Source of the DNA: Nanobdellota archaeon
Lineage (GTDB): Archaea; Nanobdellota; Nanobdellia; Pacearchaeales; GW2011-AR1
Length of the DNA stretch: 52,734 nucleotides
Assembly: GCA_038045185.1 (NCBI GenBank)
Contig: JBBSYO010000020.1
Coordinates: 1-52,734 of the forward strand
Direction of reading: 5' to 3'
Part shown: positions 1 through 52,734 of the stretch, piece after piece
Numbering within the stretch: the stretch's first letter is position 1
Layout: the number at the start of each line of letters is the position of its first letter
The notes under the pieces: generated by a model
The model's input: the letters and a program-made list of their open reading frames with translations, nothing else
Databases searched by the model: none
What the model was told of the DNA's origin: nothing
Position numbers and translations under genes: made by a program

Positions 1-67
1 TCATGGATAAATTGGCTAAAAAAGAAGAAAAGTGATTATACTTTATCTACTAATAATTAAGCATATT

Positions 68-138
68 TTACTGCCAAAATGGTAAAGTTTATAGCGTTTA
101 TATAGAATAAACTGCCTTATTCTTACTGCCAAAATGGT
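68..138. repeat. two direct copies of TTACTGCCAAAATGGT (68-83 and 123-138) flanking a TATA-like tract
   Basis: 16-nt identical copies read directly; the tract gtttatagcgtttatatag lies between them. A minus-strand ATG at 2-4 may start a gene leaving the window. Confidence 0.45.
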
Positions 139-162
139 CAAAATTTCTGCCCAATCAGATTA

Positions 163-504
163 TCACGTCCTGTACCCAAATCGTCTAGCATAATTCTTAT
201 GATCGAAGTATTCTAAAATAACTGCAAGAATTTCGGTATTGCTTGGAGTTATAACTGAATAAATTAATCTCCAAGCGTTTGGAAGCGGAAACCACCAGAT
301 ATTATCTACTGCGTATTTTTGCTTGTACTCCTTAGGCATTAAGTTCTTGGGAATTCTTTCGCCTGCAAAAACATTTTCTTTTAAATCAAAAATAGCTCTT
401 CGTAAGGCTTTCTTGAGCCAGTCATCTTCAGGAAGAGCATTGAAAGTGCGTTCTAAGTTATCATCTGCAAAAACAACACCATCTGCCCTCTTTTGCAACC
501 TCAC
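163..504 (-). CDS. RelE/ParE-superfamily-like toxin (type II TA)
   Basis: 113-aa ORF. The C-terminal pattern NAWRLIYSV...ILAVILEYFDHKNY resembles RelE/ParE-fold toxins. A small partner ORF lies 5 nt upstream on the same strand. Confidence 0.5.
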   Translation of the reverse strand: MRLQKRADGVVFADDNLERTFNALPEDDWLKKALRRAIFDLKENVFAGERIPKNLMPKEYKQKYAVDNIWWFPLPNAWRLIYSVITPSNTEILAVILEYFDHKNYARRFGYRT

Positions 505-509
505 TGAAA

Positions 510-803
510 TTAATATCTAGTGCGATTTATAAATTTCTTGGCTAGTTCTGGATTCCAGATATAAACAACATAATCGTTCTTGTCAATGCCTATTTTATTA
601 TTATCCCATAAATACTGCAATATTACGCTAAACGTGCCCCACATCATCTTTTTAGGCAATTGATTAAGCAATTCTGTTTTTCTGTATTCTCCGCTGTGTT
701 CTCTGATAAAATTTTCAACCATCGTAACCGTGTCTAACCGCGGGCTTCTCGTTATAATATTGGATATGTTAAAATGCATTTTCCTTGTCTCTTGTTCAGC
801 CAT
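510..803 (-). CDS. putative antitoxin / small DNA-binding partner of the RelE-like ORF
   Basis: ORF 510-827, internal ATG at 803 preferred. Position immediately upstream of the toxin-like ORF; no motif recognised. Confidence 0.35.
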   Translation of the reverse strand: MAEQETRKMHFNISNIITRSPRLDTVTMVENFIREHSGEYRKTELLNQLPKKMMWGTFSVILQYLWDNNKIGIDKNDYVVYIWNPELAKKFINRTRY

Positions 804-1013
804 AGTATCTATTGATACTAGTATCAATCGATTATATAAGCCTTTCGATTTTCAAGGTCGTACAAGAAAGATACTTAGGTGACCACACATTGAGGTTTTG
901 TAGTCGCCCAATAAGGCAAGGAAAAGGGTTTTATGCTTTCGTCAGTCTTATCTCGCCCTTCTTTGCCTCGACCTTGAGAGCGTCGCCTTCCTTGAAGCCC
1001 GCCTTACGGAAAA

Positions 1014-1205
1014 CTATTTTTCAGGAGAATCTTTCTTGTCAATTAATTTAAACACATTTGAAAAACACTCCCCGCAATAACGCTTTTGGGGATGAACCGG
1101 CCCATAGTCTTCTTGATAATAAGAATCTCCAGGAATTATGTGAATGTCAAGTTCGTCTAGTATCTTACCACAATTTTCGCATTTAAACTTTGGGGATTTA
1201 TACAT
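1014..1205 (-). CDS. small zinc-ribbon protein
   Basis: 63 aa with CENCG...CGEC (two CxxC pairs). TATA-like ctatttataa about 25-30 nt upstream of the ATG. Confidence 0.4.
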   Translation of the reverse strand: MYKSPKFKCENCGKILDELDIHIIPGDSYYQEDYGPVHPQKRYCGECFSNVFKLIDKKDSPEK

Positions 1206-1302
1206 ATAAACAAATGCCAGATAAACTATTTATAATTTGCTGGACGAGACTACCCGCCATAAAGAGAAAGAGTTTTATATACTAATTTGAGCCCTATTAT
1301 AC

Positions 1303-3642
1303 ATGGATAAGAAACAAATGTCTGAAGAGGACATAAAACTCAGGTTCGTAACGCCTGCCTTGCTTGAAAAAGGTAAGTGGAGCAAAGAACAAGTCAGAAT
1401 GAACGTGTACTTCACGGACGGCAAGATTATGATTGCGGGGAAGACTGTTAAACGTGGAAAAAGAAACTTTGCAGATTATATCTTGCAATATAAATCTAAT
1501 AAACCCCTTGCAGTTATAGAAGCCAAAGATAACAATCACTCTGTAGGAGAGGGCATGCAACAAGCCCTAGAATATGCTGAAAAACTCGATTTACCCTTTG
1601 TCTTTACTTCAAATGGCGATGGCTTCGTATTTCACGATAGGGAATCAGGAAAAGAAATCAACCTTTCCTTGAGCCAATTTCCTTCCCCTCAAGAATTATG
1701 GGAAAAATACAAAAAATACAGAGGAATAACCGAAAAAATTGAAGAGATTATAACGACAGACTATTTTTACGAGCCCGGTTTCAAGCAGCCACGTTATTAT
1801 CAAAGAATTGCTATTGATCGAGCTGTTGATGCCGTAGCCAGAGGCCAAAAACGCGCCCTTCTAGTCTTAGCAACAGGAACAGGCAAAACTTATGTTGCGT
1901 TTCAAACTATATGGAGGCTTAGAAAAGCAGGACTCGCAAAACGTGTGCTCTATCTTGCAGATAGAAACATCCTTATAGACCAGCCAAAAAATAACGACCT
2001 GAAGCCACTTTCCAAAGTCATAACCAAAATTGAAAATCGTAAAGCAGACACATCTTATGAAGTTTACCTAGCACTATATCAAGCAGTTTCAGGCGAGGAA
2101 GATATAAAGAACATTTACAAACAATTTTCGCCGAGCTTCTTTGACTTGATAATTGTGGATGAGTGTCATAGAGGCAGCGCAAAAGCCGAATCACAATGGC
2201 GTGAGATTTTGGAGTATTTTGCGCCGGCTGTTCAATTAGGCATGACTGCTACACCTAAAGAAACAAACAAAATATCCAATATGGATTATTTTGGAAAGCC
2301 GCTGTATACTTATTCACTTAAACAAGGCATAGAAGACGGATTTTTAGCGCCGTACAAAGTTATAAAGGTCGCAATTGACAAAGACGTGCACGGATACAGA
2401 CCAAAGCAGGGAGAAACTGATAAATTCGGCTATGAAATCCCTGACTTTGTGTATACTAACCGCGAATTCGACAAGACGATTGTTATAGACGAACGAACAC
2501 AAGTAGTTGCTCAAAAAATAACAGAGTTTCTTAGAAATACCGATCGATTTGCCAAAACCATCGTGTTCTGTGCAGACATAGAACACGCTGAACGCATGCG
2601 AAAAGCCCTGATTAACGAAAATTCTGACCTCTATAAGCAAAACTCCAAGTACATTATGAGAATAACTGGAGATGACAATATTGGCAAGAGACAAATAAGC
2701 AATTTTATTGACCCTGCTGAGAAATATCCTGTAATTGTCACAACCTCTAAACTAATGAATACCGGAGTTGACGCACAAACCTGTAAATTAATAGTTCTTG
2801 ATGCCCCGATACAATCCATGACTGAATTCAAACAAATTATCGGTAGAGGAACGCGTATACGCGAAGATTATGGCAAGTATTATTTCACCATTATGGACTT
2901 CAGAAACGTTACTAATCAGTTTTCTGACCCTAACTTTGATGGCGAGCCTGTACAAATCTACACCATCAAACAAGACCAAGAACTAAAAGAACAACAGACT
3001 AAAGAACAATCCGTTCAGCAGGGAGAGCGCATCCTCGTAAGCCCAAGTATCGAGTATAGCGAAGAACCTGAAACAATCAAAAAGTATTACGTAAAGGAAG
3101 CTGAAGTTGAGATCATAAACGAACAGGTGCAGTATCTTGGTCCCGACGGTAAACTCATAACCGAATCGCTTAATGACTTCACCAAAAAGAACGTTAAAGA
3201 ACGGTTTAGAAGTTTAAACGACTTTATTCAGCAATGGAACATTGTTGATCAAAAACGAACACTTATAGAAGAGCTTGAACGTGAAGGTCTGCTTATTGAC
3301 GCTCTGAGAGAGGAAATTCCACAAGGAAAAGACTATGATGCCTTTGACTTAATCCTTCATATTGCCTACGGTCAAAAGCCCCTCACACGAAAAGAGCGAG
3401 CAAGAAAGGTCCAGAAAGATGCCTACTTCAGCAAATATGGCGACAAAGCGCGCAAGGTTATCGACGCCCTTCTTGAGAAATACGGCGATGAGGGCATAGA
3501 AAACCTAGAAAATCCCGAAGTCCTAAGAGTCAACCCCCTCAACAAACTCGGTCGCCCCCTTGAAATCATGAAACTCTTCGGTGGCAAAGAAGGTTATAGA
3601 AAGATGATTGAAGAGATTGAGAGCAGGTTGTATAAACAGTAA
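1303..3642 (+). CDS. hsdR: type I restriction enzyme R subunit (HsdR)
   Basis: 779 aa. N-terminal PD-(D/E)xK-like FADYIL...IEAKD, Walker A LATGTGKT, motif II DECHRG, helicase C-terminal motifs (TTSKLMNTGVD, QIIGRGTR), and an EcoEI-R-type C-terminal helical tail. Confidence 0.9.
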   Translation: MDKKQMSEEDIKLRFVTPALLEKGKWSKEQVRMNVYFTDGKIMIAGKTVKRGKRNFADYILQYKSNKPLAVIEAKDNNHSVGEGMQQALEYAEKLDLPFVFTSNGDGFVFHDRESGKEINLSLSQFPSPQELWEKYKKYRGITEKIEEIITTDYFYEPGFKQPRYYQRIAIDRAVDAVARGQKRALLVLATGTGKTYVAFQTIWRLRKAGLAKRVLYLADRNILIDQPKNNDLKPLSKVITKIENRKADTSYEVYLALYQAVSGEEDIKNIYKQFSPSFFDLIIVDECHRGSAKAESQWREILEYFAPAVQLGMTATPKETNKISNMDYFGKPLYTYSLKQGIEDGFLAPYKVIKVAIDKDVHGYRPKQGETDKFGYEIPDFVYTNREFDKTIVIDERTQVVAQKITEFLRNTDRFAKTIVFCADIEHAERMRKALINENSDLYKQNSKYIMRITGDDNIGKRQISNFIDPAEKYPVIVTTSKLMNTGVDAQTCKLIVLDAPIQSMTEFKQIIGRGTRIREDYGKYYFTIMDFRNVTNQFSDPNFDGEPVQIYTIKQDQELKEQQTKEQSVQQGERILVSPSIEYSEEPETIKKYYVKEAEVEIINEQVQYLGPDGKLITESLNDFTKKNVKERFRSLNDFIQQWNIVDQKRTLIEELEREGLLIDALREEIPQGKDYDAFDLILHIAYGQKPLTRKERARKVQKDAYFSKYGDKARKVIDALLEKYGDEGIENLENPEVLRVNPLNKLGRPLEIMKLFGGKEGYRKMIEEIESRLYKQ

Positions 3643-4287
3643 TCAAGGTTTATAGTTTTGTAGATATTCTATCTTAGGTAAAAAAGGATATTTTTTTAGC
3701 AAGGTAGAATCATTATGAACCTCTTTCAATAGATCATCTGTCCAGTGTTTTTTATCTGCAGTGATGATCGTTAATCTGTTATTATTATGTTCCTGAACTG
3801 CAGAAGCAAGAGTTTGGGCGTCAGAGTCATTAGGACTAAGCCAAGTAAACAAACAGCTTTTAAGATTAAAATCTATTTGACTAACCGGAATTACCACTGT
3901 ATCAATATAATTTTTAATAAAATAGTTTATTCTAGCTTGCAATAGATTAAAGATATTATTAACATCTTCTATAAATTTCTTTTTATCTTGGCTACTTTCA
4001 TACCCAAAAATTAACCTCGTAACAATTAACTTATCCTGCGGGAAAAGTATTTTAGACTGTTCACTAGAAAACAAATCGTAATTACTATCTTGAATTTTTT
4101 GGTTAAATTCAAAGAGTATTGCTTTTTGTCTTTTCAGCCATTTTGGAAGATTTACACTTACTATGTAGTCGCATAACAGAAAAGAATCTTTTTTGTTATC
4201 TACGAATAATTTTGCTCTTTCTTCTAAAGGATGTCCAAACGGCATACAAAAATAAATCGGAAGATTCATATCTAAAAAATATTTCAT
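3643..4287 (-). CDS. PIN-like domain protein (divergent, with insertion)
   Basis: N-terminal YFLDMN acidic strand. C-terminal NDSDAQTLASA...LTIITADKKHW matches the PIN C-terminal half pattern (D..A.A ... T.D..F/W). Overlaps the upstream wHTH gene by 1 nt. Confidence 0.4.
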   Translation of the reverse strand: MKYFLDMNLPIYFCMPFGHPLEERAKLFVDNKKDSFLLCDYIVSVNLPKWLKRQKAILFEFNQKIQDSNYDLFSSEQSKILFPQDKLIVTRLIFGYESSQDKKKFIEDVNNIFNLLQARINYFIKNYIDTVVIPVSQIDFNLKSCLFTWLSPNDSDAQTLASAVQEHNNNRLTIITADKKHWTDDLLKEVHNDSTLLKKYPFLPKIEYLQNYKP

Positions 4288-5348
4288 TACTCATTCTCCA
4301 ATCCTTCAAGAATTACCTTTTGGATATTCTCTGAAGAGTTATCTTTCGAAATCTTTATTTCGAATGGATTTGTTTCTTGCGCAACAGATTCTAATTCTTC
4401 GATATAGGACTTATAATTCATTTCCTTAAAATTGAGATTCAATTCTCTTATTTGTTGAAACAATTGTTTATTATCTTTATCAATAAATTCTTCCGAATCT
4501 TTAAATGAAGTAAAGGTTGTAAGAGTATCCCAAAGCTGATTCAATGTACCCTTAATTATCTCTAAATTCTGAATTTCATTTTTTTTGTTTAATAGAGCTA
4601 TTTGAGAATTGCTAATGAAATTTTCAAAATCGAAATAAAACTTTTCTAATTTTAATGGATAGTTCAATGATAAATCTAACAATGCTCTTTGAATGTCTGC
4701 GTTTATATCTTTATTTGTGTCCTTATTTATTTTGTGCAGTAAGAATAATCTTGCTAAATTTTCCTTAGCCGAATAAAACTTCATGTCATATTTTTGATAT
4801 TGATATTCTCTCTCTTGGTAAGCAATACCTGTATGTTTTTTATCTTTCAATATTTCTTTAATACACTTAATAATATCTAATTTTTCTTTAGGTTCTTCAA
4901 TCATACTCAAGATGTTTTGATTACTTGAATCAAAACTGGCACAGGTAGTCATGCCATAATGAAAGTTTAAAATAGGAAGATTAAGTTTGCAAGATTTTAT
5001 CACGTCTACGGCTATTTTTTGCAGAGCCGTTTTTGATAAGTCTGTCCCCTTTTCTTTTTTCCATTCTTTTTCAATTTCACTTAAAATATAAAGAGTTTTT
5101 GTCCTTATTTCTTTACTAAATGGAATACTATAATATACGGGATCATCAGTCCTTCTATAAACTTTCATTTTATCGGTACTTAAAATTTCATTCACCGCAC
5201 CGTCTTCTTTTAGTTTTTCTAAATAACTATTTGTTGTTGGCCAGTTAGAACCAACTTTATTTGCGATCTCGTTAATTCCCTTAGGTCCTTCAAATAGGAA
5301 ATCCAAAATTTCTTTTTTTATCTGGCTGGATGTTTTTCTAATTGTCAC
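4287..5348 (-). CDS. winged-helix (MarR/ArsR-like N-terminus) protein, 353 aa, otherwise unknown
   Basis: N-terminal ILDFLFEGPKGINEIANKVGSNWPTTNSYLEKLKEDGAV resembles a wHTH. Coupled to the downstream PIN-like ORF. Confidence 0.45.
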   Translation of the reverse strand: MTIRKTSSQIKKEILDFLFEGPKGINEIANKVGSNWPTTNSYLEKLKEDGAVNEILSTDKMKVYRRTDDPVYYSIPFSKEIRTKTLYILSEIEKEWKKEKGTDLSKTALQKIAVDVIKSCKLNLPILNFHYGMTTCASFDSSNQNILSMIEEPKEKLDIIKCIKEILKDKKHTGIAYQEREYQYQKYDMKFYSAKENLARLFLLHKINKDTNKDINADIQRALLDLSLNYPLKLEKFYFDFENFISNSQIALLNKKNEIQNLEIIKGTLNQLWDTLTTFTSFKDSEEFIDKDNKQLFQQIRELNLNFKEMNYKSYIEELESVAQETNPFEIKISKDNSSENIQKVILEGLENE

Positions 5349-5500
5349 AAGAAATCACCCCTTTTCATAGCTATTTAACCCTTTCTTTGTTTATAAAACT
5401 TACTAAGGTAGGCGATATACTTAACAATCCTTGAACAACAAAGTTTAAATACCCTTTATTGTTCAGAACCAAGGCTTTCAAAAAAGGCTAAAAAAATAAA

Positions 5501-5752
5501 ATGACAATATCTCGTAAAGTTAAGCGCGTCATCGATGGAGACACCTTTCAAACATACAGGAAAGTAAATGGAAGCAACTATGTTAGACTTCCGGGAGTAA
5601 ATGCTCCTGAGTTGCATCAGTTTGGAGGCAGACAAGCCAGAGATAGACTAAAGCGACAAATTCAAGGCAAGGTTGTAACGTTGCAACCTGTTGGCAGGTC
5701 ATATAATAGGGTAGTTGCGAGGGTCAGACAGAATCGGAGGCTTGTTAGATAA
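5501..5752 (+). CDS. miniature staphylococcal-nuclease (SNase/thermonuclease)-like protein
   Basis: VIDGDTF...VRLPGVNAPE...GR..NRVVARV follows the SNase core pattern (V.DGDT, RL.G.DAPE, YGR). Only 83 aa, so the usual C-terminal helices are absent. Confidence 0.6.
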   Translation: MTISRKVKRVIDGDTFQTYRKVNGSNYVRLPGVNAPELHQFGGRQARDRLKRQIQGKVVTLQPVGRSYNRVVARVRQNRRLVR

Positions 5753-5940
5753 TGGTTCAAAAATTATTTGGATTAGGTTTAGGAGCAACAGGAACAGCCG
5801 CAATATTGATAGTGGGCGGAATACTGGTCACCCAATTTGCTTCAGAGGGTTTAGGGGAATTTGCCATATTTGGGGGAATCATGTTAGCGTTAATCTTTGG
5901 AGGGTTAGGTGTTTTAGGCATTCTAAGGAGGTTGCTTTAA
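5752..5940 (+). CDS. small two-TM glycine-rich membrane peptide
   Basis: 62 aa with two hydrophobic G/A/L/I-rich segments. The start overlaps the stop of the SNase-like ORF (taATGg). Confidence 0.4.
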   Translation: MVQKLFGLGLGATGTAAILIVGGILVTQFASEGLGEFAIFGGIMLALIFGGLGVLGILRRLL

Positions 5941-6195
5941 ATGATAGAAGAGAGAAAAGCAGAGGAGCTTATAGATGACCGAAACAAGTGGAAAATTTAT
6001 TTTGATTTAGAAATTCCAAACGCTGGATTAAGCATAAATAATAGAGGTGATTCAAGTGTTTTGGTTAAATTTACAATTAATCGCAAAGAGAATAATCGTT
6101 TATCTAATGAAGATATTGAGAAACTAAAGAACGATTTGAAAGATTTGGGAAAATTCAGAATAGTTAAACAAGGAAAAGAGTTATTGGAGAAATGA
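5941..6195 (+). CDS. hypothetical soluble protein (84 aa)
   Basis: ORF starts the nucleotide after the preceding stop. Charged, no motif recognised. Confidence 0.35.
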   Translation: MIEERKAEELIDDRNKWKIYFDLEIPNAGLSINNRGDSSVLVKFTINRKENNRLSNEDIEKLKNDLKDLGKFRIVKQGKELLEK

Positions 6196-6196
6196 A

Positions 6197-6388
6197 ATGC
6201 CTGGGGATGTAAACAATAAGATAGTTATTGGATTAGAGTCAACAATATTTTTAGTCTCTTTAATAATAGTCATCTTGCATAAGGTAGGAAATTTGTTTAT
6301 TCCGTGGGTCACACCCATATCTTGGTTAATTTTCTTAGGGACAGTTGGTTATTTTATAATTAGGATGATACAGAATATTAACCGTTAA
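6197..6388 (+). CDS. small two-TM membrane peptide
   Basis: 63 aa with two hydrophobic helices. Starts 1 nt after the preceding stop. Confidence 0.4.
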   Translation: MPGDVNNKIVIGLESTIFLVSLIIVILHKVGNLFIPWVTPISWLIFLGTVGYFIIRMIQNINR

Positions 6389-7695
6389 TTACTAAAACTC
6401 TCTTGTAAAACTGACTCCACCAGCCTTTCCGAATTTTCTTGGTTTTCTTTAACTTGTTTTTCAAGTTCATCGCACAAAGCCATTAGCGTGTCGACTTTTT
6501 CAACGATACGTTTTTGCTCGGCAAGGGGCGGAAGCGGAACTTTTAGATTGCTTAGTGCAACTCCATTAACGTTTGGTTGTCCCGTGCCCATAGATTCTTC
6601 AAATAATTGTTGCCAATACAAACTAGAACCGAGAAATAACTTAACGTACGCGGGATTTATTGTCTTATTCGGAATTGCTCTAATCAAGTACGAAGCGAAA
6701 ACAGCTTTAACGTTGACATTCTTGACCATATAGGACTTTCCAATTGTTCCTCCGGTTCGGGCAATTAAAATATCGTTTTCGTTTAATAAGTATTTTTCAG
6801 ATTCTGAATTATCTATTTGACAACTTGGAACTTCTAACCAGTTAACTTTATCATTTTGAATATCTGTTATTCTCAACAGCCTTATGCCCTTTGTATTGTG
6901 GACTGCGGAAGCAGTATAGCCGTAATGAATTCTTTGGCAAACCTCCCCTAGTTTCGTCCATTCCCATCCCTTCGGCAACCCATAAGGCTTTTCCTCATCA
7001 GAGATTGGAGCAAGTGGCTTATCATTTCTGATCTTACCATCTTTGATGAGTCTGTCTTTTTCTGTCTTAATTTTCTTTAACAACTCTGACGCTGGCTCGT
7101 CTTGCGGGTCTTGCTGAACAAGCTTGCCTTGCACGGCGTCTTGGAGGATGCGCTGACGGAGTTTGGAGATATAAGATTCGTTTAAGTTATCAATCTCGTC
7201 TAATTTGGTTACTTTTTCAGAAATAGAATTTATTTTATTTCTGATTTTTACTTGCATCTCTAAATCAGGCAATTTTATCTCTAACGGAAGAAATTTATTA
7301 GGTTTTAGCTCTGTTTTAATTCCGCCTTTAATCTGGCTATTTATTGCCTCTTTGAAATTTTTACTTTTTAAGAAAGTCTTGAAGTATTCGATGTCTATTC
7401 TAGATTCATCAAACAAATAAGCTGAATAATGTATTGTGGCCAAAATGTCTTCTTTACCTTGATAAACTGAAACTGCCCCTTTCTCAACATTAATACCAGA
7501 AATTACCAAATCTCCTTTCTTTATCAATATCATATCAGTGTTTGTTGGCTTATCTGTTAAGTGTATTTCTCCTGAGAAATCAATTTTGTTTAACCTTCTC
7601 AAATTCATTCTATTTGCTTCTAAGGGTTTTATTCTACTTTCTCTTTCTTTTAAGAATGAGGAAATTTTAATTTTCTTCCAATTGAACATTGTCAA
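6385..7695 (-). CDS. hsdS: type I restriction-modification specificity subunit (HsdS)
   Basis: 436 aa with two variable halves separated by conserved helical spacers. The C-terminal PLPPLAEQKRIVEKVDTLMALCDELE and central LPDLEMQVKI match HsdS conserved regions. Confidence 0.85.
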   Translation of the reverse strand: MTMFNWKKIKISSFLKERESRIKPLEANRMNLRRLNKIDFSGEIHLTDKPTNTDMILIKKGDLVISGINVEKGAVSVYQGKEDILATIHYSAYLFDESRIDIEYFKTFLKSKNFKEAINSQIKGGIKTELKPNKFLPLEIKLPDLEMQVKIRNKINSISEKVTKLDEIDNLNESYISKLRQRILQDAVQGKLVQQDPQDEPASELLKKIKTEKDRLIKDGKIRNDKPLAPISDEEKPYGLPKGWEWTKLGEVCQRIHYGYTASAVHNTKGIRLLRITDIQNDKVNWLEVPSCQIDNSESEKYLLNENDILIARTGGTIGKSYMVKNVNVKAVFASYLIRAIPNKTINPAYVKLFLGSSLYWQQLFEESMGTGQPNVNGVALSNLKVPLPPLAEQKRIVEKVDTLMALCDELEKQVKENQENSERLVESVLQESFSN

Positions 7696-7735
7696 AAAAC
7701 TCCATTATTAAAAATATTAAATAATATTTTCATCT

Positions 7736-8095
7736 TCAGATTTCCTTCAAAGATAATCTTTGAGTTTTTTCCATTTTAATTAAGTCTGTGATTTCTTTAT
7801 CAACTATGCCTTTAATTATTGCAGAATTAAATCCCATGTAGTTTATCATTGAATACTTGTTGTAAATGTCTTTTTGTTTCATTAAATCAATTAGATCTGT
7901 TTTGTCTTCTGGATAAACTACTTTATCATATTCTTTAATTGAACATTTCATCTTTGAGCCAAACAAAAGACTTGTGTTCTTTTGTTTTGCGAGTTCAATA
8001 ATTTTAGTTTTTAGCTCTTCTTCTTTTGCTTCTATTTCTTTCTTTAAAGATTGGAGCTTTTCATATTCATCAACTAAACCATTGTCATTACTCAT
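7736..8095 (-). CDS. hypothetical protein (119 aa, N-terminal coiled coil)
   Basis: ORF in the hsdM...hsdS operon. 8-nt overlap with the upstream ORF and 40-nt gap to the hsdS start. Confidence 0.4.
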   Translation of the reverse strand: MSNDNGLVDEYEKLQSLKKEIEAKEEELKTKIIELAKQKNTSLLFGSKMKCSIKEYDKVVYPEDKTDLIDLMKQKDIYNKYSMINYMGFNSAIIKGIVDKEITDLIKMEKTQRLSLKEI

Positions 8096-8585
8096 TTTTA
8101 TCCTTATAAAATTTATCTAAAGCCATCTTTCCAAATTTAGGATTTTTTTTGATTTCTTCTTCAATTCCCTTAATATGTTCGTCCATTATTTTTTGGTGCA
8201 TTACAAATCCTAAGCCAAATAAGTAATCTGCAGTCTCTTTTTTACTTAAATTTTTAACTTCTTTCTTAACATCATTCCATATTTTGTTATCAAATATCTC
8301 TCTAGCTATGGAAAATAACTCATCGTCTAATTTTGAAATTTCTTCTTCTGTATCCTCGCCGTAGATTTCTTTATGCATCTCGGCAGGGGTCTTGTTTGTG
8401 TCTGTTTGCTTTCGTTCATTATTGTACCAATTCATGAAGTCGTTCATTTGCTTTTCTATTTCTACTGATGTTTGTGCTTCTTTATTATTTTTAAGATATT
8501 CTTCAAAAGCCATTTCAATTTCCCTTTTTGCTGGTTTGAATGCGTCTCTTTCTTTATTTTCTTTATTGTTCATGTTAGTAGTCAT
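8088..8585 (-). CDS. hypothetical charged protein (165 aa)
   Basis: ORF in the hsdM...hsdS operon; no motif recognised. Confidence 0.4.
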   Translation of the reverse strand: MTTNMNNKENKERDAFKPAKREIEMAFEEYLKNNKEAQTSVEIEKQMNDFMNWYNNERKQTDTNKTPAEMHKEIYGEDTEEEISKLDDELFSIAREIFDNKIWNDVKKEVKNLSKKETADYLFGLGFVMHQKIMDEHIKGIEEEIKKNPKFGKMALDKFYKDKNE

Positions 8586-8614
8586 TTTTGTTGAAATTTG
8601 AAGGTATTTTATAA

Positions 8615-9496
8615 TTATCCGTGGTCAATTTTCCCCTCATATTTGAAGATATGGGCAAACTTGGCATTTTCACCAATTAATAATTTCAATTGTTCTCTAA
8701 CCCTTGACTCTGTTTCTCCAGAAGTAATAATTATATCATTAAAAACTGCAAAATAACCTGTGTTTACTTTTAATTCTAAAAGCCTTTTTCTTATTTTTCT
8801 TGCATTTGACTTGCTTAACTCTTGATGATAAACGCCCGTTAGATTAGGTTCTTTTTTTAATAGTCTATGTATTTCATCCCAATTTCTCATGCGATTATTC
8901 TCATTCTTTAAATAAAATCTTAGCAGTTCTTCGCTAGATTCTTCTTTCTCATTTAGTGGTTCATCTAAAGATTCAATTAATCCAAACTTGCTTTTTGCTT
9001 TAATATAATCTCTAGATAAAGCATCTACCATTCCCCTTCCAAATGTCATGTTATACCCGTTTAAAATACTTGAATAAACGATTTTTCCACAGAATGGAAA
9101 AAGAATTGTTTTTGCCATATACGGTTCAAATGGCAAAATATCCCTTATTTCGTCTTGCAACCCATAAACATGATATGCTTTTGATTCGTCGCCTAAGAAA
9201 ACAGATTTCTCTTTTTCATGCAAGATGTAAAAATCTCCTTTAACCAGTTTTTTCCATTGACTCACTATGTTTAACTCGGTTTGATTAAATCTTAACGGAT
9301 TTTCTTTAACAAATTCATCAACCATGTGCGGGTAACTAGATAATTTATCATCAAGTCTGGCTACCTCTTCAGCATATTGCCCATTAAAATCTGGAGTTGT
9401 AAGATTCTTTATTATATGGAACTTTTTATTTATGAAATGATATAATCCGTCACGTAACTTATAAAATAACTTAACTTCTTCATTGGATAGTTTCAT
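8615..9496 (-). CDS. hypothetical protein (293 aa)
   Basis: Largest embedded ORF in the hsdM...hsdS operon. 4-nt ATGA-type overlap with the upstream ORF; no motif recognised. Confidence 0.45.
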   Translation of the reverse strand: MKLSNEEVKLFYKLRDGLYHFINKKFHIIKNLTTPDFNGQYAEEVARLDDKLSSYPHMVDEFVKENPLRFNQTELNIVSQWKKLVKGDFYILHEKEKSVFLGDESKAYHVYGLQDEIRDILPFEPYMAKTILFPFCGKIVYSSILNGYNMTFGRGMVDALSRDYIKAKSKFGLIESLDEPLNEKEESSEELLRFYLKNENNRMRNWDEIHRLLKKEPNLTGVYHQELSKSNARKIRKRLLELKVNTGYFAVFNDIIITSGETESRVREQLKLLIGENAKFAHIFKYEGKIDHG

Positions 9497-9876
9497 TTAA
9501 TCACCTTATCCAATTTTAGTAGCCTTCTATATTCTTCATTTATTAAATCCCACCAGTTTTCTGCAGTGTCTACTTGTTCATCTTCCCTTGTAGAAAGCCA
9601 ATAGGTTTCAAAATTATAGGCTCTGATTTCTCCAATATAAATTATTTTATTACTATTTAATACGGCATAAATAGTAGCGATTGCCGGTGCGGGCCAGTCA
9701 ATACAGTCATCAAGTTCGCTTTTATCAATGCTATAACAGACATATAATCTTTGTTTTATCTTTTTTGTATTGGGTAGTTTAGGCACATTTTTTAATAATT
9801 CTTCTGCCCTACTCTCTTTTAATGCCCATCTTTGTAAACTTCTTGCTCTCTGAAGACTAATTTTATATCGGCTCAT
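9493..9876 (-). CDS. hypothetical protein (127 aa)
   Basis: ORF in the hsdM...hsdS operon; no motif recognised. Confidence 0.4.
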   Translation of the reverse strand: MSRYKISLQRARSLQRWALKESRAEELLKNVPKLPNTKKIKQRLYVCYSIDKSELDDCIDWPAPAIATIYAVLNSNKIIYIGEIRAYNFETYWLSTREDEQVDTAENWWDLINEEYRRLLKLDKVIK

Positions 9877-9885
9877 TTTTACCTC

Positions 9886-10347
9886 CTAAATAATTTCCCA
9901 TTCCCAATAATCCTCCATATATCTAGTATATCTAAATAGGTCAAGTTCTTTTGCGTAATTTAAATATTTTTTATAGTCTCTTTGCTGTAAAAAATATGAG
10001 ATCTGTGCTGCAGAAATAGTATTATCAAATGTTTTCTTAATAGTAATAGAGTTGTTAAAGTTTTGCATTGCCATCTTTTCATTAGTATTAAATAAAAGTA
10101 GACCCATTAGATAATAGGCTTCCCAATGGTTTGACCATTTTTTGATAATCTTCTCCGTTAACTGAAAATCTTCTTTTTCTTTATTAACATGTGAAAGTGC
10201 TCCTGCTTTAATCAGAAGAGCATCTATGTTTTCAACGTCTTTTTTAAGAATTTCATTGCATAATTCTATGGCTTTATTCTCATTTTCTGAATAATTATGA
10301 TAATATCCTGCTTTATTTAGTAGCTTAGAAATATTTTTGTCATCCAT
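9886..10347 (-). CDS. TPR-like helical repeat protein (153 aa)
   Basis: Repeated A/Y/L-spaced helical pairs (KAIELCNEILKKD...ALLIKAGAL..., WEAYYLMGLLLF) suggest TPR. 8-nt overlap with the upstream ORF. Confidence 0.4.
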   Translation of the reverse strand: MDDKNISKLLNKAGYYHNYSENENKAIELCNEILKKDVENIDALLIKAGALSHVNKEKEDFQLTEKIIKKWSNHWEAYYLMGLLLFNTNEKMAMQNFNNSITIKKTFDNTISAAQISYFLQQRDYKKYLNYAKELDLFRYTRYMEDYWEWEII

Positions 10348-10597
10348 GTTTTATTTCTCCTAACATCTTCCAGAGATTATCATCTATTGTTTTGTCTTTT
10401 TTATTTTCTTTTATCGACTTTATTATTTTATCATAGAAACTAGGATAATTCACTTTTATCCTGTTTAGTTTATCTTTAATGTGTTCTAGTTTACATTGAT
10501 TTGAACAAAATAACAATGCTTTTTCATCCGAGAATTGAGGCGATAGCCAGATGCCTTCGTTTGCTTGCTTTTTGCAGGTTTTACATGTTTCACCCAT
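10340..10597 (-). CDS. TRASH/YHS-like zinc-ribbon protein (85 aa)
   Basis: C5-x2-C8-x22-C31-x3-C35 fits the TRASH spacing C-x2-C-x19-22-C-x3-C. Starts 2 nt after the hsdM stop. Confidence 0.45.
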   Translation of the reverse strand: MGETCKTCKKQANEGIWLSPQFSDEKALLFCSNQCKLEHIKDKLNRIKVNYPSFYDKIIKSIKENKKDKTIDDNLWKMLGEIKHG

Positions 10598-10599
10598 TC

Positions 10600-12036
10600 T
10601 TATTTTTCTCCTTGAATTTGACTAATAATTTCTTGAGTTCTTTTGATATTTGCTTGTATTCTTTCAATAATCTCTTCTTTAGAAAGCTCCCTTTCTGCTT
10701 CTGGTTTTGTGGGGTTGTTTATGTCCAAATTATAATTTCTTTTGATGATTTCATCTTTTGAAACCTTCCAGCATAAATGTTTAAATTTTTCATTTTCGCG
10801 GTTTGTCCACCATTCTTTCTCTAATTGAAACTCTTCATGACGAATTGGTTTTGTTTTATTATAAGTTACGGCGTCTTGGGGCAATGGATGCTCAAAGTAC
10901 CACACGTCTTTTGTTCCTCGTGAGTCTTTTTCGAAGAACAAGAGGTTGGTACGAATACCGGTGTAGGGGCTGAATACTCCATTGGGCAGACGTACTATAG
11001 TATGAAGATTAAATTCACTTAGCAACTTTTCCTTTATTCGCGTCTTTACACCCTCCCCAAACAAGAAGCCGTCAGGCAAAACTAGACCGCACTTCCCTCC
11101 ATCACGCAAGAGCTTCATAATAAGAACGAGAAACAAATCGGCTGTCTCTCTTGTTTTAAACTCGGCAGGGAAGTTGTTTTCGATACCGGTTTCTTCAGCT
11201 CCACCAAACGGAGGATTAGTGACCACAATATCGACCATATCTTTTGAGGTGTAATCTATTATAGGTCTTGATAACGAGTTATCATGGCGAATGTTAGGTA
11301 CTTCAATATCATGTAAAATCATGTTAGTCATACCCAACAAATGAGGCAAGGGTTTCTTCTCTATTCCCCTTATAGTCTTCTCTAGAATTTTTTGTTCTTC
11401 TACACTCTTTACATCTTTCTTAAGATGGTTAATAACCGATATAAGAAAGCCACCCGTTCCACAGGCAGGGTCCAGTACGATGTCTCCTAATTGAGGGTTA
11501 ACCATGTCAACGATGAATTGGGTAACAGGTCTTGGAGTGTAAAATTCTCCTGCGCTTCCCGCACTTTGCAACTCTTTTAAGATTGTTTCATAAATATCGT
11601 TGAATAAGTGTCTATCTTCAGCGCTTGTAAAATCAATTTCATTTATTTTGTTAATGACTTGGCGAATAAGGATGCCTTTTTTCATATAATTGTAGGCGTC
11701 TTCAAAGACTTGTTTTACAATATATCCCCTTTGGTCTGTCTTTTCATCAAGCTTCAGATTTTTTAGGGTTTTGAATAGATCATCATTGATAAAATCAAGC
11801 AGTTCGTCTCCTGTTATTCCTTCGGGATTCTCCGCCCACTTTCTCCACCTAATTTTTTCTGGTAAAGGACTTTTGTAGTTTTCATCTTCTGCTTCCCTCT
11901 CTTTTTCCATAGAGTCAAAAACTTTCAAGAAGATCATCCAAACCATTTGAGAGATACGTTGAGCATCTCCATCTACTCCTGCATCTTTACGCATGATGTC
12001 TCTTACTGATTTTACTATGTTGCCTAGATGAGCCAT
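10600..12036 (-). CDS. hsdM: type I restriction-modification N6-adenine DNA methyltransferase (HsdM)
   Basis: 478 aa. Motif I DPACGTGGFL, motif IV VVTNPPFGG, and an HsdM N-terminal helical domain. Confidence 0.92.
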   Translation of the reverse strand: MAHLGNIVKSVRDIMRKDAGVDGDAQRISQMVWMIFLKVFDSMEKEREAEDENYKSPLPEKIRWRKWAENPEGITGDELLDFINDDLFKTLKNLKLDEKTDQRGYIVKQVFEDAYNYMKKGILIRQVINKINEIDFTSAEDRHLFNDIYETILKELQSAGSAGEFYTPRPVTQFIVDMVNPQLGDIVLDPACGTGGFLISVINHLKKDVKSVEEQKILEKTIRGIEKKPLPHLLGMTNMILHDIEVPNIRHDNSLSRPIIDYTSKDMVDIVVTNPPFGGAEETGIENNFPAEFKTRETADLFLVLIMKLLRDGGKCGLVLPDGFLFGEGVKTRIKEKLLSEFNLHTIVRLPNGVFSPYTGIRTNLLFFEKDSRGTKDVWYFEHPLPQDAVTYNKTKPIRHEEFQLEKEWWTNRENEKFKHLCWKVSKDEIIKRNYNLDINNPTKPEAERELSKEEIIERIQANIKRTQEIISQIQGEK

Positions 12037-12058
12037 AGATAAAACAGAAAACTCTAAC

Positions 12059-12074
12059 TTAATAACCTTTTTAT
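12059..12074. promoter_or_regulatory. promoter-like motif TTAATAACCTTTTTAT (copy 1 of 3)
   Basis: Same 16-17 nt recur at 18299-18315 and 21686-21702, where they sit about 25 nt upstream of a CDS start and of tRNA-His. Here it lies in the radC/hsdM intergenic region. Confidence 0.45.
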
Positions 12075-12080
12075 CAGAAG

Positions 12081-12752
12081 TTAAAGTCTCTTCTGCTTAT
12101 CCCGCCAACTCCAATACTCTTCTTTCCCTATAACCACATGATCGACAACATTTATGTCAAGAGAGTTGCCTGCATTGATTATTCTTTTTGTAATATCTAA
12201 GTCTTCCCTTGAAGGAGTTGGGTCTCCGGAAGGATGATTATGAATCAAGACTATTTTAGAAGCTGAATTCTTCAGCACGGGCTTGAATATCGTCTTGGCA
12301 TCAAAAATAGTTGAATCCATAGTTCCCTTAGAAATCAACTGCTCGCCGATAATGTGATTCTTTGTATTAAGCATTAAAACAATAAAATGCTCTTGCTTCT
12401 CATCCTTCAATCTATCATGAAACAAATCAAAGACATCCTTGGCACAAGTTATCTTTTTAACTGGGTGTTTGGCTTGTGAGCGCCTCTTGCCTAATTCGGC
12501 CATGGCAAGCAATTGCATAGCTTTGCTGGGACCGATACCTTTGATGCTTTGAAGTTCAACTAAAGAACATTCGAATAACTTATCTATGCCATGTTCTGCA
12601 ATAAGTCGATTTGACATATCAATAACGTTCTCGCCTTTACTTCCTGTCCTCAAGATTATAGCGAAAAGCTCGGCATCGCTTAGCGCTTGCGGACCATGTT
12701 TTAGGAAACGCTCTCTCGGCCTGTTCTGCTTCGGCATGTCATGGATTCTCAT
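12081..12752 (-). CDS. radC: RadC-like JAB/MPN domain protein
   Basis: 223 aa. N-terminal MPKQNRPRERF, an HhH-like IKGIGPSKA, and the JAMM motif HNHPSGDPTPS. Confidence 0.9.
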   Translation of the reverse strand: MRIHDMPKQNRPRERFLKHGPQALSDAELFAIILRTGSKGENVIDMSNRLIAEHGIDKLFECSLVELQSIKGIGPSKAMQLLAMAELGKRRSQAKHPVKKITCAKDVFDLFHDRLKDEKQEHFIVLMLNTKNHIIGEQLISKGTMDSTIFDAKTIFKPVLKNSASKIVLIHNHPSGDPTPSREDLDITKRIINAGNSLDINVVDHVVIGKEEYWSWRDKQKRL

Positions 12753-12782
12753 GGCTATGAATAGAAAAAATAGTTAATAATT

Positions 12783-14045
12783 TTAACTCAATCCCTCATT
12801 TATTTTCTTTAAATTCCAAAGAATAACTTTTTGCAATGTTTGCAGGAGTTTTTCATCTTCTCTTTTTTTTGATCCTTTTGTATACCCCATATATTCATCC
12901 AATAATCCAAACGGGATGTCGAAAATTGGAATGCCTCTTGATTGCAATAAATGAAATGTTATTAATCTCGTTGTTCTGCTGTTTCCATCTGCAAACGGAT
13001 GAATGTGCTGGAATTCATTGTGGAAATAAACGGCAAAATTTAAAATTTCCCTAATAGATGATTTTTCTTTTCTGACAAACTCATCATACTTCTCAAATAA
13101 AGCATCTAATTCTCTTTTGATATTCTCTGCTTTAGTGATTTTAAAATCAGGATTCCCTTTAATATAGACTTCATCTGTTCTTATTTTGCCTGCAATTTTC
13201 GGAACATTTCTCATAGCTATTCCATGATAATTAAGAACAGACGCGATATTCAAAACCTTCTTTTCCGCGCTATCTTTCAGCATTTGCAGGATTGCTTCCT
13301 GATAATTCTTTACTTCATCAACATCCAGGCTCTTTAGATTGCCCGGGATAACCTTGTCCTGCAGTATTTTGAAAGTCTCTGATAATGTTATAGGATTTCC
13401 CTCTAATGAAAGGCTATGATAAACAAAAGAAATTTCAAAATCCCTTACAACTTTTCTGTATCCAGCCTCATCTTTTTTTCTTAATCTCTTAAAAATATTT
13501 AATTCCCTTTCTATCTCTTTGCTGTAAACATGGGTGCTTTCTGTTATAACTTCATGCTTATAACCAAAGTAAATAAGAAGATTGTTCAAAAGGATATTAT
13601 AGAATATCTTTGCCCTCAAGGGTTTTCTTGAAATAATAAGGACCAATCCAAATCTGTTTAATATTTCCAGGTACTTTTTAAAAGTTCTTGGGTGAGTATC
13701 CGCGTCTTTGGGGGTAATCTCCTCTTTTTGCAAAGCTTTGCTCAAAAATGCCGCAAAATTCTTGTCAAGTAAATAATTGTAACTAACATTGTTTTTAAGA
13801 CAATGCTGAATTATTCCATATAAGATTTCTGCCTTTTTGTTCATGTCTGCTTCAAAGCCATATTCAGTTTTTCTAAGGAGACCAAGTGCAACCAACTCTC
13901 TAAGCTGTTTATGTATTGCGTGATAATCTCCCTCAGATTTATTAAACCCCCTAACAACATCCACAGGCTTCATTGGGGCTCTGTTCTTATAGATTAATTC
14001 AAAAATGTCATATTTGGTGACCATAACAATACAGACTCTTTTCAA
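12783..14045 (-). CDS. Fic/DOC family protein with N-terminal wHTH-like region
   Basis: Fic motif HPFADGNSRTTR (HxFx[D/E]GNxRxxR). 420-aa ORF; the true start may be the internal MVTKYD. Confidence 0.85.
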   Translation of the reverse strand: MKRVCIVMVTKYDIFELIYKNRAPMKPVDVVRGFNKSEGDYHAIHKQLRELVALGLLRKTEYGFEADMNKKAEILYGIIQHCLKNNVSYNYLLDKNFAAFLSKALQKEEITPKDADTHPRTFKKYLEILNRFGLVLIISRKPLRAKIFYNILLNNLLIYFGYKHEVITESTHVYSKEIERELNIFKRLRKKDEAGYRKVVRDFEISFVYHSLSLEGNPITLSETFKILQDKVIPGNLKSLDVDEVKNYQEAILQMLKDSAEKKVLNIASVLNYHGIAMRNVPKIAGKIRTDEVYIKGNPDFKITKAENIKRELDALFEKYDEFVRKEKSSIREILNFAVYFHNEFQHIHPFADGNSRTTRLITFHLLQSRGIPIFDIPFGLLDEYMGYTKGSKKREDEKLLQTLQKVILWNLKKINEGLS

Positions 14046-14117
14046 CTTTAAAAAGCTTTCTATTCGGCATAAAAAGTAACATATTTTGTAACAAATAGTG
14101 CTAAATGTATCTATTGT

Positions 14118-14192
14118 CGTGCTTCAAAAAACGCTCTCTCGGCCTGTTTTGCTTCGGCATGTCATGGATTCTCATGGCTATGAATAGAAAAA
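14118..14192 (-). repeat. displaced radC 5' end (promoter-proximal region plus 19 codons), remnant B
   Basis: Minus strand reads MRIHDMPKQNRPRERFLKH and then diverges to a stop. It differs from intact radC at 6 nt in 5 codons, all synonymous. The upstream ggctatgaatagaaaaa is identical. Confidence 0.85.
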
Positions 14193-14633
14193 CTAATTAT
14201 TTGAATTCCTTTTAAGAGTAACCCTTTCTTCTTTTTGGTCAAAGATAATGACAAACTTATCAAAAAAGCCTGCTCTCCCAAGCAAAACAGGGATTTCCTG
14301 GCCGTCAAGGACAATTCCTTTGTTCAAGATAACTTTTACAGGCAGGTCAAATTTATATGTTTCATGAGGCTTTCCAATTTCTAAGAACAGTTTAGACTGC
14401 ACTGCTGGAACTTTTCCTCCGATACCAGCCGCATCTTCCTTTTTGCCGCTTAAATCAACCCCTAATAATTCTGCTACTTCTTCGGGTATTGCTGAGACAT
14501 CTGCTCCAGAATCGAGCAGAGCTACAAAAGTATATTTCCCGCCTGCCCCAGATAAGGTAACGGGAATTGAAGGAGACTTTACTTCTATATTATTTGGTCT
14601 TTTTACACGTTTGTAACGAAAGGCAAGGCTCAT
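14193..14633 (-). CDS. retropepsin-like (clan AA) aspartic protease
   Basis: 146 aa with ALLDSGADVSAIP (D-S/T-G-A active-site signature). Confidence 0.7.
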   Translation of the reverse strand: MSLAFRYKRVKRPNNIEVKSPSIPVTLSGAGGKYTFVALLDSGADVSAIPEEVAELLGVDLSGKKEDAAGIGGKVPAVQSKLFLEIGKPHETYKFDLPVKVILNKGIVLDGQEIPVLLGRAGFFDKFVIIFDQKEERVTLKRNSNN

Positions 14634-14843
14634 TTAGAAGATCATTGTTTCTTCACTTGGTACGCGGGCAATAATAAATTTCTTCCCGCCCGATAGAGTC
14701 TTTGCTCTCTCGACAACTTCCTTTAAGTTTCTGCCGTGTGCAAGTATTCTGTTTTCAGCTACAGCTATCCACTCCCCGGCATATTTACTAATATCGGTTT
14801 CCATAAAATAATTATAGGCAAGTTCCTGGGATGATTTTGTCAT
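14634..14843 (-). CDS. small partner protein (DUF5678-like by recollection)
   Basis: 69 aa with GEWIAVAENRILAHG...IIARVP. Its stop abuts the start of the aspartic protease ORF. Confidence 0.4.
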   Translation of the reverse strand: MTKSSQELAYNYFMETDISKYAGEWIAVAENRILAHGRNLKEVVERAKTLSGGKKFIIARVPSEETMIF

Positions 14844-14994
14844 ATTATTCTTTCTTAATGTCCTTATTTAAAGGTTCTCAAGCCTTCCAAGAAGTAGCAA
14901 CAAAGACAACTTTAGAAGAATACCTCCTTTTATTCATAGTATCAAATATACTCATTAATATATAAAGATTGTTCTTAACTATTGCTCGAGAATA

Positions 14995-15020
14995 TCATGG
15001 ATTCTCATGTGATTGATTAG
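14995..15020 (-). repeat. displaced radC 5' end, remnant C (MRIHD plus upstream-like bases)
   Basis: tcatggattctcatg is identical to the radC start region. The minus strand reads MRIHD and then ILEQ-stop. Confidence 0.5.
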
Positions 15021-15328
15021 AGGTTCATCTCCTCAAGCTCCTGGCTGACTAGGGATTCAGCTTCTTCTAACTGGAAAGCAACATCGGGATATTTTTTAAT
15101 GCTCTTATTTTTGAAGAATTCAATCGCAACCCTCTTTATATCCTGCTTATCTTCCTCATTCCAGTTGAATTCCTTCGCGCTTTTAATCGCAGAAGCCCGA
15201 TACTCGCTTTCCTCATAGAGCAAATGGCTCATTGACTCAGGCTTGTTTGTGTAACGAGCAAGCATCTTATGCAATACAACGTTGCCTATGATTTTCCCAA
15301 GCGTCTTTAAAGCACTATTTTTTCCCAT
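15017..15328 (-). CDS. hypothetical protein (103 aa)
   Basis: ORF overlapping the 3' end of the upstream nucleotidyltransferase ORF by 22 nt; no motif recognised. Confidence 0.35.
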   Translation of the reverse strand: MGKNSALKTLGKIIGNVVLHKMLARYTNKPESMSHLLYEESEYRASAIKSAKEFNWNEEDKQDIKRVAIEFFKNKSIKKYPDVAFQLEEAESLVSQELEEMNL

Positions 15329-16128
15329 TTTGACTCGAGAATCTCCTTATCTGTTTTTTCAGACAAGTTTCTTATATACATTAGTGCCCGCTTTTTTTCC
15401 AATTTAGACGCGCTGTTGCTTTTCAGCTGTTTCATAAGCCTCTCGCCCAGTTCGTTCCTGACGCTCTCATTTAACATTTTGTTATCCACAATTTTCCTTA
15501 ATAAAAGCCTAACAAGCATTACATTTCTGAGCGATTGGTAAATTTCCCTGCCTGCTGAATCTTCGTCATCAATGTCGCTCCAGTCCAGCTTCATCCGAAG
15601 GTCTAATTTTGACAGATCTGCCTTTGGGAGAAGATTGAACGTGCCGTGAATTGCCTTAAAATCCTTTAACTGGTAAATTAAAGAAGGGCTATGGGAGTAT
15701 TGGGACAAAATTGAATCTTTCGAGTAAAGTTGCATATCAAGGTTAAGGGCTGCTTTTTTCCCTTTTTTCTCAATCGTTTCTATCAACTCTCTCTTTTTGC
15801 TCTTTGGCAGTTCTTTCTTTGTCACTACAATCACATCTATATCATTATATTCCTTATAATTGCTCTGCACCGCAGAACCGCAGATAATTATCGAATCTAA
15901 GTTAGGCACGTTATCTAATACAATCTTTTTTATTTTATTCTCAATTGCCCTTGCTTTTTGGTTGTATTCTATCCTATTCAGGATTTCGCCTGTATTTATT
16001 TTTCCTATCTCCAGCAGCTTGGGTCTTATGCTCTTGCTGAGAATATTTGCTTCATTCTGAGTAAGACTAACCCCACTAAGTTTCTTGGCGATTATTTCAT
16101 TCTCCCTTTCTGTCATTATCTTAACCAT
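15307..16128 (-). CDS. nucleotidyltransferase-fold (MNT-like) protein with helical C-terminal region
   Basis: IICGSAVQSNYKEYNDIDVIVV matches the minimal NTase signature GS-x(9-11)-D-x-D. Confidence 0.6.
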   Translation of the reverse strand: MVKIMTERENEIIAKKLSGVSLTQNEANILSKSIRPKLLEIGKINTGEILNRIEYNQKARAIENKIKKIVLDNVPNLDSIIICGSAVQSNYKEYNDIDVIVVTKKELPKSKKRELIETIEKKGKKAALNLDMQLYSKDSILSQYSHSPSLIYQLKDFKAIHGTFNLLPKADLSKLDLRMKLDWSDIDDEDSAGREIYQSLRNVMLVRLLLRKIVDNKMLNESVRNELGERLMKQLKSNSASKLEKKRALMYIRNLSEKTDKEILESKWEKIVL

Positions 16129-16170
16129 ATAATATCTTATAGTATTAAGTGCTATTTAAAGGCCTCTATC

Positions 16171-16371
16171 TTAGGATTCTGCTTCGGCATGTCCTTGATT
16201 CTCATTTTTCTTCTTTTTCTTAAGAATTATCTTGCCATCTTTAGCATGTATATCAAGATAATCCCCTTCTTCAATGCCTGCTTCTCTTATTATTAAGGGC
16301 GGAATATTAACCATATATTTGTAATAATCCTTATTTTTGTGCTTGCGCAGGAATCTTTTTTGCACTTTCAC
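16171..16371 (-). CDS. AbrB/SpoVT-type (MazE-like) small DNA-binding protein
   Basis: GTG start. YMVNIPPLIIREAGIEEGDYLDIHAKDGKIIL resembles a swapped-hairpin AbrB domain. The 3' end runs into radC remnant D. Confidence 0.5.
   Translation of the reverse strand: MKVQKRFLRKHKNKDYYKYMVNIPPLIIREAGIEEGDYLDIHAKDGKIILKKKKKNENQGHAEAES
16177..16205 (-). repeat. displaced radC 5' end, remnant D (MRIKDMPKQN)
   Basis: 29 nt with 2 mismatches to the radC start region (ttctgcttcggcatgtccttgattctcat). Confidence 0.6.
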
Positions 16372-16404
16372 TTTTAGACATAGTGATTTTATTATATAAA
16401 GCTT

Positions 16405-16437
16405 GAGGCGCCGAAAGGTTTTTATATTTGAGGCGCC
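16405..16437 (+). promoter_or_regulatory. BRE/TATA promoter bracketed by direct GAGGCGCC repeats
   Basis: GAGGCGCC at 16405-16412 and 16430-16437 flank ccgaaaggtttttatattt. The GTG start of the AbrB-like ORF is at 16448. Confidence 0.5.
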
Positions 16438-16447
16438 TAATTAAATA

Positions 16448-16651
16448 GTGAAAAAGAAGTTTCTTGGATTCGGATGGAAAAGCAAAGTTGCATTAAAAAG
16501 AGTAACTTATAGTATTTCAATTAACAAACTTGTTGCAGAAGGAAATTGCCTCGAGAAAGGCCAGGAGCTATATTGCTATCTTGCAGAAGATGAAAAAAAC
16601 AGGCAGATAATTGTCATTTACTTAGACGGAAAAAAGAGGGACAAGAATTAG
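16448..16651 (+). CDS. AbrB/SpoVT-like small protein
   Basis: 67 aa, GTG start. SISINKLVAEGNCLEKGQELYCYLAEDEKNRQIIV resembles an AbrB-type fold. Divergent from the 16171-16371 AbrB-like ORF. Confidence 0.4.
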   Translation: MKKKFLGFGWKSKVALKRVTYSISINKLVAEGNCLEKGQELYCYLAEDEKNRQIIVIYLDGKKRDKN

Positions 16652-16676
16652 CATGAGAAAGAAAGTTCATAATTTA

Positions 16677-16747
16677 GGAATGCGGATTTGCCAGCCGGAC
16701 TCTTATCAAGTATCGGCTGTCGGGTTCAACTCCCGAGTGTTCCACCA
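16677..16747 (+). other. tRNA-like element: acceptor stem, perfect T-arm, discriminator and encoded CCA; D and anticodon arms non-canonical
   Basis: GGAATGC pairs with GTGTTCC (two G-U). T-arm TCGGG-TTCAACT-CCCGA, then A-CCA. The middle 36 nt could not be folded into standard D and anticodon arms. Confidence 0.35.
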
Positions 16748-16756
16748 GCGAAACTT

Positions 16757-16777
16757 AGGCCGAAAGACCTTTGTTTT
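16757..16777 (+). terminator. GNRA-type hairpin followed by a T-tract
   Basis: aggccgaaagacct followed by ttgtttt, 10 nt after the CCA of the tRNA-like element. Confidence 0.4.
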
Positions 16778-16894
16778 ACTGGATATTAAATCCTAAATAG
16801 TATTTATATCTTTCTTCACGAAAAAAGACGATGTTTCTGCGGGTGCATAAACATACGTTATACGAATATAAATGACTTATATTTCAAAGTTGTA

Positions 16895-17248
16895 GTGATT
16901 AAAATGAGTGAAAGCCAATCAAGATATAGTATTGTTGAAAGATTAACCCAGATGAAACTGGATATTATCTCAGAAAAACTAGATTTAGAGGCAGACGTAA
17001 AGCAAAAACAGCAAAAAGTCGAGCAGCTTAAAAAAGAGCTTGCCGATTGGGAGAGCGATATACAGCAAGATACAGAAAGAAACAGAAGATTAAAGAAAAG
17101 AGAAATTGAAAAAACAGATATGGAGAGCGAAAATGCAAAAGAAAGAAAAAATGCTAAAGAAGAAGCCTTAAATGAAAAGCTAGAGGCTATTGACAGAGCC
17201 TTAGAAAGAATTGAAGAAATAAGCAAAACCTCTCCAACAAATCAATAA
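16895..17248 (+). CDS. coiled-coil protein (117 aa)
   Basis: Heptad-rich E/K/L sequence. The antisense ORF 16858-17226 is judged a shadow. Confidence 0.4.
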   Translation: MIKMSESQSRYSIVERLTQMKLDIISEKLDLEADVKQKQQKVEQLKKELADWESDIQQDTERNRRLKKREIEKTDMESENAKERKNAKEEALNEKLEAIDRALERIEEISKTSPTNQ

Positions 17249-17278
17249 TTATGCGCTCGAACAAACAAAAAAGGCCAT

Positions 17279-17524
17279 GTGCCTGAGCTCCAAAATGGAA
17301 AAAATATGCAATGCCAAGTGCAGCATCCTGTAAAGGTTACATCTGATAATTTGGGGGCGCCGAAAGGCGCTCCCGGTATTCAATTAGCAATGGGAAGACC
17401 ACATAAAAAAGGCTCAAGCAGCGAGCCAAAGAAATTTAGGTGCTCTGTCTGCGGAAGACTTTATAGAATGGATTGGGCTATTCAGAATCACGAAAAAGTA
17501 TGCCCTTGGAAATTATTGGCATAG
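17279..17524 (+). CDS. small C2HC/C2H2-like zinc-finger protein
   Basis: FRCSVCGRLYRMDWAIQNHEKVC. The real start may be ATG 17390 (MGRPHKK). Confidence 0.35.
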   Translation: MPELQNGKNMQCQVQHPVKVTSDNLGAPKGAPGIQLAMGRPHKKGSSSEPKKFRCSVCGRLYRMDWAIQNHEKVCPWKLLA

Positions 17525-17571
17525 CCGAAAGCCTTAAATACATGAAAGATTAAGTCTTACTAAGTAATACT

Positions 17572-17829
17572 ATGGAATCAGTAACTATCAAGCTTGAAAG
17601 CGATTTTCTCAAAGCTTTAGAGAGAACTATGAAAAAACACCGCTATATGACCAAAACAGAGTTCATACGTCAGGCAATGCGCGACAAAATGAACGAATTG
17701 GAAAAAGAAGAAACATTAAAAAATGTAGAAAAGCTGTTCGGCTCTTCAAAACACAAGACTACTGATGAGCAACTGCATGAAGCAGGAGAGAGGGCAGTCA
17801 GGATTTTAGAAAAGAAATTCAGGACCTAA
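17572..17829 (+). CDS. ribbon-helix-helix (CopG-like) protein
   Basis: N-terminal VTIKLESDFLKALERTMKKHRYMTKTEFIRQAMRD fits an RHH strand plus two helices. ccgaaagccttaaata promoter about 30 nt upstream. Confidence 0.6.
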   Translation: MESVTIKLESDFLKALERTMKKHRYMTKTEFIRQAMRDKMNELEKEETLKNVEKLFGSSKHKTTDEQLHEAGERAVRILEKKFRT

Positions 17830-18241
17830 GCAGTTCATTAGTTCTATAAGACACAATTATATCAGTTATCTGCTTAAAATGATGATCCAGAGTCACAAGA
17901 ACTGCTCTGCTGTCGCGCGCAATAAGCGCATGCAAAGCATCTTTTCGCGGAATTTTTCTCTTTAATGAAAGATCTTTTGATATTCCTATCTGTTTATCTG
18001 TTGCTTCTAGAAAAATAAGAATCTTACGCAAAGGCATAATCAGCGATTCTAATTCGTAACGAGAATATCCTGCTTCCTCAAGCTCTATTATCGTTAAATC
18101 AGAATAAAGAATTCTATCATTTTTGCTAATTATTTTACTTATAAGTTTCCGAGCCCATGCGCCTTTCGGAAGATTAGGCTCATCCCTGTTTTCAAAGAAA
18201 TCAAGCCAAACAGAAGTATCAAAATAGAACCTCTTTTCCAT
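17819..18241 (-). CDS. PIN-domain nuclease (VapC-like)
   Basis: FYFDTSVWLDFF N-terminal acidic strand and C-terminal LVTLDHHF. Confidence 0.7.
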   Translation of the reverse strand: MEKRFYFDTSVWLDFFENRDEPNLPKGAWARKLISKIISKNDRILYSDLTIIELEEAGYSRYELESLIMPLRKILIFLEATDKQIGISKDLSLKRKIPRKDALHALIARDSRAVLVTLDHHFKQITDIIVSYRTNELLRS

Positions 18242-18298
18242 CAGAAAATCAAGAACAATTGCTAATTAAACTTTCTTCTCGGGCAGCCTTGCTCGGGC

Positions 18299-18315
18299 TT
18301 AATAACCTTTTTATA
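18299..18315 (+). promoter_or_regulatory. promoter motif TTAATAACCTTTTTATA (copy 2 of 3)
   Basis: Its TATA part lies about 25 nt upstream of an in-frame GTG at 18337. Confidence 0.5.
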
Positions 18316-18336
18316 ACTCGGTTCTTTATACATATC

Positions 18337-18990
18337 GTGCCGTTCAAACTCTCCCCCTCAACATTAAGCTTAATGCATGAATGCCCGCGATGCTTCTGGC
18401 TCACTAGCCACAAGATTTGGGCGAGACCTGCAGGCATATTCCCCTCGCTTCCAAGTGGAATGGACGGGATACTCAAAGCGCATTTTGACAAGTTTATGGA
18501 AAAGGGCACGTTACCACCTGAACTATGCAATAATTCAGAATGCAAGAACTTAAAGCTATTTGATGACGCAGAACTCTTGAAAGAGTGGAGAAACTCAAGA
18601 AGGGGATTATGGTTCGAAGATAAAGAGGAGAACGTGCTGCACGGAGGAATTGATAACCTGCTTGTAAACAAGGCAAATGGCAAGCTTATTGTTCTTGATT
18701 ATAAGACACGAGGATTTCCATTAAAAGACGACACTCATGAGCACTATCAGGACCAGCTTAATATTTATGCTTGGCTTCTTAAGACGTTAGGACGCAAAGT
18801 GGAAGATTTTGCTTATTTGCTGTTCTATCATCCAAAGGAAGTCCTTGAAACAGGGGAAGTGGTGTTTAATACTGACTTGAAGAAGATGAAGGTTGTGCCT
18901 GAAGATGCTGAAAAGCTGTTCAACAAGGCGATTAAGATGCTAAATGGCGAGTGCCCGAAGAAGATGTGCGAGTGGTGCGAGGGACGATAA
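18337..18990 (+). CDS. Cas4-like PD-(D/E)xK nuclease with Cys cluster
   Basis: N-terminal CPRCFW, VLDYKT (D-x-K), QLNIYAWLL (QxxxY), and C-terminal CPKKMCEWC. ORF opens at 18259, but GTG 18337 fits the promoter spacing. Confidence 0.7.
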   Translation: MPFKLSPSTLSLMHECPRCFWLTSHKIWARPAGIFPSLPSGMDGILKAHFDKFMEKGTLPPELCNNSECKNLKLFDDAELLKEWRNSRRGLWFEDKEENVLHGGIDNLLVNKANGKLIVLDYKTRGFPLKDDTHEHYQDQLNIYAWLLKTLGRKVEDFAYLLFYHPKEVLETGEVVFNTDLKKMKVVPEDAEKLFNKAIKMLNGECPKKMCEWCEGR

Positions 18991-19038
18991 CTTAAGATAG
19001 CTAAGAATTAACAAGTTAATGCCCTTCGGGCAACTCCG

Positions 19039-20031
19039 CTAAGACAATCTCTTCATTTCCAGCCAACTAATAAGTTTAGTCTTATCGGGAGGCACATCTT
19101 TCCTTGAATAATATACAAAATCCATTCTTTCATAGCATTTAGGACAATAACAAACTCGTCCTTCAGAAGCTTTTATGGAAATTGATTTTGCTATACTTGA
19201 CTTTAGAAATTTCTTTTTTCTCCTTGAATAAGCGCCGTAATATCTTGCAAGCTTCTGATTCTTTTCTGGAACATGCTGAATAATAGCAGAAATAAAATCA
19301 TGCACAAGCATGATTTTATAGTGTATCTTTTCATCATGATCTTTGTAATAGAATTTAACAGCCTCTTTATTGTAGGCAATTATCCTTGAGTTTGCTATTG
19401 CTGGATGCCGAACATATCTGCCCAAATATCTGGCTAAGCCCTTGCGAGAGGATATTCTATCCTCTCTGACATAAACACAAAAGCCATTAGGATATTTTCT
19501 ATATGCTTCCTCAATAATTCCTTTAGGAAGATATTTCTTCAGTTTTTTGAGGATATTATATTCCCATTTTTTATGCAGAGCATTATATGGAATATAATTT
19601 CCCAACGGAACAAATTTTCCCTGTTCATCAAATCCCCCTTCAGTAACAATAGTATGAACATGGGGTTGATTCTTCAAATCTTTTCCGAATGGATGAAACA
19701 CTTCAATAACTCCAGGAATTAAATCTCTTCTTTTCATATTAGAAAATACTTCTCGAATTGTTTTATATGCAACATCCATCAAAATCTTGTACAGCTTTCT
19801 ATCTTCTTGAAAATATTTCCAGAGCATATCTGGAATTCCAAAGACAAGATGCCTATGGAAGATATTTTTCTCTAATTTTTCAGCTAACATTGATGCCCAT
19901 TGGTCAGCATACCTCTTGCCACAGCAAGAGCATAGCCTTGAATTGCAGCCAAATGGGAGAAATCTATATTCGTTGCAATTCTTGCAATAATACCAAAATC
20001 CTCCTCTGCTTTCATCTTTGCAAGAAAGCAT
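19039..20031 (-). CDS. IS91-family (HUH Y2, rolling-circle) transposase
   Basis: Zn-binding CKNC...CNSRLCSCCG, HUH-type QPHVHTIVTEGG, and Y2-region RYLGRYVRHPAIANSRI and ARYYGAYSRR. Confidence 0.8.
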   Translation of the reverse strand: MLSCKDESRGGFWYYCKNCNEYRFLPFGCNSRLCSCCGKRYADQWASMLAEKLEKNIFHRHLVFGIPDMLWKYFQEDRKLYKILMDVAYKTIREVFSNMKRRDLIPGVIEVFHPFGKDLKNQPHVHTIVTEGGFDEQGKFVPLGNYIPYNALHKKWEYNILKKLKKYLPKGIIEEAYRKYPNGFCVYVREDRISSRKGLARYLGRYVRHPAIANSRIIAYNKEAVKFYYKDHDEKIHYKIMLVHDFISAIIQHVPEKNQKLARYYGAYSRRKKKFLKSSIAKSISIKASEGRVCYCPKCYERMDFVYYSRKDVPPDKTKLISWLEMKRLS

Positions 20032-20184
20032 TTTCTCTACTTCAATTCTTTCTATCTCTCTAACCTTATTTGCCCCTAGGTAATCTTCCCAGCTCTCCTG
20101 GAAGATTTGTTTTACTGAATAGAAAGGTTTTTCTTTGTTCTCTCTTTTATTGTTATATGTTGTTTCGTGAATAAAAACAACATA

Positions 20185-20210
20185 GGGTTAGCACCTAAAA
20201 AGGCTAACCC
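20185..20210. other. perfect 8-bp stem hairpin upstream of the transposase gene (candidate IS end structure)
   Basis: GGGTTAGC-acctaaaaag-GCTAACCC. Confidence 0.4.
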
Positions 20211-20409
20211 TTTATACTTTATATACTAATAATTATTTGCGACGAAAATAATAATGCGATAAAGAAACTAACTTAAATTATTTCTTATAAAATTATTATT
20301 TCTAAAAAATGTTTCTTTAGTATAAAATCTTAGCTGGGCTGTGCTGTTTATAGTGCGTCATACAATACAGCACCGAAAGATATAAATAAAAGCAAATTCC
20401 TAAAACAAT

Positions 20410-20592
20410 ATGGATTTAGAACAAAAGATACCGTCAAATTTGCCCAGCACAGGAATCTTGCCTGTTAATAAAAATGTAGTCAGAGATTTTATGAGAATCA
20501 CCAGAGGTTTGCAAAGCAGAGATATAGGCAGACCAATTTATGAAGAAAGAAAACCTGTTTACCTTCAATCTCAAGAAGAGAAAAAGTATTAG
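20410..20592 (+). CDS. hypothetical small protein (60 aa)
   Basis: ORF preceded by ccgaaagatataaata BRE/TATA about 30 nt upstream. Confidence 0.3.
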   Translation: MDLEQKIPSNLPSTGILPVNKNVVRDFMRITRGLQSRDIGRPIYEERKPVYLQSQEEKKY

Positions 20593-20593
20593 C

Positions 20594-21208
20594 TCATCTT
20601 CTTAAATTCGCGTCTTCCCACTGCCGCATAAAACCCTCATCCAAACTCGTACGCTCTAACAGTATTCTCCGCTGTTTCCAGTCCCGATAAAATGCGCCAA
20701 GCAAAAGTCCAATAGCAAGCCCAGAAAGATGCGCGATGTTCCCGACATTGCTCGGCACAAACAAGCCAATCACATCTCCAACAGCCCATAAAATTCCAGC
20801 GATAAACATAGGCATCGGCAGCCCAAACGCAAATACAACAAGCGTCGGTCTCACGACAATTAAAGTGCCGATAATTCCAAATATTGCCCCGCTAGCACCC
20901 AAAGATGAAGGATAAAAGAAAACAGATGCAAAATTAGCAACTATCCCTGCGGCAAAAAATACGAGCAAAAACCTCCTCGAGCCGATAAGCCTTTCAAGCA
21001 TGCTTCCAAATAAAACTAAAGCAAACATATTATAAATCAAATGCCCAAAATCTCCGTGCAAAAATATTGCTGTCAAAAATCTCCATGGCTGGCTGAAAGA
21101 TAATTCATTAAGCAAGAATAATTCTGTAAATCCTGAAAAAACAGTTTGCAAAATAAATACCAAGACGCAGATTACCGCAAGCCACGCCGCATAAAACTTA
21201 AAGCCCAT
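20594..21208 (-). CDS. rhomboid-family intramembrane serine protease
   Basis: FLHGDFGHLIYNM (HxxxN), GASGAIFG (GxSG), and multiple TM helices. Confidence 0.85.
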   Translation of the reverse strand: MGFKFYAAWLAVICVLVFILQTVFSGFTELFLLNELSFSQPWRFLTAIFLHGDFGHLIYNMFALVLFGSMLERLIGSRRFLLVFFAAGIVANFASVFFYPSSLGASGAIFGIIGTLIVVRPTLVVFAFGLPMPMFIAGILWAVGDVIGLFVPSNVGNIAHLSGLAIGLLLGAFYRDWKQRRILLERTSLDEGFMRQWEDANLRR

Positions 21209-21238
21209 AAAACGATAAATAAAAACAGATTAATAACC

Positions 21239-21254
21239 TTATGGATAATTCTGT
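21239..21254 (-). promoter_or_regulatory. 16-nt upstream motif shared with the 633-aa surface-protein gene
   Basis: ttatggataattctgt begins 31 nt from the rhomboid start codon. An identical 16-mer sits 31 nt from the start at 34865. Confidence 0.5.
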
Positions 21255-21282
21255 AATTGTATCGCCTGTTTTCAAAAGTTAA

Positions 21283-21660
21283 TTAAAGACGCTCGCACGT
21301 GCGCCCATTCCAGCACATATTTTTTCCGCACGAACAGCCCTCAACAAACATTGCATTACAGCCAGTTTCTTCACCCCGTAAAACTGCTCTCTTATAATCA
21401 CAACTATTAGAGCAAAAGTCAACTCCCCACATTCCCCCTTGAAATGTACAGATAACGCTAAGCTCATCAGCAGAAGGCTCAGGGCACGCATCAAACCTGC
21501 AATCATTGCTCGCATTTCTCGCAACAGAATTTCCATCATCGCATAACTTCGCCTCTTCAGTGCAAGCGAGCATCGCGCCCTGATTATACCAATAATACAT
21601 CCCAAAAGCAACTACGATTACCAGCACAATAATAGTCAGTGAAATCAGCGCAGGCTTTCC
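21283..21660 (-). CDS. secreted/anchored cysteine-rich small protein
   Basis: Start taken at MGKPALISLTIIVLVIVVAF (signal anchor), followed by about 14 Cys. The longer ORF (to 21789) merely reads through tRNA-His. Confidence 0.5.
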   Translation of the reverse strand, partial: GKPALISLTIIVLVIVVAFGMYYWYNQGAMLACTEEAKLCDDGNSVARNASNDCRFDACPEPSADELSVICTFQGGMWGVDFCSNSCDYKRAVLRGEETGCNAMFVEGCSCGKNMCWNGRTCERL

Positions 21661-21685
21661 CATTTTCTCCAAACGCAGCAGACAT

Positions 21686-21702
21686 TTAATAACCTTTTTA
21701 TA
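21686..21702 (+). promoter_or_regulatory. promoter motif TTAATAACCTTTTTATA (copy 3 of 3), tRNA-His promoter
   Basis: TATA part lies about 25 nt upstream of tRNA position -1 at 21726. Confidence 0.55.
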
Positions 21703-21725
21703 CCTTAATAGCTCGTTTAAAATAT

Positions 21726-21797
21726 GGCGGTTGTAGTGTACCGGTAGCACACCAGCTTGTGGCGCTGTTAGAGTGGGTTCAACTCCCACCTTCCGCT
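21726..21797 (+). tRNA. tRNA-His (GTG) with encoded G-1; two U-U mismatches in the acceptor stem
   Basis: D-arm GTGT/GCAC, anticodon loop TTGTGGC, T-arm GTGGG-TTCAACT-CCCAC. Acceptor GCGGTTG versus CTTCCGC mismatches at 5:68 and 6:67. Confidence 0.6.
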
Positions 21798-21826
21798 TTC
21801 ATTGAGAAAAGGAGTTGAACAAGAGA

Positions 21827-21898
21827 GGGTTCAACTACGTGAACTCGAAGAGTTAACGTTCCCGCGGAACAGAGTTCTGCGAGGACCCACCTTCCGCT
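21827..21898 (+). other. second copy of the last 23 nt of tRNA-His, split by a 49-nt hairpin-rich insert
   Basis: gggttcaact (21827-21836), then a 49-nt insert (GAACTC...GTTCC-cgc-GGAAC...GAGTTC nested stems), then cccaccttccgct (21886-21898). Confidence 0.6.
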
Positions 21899-22088
21899 TC
21901 CCCCTACAAATTAAAATAATAATGTAAGGGGAAAGAATTAAAGATTCTTGACAATTTGAATAGCTTGTAACATAGTCAAGTAAATTCTTTATAACTATCA
22001 ACAAATAGTTTACAACAACAAACCAAACGATTGATAGTGGCTGCCGCGCCGAACGGTTTCGTTCGGAGTGCTCCTTCCGCTTTTATCT

Positions 22089-22420
22089 ATCAAAAAGTCC
22101 TTGAGTTTACCACACCTTAAAACGTCAGGAATCATGGATTCCTGAGCGCCTCGAAATTCAAAGAATTTCTCAGCCTCAAGAACTATTGTTCTTGATGGCC
22201 ATCAAAGATTTGCATCTTTGAGGGGTGTGGTTTGTGTGGGACTCACCAAGAACTTGGTTCTTGGGTGCACGAAGAACCGAAGGTTGCTTCGTGTTTGGAT
22301 GCAAGAAAATCATTGCTAAAGATGATTTTCTGCACAGAGAATTACGAGAGCAAGCAATTCTCTTGTGCTCAAGAAGCGACCACACCATGAATGGTGTGGT
22401 TTTCGTCAAGCTTCTTGACA
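22089..22420 (+). repeat. structured hairpin-modular element E1 (long form)
   Basis: Starts ATCAAAAAGTCCTTGAGT. Homologous along its length to 35119-35350, with indels that are whole hairpins. At least 9 stem-loops are readable. Confidence 0.8.
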
Positions 22421-22468
22421 TCAAAAACAAAAAAGCCCTTGGGTGCGCGCACCAAGGGCAGGGATTTA

Positions 22469-22783
22469 TCAATATCTCGGACGGAAGAACGGAAGCACAA
22501 GACTCTTTTCAAGTGGATGCAAGCCGCGGTATTCGTGCGTATTGTCAAAACTGACAAAGCGCAGCAGAGAGCCGTAACGCTTTTGCAGTGCACGCTTAAC
22601 TTTCTCGCGCGCATACTCATAATTCCAGCCACGAACAACAAGTTTTTCTTCGAATCTTAATGGTTGCGAATCAGTCTGAGAAGAAATTGATTCCCCTTCC
22701 AAAGGATGCTCGCAAGAATCTCTCTCGTATCTTACTGCAACTTCCCAATTTCCATCTTTTTTCACAAGGCGTTTTTTCGTCAT
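22469..22783 (-). CDS. hypothetical protein (104 aa), uncertain
   Basis: ORF only. A near-perfect palindrome CCCTTGGGTGCGCGCACCAAGGG lies just 3' of its stop. Confidence 0.3.
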   Translation of the reverse strand: MTKKRLVKKDGNWEVAVRYERDSCEHPLEGESISSQTDSQPLRFEEKLVVRGWNYEYAREKVKRALQKRYGSLLRFVSFDNTHEYRGLHPLEKSLVLPFFRPRY

Positions 22784-23014
22784 GATTGCTTGCCCCCTTA
22801 CAATTCATAAAGACCAAAGGAAAGCAGAAGGAATAAGACTTGTCAATATTCAATAAGTGCAATATAGAAACGCATATTCTCACATGAGCTGCCCAATTGC
22901 GCACAGTTTGCTATAGTGAAAAATCCCGATAGAAACATATGAGATATAATGTTCACTAAATTCAATAGTGAATATATTCAAAAGATACTTAAATATATCT
23001 TTGCTAATAATTAA

Positions 23015-24013
23015 ATGAAACGCAAGATAATCGGGCAGGGCCATAATACGCTGACAATCACCCTGCCAAGCAAATGGGCGCGAAAGCTAAACCTCAAAGC
23101 GGGCGAAGAAGTTGACATAGAAGAAAGCGGCAGCAGGCTAATCCTGAACACGTCGCAGCATCCTAAAGAAAAATCATGCGTTATTGACATTCGCAACTTT
23201 ACTGTTCCGCTTTTATGGCGCTATTTTCAGTCAGTATATCGCGCCGGCTGCGACGAAATAAAAGTGCTGTTTGACCCTGAAAAAAAGAAATATGAAGATG
23301 CGTTCCATTATTACACAACCCAATTTGAATACAGGCACCTCGGAGAGAAGGTTCCGCCCAAGCCCGCTATTGCCGTAATTCAGGAAATTGTAGGAAGATT
23401 CGTGGGCATTGAGATAATTGAGAACGGAAAGGATTATTGTATCATTCGGGAGATGGGCGAAGTGTCTCCAAAAGAGTTCGAAAACTCGCTGCGAAGAATT
23501 TTTCTTATAATATTGGAGCTATTTGACAGAACAATAAAAGCAATAGAAAACAATGAAATTAAAGATTCCAGCTTGTGCAAGGAAATTCACGCGATTGACC
23601 TTAGCATTGACAAATTTGTGGACTATTGCGCCCGCATTTTAAACAAAATAGTCGGAGTATGCCCTGAAGAAAAAAAGCAGCTCATGTTTTCAAGCTTATT
23701 TATACTTGAGCTTGTCGGAGATGAATTTAAGTATATAGCTAAGCACCTTGCACTTTCAAAAAAGCCTGTGAAAGAATGCCTTGCCATCGCAAACCTTGTT
23801 AAAGAGCATTTTGAGCTTTATTACAGGATTTACTACAAGTTTGACAGAGAACTCACGATAAAGTGGGGCCAGAAAGATATTGAGGTTTACAAAACGCATT
23901 TTAGCACAAAAGACGGCATGCATGGCGAATGCCGCAGCATTATGAGACATTTCATGATGGTGAGCAAGCTTACACTCGCCCTCGTTGAACTGCGCATTCA
24001 AATGGAATTTTAG
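23015..24013 (+). CDS. AbrB-domain plus PhoU-like regulator (archaeal phosphate-uptake-regulator type)
   Basis: N-terminal HNTLTITLPSKWARKLNLKAGEEVDIEESG (AbrB/SpoVT) followed by a long helical PhoU-like region. Confidence 0.7.
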   Translation: MKRKIIGQGHNTLTITLPSKWARKLNLKAGEEVDIEESGSRLILNTSQHPKEKSCVIDIRNFTVPLLWRYFQSVYRAGCDEIKVLFDPEKKKYEDAFHYYTTQFEYRHLGEKVPPKPAIAVIQEIVGRFVGIEIIENGKDYCIIREMGEVSPKEFENSLRRIFLIILELFDRTIKAIENNEIKDSSLCKEIHAIDLSIDKFVDYCARILNKIVGVCPEEKKQLMFSSLFILELVGDEFKYIAKHLALSKKPVKECLAIANLVKEHFELYYRIYYKFDRELTIKWGQKDIEVYKTHFSTKDGMHGECRSIMRHFMMVSKLTLALVELRIQMEF

Positions 24014-24075
24014 TTGAACCAATAAATTTTAGCCAGAATCCAAACACTTTTATAACCTCATTCCATCTTTCTTAC

Positions 24076-25302
24076 ATGACAACATACGAACCAGACACAG
24101 TCAAAGGCTTTCCTGAATTCCTGCCCCCACAATCGCAAAAATACGCCGCAGTTCAGCACGCAGTAGAGCAACAATTCAAACTTCACGGATTTCTGCCTAT
24201 TAAAACTCCCACTGTAGAATTTGACGAGCTCATGCGACCCGACACACAAGGTCCAGAAGACGAAGCAGTTTCAAGCAGATTCAAATTGCAAGACCGTGGA
24301 GGCCGCAACCTCGGCCTGCGCTATGAGTTTACTTTTCAGCTCGCGCGCATATTCAAGCAGCACCCCAATATAAAGCTCCCCTTCAGGAGATACCAGATAG
24401 GCTCGGTCTTCCGCGACGAACCAACGAGTTCAGGCCGCTACAGAGAATTCGTCCAATGCGACGCAGACATCATCGGCGATGCCTCGCTTGAAGCAGACGC
24501 AGAATGTTTGGCTCTCTGGAGCGACATCATGAAATCACTCGGAATCAAAGCAGAAATACATGTCAATCATCGCAAACTGGCTAATGCCATCTTAGACAGC
24601 GTGCAAATAAGCCAGAAAGCTGAAGTCATGCACGAAATAGACAAGTTAGACAAGCTCGATGAAGATACAGTTAAAGCAAATCTAAAAAAATACGCAGACA
24701 CCAATCAGGTTCTGACGCTCTTCAAACTCCTTGAAAAAGATTTGGCATTTTTCGTGAGCAATATGTTTGACGGAGCAGATGACATAATAAAATTGCGCGA
24801 GCTGGGAAAAAAACATGGTTTTACGCTTGTATTTGACCCTCTGCTCGTGCGCGGTCTTTCTTACTACACAGGCATGGTTGTCGAGCTCAAGCACGCAGAA
24901 GGCAAACATTCATTAGCAGGCGGGGGACGTTACGACAAAAGCGTAGGGAAATTCCTCAATCGTGAAATTCCAGCAGTTGGCATTTCAGCAAGTGTCGAAC
25001 GTCTCGTTGAACACGCAACCATATCCCAACAAGGTCCGCGCGCGCTCGTCATTTCGATTGACCGCCACGCCGAAGCGCTTAAACTATCACGCACCCTAAG
25101 ACAGGCGCATATCTCTTGTCTCGTCTCAACGGATAAACCTGGCAAGTCACTCGAATATGCAAACAGCTATCAAATTCCCTACGCTATTTTTATCGGCTCA
25201 GAAGAAGCGAAGAAAAAGAAATTCAAACTCAAGAACATGCTTTCCGGCGATGAGCACGAATATACTGAGAAATCATTAATTAGAGCACTGCAAAAAGGTT
25301 AA
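24076..25302 (+). CDS. hisS: histidyl-tRNA synthetase
   Basis: GFPEFLP, motif 2 RYREFVQCDADIIG, motif 3 GGGRYD, and a C-terminal anticodon-binding domain. Confidence 0.9.
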   Translation: MTTYEPDTVKGFPEFLPPQSQKYAAVQHAVEQQFKLHGFLPIKTPTVEFDELMRPDTQGPEDEAVSSRFKLQDRGGRNLGLRYEFTFQLARIFKQHPNIKLPFRRYQIGSVFRDEPTSSGRYREFVQCDADIIGDASLEADAECLALWSDIMKSLGIKAEIHVNHRKLANAILDSVQISQKAEVMHEIDKLDKLDEDTVKANLKKYADTNQVLTLFKLLEKDLAFFVSNMFDGADDIIKLRELGKKHGFTLVFDPLLVRGLSYYTGMVVELKHAEGKHSLAGGGRYDKSVGKFLNREIPAVGISASVERLVEHATISQQGPRALVISIDRHAEALKLSRTLRQAHISCLVSTDKPGKSLEYANSYQIPYAIFIGSEEAKKKKFKLKNMLSGDEHEYTEKSLIRALQKG

Positions 25303-26321
25303 AACTCTTCGTCCTCGTTCACGCCTTCTTTCCTAACCGAAACGCTAAATCCTGCAGGCGCATCATCATCTAGCGATTCGCCAACAGCAGGTTCATTCAT
25401 GACCTTATCGGATTCATCCTGTGACTGCTCAGCATCGCGCATAAACTCCTCAACCTCCAAACGACGCCGTTCCAGATCGTCCACGTTCTTGCGTTCATAC
25501 AAATGTTTAAGCCAAACCCAAATTTCCTCAAAATGCCCTTCCTGCTCAAGCAAAACACGTTGCTGCATATCAAGATGCAGAAGTGCAGCAAAATCAAGGA
25601 TGCGTTCATGCCGCGTTCCTTCAGTCACAAAAGAAGAAAACGGCAAACGCTCATCGCGACCTTCAAACAAAACTAAAAGCTTCGCATGAATCTGTTTAAT
25701 GCGCTCATGCACATTCATCTTATGTTTAGGCAACGCAACCTCAATTTCCCACTCGTGCTGCTTCACCAGAATTTCTCGCTTGATGCGGCGATTTTCCGTC
25801 TTAATCGCCTTCCCCAAAGCAGACATAAGTTCTTCCAAAGTCACACGCCTAAAACGTGGCAGTGGCGTGCGGGGCACGAGCGCAGGCGGCTCGCCATCCA
25901 GCTCAATACGCTCTTGTACATACGGTTTGGCTTCTTCCTTAGTGCCAAATAAAATCTCATCAAGCGTCGGAATATCCTCATTCAATACAATCTCAGATTT
26001 AATTCGCAGCAACAAAGAAGCCGCCAACAGCACCTTAGAAGAAACAAAAAAGTTCGCCTCATCAAGTGCGCGCGCACGTTCCATAAACTTTGCGCTCAAC
26101 AAACACAAATCAATATTCCACGGATCAAGCTGCTCTGTATTAATAAGGTCGTAAATAATGCTCTGCCAGCTCAGTTTATCCTCAAATAACAGCTTGTGTA
26201 TCTGCTCCTGACCAACTTGTTCAATCGCACTAGTCTCAGTCATGCCAGCATTCAGAATGCTAAGTTTATATCCCTTGCCGCCTCTTCCCACCAGAGAGAA
26301 AAATCCTGTTCCCATTTGCAA
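25299..26321 (-). CDS. scpA: segregation and condensation protein A (kleisin ScpA-like) with acidic C-terminal tail
   Basis: QLDPWNIDLCLLSAKFMERARALDEANFFVSSKVLLAASLLLRIKS matches the ScpA N-terminal pattern. Confidence 0.7.
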   Translation of the reverse strand: MQMGTGFFSLVGRGGKGYKLSILNAGMTETSAIEQVGQEQIHKLLFEDKLSWQSIIYDLINTEQLDPWNIDLCLLSAKFMERARALDEANFFVSSKVLLAASLLLRIKSEIVLNEDIPTLDEILFGTKEEAKPYVQERIELDGEPPALVPRTPLPRFRRVTLEELMSALGKAIKTENRRIKREILVKQHEWEIEVALPKHKMNVHERIKQIHAKLLVLFEGRDERLPFSSFVTEGTRHERILDFAALLHLDMQQRVLLEQEGHFEEIWVWLKHLYERKNVDDLERRRLEVEEFMRDAEQSQDESDKVMNEPAVGESLDDDAPAGFSVSVRKEGVNEDEEF

Positions 26322-26370
26322 GTTACGACAGAAACGAAAGATTTATATACTTCAATAAGTTCGTATTATT

Positions 26371-26539
26371 AATCACCTCTTTTTCCCAGGAGAGGACGTT
26401 TCATCCATCTTCTTGAAGGGTGAAGCCTCCTCTCTTCGGGTTTGAACAACTATAGAGTTTAAGGAAATCGTTCTTCAAGACCTTCCAAGAAAGTCCTCGC
26501 AGAGGCAGGAAGGCATATCCGAACGAAGGAAGAGGTGAT
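26371..26539. ncRNA. candidate structured small RNA (family and strand unresolved)
   Basis: 10-bp terminal helix ATCACCTCTT/AAGAGGTGAT. Nested hairpin CGTTC..CCTTCC..CCTC-gca-GAGG..GGAAGG..GAACG. TATA boxes lie at the appropriate distance on both sides. No ORF. Confidence 0.4.
26470..26539. repeat. 70-bp direct repeat, left copy (part of the candidate RNA)
   Basis: Identical 70/70 to 27380-27449 by direct comparison. Confidence 0.9.
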
Positions 26540-26545
26540 AAACCA

Positions 26546-26926
26546 CTAATCTTTTTTCAAATCAATAACTTTGAACCCAAACTTTTCATAGACCTTATCA
26601 GAGCTTATTATTTCATTTTCCTTAGCAAACGCCATGAGCAATGCGTCAAAAATACTAGCCCCTTGCTCAATATATTCAGTAGCTTTAAAGAACAATTCCC
26701 ACTTGATAAAATCTAACGCCGCAATCCTAGATATTTGAAATAGGGTCTCTTTCAATGGGATGCCTTCCCTAGTACAAACAATCATTAATTCAATAAGGGT
26801 AAATGGAGTTATGTAGATTTCCCCTTTATTTTTTTCATAGATTTTTTTAGCTTTTTCTTTTAGCCAGTCAGAATTCTTTAACAAAGCCAAGAAAAAGTCG
26901 GAATCAGCGTATTTTTTTGAATGCAT
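26546..26926 (-). CDS. vapC: PIN-domain toxin VapC
   Basis: 126 aa with an ADSDFFLALL N-terminal strand. Overlaps the upstream AbrB-type antitoxin gene. Confidence 0.75.
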   Translation of the reverse strand: MHSKKYADSDFFLALLKNSDWLKEKAKKIYEKNKGEIYITPFTLIELMIVCTREGIPLKETLFQISRIAALDFIKWELFFKATEYIEQGASIFDALLMAFAKENEIISSDKVYEKFGFKVIDLKKD

Positions 26927-27161
26927 TCTTCTCTATCTCCTCCCTAACTTCTTCCTTTAGCCTTCTAATAGTTTTCTTCTTTAGCCTATCTCCTCCAAGT
27001 TTTCCTAGGGCTTCAATAGGGTCATCTTCAATAGGTTCAATAGAGAGACCTCTATCGGAAGTCTTTAATATTAATGTTTTGAACTGCAAAAGTTCCCTTA
27101 TCTCTTCAGGAATATACAGCCTCCCTTGTTTATCAAAATAAACTATTTTCTCCATAAACAC
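26904..27161 (-). CDS. vapB: AbrB/SpoVT-type antitoxin VapB
   Basis: KIVYFDKQGRLYIPEEIRELL is typical of the AbrB swapped-hairpin fold. Confidence 0.7.
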   Translation of the reverse strand: MFMEKIVYFDKQGRLYIPEEIRELLQFKTLILKTSDRGLSIEPIEDDPIEALGKLGGDRLKKKTIRRLKEEVREEIEKNAFKKIR

Positions 27162-27215
27162 TAAATATTACCATTATTTATAAACTTTTCCATTTATCGT
27201 GATAAATACCATTTT

Positions 27216-27345
27216 ATTAGAATTTTTGGGTTGAATACCCCACAGCTTGCTGTGGAGTGAAAATTCTAATTAGAAAATCGTGAATCAGAAATTTCCGAAT
27301 ACCGCGGAGCTTGCTCCGGTTCGGTAGGAAATTTCAACGATTTTC
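27216..27345 (+). repeat. 130-bp double-hairpin element, copy 1
   Basis: Two long imperfect hairpins, each with an AGCTTGCT apex. Matches the reverse complement of 39561-39690 with 4 mismatches. Confidence 0.9.
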
Positions 27346-27379
27346 TTTATCTTCTCGGGTTTAAAATCAGGAGTTGGGG

Positions 27380-27449
27380 GTTCTTCAAGACCTTCCAAGA
27401 AAGTCCTCGCAGAGGCAGGAAGGCATATCCGAACGAAGGAAGAGGTGAT
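27380..27449. repeat. 70-bp direct repeat, right copy
   Basis: Identical to 26470-26539. Confidence 0.9.
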
Positions 27450-27501
27450 GATTATTTTACTAACCAACAATTTATAAAGAAAACGCTTTTAACAACTGCA
27501 A

Positions 27502-27864
27502 ATGAAAGCACGAATCTGGGGCGCCCTCATAGGGTTGATATTCTCGCTCATAATAACGAGTTTTAGCCTGATTCGCATAATCCCCGGAAAACTCTCCCTT
27601 CTCATCACGCCCCTAGCAACCATCTTTACTTTCCCAGCCACAATCCTATCAAGATTTATCTTCGGTACACTATTAAGGCAACAAACTTACTCAAATATAT
27701 TATGGATGCGCTGGCCCTGGGGACTAATACTTATAGCCATAGTGTGGATTTTGATTGGATGGGTCGCAGGAGCAGTAATAGATTTCATAAGGAAGAAACC
27801 CGTAACATTATATCCTACAGCTCAAGCAAAGGAATTTGATAGGTTCATAGAAACAGAACAGTAA
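27502..27864 (+). CDS. integral membrane protein (about 3-4 TM)
   Basis: Hydrophobic segments throughout; no motif recognised. Confidence 0.5.
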   Translation: MKARIWGALIGLIFSLIITSFSLIRIIPGKLSLLITPLATIFTFPATILSRFIFGTLLRQQTYSNILWMRWPWGLILIAIVWILIGWVAGAVIDFIRKKPVTLYPTAQAKEFDRFIETEQ

Positions 27865-27886
27865 TTAAGCGAAAAACGAACAATCA

Positions 27887-28096
27887 CTACTTCTTCTCAA
27901 ATTCAGTATAATTGCATTTCCCGCAATGCAACCGACCTTTGTGCTGTGCCAAGAAAACACCAGCCCCACAACGCGGGCAACTGGCTCCTCGCGTAACTTT
28001 AGTCCCATCAACTTTGTAATGCTTATACTTCTTGCTTGTTGGCTTATTCTTATGCGGCTTCTTGCCCTTCTTTACTACTTTCTTTTCGTCTGCCAT
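27887..28096 (-). CDS. rps27ae: ribosomal protein eS31 (S27ae)
   Basis: Zinc ribbon [22 protein letters not shown] with a lysine-rich N-terminus. Confidence 0.9.
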
Positions 28097-28362
28097 TATG
28101 ATATTGCCTTCTTCGCCTTAACGCGGGGTTCAATCTGCTGCTTTAATTCAGGAGAGTCGTACACAAACGTCTCAATAGTAAAATGATGCGAACCGTAATG
28201 ACTGCCAATCTTTTTTACTGCTACTTGCTCAGGAGCTACCTTGAAATGTGAAGCAACCAGCTCAAGCACGTGCGCGTGTGCCGGAGATGATGTCTGCTCA
28301 AGATTTAGAACAATTTCACGCCTCTTCAGCAACTTATTCATATGTTCATTTAAGATGTTCAT
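28096..28362 (-). CDS. rps24e: ribosomal protein eS24
   Basis: NKLLKRREI...[18 protein letters not shown]...FVYDS pattern. Conserved S24e-S27ae gene order. Confidence 0.85.
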
Positions 28363-28544
28363 CGCAACCTCACTGCAAAAAGTCCTTTCTTAGGCAAGGA
28401 TAACTTCTTTGAAATCTCAGACTGTTCAGGATTCAAAACAATAATTTTCCCCTTAAAACTATCCAGATGCTCAGTCGAACCACACTCAAGACACTTCGAA
28501 CCTTCAAACAACGCCCGGCACTGCCGGCATGCTTTCATTGCCAT
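28359..28544 (-). CDS. spt4: transcription elongation factor Spt4 (RpoE'')
   Basis: CRQC...CLEC zinc ribbon in 61 aa. Located between rpoE' and rps24e, as in many archaea. Confidence 0.85.
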   Translation of the reverse strand: MAMKACRQCRALFEGSKCLECGSTEHLDSFKGKIIVLNPEQSEISKKLSLPKKGLFAVRLR

Positions 28545-29146
28545 TATTTCTTGCCCCCTTTCTTTGATTTCTTCCCAGCATCTTTCGAACCTTCTTTCTT
28601 AACACGTTCACTCTTCTTGCGCTGTTCATCTAACCATTCAATTTTACCCAGCCCCGGCTGTCTCATAGTCAACCCGATTTTAGGATCTCCCATCTTGTAA
28701 CTAATTGCTACAACTCGGGCTAAACATTTATCTCCCACAGAAATTACGCGTTTCGAATTCTTGCCCGCAAGAGTGCCGGTCTTGCTCAAAGAAACGTAAT
28801 CATCCATAGTTTGTGAAATATGAATCATACCGCGCGCAGGCCCAACACGGATAAATGCGCCAAAATTTGTAATCTCTTCAATAGTGCCATATGTTAATTC
28901 ATGCAAATCCGGTCTCCAGACCAATACAGTAAAGCGCGACTTATAATACGTTGCGCCGTCTCCAGGAATAATAACTCCGTCTCCAACAAAATCAACGCCC
29001 ACGACGCTCATCACAAACCCAATTTCCTTGCTTACCTTATCAACGTAAGTTTCATTGAGCTGCTTTTCTACAGCTTCGCGCGTTTCCAAACCAAAGAGGC
29101 GCGGCTCGACCCGCACGTAATCTTCAATGTGAGCCAAATAGAACAT
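28544..29146 (-). CDS. rpoE: DNA-directed RNA polymerase subunit E' (Rpo7) with S1 domain and lysine-rich tail
   Basis: MFYLAHIEDYVRVEPRLFG N-terminus plus an S1 fold (GTIEEITNFGAFIRVGP). Confidence 0.9.
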   Translation of the reverse strand: MFYLAHIEDYVRVEPRLFGLETREAVEKQLNETYVDKVSKEIGFVMSVVGVDFVGDGVIIPGDGATYYKSRFTVLVWRPDLHELTYGTIEEITNFGAFIRVGPARGMIHISQTMDDYVSLSKTGTLAGKNSKRVISVGDKCLARVVAISYKMGDPKIGLTMRQPGLGKIEWLDEQRKKSERVKKEGSKDAGKKSKKGGKK

Positions 29147-29170
29147 ATCTTCTAGTGAAAAAGATGGTTT

Positions 29171-29557
29171 TTAAAGCTTTTCAAACCCACCAGACTCTGG
29201 TCCAACGCGTTTTTGGGCATCAAAAATTACCACTCGGTTCGGCACTCGTCTTTTAATCTCGCGGTCAAGACTTGCGATGTACGCTCCCTGCTTGCCTTTT
29301 TTAATAAGAAAATCATCCACCTTACCGGCACCAAATGAGATGTGCTTCAATTTAGTCCGCGCAAAGAACGCAAGAGCTAAATCAATAGCCACCCTATCAT
29401 CATGTGATGACTTATCACCTCTGCGCAAATCCTTCAATTCCTGCACAACCTCGCGTGGAATAAGCACCTTAAAGCCCTGCTCTTCAAGCTGCCCCGTAAA
29501 ATCAATATTCTTCTTAAAACAAGATACAATAAAATTAGAATCTACAATCACTTCCAT
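29171..29557 (-). CDS. PIN-domain protein of the Fcf1-like type found upstream of rpoE'
   Basis: MEVIVDSNFIV... start chosen at 29557; VLIPREVVQELKDL. Position is conserved in the archaeal rpoE' cluster. Confidence 0.55.
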   Translation of the reverse strand: MEVIVDSNFIVSCFKKNIDFTGQLEEQGFKVLIPREVVQELKDLRRGDKSSHDDRVAIDLALAFFARTKLKHISFGAGKVDDFLIKKGKQGAYIASLDREIKRRVPNRVVIFDAQKRVGPESGGFEKL

Positions 29558-29631
29558 GTCAACTCGAAACACGCTTACTATATAAGACTTACGAAAATAA
29601 CGTTTATATAGCAAACAACCTTATAGAAAAA

Positions 29632-30210
29632 ATGGTGATTGCTGAAGATAAAAAAGAAATGCAGCACATTGCCTCTGTCCTGCGGCAGACAAAGCGTGCG
29701 CTAAAAGAAGCTGATGCACTAAGCCTGCAACAACTTTCAGACCAGACAATACACTCCGCAACTATACAACAGCACACTGATTTCATTACCCTCGCTGTCC
29801 TAATTTACGCGCTGAACAAAATGGTCGCGCGTCATGATAAAATAAAGATAAAACGCTGGGACTCGCTTGTTAACAAAATCTCGAACGAGATAGACAAGTC
29901 GCTCGCAGAACTCGAAAGGCGTGACGTAGAAGAATTCGCACGGCATTTGGAGCACATCAAAGACCTGCTCATAGATTTCTCTCCAAGCGCAAAACAGGAC
30001 ATACAAGAAGTCTTAAGAAAAGCAGCAGTTAACAAAGCAACGCGCATTTACGAGCATGGAATTTCACTGCATCAAACCGCACATCTGCTCGGCATCACCC
30101 AATGGGAACTCGCGGATTACATCGGACAGCGTAGCATCTTCGACAACCCTTTTAACGCAACCATTGATGTCAAAAAAAGAGCCAAGATGGCAGAGGATTT
30201 CTTAAGATGA
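29632..30210 (+). CDS. UPF0175-like HTH protein (enlarged)
   Basis: C-terminal ISLHQTAHLLGITQWELADYIG resembles the UPF0175 antitoxin-like HTH. 4-nt overlap with the downstream PIN-like gene. Confidence 0.45.
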   Translation: MVIAEDKKEMQHIASVLRQTKRALKEADALSLQQLSDQTIHSATIQQHTDFITLAVLIYALNKMVARHDKIKIKRWDSLVNKISNEIDKSLAELERRDVEEFARHLEHIKDLLIDFSPSAKQDIQEVLRKAAVNKATRIYEHGISLHQTAHLLGITQWELADYIGQRSIFDNPFNATIDVKKRAKMAEDFLR

Positions 30211-30878
30211 AAGCATTGATTTTTGACTCAGGTCCGCTCATCAACTTCACACTCAATGGTCTGCTGCCTGTGCTGGAACAAATGAAAAAGCGCAACCAGA
30301 TAAAATTCCTAATCACGACAGAAGTCAAGCGCGAGATTTACGACCATCCTGTCACTATAAAACAATTCGAACTTGGCGCGTTGCGCATGCGAGACCTGCT
30401 CGATCGCAGCGTGCTGGAAACCCCTGAAAGTCTCGGCATCAGCTCAGAATTAGTCACGCAACAAACCAGAGAACTTACTGACAAAGCAAACCACTCACTT
30501 CAAGCAGATGGGCAATGGATACCATTAGTGAGCGAAGCTGAAATGTCCTGTTTCGCTTTAGCCAACATCCTAAAAGAAAAGAGAATAGAAAGCATGATGG
30601 CTGTCGATGAGCGCACCGCGCGCATGCTCGCAGAAAAACCCGAAAGTCTCGCCAAACTCATGGCGCAAAAACTTCACAGAAATGTCAAACTAATCATCAG
30701 ACTAAAAGAACTTAAGGACATGAAATGTGTCCGTTCATCAGAACTTCTCTATGTTGCTTACAAACAGGGTCTCTTCATTCTCAAAGACCCTCGCACGCTC
30801 GAATCCTTGCTCTACGCCTCAAAATTCAAAGGCTCGTCAATCTCCTGGGACGAGATTGAACAATTAAAGAAACTTTAG
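30207..30878 (+). CDS. PIN-like (DUF3368/COG2405-type) nucleic-acid-binding protein
   Basis: IFDSGPLINF..., SEAEMSCFALA...MMAVDERTAR, and the C-terminal VRSSELLYVAYKQG pattern. Confidence 0.5.
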   Translation: MKALIFDSGPLINFTLNGLLPVLEQMKKRNQIKFLITTEVKREIYDHPVTIKQFELGALRMRDLLDRSVLETPESLGISSELVTQQTRELTDKANHSLQADGQWIPLVSEAEMSCFALANILKEKRIESMMAVDERTARMLAEKPESLAKLMAQKLHRNVKLIIRLKELKDMKCVRSSELLYVAYKQGLFILKDPRTLESLLYASKFKGSSISWDEIEQLKKL

Positions 30879-31348
30879 CGTTGGCAAAGTCTTATCTTTA
30901 CGCGCCCAAGTGCGTCAATATACGCTCTCGGGCGATGATTCGCCGCCGCCCAGTTTACTCGCGTATGAGTGCCTTGGCTGTCATCAATTCTGGCTATTCG
31001 CGAGCCGTATTCAATGGCGAGAGAAGTATCTTGAGCAGGATTTAAACTAAGCTCCTTAAACGCATCCCCTAACCTTGGATAAAAATTAGCAGGCACAGTA
31101 TATGGCGAAACTATATCAAAAATATGCTCATAAATCTGACCAGAACGCCTTCGGTTTCTGCTCTTCTCAATAGTTAAACCAATTGACCCACTAACCTTGC
31201 TTGAGAGGTCTAAACTTGCAAGTTCCTCAAGGAGGGCTGCTAACTTTCTGCGGGCAGGCTTAGCGAGAGGCGGTTCTGCAACAGTTCCTTTAGAGATTCC
31301 TCTAAGAAAAACATTCACAAGAGTCTCTCGTCCAGACATAACTATCAT
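30875..31348 (-). CDS. hypothetical protein (157 aa)
   Basis: ORF only. Confidence 0.35.
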   Translation of the reverse strand: MIVMSGRETLVNVFLRGISKGTVAEPPLAKPARRKLAALLEELASLDLSSKVSGSIGLTIEKSRNRRRSGQIYEHIFDIVSPYTVPANFYPRLGDAFKELSLNPAQDTSLAIEYGSRIARIDDSQGTHTRVNWAAANHRPRAYIDALGRVKIRLCQR

Positions 31349-31467
31349 ATTTTTGCATCAAAACAGAGATATTTAAATCTTCCCGTTTGCAACTATTAAA
31401 AAGAAACAACATACCGAAGAATTTTGAAACGCGTAAGTATTAAAAACCATCAAAAACACAAAACAAC

Positions 31468-31758
31468 ATGAGAAATTTAAGCGATATTTTATCGGACGAA
31501 CAGGATATTAGAACAAAATATGAAGAGCGGTTAAGAAACGTATTTCCTTCCGTTAGAAAAGTAGTTTCTGGAGCGACAGGAATTATTGCTTCCGTTATAG
31601 CCGCATATCCCCAAGATGCAGGAAGAACATTGATTATAGGAATAGCAGGACTTGCAGGCGCATATACTTCTGTCAGAATTGCCGCAGGCTATGTGTACGA
31701 CCTACTCGCTTCAAGAGAGATTAGAAAATTCCGCGTGCGCGAGGGCTTCGAAGAATAA
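31468..31758 (+). CDS. hypothetical membrane protein (96 aa)
   Basis: Two hydrophobic G/A/I-rich segments. Confidence 0.4.
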   Translation: MRNLSDILSDEQDIRTKYEERLRNVFPSVRKVVSGATGIIASVIAAYPQDAGRTLIIGIAGLAGAYTSVRIAAGYVYDLLASREIRKFRVREGFEE

Positions 31759-31759
31759 A

Positions 31760-31831
31760 TGGACCTGGAGGGAATCGAACCCCCATCTTCTGGGCTGGAG
31801 CCAGAAATCCTAGCCATTGAACGACAGATCC
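31760..31831 (-). tRNA. tRNA-Trp (CCA)
   Basis: Minus strand GGATCTG...TCTGG-CTCCAGC-CCAGA...GGGGG-TTCGATT-CCCTC-CAGGTCC-A. All four arms fold. Confidence 0.85.
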
Positions 31832-31995
31832 GTTATTTCTGGAATCTTCTGCAACTCGAAGTCCGATAACACAACTATCTTATTTTCACCCATTAAAAAA
31901 GTATCCTTTCTTGTTCTTGAAGCACGCCGTTTAGCCCAGTAAAACAAATGAGCGATTGAAGCAACCTTTATAAGTCACAACCTCCTATTTAAAAC

Positions 31996-32406
31996 ATGCA
32001 TAAAAAAGAGGATAAGCACGAGCATCACGCCGCTCACACGCAACATACTCCGCAGACAAGTCATCAGCTAGAGGAAAGACTTATCGATAATCTCGTCCAG
32101 CTACAAAGAGTCCATACCGACCTTGCAGACAAATTCGACAAACTCTCAAAACAAATAGCAGATCTTGTAGGCTTGTTCGAGCTCTCCGCCCGCGCATTCG
32201 CCAAACAGGTCAATATTCCTGGCGCAGAAAAAGACCGTGAATTCCTCGACAAGATAGACAAGCTCTTGGAACAAAATAAGACCATTGCAAAAGGCTTAAC
32301 GCTTGTAGAAGAAAAGATGCGTGAACGTCTCTATGGCACGCCAACACATGCACTCGGCTCACGACCGCAATACGCTCCAGACGCGCGCCCTCTGCCGCGC
32401 ATATAA
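31996..32406 (+). CDS. hypothetical coiled-coil protein (136 aa)
   Basis: ORF with aacctttataag TATA about 25 nt upstream. Confidence 0.4.
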   Translation: MHKKEDKHEHHAAHTQHTPQTSHQLEERLIDNLVQLQRVHTDLADKFDKLSKQIADLVGLFELSARAFAKQVNIPGAEKDREFLDKIDKLLEQNKTIAKGLTLVEEKMRERLYGTPTHALGSRPQYAPDARPLPRI

Positions 32407-32408
32407 GC

Positions 32409-32957
32409 ATGGATGCGCCATATTCTGAAATCAGACAGCAATTTCTCCTTCAATTCACGCGTACGCTCATAGAAACGCTTGCAGCCCAGCAACAAGAAAA
32501 AACAATCATCGCGCCAGAAGAAATCCTTCAGCCAGTACAGATTACAAATAAAACATTTCTGCCCTCACAAACACATCCACAACTTTATTCCACTATCCAA
32601 CCTTCAATGTCACAAACATCACATAGCCCGCCAAAAAGTCCATCCGCCCCATTAGCAAGCGCGACACCACTCAAGATGCTCCTCGAAGACAGCAGTATAA
32701 ATGCTATCGAGTGTCAGGGACCAGCTAAACAGCTCGTGCTAAGAAAACAAGGGGCAACAATGCTTAGTTCAGTCACGCTATCCGAATCAGATATCCAGAA
32801 ACAAATAGAACAATGGTCGAACACCACAGACACGCCAATCTCCAACGGAGTGCTCAGAGCGGACAATGAAAACCTAACAATAACTGCAGTAATCTCCGAA
32901 TTAATCGGCAGCAGATTTATTGTGATACGAAAGCCGCACTCCGCACACGTAAGATAA
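32409..32957 (+). CDS. stand-alone N-terminal domain of a FlaI/PilB/VirB11-type secretion ATPase (no ATPase domain)
   Basis: LLEDSSINAIECQGPAKQLVLRKQG...LSESDIQKQIEQ...ITAVISELIGSRFIVIRK parallels the T2SSE N-domain up to the IRK motif. The ORF stops 9 codons later. Confidence 0.35.
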   Translation: MDAPYSEIRQQFLLQFTRTLIETLAAQQQEKTIIAPEEILQPVQITNKTFLPSQTHPQLYSTIQPSMSQTSHSPPKSPSAPLASATPLKMLLEDSSINAIECQGPAKQLVLRKQGATMLSSVTLSESDIQKQIEQWSNTTDTPISNGVLRADNENLTITAVISELIGSRFIVIRKPHSAHVR

Positions 32958-32962
32958 GTGCA

Positions 32963-33055
32963 ATCAAAAAGTTCTTGAGTTCATTGTGTGAACTTTTGGA
33001 TGCTCAGGAATGCTGCGCCCTAAAGGGCGTGGTTTGAACCACATTCCTGACATCA
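32963..33055 (+). repeat. structured element E3 (short form)
   Basis: ATCAAAAAGTTCTTGAGT... Hairpin AAAAGTTC/GAACTTTT, then TCAGGAATG...CATTCCTGA. Collinear with 52522-52680. Confidence 0.75.
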
Positions 33056-34865
33056 TCAGCCCAGAAACAAGAAAAGCAATCCACCATATCAAAGCACCGC
33101 GATCTTTCTCTTCTTCGCGGCAATCGTGGCAATCAGGTCCTCCACAATCCGCCCCAGCCTCATTAATATCCTTGACCATGTTATAGCAATGAAGAGGATA
33201 ACGCTTGGCAGACTGCATCAGCAAAACGCGCAACGTCGGGATATTCTCATTCAAAATAACCTGCGCGACTGGTGCAGACAATTGCGCATTGACGAGAGAG
33301 ACGCCCTTTTCTCCAGGAGCAAGCGGATTATCCGAAGTGCCGTCATAAGGAGTCACACTCACCACTGCAGACGAACTCTCTATACGTATCACACTAACTG
33401 AAATATCATAAGCCCTATCGCCGTCCAAATCAAACACTCTCGTCTCCCCAGCAATCATGTCAGATTCTTGCGGACTGCTCGCAACACGCACACGCACGCT
33501 ATTCTTAGACACGCGAAGCACACTAACAGCATGCTCCTCTCCCTGCACACGAACAAGAATCTCTGCGTTCTCCTTCAATTCACGCGTCACGCTGCCATAA
33601 AGAGATAAATCCTGTTCCAGATAATCGTATGTCGCGCGTGTGCGTGTATCTCTCCGTGCAGAAATGCGCGCAGAATCATCGCTTGGAGGGGTCTCCTGAA
33701 CAAGAGTCTCATCAGGCGTAATATCAGAATCGTCATCATTAAAAGCAACCACATCAAGCGGTGGACTTGGCATTACACATATTTTTGTATCCGTGAATGT
33801 ACGCTCGCAAACTTCGTCATAACATGTACGCGACTGCACGACTTGAGGTATTTCGTCCTCAAGCGCCACTAGTCCATCAAAAGAAAGACTTGTACAAGAA
33901 CTATATGGTCCGCACACTATCTTTACTCCACACTCAAGTTCACTATCAGCAGAAGGCAGTCCGTCTGCGTCTTCAAGAACTGTCCCATCAGGACCTAACG
34001 GCTCTTTATCAGGACCTGTCTCGGTCACAGACTCAACAGCAATATATCTCTCGGATGTAGCAAAAGATTCAGTCAGATAAATAAAAGAAATATACAAATC
34101 CGCCCATTTACGCGGAGTAGTGAAAGAGAACTTGCTCAAGTCTATAGCCACTGAATTATCCTTATCAGAAAATCCTTTAACTTTTTCAGTATAGAGAGAG
34201 CTAATACGTACAGTTACGCCAGACTGCGTTAAAGAAACAAAAGATTTATCAGTCTTCTCGCCCCGAAGCAAAACAGATTCTATACGTCCAAACTTTTCCG
34301 CAGGCAGTGTGGCTTCAATATCTTTCCCAGCACGAACGCGAAACACACGCTCGCCCGTGATAACTTCTGAAATGACTGCTGAATCAATACTGGGAGCAGG
34401 AGCGTTAGGAGGAGGGTCATCCGGTAGAGTTATACCACCCGCAGGAGCCACACCTGAAACAGTTGCGCTGATCCTAGAAGATCCGCCAGAAGAAACAGGA
34501 GGAGTATCTGACAGCGCAAGAGTAACTTCAAGATAAGGAGAAAATTCAACTTCTTCCAGCGTTTCAGCAATAGAAGGTTCAAGCAGCACATCACGCAGAG
34601 GCATTCTTTTGGTAAGCGTGTTGACACTTAAAACAACATCGCTGTCAATAGGCAGTACTCCAGCTTCGTTAGGACGATAAAGGAAAGTGCCCTTGATAGT
34701 ATCTCCTGCAGTAATCTTATCAATAACAAAATCTCCTGCCGCGCGACCAGTCAATGTAAATTCAAAAAAGGCCAGGCTCGTCACCAAAATCAAAACAGCA
34801 AGCGCGAGAGAAACAACCAGCAACGTGCGTGAAAAATCAGAGCTGGGTGAGAGCATACGGACCAT
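32964..34865 (-). CDS. large surface protein with N-terminal signal anchor, Cys-rich region and C-terminal TM
   Basis: 633 aa. N-terminal LLVVSLALAVLILVTSLAFF and C-terminal ALIWWIAFLVSGLMMSGMWF. The last ~30 codons read through element E3. Confidence 0.6.
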   Translation of the reverse strand: MVRMLSPSSDFSRTLLVVSLALAVLILVTSLAFFEFTLTGRAAGDFVIDKITAGDTIKGTFLYRPNEAGVLPIDSDVVLSVNTLTKRMPLRDVLLEPSIAETLEEVEFSPYLEVTLALSDTPPVSSGGSSRISATVSGVAPAGGITLPDDPPPNAPAPSIDSAVISEVITGERVFRVRAGKDIEATLPAEKFGRIESVLLRGEKTDKSFVSLTQSGVTVRISSLYTEKVKGFSDKDNSVAIDLSKFSFTTPRKWADLYISFIYLTESFATSERYIAVESVTETGPDKEPLGPDGTVLEDADGLPSADSELECGVKIVCGPYSSCTSLSFDGLVALEDEIPQVVQSRTCYDEVCERTFTDTKICVMPSPPLDVVAFNDDDSDITPDETLVQETPPSDDSARISARRDTRTRATYDYLEQDLSLYGSVTRELKENAEILVRVQGEEHAVSVLRVSKNSVRVRVASSPQESDMIAGETRVFDLDGDRAYDISVSVIRIESSSAVVSVTPYDGTSDNPLAPGEKGVSLVNAQLSAPVAQVILNENIPTLRVLLMQSAKRYPLHCYNMVKDINEAGADCGGPDCHDCREEEKDRGALIWWIAFLVSGLMMSGMWFKPRPLGRSIPEHPKVHTMNSRTF

Positions 34866-34895
34866 TATCCAAAAAGCTAATTAAACTATATAAGA

Positions 34896-34911
34896 TTATG
34901 GATAATTCTGT
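34896..34911 (-). promoter_or_regulatory. 16-nt upstream motif shared with the rhomboid gene
   Basis: ttatggataattctgt begins 31 nt from the start codon at 34865, followed on the minus strand by a ttatatag TATA. Confidence 0.5.
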
Positions 34912-35118
34912 CGATTAGGGCAAGGGACGCTGATATTTAGCTGTTTACGCCTTTGCTACATGGAAAAAATTTTCCAATATTCGAAAGTTTTCAATCCAAA
35001 AAGTGCCTAATCACCATAAGATATTTCTGGGAAAAAGATATCTGTAACACCCGAAGATACAACAATACATTAAGGCAGAGAACTTTATATAGAACAAAAG
35101 AGAAAGGAAAGTATGAAA

Positions 35119-35350
35119 ATCAAAAAGTCCTTGAGTCTACCACAGCTTAAAACCTCAAGAACTGCAGTTCTTGATGGCCGTCAAAAATCTGAACTTAAGA
35201 AGATTTTTGAGGGGCGTGGTTTGTGTGGGACTTTGGGATGCAAGAGAAATCAGAAGATTTCTCGGCACAGAGAATTGCACGAGGAAAAAGCAATTCTCTT
35301 GTGCTCACGAACGCCACACTCTAAAGAGTGTGGTTTTAACGTTCGTGACA
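35119..35350 (+). repeat. structured element E2 (long form), directly upstream of pyrH
   Basis: Homologous to E1. tttatata at 35084-35091 lies about 27-30 nt upstream of its first base. Confidence 0.8.
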
Positions 35351-35364
35351 GAAGAACTTTGGTT

Positions 35365-36036
35365 ATGAGCTTGGGCGGCAGTGTCATCATACCAGAGCAA
35401 AAAAATGACAATTTTTTGCTGAAACTGCGCGCCACACTGAAGAAATATTATCGCACGCACAAGTTCGTGCTCGTCTGCGGAGGCGGTTCAATTGCCCGCG
35501 CGTACATAACCCTTCTTGAAAAAGAGCACAAAAACCATCGCGAGCAATCAGAGGCAGGCATTCGCGCAACGCGCATGAATGCAGAGCTTATCATGCAAGT
35601 ATTCGGAAAAGAGGCGAATTCAGCACTCCCGAAAAACATGAAATCAGTCAGGTCAGAGCTTCACAAAAATAACGTTGTCGTCTCTGGAGCACTCCGCTAT
35701 GCCCCGCATCAGACTTCAGACACCACTGCCGCTAAACTAGCAGCCTATCTGAAATCAGAATTCGTCAACCTAACCAACGTTCCTGGTCTATACACCAGCG
35801 ACCCGCGCAAAAACAAAGCAGCAAAACTAATCCCACACATCTCATGGAAAGAATTTGAAGCAAAGGCGCATGCAATAAGATTCAGTCCAGGAGAACATTT
35901 TGTCCTTGACCAGAAAGCTTCGACACTCATCAGGAAACACAAGATAAAAACATTCATTATGGGGAAAGATGCAAACAACCTCAAAAAATTCCTTAATAAT
36001 GAAAAGTGGCTCGGAACGCAAATCGACTCCCAATGA
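35365..36036 (+). CDS. pyrH: archaeal-type UMP kinase
   Basis: MSLGGSVI..., VLVCGGGSIARAYI, GIRATRMNAELI. The ORF-track extension back to 35113 only reads through element E2. Confidence 0.8.
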   Translation: MSLGGSVIIPEQKNDNFLLKLRATLKKYYRTHKFVLVCGGGSIARAYITLLEKEHKNHREQSEAGIRATRMNAELIMQVFGKEANSALPKNMKSVRSELHKNNVVVSGALRYAPHQTSDTTAAKLAAYLKSEFVNLTNVPGLYTSDPRKNKAAKLIPHISWKEFEAKAHAIRFSPGEHFVLDQKASTLIRKHKIKTFIMGKDANNLKKFLNNEKWLGTQIDSQ

Positions 36037-36404
36037 AAACCATTGTAGCATCAAACTCAGAAAAGGCGCGCAAGATTATTGAATCAAAAAGCTGCGACGT
36101 TCTCGTCTTAGATTTAGCAGGTCACGACAATGTAAAGAAGCTCTTCACAATAATCACTCCAGTAATCGCACGTATAGCGCAAACCAATAACATCGCGATA
36201 GGAATCAATGCACAGGCGCTCAAAAAGTTATCTTCGGTTGAAAAAGCAAGCACGCTCGCAAGATTAAGAGAAGTCATAAAATACTGCAGGAAAGCGCGCA
36301 CCAAACTAGCCGTCAACCTGTCTAAGCACGAAGCACGCGCCCTGCTTATTTCTCTCGGGGCATCAACCGAACAACTCACGAAAACGATAACACAACCTTT
36401 TTAA
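36033..36404 (+). CDS. short Rpp30 (RNase P protein component 3)-like protein, tentative
   Basis: ATGA overlap with the pyrH stop. IAIGINAQALKK...REVIKYCRKARTKLAVNLSKHEARALLISLGAS resembles the C-terminal half of Rpp30. Only 123 aa. Confidence 0.3.
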   Translation: MKTIVASNSEKARKIIESKSCDVLVLDLAGHDNVKKLFTIITPVIARIAQTNNIAIGINAQALKKLSSVEKASTLARLREVIKYCRKARTKLAVNLSKHEARALLISLGASTEQLTKTITQPF

Positions 36405-36426
36405 TAACACCAAGCCATAGCTTCGC

Positions 36427-37929
36427 ATGGAGAATATCAAGGCCTCGCTTTCGCCTTTAGAAAGGAAAATACTGCCATTTATCACGCTTCCGTTGCATGA
36501 AATACAGAAAAAGACAGGACTCGATGACACTTCAGTCACGCGCGGTCTGCGCTTTCTCGCGAATAAAAACATAATTGAGCTCACTCAAAAACAAAATCAG
36601 GTAATAGATTTGGGGATTAATGGTGTTTATTACAAAAAGAACAATCTGCCAGAACGTGTTTTAATCCAGTTACTTGAAAAAAGAATGCGCATGACTCTGG
36701 AAGAAGCAGAAAAAGCGTCAGGTCTATCGCCTAACGAATTTAAAGCCGCACTTGGGGCGCTCAAGCGCAAAGCACTGCTTGATATCACGAACAACAAACT
36801 TGTCCTCAAGGCAAAACACGAAGAAATTGTGCATAAATTCCCAGAGGAAAAACTTCTTGAAAAACTCCCAAAAAACAAAAACGATTTGTCAGATGAGGAA
36901 AAATATGCTTATGACTTGCTTAAAAGCCGCAAAAACATTATCGAAATAGTAGAAAAACAAGAGCTAAACTACAAAATAACACCTCTCGGAACAAAACTGC
37001 TCAGCGAAAAAATGGATTACGAAGAGTTACTAGAAGAGGTCACCCCAGAACTCATCAGGGAAGGAACATCAGACAAGCAGTTCAGGAGATACGATCTCCA
37101 AAGTGCTGCGCCAAAAATGCACGGCGGAAAAAAGCACTTCGTCAATGAAGCTCGTGCGTTCGCAAAACGAGTATGGCTAGACCTCGGATTTAAGGAAATG
37201 ACTGGTTCGATGACAGACAGCTCGTTCTGGATATTCGACGCTCTCTTCACCGCGCAAGATCATCCAGTGCGAGAAATGCAGGACACGTTTTACCTCAAAA
37301 ATAGCTTTATCGACCTTCCAACAGAAGACATCGTCACACGCGTACAACAAGCACACGAAAAAGGCATTGCAGGAAGCAGGGGCTGGAACTACGCCTGGGA
37401 TAAACAACAGGCTACACGCACCGCTTTGCGAACACACACAACATCCCTTTCAGCCCACACACTTGCATCACTTAAACCATCAGACCTGCCTGCAAAATTC
37501 TTTTCCATAGGAAAAGCATTTCGCAATGAAACAATTGACTGGTCGCATGGCATCGAATTTTATCAGACAGACGGCATCGTGGTCAGCAAAGACGTGAACT
37601 TCCGTCACTTGCTTGGATATCTTCAGATATTTTACCGCAAAATGGGATTTACAAATATACGCTTTAAACCAAGTTTTTTTCCCTACACCGAACCCTCGGT
37701 TGAAATAGACGTCTATCACAAAGAAAAAGGAATCTGGCTTGAATTGGGCGGAGCAGGCATATTCCGACCAGAAGTCACAGCCTCTCTTCTCGGCAATCAA
37801 ACTCCTGTACTCGCCTGGGGGCAGGGATTTGACCGCATCATAATGGATGCCTGCGCCATAAAAGACCTGCGTGAGATTTACAGCAACGATTTAAACACGC
37901 TCAGAACTAAAAAAATAGTGTTTATTTGA
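36427..37929 (+). CDS. pheS: phenylalanyl-tRNA synthetase alpha subunit (archaeal type)
   Basis: N-terminal wHTH repeats, FRNETIDWSH (motif 2 region), and GAGIFRPEV (motif 3). Confidence 0.9.
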   Translation: MENIKASLSPLERKILPFITLPLHEIQKKTGLDDTSVTRGLRFLANKNIIELTQKQNQVIDLGINGVYYKKNNLPERVLIQLLEKRMRMTLEEAEKASGLSPNEFKAALGALKRKALLDITNNKLVLKAKHEEIVHKFPEEKLLEKLPKNKNDLSDEEKYAYDLLKSRKNIIEIVEKQELNYKITPLGTKLLSEKMDYEELLEEVTPELIREGTSDKQFRRYDLQSAAPKMHGGKKHFVNEARAFAKRVWLDLGFKEMTGSMTDSSFWIFDALFTAQDHPVREMQDTFYLKNSFIDLPTEDIVTRVQQAHEKGIAGSRGWNYAWDKQQATRTALRTHTTSLSAHTLASLKPSDLPAKFFSIGKAFRNETIDWSHGIEFYQTDGIVVSKDVNFRHLLGYLQIFYRKMGFTNIRFKPSFFPYTEPSVEIDVYHKEKGIWLELGGAGIFRPEVTASLLGNQTPVLAWGQGFDRIIMDACAIKDLREIYSNDLNTLRTKKIVFI

Positions 37930-37930
37930 C

Positions 37931-39559
37931 ATGGCAAAGCTAAAATTTCCGCGCAAACTGATTGAACAGCACCTTAAGTTAGACAACTCAACAATAACCG
38001 ACCTTAGTTTATTTGGCACCCCGCTCGAATCACTAACTAATGAAGAAGTGGAACTCGAAATATCTGCCAACCGCCCCGACCTTCTTTCGGCGCGCGGATT
38101 TCTTCGCGCCTTTCAGGCTTACAAAGGCAAAAAAACAGGGCTCAGAACATACGCCGTAGCGCACGACCGTAAACCGAACTACACAGTCGTTATAGACAAG
38201 GGCGTTAAATCATGTCCCCGACCGCACATAGCCTGTGCCGTAGTTAAAAACCTTTCGCTAACAGATGCGACTCTTAAAGAGATTATACGATTACAAGAAA
38301 AGTTAGCACTCACGCTTGGCCGTCAACGCAAGAAATGCGGCATAGGTATCTATCCAATGGAAAAAATAAATTTCCCAATCAGATACGAATCTCGTAAGCC
38401 ATTAGATATCGAGTTCACGCCTCTCGGTTTTACAAAATCAGCAAACGCTCACCAGATTCTGCAAAAACACCCGATAGGAAAAGAATATGCACACCTGCTA
38501 GATGGCGCGGATAGATTTCCCATATTCATCGACGCAAAAAAACAGATTCTTTCCATGCCTCCGATAATTAACAGCCAGAACACTGGTCACGTCACCGCGC
38601 AAACAAAAGATGTCTTCATCGAATGCTCAGGTCAGGACATTACAATACTCAATGCCGCGCTATCCGTCTTCGTCACGTTTTGTGCAGAAATAGGTGGCAC
38701 GATTGAAGCAGTTGAAATGCGCGGCGATAATAAACATATCTCGCCAGACCTTAAAGCAAAAACAATAAAGCTGAATAAAGAATCAATTGAACGCACACTC
38801 GGCATCACTCTAACTGAAAAAGAAATCGCACAGCTTCTCTCGCGGATGGGGCACGATTACAATAAAGGAGTCGTCACCTACGGTTGCTGGCGCATAGATA
38901 TCTTACACGAAGCAGATATCATTGAAGATATTGCTATTGCCTACGGCTATGATAAATTCACACCCATCATTCCAGGCATTTCCACAGTAGGAGAAGAAGC
39001 GTTCGAAAGCAAAGCCGAAACCAAAATAATCGAATCTTTGGTTGGCTTGGGCTTTCTCGAAACTACATCATTACACTTTATTACAGCAGAAGAAAAAGAA
39101 AGGGAAAAAGTAGAGCACCCCATAGAAGTCGAAGACCCGCGCACCGAGTATGCTTATCTAAGACCCAACCTGCTAATACCGACGCTAAGAACACTGGCGC
39201 ACAACCTCCACGCAGAATATCCTCAAAAAATATGCGAGACAGGAGCAGTATTCACCAGAAAACTTAATCAAATCAGAGAAGAACAGCACCTCATAATTGC
39301 GCACACGCCAGCCAACTTTACCATCATAAAGCAAGAACTTGATTATCTATTCCGTATGCTCAATCTCACTTACGAACTAAAAGAAACACAGGTCAACGGA
39401 CTAATAGAGGGCCGCACAGCATCAGTCATCTTTGAAGGCAAAGAAATCGGCTTCATTGGAGAATTTCATCCCTCAACATTGCGGGAATGGCATCTCAAAA
39501 TGCCTCTTGCCGTAGCAGAGATTAATCTAATACATATCTATGAGATATTGAAGAAATAA
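37931..39559 (+). CDS. pheT: phenylalanyl-tRNA synthetase beta subunit (archaeal type)
   Basis: 542 aa immediately after pheS. B3/4- and B5-like regions (ISANRPDLLS, IGIYPM). Confidence 0.9.
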   Translation: MAKLKFPRKLIEQHLKLDNSTITDLSLFGTPLESLTNEEVELEISANRPDLLSARGFLRAFQAYKGKKTGLRTYAVAHDRKPNYTVVIDKGVKSCPRPHIACAVVKNLSLTDATLKEIIRLQEKLALTLGRQRKKCGIGIYPMEKINFPIRYESRKPLDIEFTPLGFTKSANAHQILQKHPIGKEYAHLLDGADRFPIFIDAKKQILSMPPIINSQNTGHVTAQTKDVFIECSGQDITILNAALSVFVTFCAEIGGTIEAVEMRGDNKHISPDLKAKTIKLNKESIERTLGITLTEKEIAQLLSRMGHDYNKGVVTYGCWRIDILHEADIIEDIAIAYGYDKFTPIIPGISTVGEEAFESKAETKIIESLVGLGFLETTSLHFITAEEKEREKVEHPIEVEDPRTEYAYLRPNLLIPTLRTLAHNLHAEYPQKICETGAVFTRKLNQIREEQHLIIAHTPANFTIIKQELDYLFRMLNLTYELKETQVNGLIEGRTASVIFEGKEIGFIGEFHPSTLREWHLKMPLAVAEINLIHIYEILKK

Positions 39560-39560
39560 A

Positions 39561-39690
39561 GAAAATCGTTGAAATTTCCTACCGAACCGGAGCAAGCTCC
39601 GCGGTATTCGGAAATTTCTACTCCACGATTTTCTAATTAGAATTTTTACTCCACAGCAAGCTGTGGGGTATTCAACCCAAAAATTCTAAT
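39561..39690 (-). repeat. 130-bp double-hairpin element, copy 2 (inverted relative to copy 1)
   Basis: Starts 2 nt after the pheT stop and ends overlapping the ATG at 39689. 126/130 identity to copy 1 after reverse-complementing. Confidence 0.9.
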
Positions 39691-40897
39691 GAAAATGAAT
39701 AGCGACTTACAACTCATGCGTAAAAAACATAAAATAACAATTATCGTCGCCTCCATTATTCTTCTGCTGGGCTTGACCTTCTTCGGCGGCTTCTATGTCT
39801 CATCTAAAAAGCAGGAAGCGAGCATACAGCATCCAGAGCAAAATGCAGGCATAATAACAGAAGAACCGATAATTGAGTCTCAAATAATAAACTTGAGTAT
39901 TGCACAGTTGACTCTTGATTCTGAGGATATAGAAGGTGGCTACATTCTAAAGAGGCACTCTTCTGGACTTATAAAAGAAGATAACAACGAATACTTTATT
40001 AAAAAATTTGATAAAGAGACTCTAGAGGTTAAAGAATTTAGAACTCTCTACATAGAGACGTATAAGTTTAGCACAATAGAAGAAGCCGACAAAGAGTTTG
40101 CTAAACTGGATGAAAATATCAGGAACCCTAATTTGAGATTTGAACCGATTGAATTAGAGCAGATTGGTGATGCCAGCAGATATTACAAAACAGATTATCT
40201 TTATAATTTCTATTCATTTGAAGGTTATCTGGGATTAGTAAAATTAAACAATATCATATTTAAAATAGGTATTTCTGGCATTTCAAACTCGATTAACAAA
40301 GAAGAATTAACATATTACTCAAAGAAGCTTATAGAGAAAACCGAGAAAGATTCGGCAGACAATTTTGAGATCTCAGCAACACAGAAGGCGCCCCCCAAAG
40401 AGAATCTGAAAATATCCTTACAGATTCGTAATCAAAGCTCTGGTACAAGCAACAGATGGAAAGAACAAGATAAAATAATTTTAGCTTGGGACTATAACTT
40501 TATCGATAACGAATTCAAGATAAGACAGAACACAGATGATAGCGGTAATACACTCTGGGTTCACTATTTTTATATGTCCCAGAATAAAGAGTTCTTGATA
40601 TTAGACACATGTCTAAACAATTCTCAAAACGAGAGCATTTCTCTCGTCTCCAAATACTTGCTGTTGCGAGATAGTCTAGGAAATATCTATACCGCCTTTG
40701 CAAGAGAAGATGAAATAAACATTCTCAGAAATAACAGAAAGGTCTGCGTGAAATATATCTTTCCTGTATTAAAAAAAGATAGATTTCCGAAGATTAAAGA
40801 GTTTAATCTTGAAATAAAAGACGAGAGAGGAACTACCTTGGGAAAAATCGGTGTCGCGGCTAGCGATTTGAGTAGATACAGACAAGAGAACAACTAG
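39689..40897 (+). CDS. membrane-anchored hypothetical protein (402 aa), AT-rich
   Basis: N-terminal TM ITIIVASIILLLGLTFFGGFYV; no motif recognised. Confidence 0.5.
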   Translation: MKMNSDLQLMRKKHKITIIVASIILLLGLTFFGGFYVSSKKQEASIQHPEQNAGIITEEPIIESQIINLSIAQLTLDSEDIEGGYILKRHSSGLIKEDNNEYFIKKFDKETLEVKEFRTLYIETYKFSTIEEADKEFAKLDENIRNPNLRFEPIELEQIGDASRYYKTDYLYNFYSFEGYLGLVKLNNIIFKIGISGISNSINKEELTYYSKKLIEKTEKDSADNFEISATQKAPPKENLKISLQIRNQSSGTSNRWKEQDKIILAWDYNFIDNEFKIRQNTDDSGNTLWVHYFYMSQNKEFLILDTCLNNSQNESISLVSKYLLLRDSLGNIYTAFAREDEINILRNNRKVCVKYIFPVLKKDRFPKIKEFNLEIKDERGTTLGKIGVAASDLSRYRQENN

Positions 40898-40941
40898 AGC
40901 CTGACAATCGTATAAGTATTAACTAGACCTGTGATTCTATA

Positions 40942-41013
40942 AGCCTCAGGGGGGAATTGAACCCCCGACTTCAACATTACCAATGTTGCGTTCTACCGCT
41001 GAACTACTGAGGC
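40942..41013 (-). tRNA. tRNA-Thr (GGT)
   Basis: GCCTCAG-TA-GTTC-AGCGGTA-GAAC-G-CAACA-TTGGTAA-TGTTG-AAGTC-GGGGG-TTCAATT-CCCCC-CTGAGGC-T. Confidence 0.9.
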
Positions 41014-42006
41014 AAGTCTGTCAAGATGTCGCTCGTTAGAAAAACCTATAAGATCCATCCAACGCTTCACCTGATTAATACCGTAAATCTCTATTATATA
41101 AATTTGTCTTTTTTCATTAAAAGTATTATATAGGCTAAAATGTCGAGATAAATAAGAAACTAATTGATTATACAAATCTTTACTCACAGTCTGTAAAGCT
41201 ATTCTAGGATAATATAATTTGTAACTTTTTCTTTTATCTATAAAAACACAACCATCAGTATCAAATATGCCTCGGATAGTTGCTCTAACGAGTTCATCCT
41301 TAGATTGCATAATTCTATCGGGAATGGCAATAGTATGAGCTTTCTTGCCTGGAACGAATCCAAAACCATGTTTAAAAAAATTAAAAAGGTCTTTAGAATA
41401 AAAAACAATCCTCACACCATTAACCTTTCCATAAGAAGAATAAATATGAGGTTTTAAATCGGGAACAACAGATTTGAAAGTGGGAATTATTAATTCATTA
41501 TAATATTGCACATCATATCTTCTATCGCCTGCAAATTCTATATGATACAATTTATTATTATAAAGGTTAAAACATCCATCCCCGATAAAAGCACCTACAC
41601 ATTGACATATTGAATGAGATAATTGTAAAGAAGCTAAAGAATCTTTAAAGGAAGAATCTTCTATTTTATGATACCTCTTAATATTTTTTAATCCCGTTTT
41701 CCTGCCCTCATCAAATTTCTTAAAGTTAATAAGATAAGCCTTTTTTCCCCCCATAACTTGCCCAAAATTATCAGGTAGTTTTTCAATGTTAGAAGAAACT
41801 TTTATTTTATCAGCTTCAGATAAAAATTCAATCAATCTTACAAATAAACTTTCAGGTATAAAGCAAGATCCATTTCTATAATGTTCCAAGGTGGATTTTG
41901 GTATTCCAAATTTGCCTCTTAGACCTTTCCAAGAGAGATTAAAAGATATCTTAACAGAATCAAATAAGTAATTTCTAGTTAAATTGTCCCTAATTTCTAT
42001 TCTCAT
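40993..42006 (-). CDS. double-motif LAGLIDADG homing-endonuclease-like protein
   Basis: Motifs CVGAFIGDGCF and IRGIFDTDGCV. Start taken at MRIEIRDN (TATA aaatatataaa about 27 nt upstream). The last 7 codons and stop lie inside tRNA-Thr. Confidence 0.8.
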   Translation of the reverse strand: MRIEIRDNLTRNYLFDSVKISFNLSWKGLRGKFGIPKSTLEHYRNGSCFIPESLFVRLIEFLSEADKIKVSSNIEKLPDNFGQVMGGKKAYLINFKKFDEGRKTGLKNIKRYHKIEDSSFKDSLASLQLSHSICQCVGAFIGDGCFNLYNNKLYHIEFAGDRRYDVQYYNELIIPTFKSVVPDLKPHIYSSYGKVNGVRIVFYSKDLFNFFKHGFGFVPGKKAHTIAIPDRIMQSKDELVRATIRGIFDTDGCVFIDKRKSYKLYYPRIALQTVSKDLYNQLVSYLSRHFSLYNTFNEKRQIYIIEIYGINQVKRWMDLIGFSNERHLDRLASVVQR

Positions 42007-42038
42007 ATTTGATAACACGACTCGGGTTTATATATTTT

Positions 42039-42060
42039 GTGCTTCCTGAGCTACAGAGGC
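42039..42060 (-). pseudogene. displaced tRNA 5' fragment (acceptor 5' strand plus D-arm start) resembling tRNA-Thr
   Basis: GCCTCTGTAGCTCAGGAAGCAC versus tRNA-Thr GCCTCAGTAGTTCAGCGGTAGAAC. Its own TATA (tttttatagg) lies about 25-30 nt upstream. Confidence 0.65.
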
Positions 42061-42092
42061 ACACACACCTACCATAAAGTTCCTATAAAAAT

Positions 42093-42329
42093 CTATCTCA
42101 ACACATCAGAAGTTTTGTTAATTCCGAAATCTTGACCGGGTAGCCACTCCGCCCGCACTGCATATCCAGTAACATAAACTGCTTTGTCATAAAAACCAGA
42201 AAGCCAGCCAAAGTACAAATCAAAGAACTTATCGCGCTCCGCAGAATCATGCAAAGCCAAATTATTATTACTTATAATCAACAATGCTGAAAGCACCAGA
42301 ATCTTAACAAGAATGATAAAGGACTTCAT
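42093..42329 (-). CDS. small secreted/membrane protein (78 aa)
   Basis: N-terminal hydrophobic signal-like segment. 4-nt overlap with the upstream ORF. Confidence 0.4.
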   Translation of the reverse strand: MKSFIILVKILVLSALLIISNNNLALHDSAERDKFFDLYFGWLSGFYDKAVYVTGYAVRAEWLPGQDFGINKTSDVLR

Positions 42330-42634
42330 TTGACTGTAGTTACGTTATTTAAGCCCCAATCGAGGTTCACGACATTCCCGGTTATCTGCGCGAAATTACC
42401 AAAGAAAGCCCCCAACCAAGTCGCATACACCCTGCCAAAAGAAACAAACCCGTCAAATGACGCGAAATTCGGATCACTTACTGCTCCAACATAAATCACA
42501 GTAAACACAAAAAAGAGTGCGGCGCCGACAAGAATGTACGACCAGATATTCTGTCCAATGTTAGTTGCTTTTACAAAGACAACCAACGCAGCCATCACCA
42601 TAATAACCAATATCCAGCCCACAGCCATACACAT
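42326..42634 (-). CDS. membrane protein (102 aa, about 3 TM)
   Basis: Hydrophobic segments. Confidence 0.45.
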   Translation of the reverse strand: MCMAVGWILVIMVMAALVVFVKATNIGQNIWSYILVGAALFFVFTVIYVGAVSDPNFASFDGFVSFGRVYATWLGAFFGNFAQITGNVVNLDWGLNNVTTVK

Positions 42635-42702
42635 TTAGGAACAAGTTTGTATAAATATCTTTCGAGCAAGATTTTTAAGCCCTGAAAACACCCTATAACC
42701 CT

Positions 42703-42775
42703 AGCCCCGTCGTATAGTGGTCAAGTATTCGGGCCTCTGGCGCCCGAGACCCAGGTTCGAATCCTGGCGGGGCTA
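42703..42775 (+). tRNA. tRNA-Pro (TGG)
   Basis: AGCCCCG...CGGGC-CTCTGGC-GCCCG...CCAGG-TTCGAAT-CCTGG-CGGGGCT-A. TATA gatttttaag about 28 nt upstream. Confidence 0.9.
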
Positions 42776-42838
42776 TAACCAATTGAGCGAAGCGAAATGG
42801 TTTAGAACCGACAGCACTAAGAACCACAGTTCTTTCAG

Positions 42839-42850
42839 CTGGCGGGGCTA
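42839..42850 (+). repeat. 12-nt duplicate of the tRNA-Pro 3' end
   Basis: ctggcggggcta is identical to 42764-42775, separated from it by a 63-nt hairpin-containing spacer. Confidence 0.7.
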
Positions 42851-42909
42851 TCCATTTTCCAAAAGGCTTAACACAACTCTTTTAAACCGTCTTCCGCTCT
42901 CCCCTTCAT

Positions 42910-42934
42910 GCCCTTGTAGTCTAGTGGTCAAGGA
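42910..42934 (+). pseudogene. displaced tRNA 5' fragment (acceptor 5' strand plus D-arm) resembling tRNA-Glu
   Basis: GCCCTTGTAGTCTAGTGGTCAAGGA versus tRNA-Glu GCTCTTATCGTCTAGATGGTCAAGGA. TATA-like ctcttttaaacc about 27 nt upstream. Confidence 0.65.
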
Positions 42935-42966
42935 AACTATTTATAGTAGCGACGCATTTAGAATAA

Positions 42967-43863
42967 GTGAGAATTCGCTTAGAAAAAGGAAAACAGCGAG
43001 AGTTAATTGAACAGGCTAAAATGAATTTAACCTGGAATCAATTAGGCAAAAGAGTGAATCTAAATTCTCATTATCTTCAAAATGAATTAAGAAATGAACA
43101 AAAACTCATTTCAGAAGAGCTATTTAATCATTTATTATCATTGACAAAGAAAGATTATTCATGCTTTATCGCGGAAAAGCTCGCAGATAACTGGGGAAGA
43201 TCAAAGGGCGGGAAAAATTCTAAGGGCAATACTAAAGTTATTTCTCCTTCGAAGAAGAATATTTATTTAGCCGAATTAATCGGAATCATACTGGGAGACG
43301 GACATGTTGAGAAACGCGTAAATGACACAACCAGGTGTTATACTCTTAAAATTGCAGGTCATATAAAAAATGACTGCGCGTATTTATCTTATTACGTGAG
43401 CAACCTCATTAAGCAGATATATGGAGAATTTCCTTCTATCCGTAAAGATGCCAATTATGGTGTAATGTGGGCTGTCCTGCACGGCAGAGGTGTAGTGGAA
43501 GATCTAACAAATAAGGGCTTGGGAACAGGCAACAAGAAAAAGAATAATCAAGGAATTCCCGATTGGATTAAAGAAAACAAATCCTTTCTTAAAGTTTGCC
43601 TTCGTGGTCTTATTGACACAGACGGATCAATCCATCGGATTTCAAAGAAAAATAAAAATCTCAGAATTTGTTTTACCAGTTACATTCCTCAATTACTAAG
43701 TGATGCCAGAGAAGCATTTATTTGCGCAGAATATTTTCCTTCAAAAATAATTAAAGATAATCAGTTCTTCATTACGCGTAAAGAAAACATTGCTCGTTAT
43801 GTGAAAGAAATAGGATTTGCCAACGAAAAACATTTAAAAAGACTTGAAAGATTAGGTAGCTAA
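42967..43863 (+). CDS. double-motif LAGLIDADG homing-endonuclease-like protein
   Basis: Motifs LAELIGIILGDGHV and LRGLIDTDGSI. GTG start about 25 nt after TATA ctatttatag. The stop abuts the first base of tRNA-Glu. Paralogous to 40993-42006. Confidence 0.8.
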   Translation: MRIRLEKGKQRELIEQAKMNLTWNQLGKRVNLNSHYLQNELRNEQKLISEELFNHLLSLTKKDYSCFIAEKLADNWGRSKGGKNSKGNTKVISPSKKNIYLAELIGIILGDGHVEKRVNDTTRCYTLKIAGHIKNDCAYLSYYVSNLIKQIYGEFPSIRKDANYGVMWAVLHGRGVVEDLTNKGLGTGNKKKNNQGIPDWIKENKSFLKVCLRGLIDTDGSIHRISKKNKNLRICFTSYIPQLLSDAREAFICAEYFPSKIIKDNQFFITRKENIARYVKEIGFANEKHLKRLERLGS

Positions 43864-44033
43864 GCTCTTATCGTCTAGATGGTCAAGGACGACGCCCTCT
43901 CGAACGCCGAGTGTTACATCGTCGAGATTATACACTCAGTCCCTCTGCGGACAGGCATTCCTATTATCGGGCTTGCATTCTTGCAAGCCCTTGGAGAACG
44001 GCGTAAACCCGGGTTCGAATCCCGGTGGGAGCA
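43864..44033 (+). tRNA. tRNA-Glu (CTC) with an intron of about 95 nt in the anticodon loop
   Basis: GCTCTTA-TC-GTCT...GGAC-G-ACGCC-CTCTCG / intron / GGCGT-AAAC-CCGGG-TTCGAAT-CCCGG-TGGGAGC-A. The intron contains the 9-bp hairpin GGGCTTGCA/TGCAAGCCC. Confidence 0.8.
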
Positions 44034-44143
44034 TCAGGCTGTTGAATGAGATGAAACAGCAAGCCACTGACGGTATGAGAACTTCAGTTCGAATGAACCG
44101 GCAGGGGCGTGATGTTAGTATGACATAATCATCGGATATTGAA

Positions 44144-44872
44144 TTATTTTTTAGCTATTTTCCAAAGGAGCTCAAAATGTTTCCTGTAGCTTTCAGCAAC
44201 AGCCTTATCCTTTATTAAGAAAGCGTAAGGATTTTCTGTAAATACAGCAATGGCCACGCAATCTCCAACTATGACGGTTTCCTGGAATTGAGCAAATTCC
44301 TTATCCACGTATCTTACTGAAGTGAGTTTATTCTTTTCTATCTCGGCGCCCCCTATATTTTTTACAGAAGCGTCAAACACCTGACGTGAAGGCAATTTAT
44401 TTTCAATCCTCCGTTTATGTAGATTTAACCACCAGGTAAGACCCATTATCTCGGCTGTTATCGGACCGCCGCCAAACGTATTGTATTCTCCTTTTGCATT
44501 AATCATAATCTCGTAAACCTCTTTTATCCCCCTAATTCCCTTGTAGACGCTCGCCATCTCTTCCTTAACTGCATTATTTTGTCTTGCTCGTAACTCGGGC
44601 AGGATTTCTTCAAACTTCTTCTTTTTATCTTCAATATAGGTAAAGAATTGTTCTGGATCAGTAGCTTGGTATACCTTTCTCTTGCCCTCTAATATAAAAT
44701 TGATAAGACTCTTCTCTATAAGTGAATTCAAATCACGGTGAACGGTAGAGTTGGGCAAACTCGATTTTTCTAAAATCGCTCCTGCAGTTGAAGAACCCAA
44801 TCCCAAGAGAGTCAAATATACTTTTATTTCTGTATGCGTCAATCCCAAATCTTCTAGTATCCTAGTATCCAT
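44144..44872 (-). CDS. TrmB-family transcriptional regulator
   Basis: N-terminal LEDLGLTHTEIKVYLTLLGLGSSTAGAILEKSSLPNSTVHRDLNSLIEKSLI (TrmB wHTH). Confidence 0.8.
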   Translation of the reverse strand: MDTRILEDLGLTHTEIKVYLTLLGLGSSTAGAILEKSSLPNSTVHRDLNSLIEKSLINFILEGKRKVYQATDPEQFFTYIEDKKKKFEEILPELRARQNNAVKEEMASVYKGIRGIKEVYEIMINAKGEYNTFGGGPITAEIMGLTWWLNLHKRRIENKLPSRQVFDASVKNIGGAEIEKNKLTSVRYVDKEFAQFQETVIVGDCVAIAVFTENPYAFLIKDKAVAESYRKHFELLWKIAKK

Positions 44873-44928
44873 TATCCTACTATTTGGGAGGATATATATT
44901 TAAATACTGTCATTTCAGTGTAACCACT

Positions 44929-45456
44929 ATGAAAGAACTAATAAAACCATTAGAGAATGGTAATGTGAAAGGGGGTAGTGAGAACAGAATGACGCGAAGA
45001 GAATTACCAGAACCTGTAGACAGAACCTTCTTGGGAGTACCGCAAAGTGTGACTGCAGCCTATGAAAATAAATGGGCTGGAAACTTAGTAGCCTATCCAG
45101 TAGATTACGATCCGATAGCTTCTGATCATGTTTATAAAAAGTTAGATGATATTGATGAAAATCCTCTTTATTGGAATGATAAACATAGTTCATTTATTCG
45201 TAGAAGTGCCGGAAAGGTTGCTTTTGGTTTAATGAAATCTATGAAAGCTAGACAAATGGGAGAAAGACAATACAGGCACATATCAAGCACACCCATTTGG
45301 CGATTGAGATTGGAATTTGCTCTAGCTTGCGCTCTAAATAAATATGTGGGAAGACAAGACACAGAAGATGTTCAGTTCAGAAGAGAAATGGATTTAAGCG
45401 AGGCTTGCTTTCAACGACAGAAAGCCATAGGAGCATATCTTAAACCAAAATTTTAA
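44929..45456 (+). CDS. hypothetical protein
   Basis: ORF (track start 44884; ATG 44929 preferred); no motif recognised. Confidence 0.4.
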   Translation: MKELIKPLENGNVKGGSENRMTRRELPEPVDRTFLGVPQSVTAAYENKWAGNLVAYPVDYDPIASDHVYKKLDDIDENPLYWNDKHSSFIRRSAGKVAFGLMKSMKARQMGERQYRHISSTPIWRLRLEFALACALNKYVGRQDTEDVQFRREMDLSEACFQRQKAIGAYLKPKF

Positions 45457-45475
45457 TTTTTATTATAATAGTATC

Positions 45476-45653
45476 GTGGTGTGCAGAAGGGGGCGCTGGC
45501 AGACAGAGAGATATAGAGTAAGCCTTTTCTGCAAAAATACCCGATTTAGCGTCGATTGTCGAGTTCTCCACCAGTTGAAATCGGGTGGCTTATTCTAGCC
45601 ACTTTGTGAGCACTTTTTCGACTTCGGTTCTTTGGGTAGAAGGTGTACACAAC
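45476..45653 (+). ncRNA. candidate structured RNA in a 226-nt GC-richer intergenic gap
   Basis: Terminal pairing GTGGTGTGCA/TGTACACAAC (9 of 10). Helices CCCGATTT/AAATCGGG and GTGGCT/AGCCAC plus a CTTCGG loop. An AT-rich TATA-like tract lies immediately upstream. No ORF. Confidence 0.3.
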
Positions 45654-45683
45654 CATTAAAAACACGTAGAACTTAGAGAAAAT

Positions 45684-45980
45684 ATGAAAAAGAAAAGCGA
45701 AATAGAAAATATCAAGGAAAAGATAATGCCCCTCCTAAAGAAGCATAAAGTAACAAGGGCAGGGATATTTGGTAGCTATGCCCGCGGAGAACAGACCAAG
45801 AAAAGCGATGTAGACATATTGGTTGAATTAGACAACGACACAGGACTACTAGAGTTTGCACACATTAAAGGTTTATTAGAAAAAGAACTTAAAAGAAAAG
45901 TTGATTTAGTAGAATATGAAGGAATAAGAAAAGAGTTAAGGAAAAATATACTAAGCGAAGAAATACCTATAATAAGATGA
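45684..45980 (+). CDS. mntA: minimal nucleotidyltransferase antitoxin (MNT)
   Basis: GIFGSYARGEQTKKSDVDILV (GS-x-D-x-D). Confidence 0.85.
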   Translation: MKKKSEIENIKEKIMPLLKKHKVTRAGIFGSYARGEQTKKSDVDILVELDNDTGLLEFAHIKGLLEKELKRKVDLVEYEGIRKELRKNILSEEIPIIR

Positions 45981-46312
45981 AAAGAGACTATAAACTGTAC
46001 CTAAATGATATAAGGGATAGCATAACGCAAATCGAAGAATATATGCTAAGTGTTTCCGAAGAAAACTTCAAGAAAAATAAGCTTTTACAGGATGGTGTAA
46101 TAAGAAGATTTGAAATAATTGGAGAGGCAAGCAGAAACATTCCAAGAGCATTAAAAGAAAAGAACAAGCAAGTCCCTTGGTTTGATATGGCCCAATTTAG
46201 AGATTTAGTTAGCCATAACTATTTTGAAATTGGTCTGGATAGAGTCTGGAAAGCTGTAAAAAAGAATATTCCGATTATAAAAGAAGCTCTTAACAAGGTT
46301 TCTTTAATATAA
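45977..46312 (+). CDS. hepT: HEPN-domain toxin (HepT/DUF86)
   Basis: RDLVSHNYFEI (R-x4-H-x-Y). 4-nt overlap with the MNT gene. Confidence 0.85.
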   Translation: MKRDYKLYLNDIRDSITQIEEYMLSVSEENFKKNKLLQDGVIRRFEIIGEASRNIPRALKEKNKQVPWFDMAQFRDLVSHNYFEIGLDRVWKAVKKNIPIIKEALNKVSLI

Positions 46313-46450
46313 AGCAATATTCAATCATCAGACCATCAGAGCCAATATTACGGCAGAAGCATAAAGCAGAAAGTTCGACGCACCCTAACCCTAAAGATAA
46401 GATTTTTGTCAGCCTTGCCCGACATAAAACTATTTAAGTAAAAGCATCTT

Positions 46451-47575
46451 GTGACGAACATGGACGCAACAACTCCAGAAATCGCAAACAATATAGATGA
46501 CGATAAAAAGGACGTGCAACAAACAATTATTCAGTTGCCTGATTACAATCAAAAGCTCACCGACGAAGAAGTCGTCGACATTCTGCGCATGGTAGCTCCA
46601 GGCACAAACCTTCGCACCGCACTAGAAGGTATAGTCAAAATAGGGAAAGGTGCGCTCATAGTAGTCGAAAATGAATTCACTCCAGCGATTATCGACGGGG
46701 GATTCAAAATCAACTGCCGTTTTACGCCACAAAGGCTGATGGAGCTGGCGAAAATGGACGGAGCAATTATTCTTTCCAACGACATGAAGAAAATAATGCA
46801 TGCCAATGTGCTGCTCACGCCGGACAGCCACATTCTATCCAACGAAACAGGCACGCGTCATAAGTCAGCCGAACGCAGCGCTCGCATGACAGGCACATTA
46901 GTTATCGCTGTCTCAGAAAGAAAACATGAAATAACACTTTATCACAAAAACCTCAGACGCGTCTTGCTTAACAGCAATGAACTGCTCAGAAAAACAAACG
47001 AGCACATCCAATTGCTGGAAAAACAACGCGAGTTATTTGACACAAGCATAACCAATCTTACGAAGATGGAAATGCGCAATTACCCAAGTCTCGACGTAGC
47101 AATACAAACTGTCCAAAAAGGATACGCAATACAAAAGATTGCAGAAGGCATCCAGAGGAGTCTGGTCGAGTTAGGCAAAGAAGGCTCGCTCCTGAAAACG
47201 CGCCTCAAGGAGCTGCTCACCAATGTCCACGAAGAAACTGAGTTAGTCATAAAGGATTATACCAAACTGGACGTCAAGAAATCTCGCACATTGCTCCAGT
47301 CGCTTTCTTATGATGAGTTGCTCGAGAAAGAAAATATCACAAAATCACTTGCATACGAAACGCCAATCAAGCACAAGCAGATAAAAGGATGGCGCGTGCT
47401 CAATAAGACCTCTTTAGAAGAGCAGGAAATTGCTCTCCTAGTAAAAGAAGCAGGTACGCTCGGCAGAGCACTTAACTCACAACTAGGATTTTACAAGACC
47501 TTGCTCGGTGAAGAACGGGGCACGCATACCAAGGAAGAAATCGAACTCATAAAGCTCAATCACGATTCGTTCTAA
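46451..47575 (+). CDS. disA: DisA-like diadenylate cyclase (DAC domain plus helical linker; C-terminal HhH degenerate)
   Basis: LRTALEGIVKIGKGALIVV, KMDGAIILS, and ETGTRHKSAERSARMTG, the DisA_N/DAC signature. Length about 370 aa, as in DisA. Confidence 0.75.
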   Translation: MTNMDATTPEIANNIDDDKKDVQQTIIQLPDYNQKLTDEEVVDILRMVAPGTNLRTALEGIVKIGKGALIVVENEFTPAIIDGGFKINCRFTPQRLMELAKMDGAIILSNDMKKIMHANVLLTPDSHILSNETGTRHKSAERSARMTGTLVIAVSERKHEITLYHKNLRRVLLNSNELLRKTNEHIQLLEKQRELFDTSITNLTKMEMRNYPSLDVAIQTVQKGYAIQKIAEGIQRSLVELGKEGSLLKTRLKELLTNVHEETELVIKDYTKLDVKKSRTLLQSLSYDELLEKENITKSLAYETPIKHKQIKGWRVLNKTSLEEQEIALLVKEAGTLGRALNSQLGFYKTLLGEERGTHTKEEIELIKLNHDSF

Positions 47576-47579
47576 CCTC

Positions 47580-47984
47580 ATGAAAAAAATGTCCTATTGG
47601 AAATTTGGAGATACTAAAAAAGAGGCAGACTTACTTGCTAATTTGGTTATTTCTGGAAAGAAAAGAGCAACTTCTTCACTTTATGACTCTTATAAATATA
47701 GAAAAAAGCCCTTGCCCAGAAAAGGAATCAAGAACATCGTAACAGACTCCACAAATACCCCGCGATGTTTAATTATAATCACTAAAGTTGAGGTCAAGCC
47801 ATTTGGAAAAGTAGACCCTACATTTGCTGCAAAAGAAGGAGAAAGTAATCGCGCACTATCCTATTGGAGAAAAACACACAAGAAATTCTTTACGAAGAGG
47901 CTTAGGAAGATGAAAAAGAAATTTAGCGAGGATATATTGGTGGTTTGTGAAGAATTCAGGGTTGTAAAAATATTCAAGCAATGA
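47580..47984 (+). CDS. ASCH (PUA-like) domain protein
   Basis: YWKFGDTKKEADLLANLVISGKKRATSS is a typical ASCH N-terminus. Confidence 0.65.
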   Translation: MKKMSYWKFGDTKKEADLLANLVISGKKRATSSLYDSYKYRKKPLPRKGIKNIVTDSTNTPRCLIIITKVEVKPFGKVDPTFAAKEGESNRALSYWRKTHKKFFTKRLRKMKKKFSEDILVVCEEFRVVKIFKQ

Positions 47985-48735
47985 GTGAAATCTTGCCGTG
48001 CTGCCAATCGCGCAAAATCTGTATCGCCGTGCGCCGATAATCGAGCTCGCCACCCTTCTTCAGGAATCGTTTCTTAGTACCGACAGCAATAAACAAATCG
48101 TTCTCATCACCTTCCACAGCAATCCCATAAAACCGCGCAAAAGCAGCAAGGTGATTCTCTCTAACATATTTAAGCAACACAACTGCCGCGCGTTCAGGAA
48201 GTTTTAATTTTTCAGGGTCTCGTGCGCTCATAAGAGCAATGCGTGCCTCATCATGAACCTCGACTGGAATAACCCCGGGACTATCCATAATACGCAAGCC
48301 TCCAGCAGAAATCCATTGAATGCCTTTCGTCGTGCCTGCATGAGGAGAAACCTTCGCTTTTGCGCGCTTGGCAAGAGCATTAATCACAGAAGACTTCCCA
48401 ACATTCGGATATCCAACAAAACACACGCGCGGATCCGAATACCCTAGTTTTTTACCAATCATAAAAAGCCTTTCCTTAAGCACGCGCATGCCAAGATTTT
48501 TTACCCCAGAAACAAACACGCACCGCCCTACTCCAAGTTCCCGTTGTAAGCGTTCGACTGACTCGCGTGAAACCAAATCAGACTTATTAACTACAAATAA
48601 AAGCTGTTTCCTGTTCCTTTCAACCATCTGTTCAATATCTGCGCTACGCGACAACTCAGGCAGGCGCGCGTCCAGCACTTCCACTACAATATCTGCTTCA
48701 CGAATTGCGGTCTGCACACTATACCAAAATTGCAT
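47974..48735 (-). CDS. circularly permuted GTPase (YlqF/RbgA / Nug-like ribosome-biogenesis type)
   Basis: Motif order G4 VVNKSDL, then G1 GYPNVGKSS, then G3 DSPGV. Start taken at MQFWYSVQTAIREADIV. Confidence 0.7.
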   Translation of the reverse strand: MQFWYSVQTAIREADIVVEVLDARLPELSRSADIEQMVERNRKQLLFVVNKSDLVSRESVERLQRELGVGRCVFVSGVKNLGMRVLKERLFMIGKKLGYSDPRVCFVGYPNVGKSSVINALAKRAKAKVSPHAGTTKGIQWISAGGLRIMDSPGVIPVEVHDEARIALMSARDPEKLKLPERAAVVLLKYVRENHLAAFARFYGIAVEGDENDLFIAVGTKKRFLKKGGELDYRRTAIQILRDWQHGKISLIA

Positions 48736-48851
48736 GACCTCCAGAGCAAAAGCATCCTTATAAGGATTCGCTAGGACAAAGAGTTTAAAAACCACTTTTT
48801 CCCCATACAAACATGAAAAGATCCTCACGGCGCTGGAAAAAAAAAGGTCAA

Positions 48852-48929
48852 ATGCGGTGGAAGTGGCAGCGCAAGCGCCTTCGCAAAGAAAAGCGCAGAC
48901 GACGCCTCCACAGAGAACGCGCCGCATAA
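48852..48929 (+). CDS. rpl41e: ribosomal protein eL41 (25 aa)
   Basis: ATG...TAA encodes MRWKWQRKRLRKEKRRRRLHRERAA, the R/K-only composition and length typical of eL41. Not in the ORF track (too short). Confidence 0.55.
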   Translation: MRWKWQRKRLRKEKRRRRLHRERAA

Positions 48930-48975
48930 ACGTGCTAATGACCAAGTTTATTAATTCTCTCTCTGATAGTGGCTC

Positions 48976-49722
48976 ATGAAAACCGAAGAAAAAATAAAAG
49001 AAACGTATAATCTTCTGGCGCAGGAATACTCTGATCTGAGGAAAAACAAGGAAAAGGGCGGCTGGTTCTACAATGAGTATCTTGAAATGCCTACAACACT
49101 AAAAATGCTCGGAAATGTGAAGAAAAAGAAAATATTAGACATGGGGTGTGGACCGGGCTTCTATGCCAAGATACTTTCAGAAAGAGGGGCGATTGTTAAA
49201 GGCATCGATTTCTCCAGTAGCTTAATTGAAATTGCCAGAAAAGAAGTTCCAGAAGCAGAGTTTACTTTGGGCAATGCGGAGAAGCTGCCATATAAGTCAG
49301 AAGAATTTGAGATAGTTTTATCTGCTTTAATGATGGACCATTTGAAGTCATGGGATAAAGCATTAAAAGAAGTGAAGCGCGTTTTGAAGAAGAGAGGTTT
49401 ATTTGTTTTTTCTATTAAGAACCCTGTTACAATTTGCTTACAAAAGAAAAAGTGGTTTTTTAAAACCTTCCGCGAAATTGACAGGTATTTTGATGAAGAT
49501 TGGAGAATTGCAAAGTGGAAGGGCAAAAGAGTCAGCGGAGAGGGCGCACATCATCATAAAACGTATGGCACAATAATAAAATATTTAGTCAAATACGGAT
49601 TTGAGATTATTGATTGCGAAGATACTAAGCCCCTTTCTTCTGCTAAAAATATTTTTCCGAGGGAGTATCAAAAAACCGTGAACAGCCCTCATTTTTGCAC
49701 CTGGAAGACCGTGAAAAAGTAA
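48976..49722 (+). CDS. class I SAM-dependent methyltransferase
   Basis: Motif I ILDMGCGPGFYA. Acidic post-I VKGIDFS. Confidence 0.8.
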   Translation: MKTEEKIKETYNLLAQEYSDLRKNKEKGGWFYNEYLEMPTTLKMLGNVKKKKILDMGCGPGFYAKILSERGAIVKGIDFSSSLIEIARKEVPEAEFTLGNAEKLPYKSEEFEIVLSALMMDHLKSWDKALKEVKRVLKKRGLFVFSIKNPVTICLQKKKWFFKTFREIDRYFDEDWRIAKWKGKRVSGEGAHHHKTYGTIIKYLVKYGFEIIDCEDTKPLSSAKNIFPREYQKTVNSPHFCTWKTVKK

Positions 49723-49785
49723 GTCTGTCGGGCGCGTTTTCTGTAACACAACAATCTATAAAAACCCACTGCCCGAGAAACGTCC

Positions 49786-50754
49786 ATGACGCAGACCGAC
49801 ATATGGACCGAAAGGTATCGACCATCAACTTTTGAAGAAGTGGTTGGACAGCAGGAGATTGTAAAACGCGTGCGCTCACTCGTGCAGTCGATTAACATAC
49901 CCCATCTCTTATTCGCAGGTCCAGCCGGAACAGGAAAATCAACGCTTGCGCTTATCATCGTGCATGAATTATTCGGTGACACCTGGAAACAAAACTATCT
50001 GGAACTGAATGCGTCAGATGAACGAGGCATCGACGTCGTCAGACAAAAAGTCAAAGACTTCGCGCGCACCAAATCACTGGGCAACGTGCCATTCAAGGTA
50101 ATATTTCTCGATGAAGCAGATGCCCTCACAAGAGAAGCGCAGCAAGCACTAAGAAGAACAATGGAAAACTACACAAACACCTGTCGCTTTATTCTTTCAT
50201 GCAATTATTCAAGCCAGATTATCGACCCGATACAGTCACGATGCGTTGTGTTCAGATTCAAACTGCTCGAAAAAAAAGATATTGCCTCAGTCATAAAAAA
50301 AATCGGAGAAAAAGAGAAACTGAAGATAGCCGAGGATACGTATGAAGCTCTGTATGAATCCAGCGAAGGCGATTGCAGACGTGCCATTAATTTGATTCAG
50401 GCAACAGCTTCCATCTCCCCAGATGTCAACGCAGAAATGATAAACATCATTTCTTCACGCTCAAAACCAGCAAACATTCGCATTGTCCTAGACTATGCGC
50501 TCGCAGGTGACTTCATGAATGCACGCGAGAAACTCCTGGATGTTATGCTCAAGGAGAGCATTGCTGGAATAGATGTCATTAAAGCCATCCAGAAAGAGGT
50601 CTGGAACCTGCCGGTTGAGCCAGAACTAAAGCTAAAACTCACCGAAAAAACAGGCGAAATCGAATTCCGCATGGTTGAAGGCAGTGATGAATTCGTGCAG
50701 CTTCAGGCACTCCTCGCCTCATTCGTCATGGCAGGCCGCGGCAAGTCGCTCTAA
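49786..50754 (+). CDS. rfcS: replication factor C small subunit
   Basis: GPAGTGKST, IFLDEADALT, SRC motif (IQSRC). Confidence 0.9.
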   Translation: MTQTDIWTERYRPSTFEEVVGQQEIVKRVRSLVQSINIPHLLFAGPAGTGKSTLALIIVHELFGDTWKQNYLELNASDERGIDVVRQKVKDFARTKSLGNVPFKVIFLDEADALTREAQQALRRTMENYTNTCRFILSCNYSSQIIDPIQSRCVVFRFKLLEKKDIASVIKKIGEKEKLKIAEDTYEALYESSEGDCRRAINLIQATASISPDVNAEMINIISSRSKPANIRIVLDYALAGDFMNAREKLLDVMLKESIAGIDVIKAIQKEVWNLPVEPELKLKLTEKTGEIEFRMVEGSDEFVQLQALLASFVMAGRGKSL

Positions 50755-50755
50755 G

Positions 50756-51910
50756 ATGACCCTTGCAGAAAAACATCGTCCAAAGAAGTACGCAGATATG
50801 GTTGGCCACGAACAAGCTATCCAGGCAGTCAGGACATTTCTATCTGAATTTCCAAAGAAAAAAGCAATTCTCCTCTACGGTTCTCCAGGCACAGGGAAAA
50901 CATCTCTGGCACACGTAGCTGCACGCGAGAACAACGCAGAAATATTCGAATTAAACTCGTCAGACCTTCGCAATCGCATCAAGCTAGAGGAAATACTCAA
51001 ACCAGCTTCCAGACAAGAAAGCCTTTTCAAAAAAAATAAGATTCTCTTAGTGGATGAAGTCGACGGTGTTACTGGAACCGACATAGGAGGCATAGCCGAG
51101 CTCATACGCATAATAAACCAAACGTCCCATCCTATCATAATCACCGGCAACGACGTCTGGCAGACGAAACTCGCTCCTCTCCGACCGCTCTGCACGCTAG
51201 TTGAGATGAAATCACTAAAACTCGACACAATTCAAATATTTCTCGCAGGGATATGCGCAAAAGAAGGCATGCGAGAAAACCAGCATTTTCTTAGGCAGAT
51301 TGCCATAAAATCACAAGGAGACCTCAGAGCAGCGCTAAACGATCTTCAAGCATACACCATAGACAGTGATGCCCCCATAGACCCTGAAAAACGCAACAAG
51401 GAAGAAAGCATCTTCAACATTCTCAAGCTCCTCTTTCAGCAGAGGCAGGACTTTCTGCAGCTGTTTGATAACACCGAACTCTCACTCGATGAAATCCTGC
51501 TCTGGATAGAAGAAAACATTCCGCGCGAATACAAAGAAGAATCTCTCCTCAAGGCGTATTACGCTCTCAGCAACGCCGATATCCACCGCGGCCGCATCTA
51601 TCGCCAGCAACATTGGCGTTTCCTTCTTTACCAAAACATCTTCCAGAGTGCAGGCATCTCCTACGCCAAAAAAATACCCCGTTCCACATTCACCAAATAC
51701 GAACGTCCAAAGCGCGTGCTAAAAATCTGGATGAACAACCAGCGCACCGCCAAAAAGAAAACCATCGCCCAGAAATACGCCCGTGCTGTCCACTGCTCTG
51801 TCAAGCGAGTCATGCGCGACTTTGAGATTCTCAGACCTATTTTGCAAAGCACTCAAATCCAGCAAAAGCTCAAGCTCGAAGACGATGAAGTTGAGTTTTT
51901 GAAGAAATAG
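50756..51910 (+). CDS. rfcL: replication factor C large subunit
   Basis: Start at MTLAEKHRPKKYADMVGHEQ; GSPGTGKTS; LVDEVDG. The ORF-track start 50675 overlaps rfcS and is rejected. Confidence 0.85.
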   Translation: MTLAEKHRPKKYADMVGHEQAIQAVRTFLSEFPKKKAILLYGSPGTGKTSLAHVAARENNAEIFELNSSDLRNRIKLEEILKPASRQESLFKKNKILLVDEVDGVTGTDIGGIAELIRIINQTSHPIIITGNDVWQTKLAPLRPLCTLVEMKSLKLDTIQIFLAGICAKEGMRENQHFLRQIAIKSQGDLRAALNDLQAYTIDSDAPIDPEKRNKEESIFNILKLLFQQRQDFLQLFDNTELSLDEILLWIEENIPREYKEESLLKAYYALSNADIHRGRIYRQQHWRFLLYQNIFQSAGISYAKKIPRSTFTKYERPKRVLKIWMNNQRTAKKKTIAQKYARAVHCSVKRVMRDFEILRPILQSTQIQQKLKLEDDEVEFLKK

Positions 51911-51945
51911 CAATGTTTATATACTAATGATACTAAAGTATAACT

Positions 51946-52158
51946 GTGGCAATCGAAGTAAAACTAAAGCGATGGGGCAATTCAATGGCAGTTATAGTGC
52001 CAAATAGACTCATCGAAGATAGAAAGCTGAAAGAAAATGAAACTATCGTTATCGAAGTCGTTAAAAAAGCAGATATATCTCATACATTCGGCTCTATAAA
52101 AAGAAAATTATCTGGGCAGGAATTCAAAAATATGGTAAAAGAAGGATGGAACAAATAA
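51946..52158 (+). CDS. vapB: AbrB/SpoVT-type antitoxin (VapB/MazE-like)
   Basis: VKLKRWGNSMAVIVPNRLIED. Confidence 0.7.
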   Translation: MAIEVKLKRWGNSMAVIVPNRLIEDRKLKENETIVIEVVKKADISHTFGSIKRKLSGQEFKNMVKEGWNK

Positions 52159-52523
52159 AGACATTCTTCTTTGATAGTTACGCCTTTTATGAAATAATAG
52201 CCAAAAATCCAGATTACGAAAAGTACAAAAAAGACATTGCGATAATAACAACAAGATTAAACCTGATGGAATTACATTATGGATTGCTTAGAACAGAAGG
52301 CAAAGATAAAGCCGATAAAATATACGATGCATATCTGGAGTTCGCAATTGAGATTAACGATAGTGTTATAAAAAAGTCAAATCAATTTAGGCTTGAGAAC
52401 AAAGACAAAAAACTCTCATACGTAGACTGCATAGGATACACACTGGCAAAAGAAAACAACGCACGGTTCCTCACAGGAGACCAACAGTTTAAAGAAATGG
52501 AAAACGTAGAGTTTGTTAAGTAA
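52146..52523 (+). CDS. vapC: PIN-domain toxin VapC
   Basis: FFFDSYAFYEII N-terminal strand, YVDCIGYTLA, and C-terminal FLTGDQQF. Confidence 0.75.
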   Translation: MEQIKTFFFDSYAFYEIIAKNPDYEKYKKDIAIITTRLNLMELHYGLLRTEGKDKADKIYDAYLEFAIEINDSVIKKSNQFRLENKDKKLSYVDCIGYTLAKENNARFLTGDQQFKEMENVEFVK

Positions 52524-52680
52524 TCAAAAAGTCCTTGAGTTTTTTGTGTAGGACTTTTGGATGCTCAGAAATGCGGCGCCCTAAAGCTTCGGGAATTTCA
52601 TCTAATGAATTCCCGATAGTCGTCAAGAATACAACGTCAAGCATTCTTGAGAGGCGCGGTTTGAACCAGCATTTCTGACA
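52522..52680 (+). repeat. structured element E4 (short form with two extra hairpins)
   Basis: ATCAAAAAGTCCTTGAGT... AAAAGTCC/GGACTTTT hairpin. TCAGAAATGC...GCATTTCTGA enclosing the GGGAATT/GAATTCCC and CAAGAAT/ATTCTTG hairpins. Confidence 0.75.
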
Positions 52681-52734
52681 TCACTTCTTCGCCTTTTCAA
52701 ACAACTCATCAACACGCACCCAATTAACAACATT
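52681..52734 (-). CDS. 3' end of a gene continuing beyond the window
   Basis: Minus strand reads ...NVVNWVRVDELFEKAKK-stop. Confidence 0.3.
   Translation of the reverse strand, partial: NVVNWVRVDELFEKAKK

Follow-up and report, generated by a model that had tools for sequence, protein, structure and literature searches.

The window analyzed here, 52,734 nt of DNA from a Nanobdellota archaeon, contains two direct repeats (repeat copies 1 and 2; Table 1) that are identical at 70 of 70 positions. Between them lie, in this order, vapC, the overlapping vapB, the vapB promoter/operator, a double-hairpin element, and a stretch of 29 nt, here called fragment F. The repeats consist of the 3′ end of an RNA gene, and the left copy belongs to the full gene with its promoter. 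Allowing up to 3 mismatches, the 70-mer occurs twice in the window (0 expected from shuffles) and is thus not a dispersed repeat.

These results modify a first-pass annotation of the same DNA. The claimed identity of the repeats is exact. The content between them had been given as vapC, vapB, and the hairpin element only; all three are present, but the 29 nt had not been singled out. Moreover, the insertion had been placed inside the RNA gene, with the layout 5′ fragment, cassette, intact target in the case of a minus-strand RNA. In contrast, the insertion lies at the exact 3′ end of the gene, which is therefore undisrupted. Since the RNA is encoded on the plus strand and the cassette starts right after its last base, the order is intact gene, cassette, and displaced 3′ fragment, as in the tRNA-type pattern. 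Downstream of repeat copy 2, a presumed minus-strand TATA box (27471–27481) is better read as the putative plus-strand promoter of the 120-aa ORF. This ORF lies in the variable DNA that separates the RNA from S27ae; the closest relatives (L010, L014/L015, and L012) do not have it. Further gene-fragment/cassette arrays are found in the window at radC and at the 5′ end of the AA-kinase gene.

Table 1. Features of the vapBC locus and position of the second miniature element (window coordinates).
Feature	Position	Strand	Basis or remark
RNA gene promoter: upstream box GTTACGACAG (26322–26331), BRE CGAAAG (26335–26340), TATA ATTTATATA (26341–26349)	26322–26349	+	conserved in family
Intact structured RNA gene, unclassified family	26371–26539	+	fold, covariance model, covariation
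RNA 5′ domain: P1 5′ strand AUCACCUCUU, U-tract, long hairpin ending GGGUUUGAA	26371–26446	+	
Resident linker of RNA gene	26447–26469	+	
Type-1 3′ hairpin module and P1 3′ strand AAGAGGUGAU (repeat copy 1)	26470–26539	+	
Left junction; cassette begins directly after ...GGUGAU	26540–26560	+	sequence; homologous junction in L077
vapC, putative 126-aa PIN-domain toxin	26546–26926	-	Pfam PF01850, E = 4.6e-11, residues 6–118
vapB, putative 83-aa antitoxin, 23-nt overlap with vapC	26904–27155	-	ORF layout
vapB promoter TTTATAAA and operator-like AATGG(T/A)A repeats; at the end, the TTTAT targeted by the miniature element	27156–27217	-	sequence
Ends-only IS200/IS605-type element (PATE/MITE), 133 bp	27218–27350	+	limits from four copies with unrelated flanks
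Fragment F: CTTCTCGGGTTTAAA and non-resident linker	27351–27379	+	matches family consensus for end of RNA 5′ domain
Displaced 3′ hairpin module and P1 3′ strand (repeat copy 2)	27380–27449	+	without promoter, without 5′ domain
Predicted membrane protein, 120 aa, own TATA (27473–27480)	27502–27864	+	ORF layout
Second miniature IS200/IS605-type copy, 128/133 identical	39556–39688	-	between pheT stop codon and ATG of next gene

The arrangement is not an assembly artefact. Nine Hainich contigs, assembled independently and drawn from several wells (coverage up to 197x), agree at 99.1–99.99% identity, and the arrangement is the same in every contig that spans the region. That two strain variants were wrongly joined through the shared 70-mer is scarcely credible: contigs that are short and of low coverage do break at the repeats (three of them stop within the two copies, as expected), but both copies are spanned, in the same way, by seven independent contigs that come from various wells and filter fractions (up to 197x), and a typical read is presumably longer than the 70-nt repeat.

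The insertion target is a conserved structured RNA gene

The segment to the left of the cassette is a real RNA gene, as had been proposed. The minus-strand orientation considered before is ruled out by promoter, folding, and G-U evidence: the BRE and TATA elements are conserved on the plus strand, the G-U pairs work only on this strand, and the fold is better (−69 kcal/mol, z = −5.7, vs −60 kcal/mol, z = −4.0, on the minus strand). The fold consists of a 10-bp terminal helix with nested hairpins. The TATA box noted earlier on the left flank is real and conserved across the RNA family. AGTTACAACA..CCGAAAG(A/G)TTTAAATA occurs in 79 loci at a fixed distance of ~29 nt upstream of AUCACC, and transcription is predicted to start at ~26370–26372.

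A covariance model of the RNA (R1) finds matches in ~75 of 80 scpA loci with E-values from 1e-47 to 1e-5. Across the alignment, 97.1% of cells are paired and 24 of 50 pairs have changed on both sides, a result equaled by 0 of 500 shuffles. Across groundwater DPANN archaea, the gene keeps its place beside scpA: in ~74 of the 78 evaluable Pacearchaeota/Woesearchaeota genomes, the RNA lies divergent from scpA, and the invariant BRE/TATA promoter, 75-nt 5′ domain, and scpA neighbor are common to them. The type-1 3′ hairpin module is optional, many family members being devoid of it. The variable region of one member (L072) contains tandem duplications.

The RNA does not belong to a described family covered by our searches. 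Rfam, suggested earlier as a check and now run with covariance models, gave no match to the locus at gathering score or E ≤ 10, nor to the RNA of seven diverse homologous loci at E ≤ 1. ARAGORN detected no tRNA at the locus, and a literature search for a DPANN RNA matching the gene returned nothing relevant. RNase P RNA was considered in view of GAAAGUCC in the 70-mer, which resembles CR-I. However, this motif is confined to the optional type-1 module, where it provides the 5′ arm of a local hairpin; a long-range P4 helix and a CR-V-like partner are absent, and no Rfam model matches. SRP RNA, 5S rRNA, and H/ACA and C/D sRNAs, prompted by CCGAAC, GGCAGG, and the three-way architecture, are likewise matched by no model; their required boxes are missing and the apical loops are unconserved. 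A small ORF or leader is dismissed by the absence of an ATG as well as by covariation and the G-U pattern, which point to an RNA.

A vapBC cassette starts directly after the last base of the RNA gene

In relatives with an empty site, the sequence diverges immediately past GGUGA(U/G), the position at which the cassette begins in the window. A T-tract TCTTTTTTC located within the C-terminal codons of vapC, on the opposite strand, is the likely terminator of the RNA. Residues D8, E46, D94, and D110 of VapC are placed consistently with the acidic quartet of PIN domains in an alignment made by eye, and 191 VapC homologues are present in Nanoarchaeota. VapB displays an AbrB/MazE/MraZ-like N-terminal motif (GRLYIPEEIR), its Pfam match to MraZ being weak (E = 0.05). 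Sequence searches of the PDB with both proteins were uninformative: they are far from any solved structure, and VapB found no useful match. The region upstream of vapB has homologous counterparts in L077, L095, and L098; in L077 the homology stops at ~27194.

The pair is a putative toxin–antitoxin module. Like type II VapBC modules, which combine a PIN toxin with an AbrB/MazE-fold antitoxin, it comprises a small putative antitoxin gene overlapping a downstream PIN gene, the acidic residues, operator-like repeats in the promoter, and close homologues scattered patchily over unrelated contexts. Unlike those, the antitoxin is without a significant Pfam match and the sequence is remote from solved structures.

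The hairpin element is a separate miniature transposon

The double hairpin had been described as a 130-bp part of the toxin–antitoxin cassette. It is instead an independent ends-only element of 133 bp of the IS200/IS605 type, with a second copy elsewhere in the window. Its two subterminal hairpins are homologous, have one common orientation, and both match GAATACCSCRSAGCTTGCTSYGG on one strand. Comparison of four copies revealed neither terminal inverted repeats nor a target duplication. The element sits 3′ of TTTAT and itself ends in TTTAT; the left flanks of the four copies read TTTAT, TTCAT, GTTAT, and ATTAT, and members of the wider family are preceded by TTTAT. More than 120 metagenome stretches contain the hairpin motif, and ORFs located 25–370 nt past the motif match Pfam Y1_Tnp (E = 5e-39 to 4e-32). 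Full-length relatives with the same hairpin thus encode Y1 HUH transposases. The motif is the left-end hairpin of such elements, and an attC-like site or an RNA gene was rejected as its identity.

IS200/IS605 elements create no target duplication, and what they mobilize is confined to the DNA that their two ends enclose (PMC7290912). The 133-bp element shares with them and with PATEs the subterminal hairpins of equal orientation, the absence of inverted terminal repeats and of target duplication, and the insertion 3′ of a short specific TTTAT (PMC7290912, PMC3201880), but differs in its size of 133 bp and in containing neither tnpA nor tnpB. The window itself encodes no Y1 transposase, and any mobility of the element must therefore come in trans.

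The right copy contains non-resident RNA sequence

The first-pass annotation had stated that 70 nt of the RNA gene were duplicated. The last 70 nt are indeed identical, but the RNA-derived segment on the right amounts to ~100 nt, whose first 29 nt, fragment F, are non-resident. Model R1 aligns to 27340–27449 with 68 bits. The only match to CTTCNNGGGTTTRAA in the window is F (0.18 expected per window), and the linker of F differs from the resident linker, which is that of L010. F forms the 5′ portion of an RNA gene copy that is truncated and non-resident. As F fits the family consensus but differs from the resident gene, this suggests that a truncated RNA gene arrived with the incoming DNA.

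Close relatives have empty sites, and a distant one has a homologous cassette

The closest relatives (L010/L011, L014/L015, and L012) have one copy of the RNA and no vapBC and therefore represent empty sites. This agrees with the earlier proposal that vapBC is an insertion relative to close relatives, for which such sites had been named as a check. Between L010/L011 and the window, nucleotide identity is 96% for the RNA and 85–91% for the flanking genes. Among contigs encoding vapC or the 120-aa ORF, no empty site of the same species was found; short contigs break at the repeats. Thus, a structured RNA gene received the vapBC pair precisely where its 3′ end lies and was left with a piece of itself duplicated, and the insertion is probably recent, as had been suggested from the identity of the repeats.

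L077, a non-sister species from the same aquifer, carries vapBC at the same junction (79% nucleotide and 81% amino acid identity), with a homologous T-tract and vapB promoter; its vapB is 78% identical to that of the window. The two species are otherwise distant (~56% amino acid identity in scpA and 73% nucleotide identity in the RNA), and the nearest relatives of both lineages are devoid of vapBC at this site. Homology between the two cassettes is limited to vapBC and its promoter; in L077, two unknown ORFs lie between vapBC and S27ae. L077 contains no second RNA fragment, and none of ~70 other genomes has a duplicated RNA 3′ end, degenerate copies included. The duplication is therefore unique to the lineage of the window. 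With 79% nucleotide identity, vapBC is only moderately more similar between the two species than the flanking genes (66–74%), which leaves room for old vertical inheritance with many losses.

Close homologues of vapBC occupy unrelated contexts. In L095, a vapBC cassette lies between two 36-nt repeats derived from a gene's 3′ end (89% identical), in the same topology as in the window. The DNA separating the RNA from S27ae differs across genomes in length (15 nt to 2.6 kb) and is unrelated in content; HicAB pairs are found there as well.

Discussion

We propose, at a probability of about 55%, that the 3′ end of the stable RNA gene served as attachment site for a vapBC circle that carried a truncated copy of the RNA and integrated by a Campbell-type event. 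A small circular DNA would have contained vapBC beside a 5′-truncated RNA gene copy (~100 nt, attP-like) and would have recombined with the resident gene within its last 70 nt. On the left, the resident 5′ part together with the shared 70 nt would yield an intact RNA gene followed by vapC, while on the right the truncated copy of the element (F and the 70-mer) would be joined to the former downstream DNA. The 133-bp element would have entered separately, 3′ of TTTAT between the vapB promoter and F.

The recombination may have been performed by a site-specific recombinase in trans, by the host homologous recombination machinery, or by an integrase whose gene was lost as a larger element decayed, with the toxin–antitoxin pair favoring retention of the remainder. 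Neither the cassette nor the larger window ORFs scanned with Pfam encode an integrase or a tyrosine or serine recombinase; consequently, “integrated” denotes the outcome, and the mechanism is inferred. No circular form and no attP-bearing plasmid or virus was found, and viral contigs scanned for the 70-mer, the RNA 5′ domain, the F–70-mer junction, and the hairpin gave no matches. Against the Campbell-type event stands the identity of 70 of 70 nt beside a divergent F, which requires a donor identical over just that stretch or gene conversion.

The topology resembles that of integrative elements and islets at tRNA and tmRNA 3′ ends, which rely on tyrosine-recombinase att sites and include archaeal elements of the SSV and pNOB8 types. 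Shared with these are the succession of an intact stable-RNA gene, an insert, and a displaced 3′ repeat that stops at the last base of the gene, the surrogate 3′ end supplied by the incoming DNA, the empty sites of relatives, and the use of the same site in different species. In contrast, the target here is an unclassified RNA of ~160 nt, and the insert is ~0.7 kb of vapBC (with a later transposon), accompanied by neither an integrase nor an attP-bearing replicon. CIMEs and integron cassettes likewise place recombinase-less DNA between recombination sites, as small cassettes of single function among which toxin–antitoxin genes are common cargo. However, there is one cassette only, the sites that bound it were copied from the 3′ terminus of a host RNA gene, and an attC-type site or a nearby intI/attI platform is absent. 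We therefore reject an integron gene cassette: the integrase is missing, and the hairpins belong to an IS200/IS605-type element and form no attC.

A rather unlikely alternative is that an integrase-encoding plasmid or provirus integrated at the RNA 3′ end and was later deleted down to vapBC and the attR-side fragment. The attL/attR-like topology, the non-resident F, and the arrays at radC and the AA-kinase gene fit such a remnant, as do the two unknown ORFs of L077 behind vapBC, and toxin–antitoxin pairs are typical survivors of decayed elements. Yet no relic of an integrase was found in the cassette or the window, and the window and L077 have nothing more in common than vapBC and its promoter. 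From the favored circle, the remnant is set apart solely by the former content of the incoming molecule.

It is improbable that vapBC already lay downstream of the RNA in an ancestor shared by the lineages of L077 and the window, that gene conversion preserved the identity of an old duplication, and that relatives lost the cassette by recombining across the repeats. The shared junction, the modestly elevated similarity of vapBC, and the tendency of direct repeats to favor deletion would agree with it. However, the cassette would have to have been lost independently in ~70 sampled genomes, the nearest relatives of both carriers among them; moreover, L077 has no second RNA fragment at all, vapBC homologues reside at unrelated sites elsewhere, and the repeats are 100% identical, whereas the RNA differs by 4% from that of L010. 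Less probable still is a local tandem or segmental duplication during repair or replication that trapped vapBC and the IS200/IS605-type element, perhaps through single-strand activity of the transposon. Although the perfect identity of the 70-mers, the contact between transposon end and F, and the L072 tandem duplications would suit it, F has the spacing of the family consensus and a different linker and is no copy of resident sequence. Additionally, IS200/IS605 elements duplicate no target and mobilize nothing that lies outside their ends (PMC7290912), and the cassette is missing from relatives and homologous to that of L077.

More speculatively, and in our view doubtful as a whole, the target may be an undescribed class of stable RNA, near-universal in Pacearchaeales and Woesearchaeales, whose exchangeable 3′ module also serves as the site at which a recombinase-less cassette system attaches. 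The 5′ domain would then be the invariant part, the terminal helix would pair an anti-Shine-Dalgarno-like AUCACCUC with a Shine-Dalgarno-like GAGGUGAU, and each small cassette, here vapBC, would carry a truncated RNA gene copy that recombines with the resident gene.

The RNA gene has been missed by curated libraries, yet few features of these genomes are as well conserved. Since the genomes of DPANN archaea are tiny and not many non-coding RNAs are known from them, an unclassified stable RNA present throughout the clade offers a concrete object for metatranscriptomic and biochemical work. The locus further provides a dated and polarised case of an uncultivated symbiont lineage gaining genes, in which a minimal toxin–antitoxin cassette sits at the end of a stable-RNA gene, sister populations retain empty sites, and another species of the same aquifer holds a homologous cassette. 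If integrase-less cassettes do travel with a piece of their target gene, this would help to explain the many gene-fragment/cassette arrays in these genomes; if not, the locus would be a decayed integrated element of the ordinary kind, and only its target would be unusual. Should the RNA prove to be an attachment site with an exchangeable 3′ module, co-occurring DPANN populations would exchange accessory genes in an integron-like manner.

Repeat arrangement and the target RNA gene

The direct repeats reported in the first-pass annotation are exact over 70 nt, and no third copy is present in the window when three mismatches are allowed (chance expectation, none). Between them lie vapC, vapB, the vapB promoter/operator, a double-hairpin element, and 29 more bases. 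The window stems from metagenomes of the Hainich aquifer and belongs to a DPANN archaeon (Nanoarchaeota; Pacearchaeota/Woesearchaeota-type), for which nine contigs were assembled independently from several wells, with coverage up to 197x and 99.1–99.99% identity among them. Since these contigs agree and all that span the region carry the same arrangement, it is real and no assembly product; the shortest low-coverage contigs stop within the two repeat families, as assemblers do.

Coordinates and sequence elements of the repeat locus
Feature	Position	Strand or orientation	Detail
RNA gene	26371-26539	plus	
70-mer, copy 1	26470-26539		end of RNA gene
vapC	26546-26926	minus	Pfam PIN, E = 4.6e-11
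vapB	26904-27155		ORF, 83 aa, overlaps vapC
Hairpin element	27218-27350		133 bp, TAGAATTTTT...TTTCTTTAT
Fragment F	27351-27379		29 nt, starts CTTCTCGGGTTTAAA
70-mer, copy 2	27380-27449		identical to copy 1
Second hairpin element copy	39556-39688	opposite	128/133 identical
RNA-promoter BRE		plus	CCGAAAG, conserved in 79 loci
RNA-promoter TATA box		plus	ATTTAAATA in family, ATTTATATA in window; conserved in 79 loci
Further RNA-promoter box		plus	AGTTACAACA, conserved in 79 loci

The segment ending in the left repeat, flagged earlier as a structured RNA locus, belongs to a covarying family. It folds with −69 kcal/mol (z = −5.7) on the plus strand and −60 kcal/mol (z = −4.0) on the minus strand. 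The proposed Rfam search gave no match, whether at the gathering score or with a cut-off of E <= 10, seven diverse homologous loci gave none for the RNA either, and ARAGORN found no tRNA in the segment; the gene is nonetheless supported by covariation and promoter. Homologous loci were found via the neighboring, divergent scpA in close relatives and 80 species-representative genomes, and a four-sequence covariance model was run on the 80 loci. It recovered the RNA in ~75 of these (E from 1e-47 to 1e-5), always just upstream of scpA on the opposite strand; the RNA is absent upstream of scpA in four loci with enough upstream sequence. Among the 29 best matches, 97.1% of cells are paired, both partners have changed in 24 of 50 pairs, and none of 500 shuffles matched the observed values; a shift of the partners by one to three columns lowers pairing to 40–60%. 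Many pairs alternate between U-A and U-G, an alternation that holds on the plus strand only. Moreover, all 79 loci share upstream elements at a fixed ~29 nt before AUCACC, whose conservation points to a promoter that drives strong expression of a stable RNA. Together, folding, U-A/U-G alternation, and the conserved BRE/TATA speak against the minus strand, which the first-pass annotation had considered.

The invariant part comprises the first ~75 nt, in which AUCACCUCUUUUUCCC is followed by a ~20-bp hairpin with a covarying upper stem and by GGGUUUA. The 3′ part is modular across genomes: the type-1 hairpin, the 70-mer of the window, occurs in roughly 45 genomes, and the others carry a CCnUCUAAAAnnGGCAC hairpin or other sequences. 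In three loci (L030, L068, L072), the type-1 module lies 100–300 nt away; that of L068 (L068:2743-2960; ~180 nt away) has its own BRE/TATA, which suggests that it can be a separate transcription unit. The variable region is able to expand, as seen in L072 and L068, with tandem duplications of ~120 nt in L072:3440-3690, each beginning UCAAGGGUUAAA.

The terminal helix pairs 26371-26380 with 26530-26539, an anti-Shine-Dalgarno-like AUCACCUC with a Shine-Dalgarno-like GAGGUGAU; strand AUCACCUCUU resembles the 16S rRNA 3′ end and its partner AAGAGGUGAU the Shine-Dalgarno sequence. In the main hairpin, GGAGAGG pairs with CCUCCUC, and both strands are nearly invariant across the clade. This likeness may or may not be meaningful. 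RNase P RNA was rejected as an identity, as GAAAGUCC sits in a local hairpin of the optional module and CR-V is missing; no support was found for SRP RNA, 5S rRNA, or guide sRNAs.

Empty sites and the displaced fragment

Close relatives carry a single RNA copy and no vapBC, as the proposed check for empty sites had anticipated: L010/L011 (RNA 96% identical, flanking genes 85–91% at the nucleotide level), L014/L015 (87%), and L012 (84%). These loci are empty sites in sister lineages; none was found among same-species contigs. All differ from the window directly 3′ of ...GAGGUGA(U/G), so the cassette starts exactly at the last base of the RNA, leaving the gene uninterrupted. An insertion relative to relatives thus stands, but not one that breaks the RNA gene, and the supposed 5′-fragment layout gives way to intact gene, cassette, and displaced 3′ fragment on the plus strand, the order likewise found in tRNA-gene integrations. 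In L012, a different two-gene cassette (L012:370-1060; DUF7557, 77 aa, and a 113-aa ORF) separates scpA from the RNA promoter, and the TTTATATC(C/T)CTT promoter segment is apparently duplicated.

The exact 70-nt duplication is only part of the right-hand RNA-derived segment. Fragment F matches the family consensus of the 5′-domain end, CUUCnnGGGUUUAAA, the sole match in the window (0.18 expected per window), 15 nt before the 70-mer and in correct order and orientation, and with the covariance model, 27340-27449 scores 68 bits as a truncated gene. The resident gene has another version of the motif, CUCUUCGGGUUUGAA, and a different, longer linker common to the window and L010. Because motif and linker differ in this way, the right copy is a 5′-truncated RNA gene whose upstream part is not derived from the resident one, as expected if incoming DNA brought its own partial RNA gene and recombined with the resident gene inside the 70 nt.

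An independent hairpin element

The hairpin element, formerly counted with the cassette, does lie between the repeats. Its two hairpins are mutually homologous and in one orientation (GAATACCSCRSAGCTTGCTSYGG). Alignment of four close copies defined its limits: it follows (T)TAT, the flanks are unrelated, and the target is not duplicated. The relaxed motif occurs in >120 metagenome stretches, often at contig ends and typically after TTTAT plus a short linker; in several, an ORF of ~145–150 aa begins 25–370 nt downstream, and all four tested match Pfam Y1_Tnp (IS200-like transposase; E = 5e-39 to 4e-32). IS200/IS605 elements and their ends-only derivatives (PATEs) lack terminal inverted repeats and target duplications, insert on the 3′ side of a defined tetra- or pentanucleotide, and bear a hairpin at each end (PMC7290912, PMC3201880). 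As the element shares these defining features, it is a separate insertion, which lies between the promoter of vapB and fragment F and does not belong to the toxin–antitoxin cassette. Transposition of this type does not leave 70-nt repeats.

The second copy is wedged between the pheT stop codon (39557-39559, within its terminal ...CTTTAT) and the ATG of the next ORF (39689, in the target-side flank). An ORF-less ~200-bp element in a methanogen/haloarchaeon-like context (L182:3425-3650) bears the CCCCGCAGCTTGCTGCGG hairpin at either end and shares a conserved internal sequence with many metagenome matches; it is another widespread ends-only derivative, or possibly RNA-bearing.

vapBC at other loci

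In a different Hainich species (L077; scpA ~56%, RNA 73% identical), a vapBC pair 79% identical in nucleotides and 81%/78% in amino acids begins directly after ...GAGGUGAU of its own RNA, with a homologous T-tract and vapB promoter, and with neither hairpin element nor second RNA fragment. Neither the closest relatives of L077 (L017, L016, L024) nor those of the window have vapBC at this junction. Close homologues of this VapC (79–86%) have unrelated surroundings, one of them lying between TBP and a phospholipase-D-like gene. In L095, the 3′ end of a protein gene is repeated on both sides of vapBC and one ORF (36 nt, 89% identical), with the intact gene end upstream as in the window. In 50 genomes, the conserved gene S27ae lies ~15 nt to 2.6 kb from the RNA, with unrelated content in between (HicAB pairs, transporters, dehydrogenases, membrane proteins), which marks the RNA 3′ flank as a general hotspot; a duplicated RNA 3′ end was found in no other genome examined.

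Elsewhere in the window, the radC 5′ end together with the preceding 24 nt (12697-12776) has further copies at 14120-14199 (91%) and 16150-16229 (60%), with Fic, aspartyl-protease-like, and nucleotidyltransferase genes between the copies, so that 12081-16229 forms an array of cassettes set apart by target-gene 5′ fragments. At 22089-22375, shortly after tRNA-His (21727-21797), lies a degenerate and indel-rich copy of the 5′ end (35119-35311) of an amino-acid-kinase gene (35113-36036). Two further tRNA genes are each adjoined by an ORF whose C-terminal domain is LAGLIDADG_3: 40993-42018 overlaps tRNA-Thr (40942-41013), and 42967-43863 abuts tRNA-Gln (42703-42775).

Proposed mechanism of integration

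The most economical reading is Campbell-type recombination, in which a circular DNA with vapBC beside a truncated RNA gene would have met the resident gene and recombined with it inside the common 70 nt. Scans of viral contigs revealed neither a circular form nor a carrier replicon. The interval between the repeats encodes no recombinase, and none was found among the ORFs scanned in the window; an enzyme may therefore have acted in trans, the event may have been homologous recombination, or the cassette could be the leftover of a larger, integrase-bearing element. The window also holds a type I restriction-modification system, several toxin–antitoxin/defense genes, and an IS91-family Y2 (rolling-circle) transposase (19039-20031), the sole transposase-like gene found, adjoined by a PD-(D/E)XK nuclease (18259-18990) and another PIN gene (17819-18241).

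Three other readings are less likely: local duplication, given the non-resident 29 nt; ancestral presence with many losses, given that L077 has no second RNA fragment and that the nearest relatives of both carriers lack vapBC; and misassembly, given the concordant contigs. What the first-pass annotation observed is confirmed. Its interpretation is supported in part, with strand, layout, the length of the duplicated stretch, and the identity of the hairpin element corrected.

Integration of this kind is known, but here the target is unusual and the cargo unusually minimal. The most interesting by-product is the target RNA itself, which is clade-wide, strongly promoted, structured, and unclassified.

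Follow-up and report, generated by a model that had tools for sequence, protein, structure and literature searches.

The window, i.e., the whole 52,734-nucleotide stretch of archaeal DNA analyzed here, likely contains (with a probability that we put at about three in four) a mobile intron-less homing cassette of ~1.1 kb, composed of its own promoter, a double-LAGLIDADG endonuclease gene and a fused variant tRNA-Thr(GGT) gene, and located inside the resident tRNA-Thr(GGT) gene. The best reading of the locus is that of intron-less homing with a built-in rescue of the essential gene: the resident tRNA gene would be broken by the insertion and replaced by the tRNA gene that the cassette carries.

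Layout of the tRNA-Thr locus and its endonuclease

The elements of the locus follow one another on the minus strand in the order proposed by the first-pass annotation of this DNA: a TATA box, a tRNA fragment, a second TATA box, a 337-aa ORF (ORF1) and a complete tRNA-Thr(GGT) gene. The first TATA box (TATA1, tttttatagg, 42082-42091) originally served the resident tRNA-Thr(GGT) as its promoter; ~24 nt separate its end from the fragment, a spacing shared with the other tRNA promoters of the window. The fragment, which we call the 5' stub (GCCTCTGTAGCTCAG, 42046-42060, minus strand), represents the first 15 nt of the resident tRNA-Thr(GGT), as defined by its identity to the uninterrupted tRNA gene of relatives and by the boundary of BLAST homology. 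A displaced fragment is thus indeed present, but it had been taken to be 22 nt long, and its tRNA homology stops after 15 nt, at 42046. Its proposed likeness to the 5' end of the downstream tRNA-Thr is beyond chance: 13 of the 15 positions match, and a 16-mer pattern with up to three mismatches allowed gives 3 matches when 0.2 are expected, two of them being the stub and the tRNA 5' end. The mismatches are at positions 6 and 11, and no base pair can form between T6 of the stub and T67 in the linked tRNA.

The left end of the cassette is formed by a conserved CACAAA followed by the second TATA box (42027-42041, minus strand), which together likely constitute a BRE/TATA promoter. The TATA box itself (TATA2, aaaatatataaa, 42038-42027) is located ~20 nt upstream of the ORF1 ATG, a spacing that suggests that the ORF1 mRNA is leaderless. 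ORF1 (40993-42006, minus strand; ATG at 42006, stop at 40995-40993) codes for a double-LAGLIDADG endonuclease of 337 aa, or of 341 aa if an upstream GTG start is used, and it is the only ORF between the stub and the tRNA. The linked tRNA-Thr(GGT) gene (40942-41013, minus strand) was found complete by ARAGORN and scores 72.7 bits with the Rfam tRNA model. ORF1 lacks its own stop codon; it terminates at a TAG within the D loop of this tRNA, whose nt 1-21 are read as GCC TCA GTA GTT CAG CGG TAG. The overlap with the first 21 nt of the tRNA had been noticed correctly, but it was counted as seven codons and a stop, while it contains six sense codons and the stop.

The ORF1 protein matches Pfam LAGLIDADG_3 (PF14528) with 37.7 bits (cut-off 22.5), and a profile search of the PDB with it returned intein endonucleases, PI-PfuI, I-Tsp061I and I-DmoI. 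The two motifs are IGAFIGDG (D143) and IRGIFDTDG (D251); the catalytic acidic residues are in place, both aspartates being invariant in 38 diverse homologues. The AlphaFold model (pLDDT 91.2) is predicted to have the monomeric, pseudo-dimeric alpha-beta-beta-alpha-beta-beta-alpha LAGLIDADG fold, and a Foldseek search with this model returned I-Tsp061I (E 4.7e-10) and I-DmoI at target-normalised TM of 0.71-0.75. The protein additionally contains an N-terminal helical domain of ~125 aa with weak HTH similarity (E 0.27). There are 151 homologues of ORF1; beyond the cluster to which the window itself belongs, the closest one shares only 60% identity, so that no recent donor is apparent. Viral vectors were sought in IMG/VR, where only distant, partial relatives with 25-34% identity were present.

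Empty sites and the probable replacement tRNA

The case for insertion is made by the tRNA-Thr loci of related genomes. The search with neighbouring genes returned only three homologues (L080, L081 and L082, 78-79% aa identical), which was enough to locate empty sites, and one more locus, L083, also shows an empty Thr site. At the empty sites (L080/L081/L082 and L083), which are drawn from only two close lineages, the same TATA box is followed, at the same distance in L080, L082 and L083, by an uninterrupted tRNA-Thr(GGT) gene, there is no endonuclease gene, and one tRNA-Thr gene is present, not two. The stub and the first 15 nt of the empty-site tRNA-Thr (L080 and L082) are identical, and the BLAST homology between the window and the empty-site loci ends precisely with nt 15 of the stub (42046). 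The same neighbours, the same promoter and an intact tRNA with a stub-identical 5' end in the relatives argue for insertion. This comparison of orthologous loci agrees with the original proposal that a free-standing LAGLIDADG gene was inserted into a tRNA-Thr gene; the stub matches the start of the relatives' intact tRNA-Thr and not a separate decayed tRNA.

The rest of the resident tRNA-Thr, beyond nt 15, is gone in the window: no 3' stub was found at the Thr locus by local alignment over the 110 nt past the tRNA (p 0.76), nor was a remnant of the resident tRNA found in the spacer ahead of the PheRS gene. The interval from tRNA-Thr to PheRS is different in every relative. The occupancy of the Thr site, and of a second site at tRNA-Glu that is described below, varies as well. 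Both cassettes are present in the window, L083 has only the Glu cassette, L001 and L003 carry the Thr cassette and lack the Glu one, and the Thr cassette is absent from L080 and L082. Judging from these differences in presence and absence at the same site among relatives, the cassette is probably mobile.

The linked tRNA-Thr is identical to the empty-site tRNA-Thr at 60 of 73 positions and to the linked allele of L001 at 67 of 75. The linked and empty-site alleles differ in the acceptor pair 6:67, the D-stem pair 11:24 (a C-G pair at the empty sites, T-A in the linked allele), the length of the D loop (GGTTA at the empty sites, GGTA in the linked allele) and the whole T stem (GGGGG/CCCCC vs. 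CCGTG/CACGG between linked and empty-site alleles). The two are almost identical over nt 25-46, and their anticodon arms are identical; a target centred on the anticodon loop would thus leave the presumed immunity of the linked tRNA unexplained. Among 19 loci of the same layout (group A), the D-stem strand GCTC is found in the stub in 14 and in the linked tRNA in only 6.

The first-pass annotation held that the cassette brings only tRNA positions 1 to ~22, in which case the old 3' two-thirds of the gene would be kept and completed by the new 5' end. The presence of a 5' stub without a 3' stub in the window and the common anticodon arm of the two alleles are in line with this idea, but we consider it improbable, because the T stem, the pair 6:67 and the D-stem base 24, all of which are outside nt 1-22, differ from those of relatives whose neighbouring proteins are ~79% identical, both mismatches of the stub to the linked tRNA are exactly the empty-site bases, and a separate resident 3' stub is located behind the complete linked tRNA in related loci and in the Glu cassette of the window. 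The linked tRNA is a different allele throughout, and differences along its whole length, together with resident 3' stubs found elsewhere, indicate that the mobile unit carries a whole tRNA. The cassette would then consist of a promoter, an endonuclease gene and a whole replacement tRNA gene, not of a new 5' end. With the resident gene broken and a complete copy borne by the cassette, the only intact tRNA at the site is that of the cassette.

The nearest structures of ORF1 are those of archaeal intron-encoded enzymes, which may suggest that the endonuclease is part of an intron (bulge-helix-bulge or group I) and that the stub is the first exon, spliced to the tRNA body. ARAGORN, when introns are allowed, even calls a tRNA with an 831-nt intron in L067; upon reading of the sequence, this call was rejected as a mis-join of a stub and a complete downstream tRNA. 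The splicing scenario is extremely improbable, given that the downstream tRNA is complete by itself according to both ARAGORN and Rfam and that, out of 133 positions, nt 1-7 of the stub pair with the 3' acceptor strand of the linked tRNA at 95, while its real 5' end does so at 132. No group I or group II introns were found by Rfam in 40700-44200, either at the gathering cut-off or at E up to 1. The earlier claim that the tRNA stays intact without splicing is therefore upheld by the complete downstream tRNA and the lack of a match to an intron model.

A second cassette and the family-wide linkage to tRNA genes

A similar arrangement is present on the plus strand of the window at a tRNA-Glu gene. 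The first 25 nt of the resident tRNA-Glu remain as a 5' stub (GCCCTTGTAGTCTAGTGGTCAAGGA, 42910-42934) behind the original promoter ctcttttaaa; this promoter is also present in L003 and L001, where the tRNA-Glu(CTC) gene behind it is uninterrupted, and the BLAST homology to L003 ends at 42934. ORF2 (42967-43863, plus strand), a paralogous LAGLIDADG gene of 298 aa with a GTG start, is preceded by the TATA box ctatttatag at 42937-42946; its product is 26% identical to that of ORF1 over the full length (E 5e-13) and matches LAGLIDADG_3 with 37.2 bits. Immediately after the ORF2 TAA begins a complete linked tRNA-Glu(CTC) gene (43864-44033, plus strand; aragorn -i), whose anticodon loop contains an intron of 96 nt. 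The 5' end of this linked tRNA is GCTCTTATCGTCTAGATGG, and the stub and the empty-site alleles (..TTGTAGTCTAGTGG) differ from it. Farther downstream, a 3' stub of the resident tRNA-Glu (GTTCGAATGAACCGGCAGGGGC, 44087-44108, plus strand) was revealed by local alignment to the 3' part of the L003 tRNA-Glu (shuffle p ~0.02). The acceptor strand of this 3' stub pairs with GCCCTTG of the 5' stub at 7 of 7 positions; the linked tRNA's own strand is TGGGAGC. As we read it from these elements, the tRNA-Glu cassette (42910-44108) is a unit that would work like the Thr cassette.

For ORF2, 694 homologues were found; among the best 120, there are 77 whose C-terminus is translated from the 5' end of a tRNA-Glu. 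A local tblastn search for ORF2-type genes in the 79 genome loci homologous to ORF1 detected only a C-terminal remnant, in L008, where a decayed endonuclease copy precedes the tRNA-Glu gene. The tRNA-Gln gene next door has repeats of its own 3' end (42839-42851), as is also seen in L001 and L054.

The linkage to tRNA genes extends over the ORF1 family. A tRNA gene adjoins 65 of the 79 homologous loci (tRNA-Thr in 54 of the 65), and the translated 5' end of a tRNA constitutes the C-terminus in 58 of 120 ORF1 homologues; the great majority of homologues are thus tRNA-linked. The layout of stub, TATA box, ORF and tRNA was found in 18 other genomes, and CACAA and a TATA box are located ~20 nt before the ATG in 18 of the 19 group A loci. 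In 8 of these 19 loci, a resident 3' stub, starting at ~nt 36, is found 14-40 nt past the linked tRNA. In L003, L004, L016, L054 and the Glu cassette of the window, the two stubs, 5' and 3', are complementary to one another at 7 of 7 positions, and their pairing with the linked tRNA is worse. The stub pairs covary, with sequences that differ by lineage, which points to repeated insertions into each lineage's own tRNA. The 5' stubs have a mean pairwise identity of 0.67, compared to 0.33 for the adjoining spacer; this conservation above the spacer could mean that the stubs have a function of their own rather than being young debris.

Integration of an integrase-type element, or the decay of one of two tandem tRNA genes, would also leave a repeat of the tRNA 5' end, and such an att site or dead duplicate would have no relation to the endonuclease. 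Although tRNA genes are classic integration sites, and the adjacent tRNA-Gln has repeats of its 3' end, we view this explanation as very improbable: the LAGLIDADG gene is the sole ORF between the repeats, the repeats are imperfect (13/15) and the whole tRNA is unlike the empty-site allele, there is a single tRNA-Thr at the empty sites, and the layout is specific to this LAGLIDADG family (65/79 loci).

ORF1-type ORFs are intact across highly divergent DPANN lineages. This intactness, the extra N-terminal helical domain with its weak similarity to HTH (E 0.27) and the conservation, above background, of the stub immediately upstream of CACAAA/TATA2 are the features to be expected if the protein were a domesticated, vertically inherited LAGLIDADG-like protein that does not home, e.g., a regulator of a tRNA operon that uses the stub as an operator. 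Such domestication is hardly probable, however, since close relatives vary in presence and absence at both sites, the covarying stub pairs point to repeated insertions, both catalytic aspartates are invariant and a decayed copy is present ahead of the L008 tRNA-Glu. Autoregulation is compatible with homing.

Proposed mechanism and comparison with known systems

According to the homing reading, the endonuclease would cut intact tRNA-Thr(GGT) genes between nt 16 and 35, and the resulting break or gap would be repaired from a cassette-bearing copy, with the conserved tRNA ends, nt 1-15 and ~36-73, providing the homology. A homology arm of fifteen nucleotides is short. The linked tRNA may escape cutting due to its altered D loop and D stem, in which the pairing is kept, and the cell would become dependent on the tRNA of the cassette once the latter is inserted. 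Transcription from TATA2 would produce a leaderless mRNA continuing into the tRNA, and the tRNA would be freed from the joint transcript by RNase P. Such co-transcription, with the mRNA 3' end made by RNase P as in the first-pass annotation, is plausible. A consequence that this annotation did not mention is that cleavage by RNase P at the tRNA +1 position would deprive ORF1 of its last six codons and the stop, so that, once processed, no single transcript molecule could be both a full message and a precursor of the tRNA. A weak match to RNase P p30 is present in the window at 36006-36404 and is syntenic with an L082 gene called p30. An internal promoter of the tRNA was considered and rejected: the GFSN codons give TTTTTCTA, which ends at -24 from the tRNA +1, and the same codons occur in homologues whose tRNA is convergent, so that they do not speak for a promoter.

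To our knowledge, homing endonucleases are thought to persist in essential genes only via self-splicing introns and inteins or by residing beside their target. If the homing reading is true, the cassettes represent a third strategy, used here on an essential RNA gene, where the resident copy is broken and a complete altered replacement is supplied; they would also be a natural counterpart to engineered cleave-and-rescue elements, make tRNA genes themselves a horizontally mobile cargo and constitute a selective force that could account for DPANN tRNA alleles with introns or odd D arms. The cassettes would explain tRNA fragments that mislead tRNA finders and gene callers; C-terminal tails of translated tRNA are present on hundreds of database proteins. 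The endonucleases of the cassettes are presumably a family of tRNA-gene-specific meganucleases whose targets can be read from the stubs.

A more general and more tentative idea, to which we give clearly less than even odds, is that natural "cut-and-rescue" elements form a large and so far undescribed class in DPANN archaea, in which a LAGLIDADG enzyme destroys the resident tRNA gene and installs a sequence-shifted copy. The conserved stubs would then be portable homology arms for cross-species homing and possibly operators for autoregulation. The layouts of such elements would include mirror images (sense on the 5' side, sense on the 3' side and antisense on the 3' side), and their sites would span several tRNA isotypes. 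They would be the driving force behind the introns and the unusual D arms of the linked tRNAs and could provide a route to tRNA gene fragmentation.

Literature searches on tRNA-linked homing endonucleases of archaea or DPANN brought up no account of archaeal LAGLIDADG cassettes linked to tRNA genes. The ORF1 protein resembles I-DmoI and I-Tsp061I (PDB 2vs7 and 2dch) in its fold, its two catalytic motifs, its archaeal origin and the stable-RNA genes that are its likely targets, but it has the extra N-terminal domain of ~125 aa. I-DmoI and I-Tsp061I are encoded in bulge-helix-bulge introns of rRNA genes, where splicing keeps the host gene functional, whereas the cassette would achieve this with a second gene copy. 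Its assignment to the bulge-helix-bulge intron-encoded class was rejected, as the tRNA is intact without splicing and the stub pairs with the acceptor strand in only 95 of 133 positions.

SegB of phage T4 is a free-standing endonuclease in a tRNA gene cluster that promotes intron-less homing, during which flanking tRNA genes are carried along and recipient markers are erased (PMC2330249), as is presumed for the cassette. In both cases, the endonuclease gene is outside of any intron or intein, and the target, presumed in the case of the cassette, is a tRNA gene sequence. Unlike the cassette, with its LAGLIDADG enzyme, its cellular archaeal genome and its location inside the target tRNA gene, SegB is an intergenic GIY-YIG enzyme of a phage; the cassette, furthermore, leaves stubs and is fused, with sequence overlap, to a complete replacement tRNA. 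ORF1, being LAGLIDADG and not GIY-YIG, is thus not a member of the Seg family, and only the homing mode is alike.

In Allomyces, a similar free-standing endonuclease is reportedly associated with a duplicated C-terminus of the host gene atp6. Mitochondrial atp6 and cob duplications are flanked by LAGLIDADG or GIY-YIG ORFs, with a partial C-terminal duplicate (PMC6279837). As in the cassette, the part of the host gene that is displaced persists as a pseudogene fragment, and the endonuclease unit comes with a substitute for it. The mitochondrial units differ in that they concern protein genes and only a terminal segment, while the cassette carries a whole tRNA, its type of insertion leaves stubs on both sides, and the last codons and the stop of its ORF belong to the tRNA.

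Integrase-type elements that insert into tRNA genes carry a copy of the tRNA end, by which the interrupted gene is made whole again. The likeness to the cassette is that the tRNA is kept intact by element-borne tRNA sequence and that a displaced repeat remains; however, the cassette has no integrase and no exact att repeats, its LAGLIDADG protein is the only one it encodes, and the whole tRNA is replaced. A split tRNA of the Nanoarchaeum type was also considered and rejected, as the stub is only 15 nt long and is directly followed by a promoter, there is no partner with nt 16-35, and an intact tRNA is adjacent.

The synthetic Cleave-and-Rescue (ClvR) elements combine a nuclease directed against an essential gene with an altered linked copy of this gene (PMC6442612). 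The cassette is like them in that a sequence-altered, presumably uncuttable copy is linked to the nuclease and that carriers would become dependent on it. It differs from ClvR in being natural and prokaryotic, in relying on recognition by a protein, in residing at the target locus itself, and in that the resistance of its tRNA copy is deduced from the altered sequence.

Endonuclease cassettes inserted into resident tRNA genes

On the minus strand of the window, the stop codon of a 78-aa gene (42095-93) is followed by a TATA box, TATA1 (tttttatagg, 42091-82), a tRNA-like 5' fragment GCCTCTGTAGCTCAG (42060-46), the tetranucleotide gaag, CACAAA with a second box, TATA2 (42041-27), a 337-aa open reading frame, ORF1, with a Pfam LAGLIDADG_3 match (ATG 42006 to TAG 40995-93), and a tRNA-Thr(GGT) on which ARAGORN and Rfam agree (41013-40942; Rfam 72.7 bits). 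Read in the ORF1 frame, tRNA nucleotides 1-21 (GCC TCA GTA GTT CAG CGG TAG) give six sense codons and the stop, one codon fewer than the first-pass annotation had counted. The fragment 16-mer occurs three times with at most three mismatches, against 0.2 occurrences expected; two of these are the fragment itself and the tRNA 5' end.

The same layout is repeated nearby on the plus strand: a 25-nt tRNA-Glu 5' fragment (42910-34) stands behind a tRNA-Glu promoter and is followed by a TATA box, by ORF2 (42967-43863), a 298-aa LAGLIDADG paralogue 26% identical to ORF1 over its full length, and by a tRNA-Glu(CTC) that begins at the base right after ORF2 and carries a 96-nt intron in its anticodon loop (43864-44033). 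This tRNA was detected only by aragorn with introns allowed and was missed by default ARAGORN and the Rfam tRNA model. The Glu cassette keeps both remnants, or stubs, of the resident gene: its 3' stub GTTCGAATGAACCGGCAGGGGC (44087-44108, plus strand; shuffle p about 0.02) is complementary at 7/7 positions to the 5' stub GCCCTTG. The Thr cassette has no detectable 3' stub and has presumably lost it.

Related genome loci (L numbers) include sites that lack the insert. Close homologues of a 102-aa neighbour gene are found at 78-79% identity, and L080/L081 and L082 share two small genes and the TATA box with the window; ~25 nt after the box comes an uninterrupted tRNA-Thr(GGT), GCCTCTGTAGCTCAGCGGTTAGAGC...CAGAGGCT, and the site has no endonuclease gene. 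L083 is a third example of an empty tRNA-Thr site. In BLAST comparisons of the window with these loci, homology begins at 42776 and extends down to 42046, nucleotide 15 of the fragment, before breaking off; past the break it returns as no more than an 83% match over the tRNA, and it resumes in the PheRS gene. At the Glu site, L003 and L001 have the window's tRNA-Glu promoter followed directly by an intact tRNA-Glu, and homology to L003 stops at 42934. The layouts of the empty sites and the break points therefore identify the fragments as the 5' ends of resident tRNA genes and TATA1 as the resident tRNA promoter. Both cassettes were inserted into resident tRNA genes, and the possibility that the fragment belongs to a separate decayed tRNA is excluded by the empty sites. 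The two cassettes are polymorphic in presence: the window has both, L083 only Glu, L001 and L003 only Thr, and L080 and L082 lack Thr.

Two endonuclease-free tRNA-Thr sites have a stray tRNA 3' fragment 20-270 nt downstream, GAGTTCAATTCCCACTAGAGGCT (L082, ~2640-2668), which is similar to the T arm in alleles linked to an endonuclease, and GAACCCCACTAGGGGCT (L083, ~1085-1105, minus strand); these may be left over from something that happened earlier at the site. Between tRNA-Thr and the PheRS beta gene (39560-40941), each close relative has different content: the window a 402-aa secreted-looking protein, L080 an 823-aa Laminin_G_3 protein, and L082 a 69-aa ORF. This interval is a variable hotspot adjoining the tRNA. 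The last 13 nt of tRNA-Gln (CTGGCGGGGCTAT, 42764-42776) recur ~75 nt downstream of the gene (42839-42851), with three such repeats in L001 and two in L054; these resemble footprints left by integration or excision at the 3' end of tRNA-Gln, distinct from the endonuclease cassettes. Introns of 96-118 nt similar to that of the window's tRNA-Glu(CTC) occur in endonuclease-free (L001, L003) and endonuclease-linked (L083, L085, L086) alleles. Relaxed ARAGORN also calls an intron-bearing tRNA-Ala(TGC) (57-nt intron) at 33021-33163, inside a 633-aa ORF (32964-34865); this is probably a false positive.

Linked tRNAs and stubs

The window's linked tRNA-Thr is identical to the empty-site allele at 60/73 positions, as against 67/75 for the endonuclease-linked tRNA of L001. 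In the empty-site allele and the linked tRNA, respectively, pair 6:67 is T-A and A-T, pair 11:24 is C-G and T-A, the D loop is GGTTA and GGTA, and the T stem is CCGTG/CACGG and GGGGG/CCCCC; the variable loop differs as well. At the two positions where the stub departs from the linked tRNA it has the exact bases of the empty-site allele. A canonical tRNA-Thr 3' stub lies 14-40 nt behind the linked tRNA in 8 of the 19 loci that share the window's layout, and in L003 and L016 it begins at tRNA nucleotide 36, exactly 14 nt past the linked tRNA. From the whole-length allele differences and the two-stub loci it follows that the cassette consists of a promoter, an endonuclease gene and a complete tRNA; the linked tRNA is another gene rather than the resident one repaired. 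The core of the earlier proposal, that an endonuclease gene entered a tRNA gene and that the tRNA stays functional without splicing, stands, but the proposed restoration of the old tRNA through a replaced 5' part gives way to replacement of the whole tRNA with stubs left behind.

The 5' and 3' stubs pair at 7/7 positions in L003 and L004 (both GCCTCTA/TAGAGGC), L054 (GCCACAG/CTGTGGC) and L016 (GCTCAGA/TCTGGGC), and pair more poorly with the linked tRNA than with each other. Over the 19 loci, 95/133 positions of stub nucleotides 1-7 are complementary to the linked 3' strand, as against 132/133 for the true 5' end. The stub pairs covary from lineage to lineage, so insertion took place repeatedly, each time into the lineage's own functional tRNA.

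The 19 loci follow one plan: TATA1 is separated by ~23 nt from a stub of 15 nt, after which come 3-6 nt, CACAA(A) with TATA2, ~20 nt and the ATG; the CACAA-TATA element is seen in 18 of the 19. Mean pairwise identity is 0.67 in the stub (0.76 in nucleotides 8-15) against 0.33 in the preceding spacer, and the stub matches the empty-site tRNA at 11.9/15 positions but its own linked tRNA at 9.9/15. The D-stem strand GCTC is present in 14/19 stubs but only 6/19 linked tRNAs, the others having GCTT (ten) or GTTC, GCGC and GCTA (one each). These sequence patterns fit a picture in which the stubs come from "sensitive" alleles and are fairly young, and the D arms of the linked alleles have moved away through compensatory change; the stub could also have a function of its own, for example as a homology arm or an operator beside the promoter. 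The 5' stub of L012 has an antisense tRNA 3' fragment, AGCCTCAGCTGAGAATTGAACTCAGAACC (~3880-3915), upstream of it, which suggests that the site has undergone more than one event, nested or successive.

The endonuclease families and their tRNA linkage

The arrangement is real and more general than the first-pass annotation saw. ORF1 has 151 homologues, from Pace-, Woese-, Nano-, Iain- and Micrarchaeota; among the 120 best, translated tRNA 5' sequence (...ASVAQW or similar) forms the C-terminus in 58 and an antisense T arm forms a C-terminal tail in a further 26. A tRNA adjoins the ORF in 65/79 genome loci, and in 54 of these 65 it is tRNA-Thr. Three layouts occur: tRNA-Thr(GGT) on the same strand overlapping the ORF 3' end, as in the window (A); a convergent tRNA-Thr adjoining the ORF 3' end (B); and a complete tRNA-Thr(CGT) just upstream of the ORF with a tRNA 3' fragment just downstream (C), the latter significant in 13/17 loci. 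In layout B (L019-L040, L051-L078; Iainarchaeota, Micrarchaeota), where the tRNA is tRNA-Thr(GGT/TGT), gene callers run on through the antisense T arm, producing tails such as AGIEPATS, and an antisense tRNA 3' fragment is kept upstream of the ORF in about 7/22 loci, a mirror image of the window's layout. A sub-layout in L031, L034, L041, L043, L045 and L059 (around 3850-5000) has a complete tRNA-Thr(CGT), a decayed stub-like GTACAGAAACACAAA with a TATA box, the ORF, and a Thr tRNA reduced to its 3' half, with an acceptor that matches GGT-type alleles; the ORF stop lies in the would-be anticodon loop. At L067, ARAGORN called a tRNA-Gly(TCC) with an 831-nt intron containing a short-form LAGLIDADG ORF (3826-4749); this "intron" is an artefact of the stub. 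In the sequence, a 15-nt stub is followed by a promoter, by the ORF and, from about 4634, by a complete tRNA with an intron of its own.

ORF2 has 694 homologues, and in 77 of the 120 best the tRNA-Glu 5' end is translated at the C-terminus (...APVV or ...MPL). In all four ORF2-type loci examined, the ORF adjoins tRNA-Glu(CTC), with an upstream 5' fragment decayed to a varying degree. A cassette appears to have decayed at L008 (6411-6572): of an ORF2-type endonuclease gene, the final ~54 codons alone are left, directly upstream of tRNA-Glu(CTC).

D143 (IGAFIGDG) and D251 (IFDTDG) do not vary among 38 diverse ORF1 homologues that were aligned, and the catalytic centre is intact. The AlphaFold model of ORF1 is confident (pLDDT 91.2), and I-Tsp061I and I-DmoI, both archaeal intron enzymes, align structurally with its nuclease part (target-normalised TM 0.71-0.75); a profile search of PDB sequences matched intein endonucleases, PI-PfuI, I-Tsp061I and I-DmoI. 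Residues 1 to ~125 form an additional helical domain, whose similarity to HTH is no more than faint. Group I and group II intron models gave no match in the cassette region even at E up to 1, and the cassette endonuclease is not an intron enzyme.

Proposed mechanism and known systems

We propose that the endonuclease would cut intact tRNA-Thr(GGT) genes within the interval missing between the stubs (nucleotides 16-35), that repair would copy the cassette with the tRNA ends serving as homology, and that the linked allele would be immune; the cell would from then on depend on the cassette's tRNA. The position of TATA2 suits a leaderless mRNA. ORF1 leaves no space for a spacer ahead of the tRNA, so read-through followed by 5' processing by RNase P is the simplest route to the tRNA, and such processing at tRNA +1 would strip the ORF1 stop codon. 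A weak p30 match lies at 36006-36404, syntenic with the L082 gene called p30. The TATA-like stretch TTTTTCTA, with its end at -24 relative to tRNA +1, was rejected as evidence for an internal tRNA promoter, since it consists of conserved GFSN codons and these are alike where the tRNA is convergent.

In bringing a replacement for a displaced part of a host gene, the cassette resembles integrative elements of the kind that restore tRNA genes. The same likeness holds for mitochondrial endonuclease ORFs that come with a partly duplicated atp6 or cob C-terminus (PMC6279837). The cassette, however, replaces the whole tRNA, leaves stubs on both sides and involves no integrase. The nearest case of intron-less homing by a free-standing endonuclease is SegB in the tRNA cluster of T4 (PMC2330249); the cassette would work in the same way, but its enzyme is a LAGLIDADG protein with the I-DmoI/I-Tsp061I fold and not a Seg protein. 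In a survey of archaeal group I introns, LAGLIDADG genes were found in rRNA introns only (PMC6125680), and in the literature on tRNA-linked archaeal or DPANN homing endonucleases we did not find this arrangement described. The logic of the arrangement is similar to that of synthetic Cleave-and-Rescue elements (PMC6442612).

Follow-up and report, generated by a model that had tools for sequence, protein, structure and literature searches.

A free-standing gene for a LAGLIDADG homing endonuclease has probably invaded the D-arm of a resident tRNA-Glu(CTC) gene in a Nanobdellota archaeon, and comparison with related genomes points to restoration of the tRNA gene by partial duplication, not by splicing. 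The locus lies in a window of 52,734 nt, the whole stretch of DNA that was analysed, and consists of the following features.

42877-42888, plus strand: TATA-like ctcttttaaacc / CTCTTTTAAACC, putative promoter of the former resident tRNA-Glu, about 25-30 nt upstream of the fragment
42910-42934, plus strand: displaced tRNA 5' fragment GCCCTTGTAGTCTAGTGGTCAAGGA, 25 nt, corresponding to resident tRNA-Glu positions 1-25
42916-42931, plus strand: D-arm box GTAGTCTAGTGGTCAA inside the displaced fragment
42935-43889, plus strand: insert relative to the empty site, 955 nt, with putative promoter, endonuclease gene and substitute tRNA 5' end
42937-42946, plus strand: putative TATA box of the endonuclease gene, CTATTTATAG (ctatttatag), about 25 nt before the GTG start
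42967-43863, plus strand: free-standing double-motif LAGLIDADG ORF of 298 aa, GTG at 42967, TAA at 43861-43863
43831-43841, plus strand: TATA-like CATTTAAAAAG in the ORF (K-H-L-K-R codons), centred about 27 nt upstream of tRNA position 1
43864-43889, plus strand: substitute tRNA 5' end, positions 1-25 and one extra D-loop base (26 nt)
43864-44033, plus strand: complete, apparently functional tRNA-Glu(CTC), exon 43864-43902, intron 43903-43998 (+/-1 nt), exon 43999-44033
44072-44109, plus strand: conserved downstream block, GGTATGAGAACTTCAGTTCGAATGAACCGG plus CAGGGGC-G, at the right end of the resident locus

An earlier sequence-only reading had proposed this succession of TATA-like element, tRNA fragment, TATA box, ORF and tRNA-Glu, with the ORF stop codon abutting the first base of the tRNA; all parts were found in this order, at these positions and on this strand, the TAA ending at 43863 and tRNA-Glu beginning at 43864. 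The GTG start is supported by the homologues, which begin with M-R-I at the same place. The displaced fragment and the 5' end of the adjacent tRNA form an imperfect direct repeat of 25/26 nt (42910-42934 and 43864-43889). It is identical in 22 of 26 columns, with three mismatches and one gap, which is slightly better than the match of about 20 of 25 nt first estimated, and none of 200 shuffles of the upstream region gave a match as good (z = 7.5). Three promoter-like elements accompany these parts. A CYCTTTTAAA element occurs at the same upstream distance at the endonuclease-free tRNA-Glu genes of loci L014, L016, L094, and L121, and its counterpart at 42877-42888 may act as the resident promoter in the window. 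At the place of the second element (42937-42946), about 30 homologous loci have an A/T-rich TATA preceded by a BRE-like AGTAA/ATAAA, and this TATA is the probable promoter of the endonuclease gene. The third one, at 43831-43841, is a candidate promoter of the restored tRNA; TTTAAAAAG is present at -31 to -23 from the tRNA start in the window and in the Glu-clade loci L001, L002, L005, and L007. In part of the family, the tRNA promoter is apparently written into the last codons of the endonuclease gene, and no comparable TATA-like element was found at the ORF end of the Thr locus described below.

Occupied and empty alleles were both found at this conserved site. Locus L121 has the gene order of the window (PheRS, tRNA-Thr, two small ORFs, tRNA-Gln, and tRNA-Glu), is 74.6% identical to the window flanks over 737 nt, and carries the endonuclease gene at neither tRNA-Thr nor tRNA-Glu. 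The tRNA-Glu of L121 is uninterrupted; it corresponds to the window as far as 42934, and the correspondence begins again at 43890 (CGACGCCCTCTCGAACGCCGAG identical). Since the match runs through tRNA position 25 and resumes at position 26, the insert in the window is 955 nt long. The displaced fragment is identical in 25 of 25 positions to the endonuclease-free tRNA-Glu of L014 and L016 and in 24 of 25 to that of L121. It is indeed a 5' end of tRNA-Glu, as had been noticed; however, it belonged to the former resident and did not arise by decay of a copy of the adjacent tRNA. The tRNA 5' end abutting the ORF has five differences from the empty-site allele in 26 positions and is, on this comparison, a foreign substitute piece. 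In the 3' acceptor strand of the restored tRNA, four of seven positions differ from the naive allele, including two compensatory pairs, and the 40 remaining exon positions, which lie outside the acceptor stem, are all unchanged. Empty sites are present at both Glu and Thr in L121 and at Glu in L014 and L016. Occupancy of the orthologous sites is patchy: Thr and Glu are occupied in the window, none in L121, only Gln in L014, L016, L019, and L025, and only Glu in L008 and L089. The position of the junction within the tRNA also varies, being about 21/22 at most Gln loci, 25/26 at the Glu locus of the window, and 15/16 at the Thr locus. A tract of recent transfer is shared with L091, which is identical to positions 42540-44101 of the window (1,562 nt, 0 differences). 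Beyond this tract, divergence between the two strains is about 8% on the left side and about 30% on the right, and identity ends exactly at 44101/44102. The contigs L091 and L092, which hold this genotype, come from Hainich groundwater. The tract could result from homing, but it is also compatible with ordinary homologous recombination that merely included the gene.

The window contains a second locus of the same kind at tRNA-Thr.

42060-42041, minus strand: displaced 5' fragment GCCTCTGTAGCTCAGGAAGC of the resident tRNA-Thr
42018/42006-40993, minus strand: LAGLIDADG gene, probable start ATG at 42006
41013-40942, minus strand: complete tRNA-Thr(GGT), foreign allele, Rfam 72.7 bits

Read on the minus strand, the order of fragment, TATA, ORF, and tRNA-Thr is the layout of the Glu locus, with the ORF stop codon, TAG, inside the D-loop of tRNA-Thr. 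Over its first 15 nt the fragment does not differ from the endonuclease-free tRNA-Thr(GGT) of L121, and it is exactly there that homology to L121 resumes. Compared with L121, the complete tRNA-Thr shows a compensatory change at 6:67, and its T-stem is entirely different. Since more than the 5' end was replaced here, as in the acceptor stem of tRNA-Glu, the cassette may sometimes comprise the endonuclease gene and a whole tRNA. Relatives of the Thr-locus protein end in ASVAQW or ASVAQR before the stop, which is the translated 5' end of tRNA-Thr. The proteins of the two loci, which had been taken for paralogues, align over their full length (26% identity, E = 5e-13), in agreement with this view.

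The search for relatives of the endonuclease gave 694 at E ≤ 1e-3. They belong to a large lineage specialised in tRNA genes, with hundreds of members in DPANN archaea and relatives in CPR bacteria. Of the 83 loci that contain homologues, 70 have a tRNA in the same orientation that begins between -60 and +150 nt from the ORF stop, which in these loci is usually a TAG in the tRNA D-loop. The translated tRNA 5' end, A-P/S/L-x-V/I/E, forms the C-terminus of at least 47 of the best 120 relatives. Of 31 DPANN loci, 27 have a D-arm remnant at a distance of 30-40 nt before the ORF start, and for 11 loci none of 200 shuffles equalled the similarity between the remnant and the tRNA 5' end. The acceptor part of the fragment is kept in just 8 of 31 loci, with the D-arm box retained at a fixed distance from the promoter; on this pattern, differential retention of the D-arm part is claimed. 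In the window, the displaced fragment is intact even though synonymous sites are saturated even against the closest relative. A recent, independent capture from a resident tRNA that is itself conserved would leave the same picture, so that selection is not claimed for the fragment as a whole. A phylogeny of the endonucleases, proposed earlier as a check, gave clades that track tRNA identity (Glu, Gln, Thr, Val, Ser, and others). The layout is the rule in other genomes with homologues, and far from being absent there, as the sequence-only reading would have required for its dismissal, it upholds the argument for a mechanism rather than chance that had been drawn from two loci. Several paralogues at different tRNAs occur within one genome in the window, in L023 with L062, and in L036 with L073, and the same layout is found in the CPR bacterial loci L079 and L081. 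Spread by viruses was considered and rejected, as IMG/VR holds only distant LAGLIDADG relatives (23-39% identity). In the literature search, no description of this layout with a LAGLIDADG gene as a family was found.

The 298-aa protein matches Pfam LAGLIDADG_3 (PF14528; 3.6e-9) and contains the motifs LAELIGIILGDG (D111) and LRGLIDTDG (D219), the catalytic aspartates of which are under selection and invariant in 220 of 220 relatives. Its AlphaFold2 model (mean pLDDT 90.8) predicts an N-terminal helical domain (residues 1-72), a disordered linker (76-87), and the pseudo-dimeric alpha-beta-beta-alpha-beta-beta-alpha fold. Foldseek matched the model to I-Tsp061I, I-DmoI, PI-PfuI, I-AniI, and I-SceI with E values of 1e-9 to 1e-6 and probability 1.00. 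The dN/dS of the gene is 0.06-0.3, far below 1, and its GC content is 0.32-0.38 compared with 0.40-0.48 in the flanks. Taken together, the predicted fold, the invariant D111 and D219, and the dN/dS indicate that the protein is likely an active enzyme.

Family-wide retention and strong purifying selection are also what a domesticated protein would show. It could be proposed that the protein is a WhiA-like regulator or another factor linked to tRNA genes, that the D-arm box is its operator, and that the locus results from an old vertical rearrangement. WhiA is indeed among the structural matches, one relative is annotated as WhiA by a source, and both proteins combine the LAGLIDADG scaffold with an extra helical domain, which in WhiA binds DNA. 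The strong conservation, with a dN/dS far below 1, would fit this explanation, and so would the D-arm box, which stays at its fixed promoter distance even where the acceptor part of the fragment has decayed (kept in 8 of 31). However, WhiA lacks the catalytic acidic residues, which are invariant here, and its extra domain is C-terminal, whereas it is N-terminal in the tRNA-linked family. A domesticated regulator would also not be expected to show patchy occupancy at orthologous tRNA sites of syntenic genomes, several paralogues per genome at different tRNAs, genes low in GC relative to their flanks, or a gene-bearing tract identical between diverged strains. Autorepression through the box would moreover be compatible with an active homing endonuclease. 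Domestication is therefore considered unlikely, although it is the best of the alternatives.

The structure of the downstream tRNA gene bears on the question of splicing. ARAGORN with introns allowed finds tRNA-Glu(ctc) at 43864-44033 with a 96-nt intron; the gene was missed by default ARAGORN and by Rfam at gathering and permissive thresholds, and at these thresholds Rfam also gave no RNA family within the insert and no group I intron. The precursor folds as a cloverleaf (-69.1 kcal/mol, z = -4.46), in which the substitute 5' end pairs perfectly with the 3' acceptor strand TGGGAGC. The intron forms a 3-4-3 bulge-helix-bulge at position 37/38 and is identical in 83 of 96 positions (86%) to that of L121. 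As regards annotation, such tRNAs escape default tRNA finders, and the ORFs are routinely mis-called, their C-termini being really translated tRNA.

Endonuclease-containing rRNA introns and tri-split tRNAs, for which splits at position 25/26 are known, are precedents for a spliced layout. By analogy, the ORF might lie in a very long bulge-helix-bulge intron, or the fragment might serve as an alternative 5' exon, or as one that has been split off, and be joined to the tRNA body by splicing. The closest structural relatives of the protein are encoded in archaeal introns, and related endonuclease-linked tRNAs have an extra D-arm insertion of about 25-40 nt right after GGTCAA, at the very position of the junction between fragment and cassette. 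However, the ORF is followed by a complete tRNA whose acceptor stem is perfectly paired, whereas the displaced fragment would give a C3-A70 mismatch (3:70) with the downstream 3' strand and has no anticodon-arm partner. A bulge-helix-bulge scan of both junctions, which the canonical tRNA-Glu intron passed as a control, gave one geometry, at chance level (1.2 expected); it would join position 16 to a point 5 nt upstream of the tRNA, a nonsensical product, and no meaningful motif joins the fragment to the tRNA body. The same layout also exists in CPR bacteria, which lack the splicing endonuclease. Processing of the fragment at the RNA level is for these reasons highly improbable, and its membership in a split or permuted tRNA, which the earlier reading had regarded as the outcome that would contradict it, was not borne out.

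Downstream of the tRNA, the CAGGGGC-G of the conserved block is complementary to GCCCTTG of the displaced fragment and not to the adjacent tRNA. The first idea, that the fragment and the T-loop-like sequence at 44086-44109 are halves of one broken resident tRNA, was rejected. The T-stem is disrupted in the block (44072-44109), which occurs independently of the fragment and is separately conserved: it is identical in 36 of 37 positions in L085, despite saturated synonymous sites in the neighbouring gene, and is also found 3' of tRNA-Glu in L091-L095, including the endonuclease-free L094 and L095, which have two copies. Repeats of tRNA 3' ends near the locus, the Gln 3' end at 42839-42850 and the block at 44072-44109, resemble att scars. 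An att duplication by an integrase-type element of the SSV or pNOB8 style targeting the tRNA gene would leave part of the tRNA at both element ends, as is seen here, would have the same topology of partial tRNA, insert, and reconstituted tRNA (Sugahara et al., 2012, PLoS One, PMC3293823), and would account for the scar-like 3'-end repeats, but it is the least credible explanation, given that the insert has just 955 nt, that its sole ORF is LAGLIDADG by sequence and fold and not a tyrosine recombinase, that no integrase was found nearby, and that the fusion of ORF and tRNA is conserved over hundreds of relatives, unlike the decaying end of a provirus.

The preferred reading, invasion of the D-arm and repair by partial duplication, can be developed into a mechanism. 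The cassette consists of a putative BRE/TATA promoter of its own, the endonuclease ORF, and a substitute for the first ~25 nt of the tRNA fused to the ORF end. The enzyme would cut an unoccupied tRNA gene in the D-loop/D-stem region, and the junction positions point to a cleavage site near the D-arm. The occupied allele would then serve as a template for break repair, in which the D-arm remnant preceding the endonuclease gene would provide homology on the left and the tRNA body homology on the right. The product found in the window reads old promoter, old tRNA 1-25, cassette, new 1-25, and tRNA 26-73; the essential tRNA is whole without splicing, and the old 5' end is stranded as the displaced fragment. 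As in intronless homing of the Seg/Mob type, the gene lies outside any intron or intein and within the target region, and tRNA function appears to be kept without splicing. Transcription of the endonuclease could start at its own TATA as well as at the stranded tRNA promoter, and that of the tRNA could occur by read-through or from the TATA-like sequence in the last codons of the ORF. With the ORF abutting or overlapping the tRNA, maturation by RNase P would cut the mRNA short, which may keep enzyme levels low. The restored tRNA would have to escape re-cutting, and its D-arm is almost the same as in naive alleles. Two possible determinants of immunity were not supported: the extra D-loop base is missing from the closest relative, L085, and position-9 changes such as C9 are not significantly enriched, TAG at positions 8-10 being present in 18 of 31 endonuclease-linked and 11 of 15 endonuclease-free tRNAs.

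More tentatively, the LAGLIDADG lineage may be a general and still active remodeller of tRNA genes in DPANN, some other archaea, and CPR, its invasions of the D-arm being healed by partial duplication. Homing endonucleases are known to spare host genes by means of self-splicing introns, inteins, or an intergenic position. The family would add a third way, in which the endonuclease gene sits inside an essential RNA gene and a replacement end provides rescue at the DNA level. If this is true, such events would supply the material from which "disrupted" tRNA genes arise. Stranded 5' fragments that have their own promoters could become halves of split tRNAs, tRNA alleles would be exchanged, and non-canonical introns would appear in the D-arm at the site of invasion, where they might confer immunity. 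As a functional cis element, the retained D-arm box would serve either as a homology arm that travels with the cassette or as an operator for autoregulation. The origin of archaeal tRNA fragments, non-canonical introns, and split halves is an old question, for which the family offers an enzyme together with natural empty and occupied alleles. Randau and Soll are said to have viewed disrupted tRNA genes as the outcome of an arms race with mobile elements. This is also the hypothesis of Sugahara and Kanai (PMC3293823), and it would gain a concrete, testable enzyme.

Among known systems, the SegB gene of phage T4 is, like the gene in the window, free-standing, outside an intron or intein, and adjoins tRNA genes, being located in a tRNA gene cluster; SegB propagates by cleaving the allele that lacks it, and flanking DNA is co-converted in the process (PMC2330249). 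SegB is a GIY-YIG enzyme of a phage, encoded between intact genes, and its target is not split. The family presented here, in contrast, is LAGLIDADG, resides in cellular DPANN/CPR genomes, lies inside its target gene, and would rely on repair by duplication of the 5' end. I-DmoI, I-Tsp061I, and I-PorI, encoded in rRNA bulge-helix-bulge introns, share the predicted monomeric double-motif fold (TM-score to target 0.73-0.76), the archaeal host, and a conserved structural-RNA gene as target. They depend, however, on RNA splicing, whereas here no intron surrounds the ORF and a part of the gene is duplicated at the DNA level; the tRNA-linked family also has an extra N-terminal domain of about 75 residues. 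Elements of the SSV1/pNOB8 type resemble it in having a tRNA target, in carrying a tRNA copy that reconstitutes the gene, and in leaving a partial tRNA as a direct repeat. They use a tyrosine recombinase on att sites, have a size of many kb, are excisable, and usually involve the 3' part of the tRNA, while the element described here has about 1 kb with a nuclease gene and duplicates the 5' part.

The closest precedent is the tRNA-Thr(GGU) locus of Caldiarchaeum subterraneum, where a 5' fragment (positions 1-27) lies upstream of a complete variant tRNA (Sugahara et al., 2012). The insert has about 1.9 kb and contains an 813-bp ORF that directly precedes the tRNA in the same orientation; a single population includes both empty and occupied alleles, and the occupied tRNA has an extra intron at 24/25 (PMC3293823). 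The ORF was called a putative DNA recombinase, the event was ascribed to recombination by a pNOB8-type integrase, and neither LAGLIDADG nor homing is mentioned (PMC3293823). Fragment, insert, same-strand ORF, and complete tRNA are arranged as in the window, the ORF itself being compared by description only. Caldiarchaeum provided a single locus and a putative recombinase, whereas the present case has an identified enzyme, an ORF fused to the tRNA, and a layout that recurs throughout the family. The tRNA-linked LAGLIDADG family may also explain this puzzling locus of 2012.

The cassette locus at tRNA-Glu(CTC) is composed of the following elements, read directly from the sequence except for the tRNA, which was predicted by ARAGORN with introns allowed:

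42877-42888, plus strand, TATA-like CTCTTTTAAACC
42910-42934, plus strand, 25-nt tRNA 5' fragment GCCCTTGTAGTCTAGTGGTCAAGGA
42937-42946, plus strand, TATA CTATTTATAG
42967 (GTG) to 43861-43863 (TAA), plus strand, 298-codon ORF
43864-44033, plus strand, tRNA-Glu(ctc) with a 96-nt intron

Reading of 42600-44400 bears out every element listed in the sequence-only reading, including order and strand. The tRNA starts directly at the ORF stop codon. At 43864-44033, neither ARAGORN with default settings nor Rfam reports a tRNA-Glu; the precursor nevertheless has a cloverleaf fold whose acceptor stem spans 7 bp (-69.1 kcal/mol, z = -4.46), and its intron forms a 3-4-3 bulge-helix-bulge at 37/38, the positive control of the bulge-helix-bulge scan. 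Aligned to the first 26 nt of this tRNA, the upstream fragment agrees in 22 columns, differs in 3, and has 1 gap (z = 7.5), a match equalled in 0/200 shuffles of the upstream region. The neighbourhood is ordinary cellular archaeal DNA, encoding PheRS alpha and beta, TrmB, a DisA-like protein, a GTPase, and a type I restriction system. The restriction-modification genes lie at 1303-14045 (HsdR-like 1303-3642, HsdM-like 10600-12036) and are low in GC (0.30-0.38).

Comparison with endonuclease-free loci shows how the cassette is placed: it occupies the D-arm of a tRNA gene, leaving the old 5' end and promoter stranded upstream, and it ends in a substitute tRNA 5' end, with some events bringing a whole tRNA allele. 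The metagenomic contig L121, which has the gene order of the window and flanks that are 74.6% identical at the nucleotide level (737 nt compared), lacks an endonuclease gene at both tRNA-Thr and tRNA-Glu. Its tRNA-Glu reads GCCTTTGTAGTCTAGTGGTCAAGGA/CGACGCCCTCTCG..., and window positions 42910-42934 match it through position 25 (24/25); an insert of 955 nt (42935-43889) follows, and then CGACGCCCTCTCGAACGCCGAG, identical to L121. Relative to L121, the restored tRNA, i.e., the one 3' of the ORF, shows 5 differences in the first 26 nt and 4 in the seven positions of the 3' acceptor strand, with compensatory pairs at 3:70 and 7:66; the remaining 40 exon positions show 0 differences, and the intron is identical at 83/96 positions. 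The extra D-loop base of the restored tRNA is not common to L085, a locus with a related cassette. In the more distant L014 and L016, tRNA-Glu is endonuclease-free, its first 25 nt equal the window fragment exactly and its promoter is alike, while the endonuclease gene stands at tRNA-Gln instead. At the paralogous minus-strand cassette, the first 15 nt of the fragment equal the tRNA-Thr of L121, and homology with L121 resumes precisely there; the endonuclease-linked tRNA-Thr represents another allele, distinguished by its T-stem and by a compensatory change at 6:67. Syntenic genomes differ in which sites are occupied. The window carries the gene at both Thr and Glu; L014, L016, L019, and L025 carry it at Gln, L008 and L089 at Glu, and L121 at none. 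Other differences were also seen around these genes. L121 (reverse complement, 4000-4323) carries a 107-aa ORF in the tRNA-Gln/tRNA-Glu interval, where the window has only 133 nt. By the tRNA-Thr 3' end, the window contains a 402-aa ORF (39689-40897, plus strand), in part of low GC (0.30-0.38) and with no Pfam match, which is absent from L121 and replaced in L119 by an 823-aa Laminin_G_3 gene, so that this flank is a variable region.

The arrangement is not restricted to the window. Relatives of the Glu-locus protein number 694 at E <= 1e-3; almost without exception they are ~300 aa long and come from Pacearchaeota, Woesearchaeota, or Nanoarchaeota-type MAGs. The layout was scored at 83 loci, of which 80 belong to species-representative genomes, the others being the window and two more; in 70 of them a same-strand tRNA starts at -60 to +150 nt from the ORF stop, in agreement with the expectation that other genomes with homologues share the layout. 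Most commonly the ORF stop is the TAG of the tRNA D-loop, giving an overlap of 10-16 nt. The C-terminal peptides are a direct record of this overlap: among the 120 best relatives, at least 47 carry the C-terminus A-P/S/L-x-V/I/E (e.g., GCC CCT ATC GTC TAG = APIV*), M-P-L* in others is the identical tRNA start in a different frame, and some ORFs extend through the tRNA up to the anticodon. In the Thr-locus family, ASVAQW*/ASVAQR* is the translated start of tRNA-Thr, and in more distant relatives of that protein (P0188-P0219), AGFEPAT and ESNPRPAAYKA are antisense tRNA 3' ends. The proposed phylogeny of endonucleases against their targets, here a neighbour-joining tree built from 49 proteins, is structured by the abutting tRNA: a single Glu(CTC) clade, including the window, is nested among Gln clades; further clades are Val and a second Glu-type in Diapherotrites and Iainarchaeum, and the Thr protein falls far outside. 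A switch of target from Gln to Glu is easy to imagine, because in L014 the two tRNAs are identical from position 8 to 35. Among the distant and CPR loci (L052, L056, L066, and L068-L084), CPR relatives (Saccharibacteria, Parcubacteria) adjoin tRNA-Ser or tRNA-Tyr, with an upstream 5' fragment in at least L079 and L081.

Upstream of the ORF, the match to the tRNA 5' end is reached by 0/200 shuffles at 11 loci. Scoring by eye and anchored alignment of 31 DPANN loci revealed a D-arm-like box, TAGTnTAGTGGTCAA (tRNA positions 8-22), in 27, ending 30-40 nt before the ORF start and followed immediately 3' by a BRE-like AGTAA/ATAAA and a TATA box, whereas the acceptor part (positions 1-7) can still be made out (>= 5/7) at only 8. 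The junction-proximal part of the remnant is preferentially retained, and the remnant/cassette junction is thus homologous family-wide. In L023 (~2430-2470), TAGCCCCGCCAGGATTCGAA directly upstream of the box is the reverse complement of a tRNA-Gln 3' end, and hence an inverted tRNA fragment beside the cassette.

The Glu-locus protein matches Pfam LAGLIDADG_3 (3.6e-9), and its paralogy with the Thr-locus protein, suggested earlier from shared N-terminal motifs, is upheld by a full-length alignment (26% identity, E = 5e-13). An AlphaFold2 model (19 relatives aligned, mean pLDDT 90.8) predicts a helical domain at the N-terminus (1-72), joined by a disordered linker (76-87) to a two-lobed core, for which Foldseek finds PI-PfuI, I-Tsp061I, I-DmoI, I-AniI, and I-SceI in the PDB (E 1e-9 to 1e-6), all monomeric double-motif LAGLIDADG enzymes. 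WhiA, a LAGLIDADG-derived regulator, is likewise among the matches; a domesticated, WhiA-like regulator is an unlikely alternative that fits poorly with the invariance of the catalytic aspartates D111 (..GDG) and D219 (..DTDG) in 220/220 relatives of the two proteins, with the patchy occupancy, and with several paralogues per genome. Autoregulation through the D-arm box, for which I-TevI offers a precedent, would not conflict with a homing enzyme. Duplication of an att site by an integrase would give the right topology, but the enzyme is wrong, being LAGLIDADG by both Pfam and Foldseek. An ORF within a bulge-helix-bulge intron, or a split tRNA, is not supported, as the scan of fragment/tRNA junctions favours neither, a complete tRNA stands 3' of the ORF, and CPR bacteria show the same layout. 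Against relatives, dN/dS is 0.06-0.3 (synonymous sites saturated). The simplest reading of the protein as a whole is an active nuclease under purifying selection. The endonuclease genes have a GC of 0.30-0.38 vs 0.40-0.48 in their surroundings.

For this probable homing endonuclease, it is proposed that the enzyme would cut naive tRNA genes in the D-loop/D-stem and that repair would copy the cassette off an occupied allele, homology on the left being supplied by the D-arm remnant and on the right by the tRNA body, which would account for the retention of the remnant. Two promoters would serve the endonuclease gene, its own TATA and that of the stranded tRNA. In the Glu clade, conserved K-H-L-K-R codons (CATTTAAAAAG, 43831-43841) are TATA-like and lie ~27 nt upstream of the tRNA. 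Maturation of the tRNA 5' end would remove the mRNA end and so limit enzyme production. Mobility is suggested by L091 (ERZ1292625, Hain-H41), a Hainich groundwater contig identical to window 42540-44101 over 1,562 nt with 0 differences, a tract that contains tRNA-Gln as well as the fragment, endonuclease gene, and tRNA, and reaches 68 nt past the latter. Outside it, 5/64 positions differ on the left (~8%) and ~30% on the right. Such identity indicates recent recombination or transfer of the tract with its endonuclease gene.

The right end of the tract falls exactly between the two parts of a downstream block, the 30-nt GGTATGAGAACTTCAGTTCGAATRAACCGG (44072-44101) and an acceptor-like tail (to 44109) that copies the 3' acceptor strand of tRNA-Glu plus discriminator base. 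Counterparts of this block exist in L085 (2645-2682) and L091-L095, 40-100 nt from tRNA-Glu(CTC) on its 3' side. It is ~97% conserved among genomes with differing spacers and introns, and 36/37 identical in L085, although synonymous sites of the neighbouring gene are saturated. The acceptor-like end equals the local tRNA in L091-L095 and the displaced fragment in the window and L085, so the block belongs to the old resident locus. It folds into a 4-bp hairpin with a T-loop-like GUUCGAA loop. A 3' remnant of a broken tRNA was considered and dropped, since the block is separate and also accompanies endonuclease-free tRNA-Glu genes, occurring twice in tandem in L094 and L095. Candidate identities are an unknown RNA and an att-like scar left by another, small integrative element. 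Partial repeats also accompany other tRNA genes. The last 12 nt of tRNA-Gln (CTGGCGGGGCTA, 42764-42775) recur at 42839-42850, 62 nt downstream of the gene, followed by a trailer resembling the native one of L121, and L017 (~2681-2695) has a similar repeat ~100 nt downstream of its tRNA-Gln. Within 21776-21848, the T-arm start GGTTCAACT of tRNA-His recurs ~30 nt past the gene (21828-21836), possibly as another partial tRNA 3' repeat. The tRNA-Glu(CTC) intron at the canonical position (43903-43998) has homologues of 89-144 nt across Pace/Woesearchaeota-type genomes (L001, L014, L016, L085, L087, L089, L093, L094, and L121), sharing GUCGYUGAGA ... CAGUCC..GGACAGGCA and a terminal hairpin; the intron has no match in Rfam and may encode a small RNA. 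In several endonuclease-linked genes for tRNA-Gln and tRNA-Glu, the D-arm is lengthened directly after GGTCAA by the insertion of a further hairpin of 25-40 nt (L026 3395-3497, L017 2496-2604, L040 3394-3498, L030, L022, L006, and L035), at the position of the fragment/cassette junction; none was seen in endonuclease-free Gln and Glu genes at the same loci. ARAGORN wrongly assigns the genes with the insertion to Ser, Thr, Val, or Ala, and removal of the insertion in silico yields a normal tRNA.

Full-text literature searching turned up neither a tRNA-linked LAGLIDADG family nor this duplication strategy, and given this and its known relatives, the system is filed as a variant of free-standing homing endonuclease, not previously found described. 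Its structural neighbours include the archaeal rRNA-intron LAGLIDADG enzymes, and phage T4 SegB is presented as a free-standing GIY-YIG homing endonuclease of a tRNA cluster (PMC2330249). The nearest known case, as judged from its published description, is the tRNA-Thr(GGU) locus of Caldiarchaeum, where a 5' fragment (positions 1-27) is separated by a 1.87-kb insert, with an 813-bp ORF immediately upstream of a variant tRNA, and where empty and occupied alleles coexist (PMC3293823). That ORF was called a putative recombinase and pNOB8-type integration was invoked, with LAGLIDADG unmentioned (PMC3293823). The variant tRNA gained an intron at 24/25 (PMC3293823), which the D-arm insertions described here parallel.
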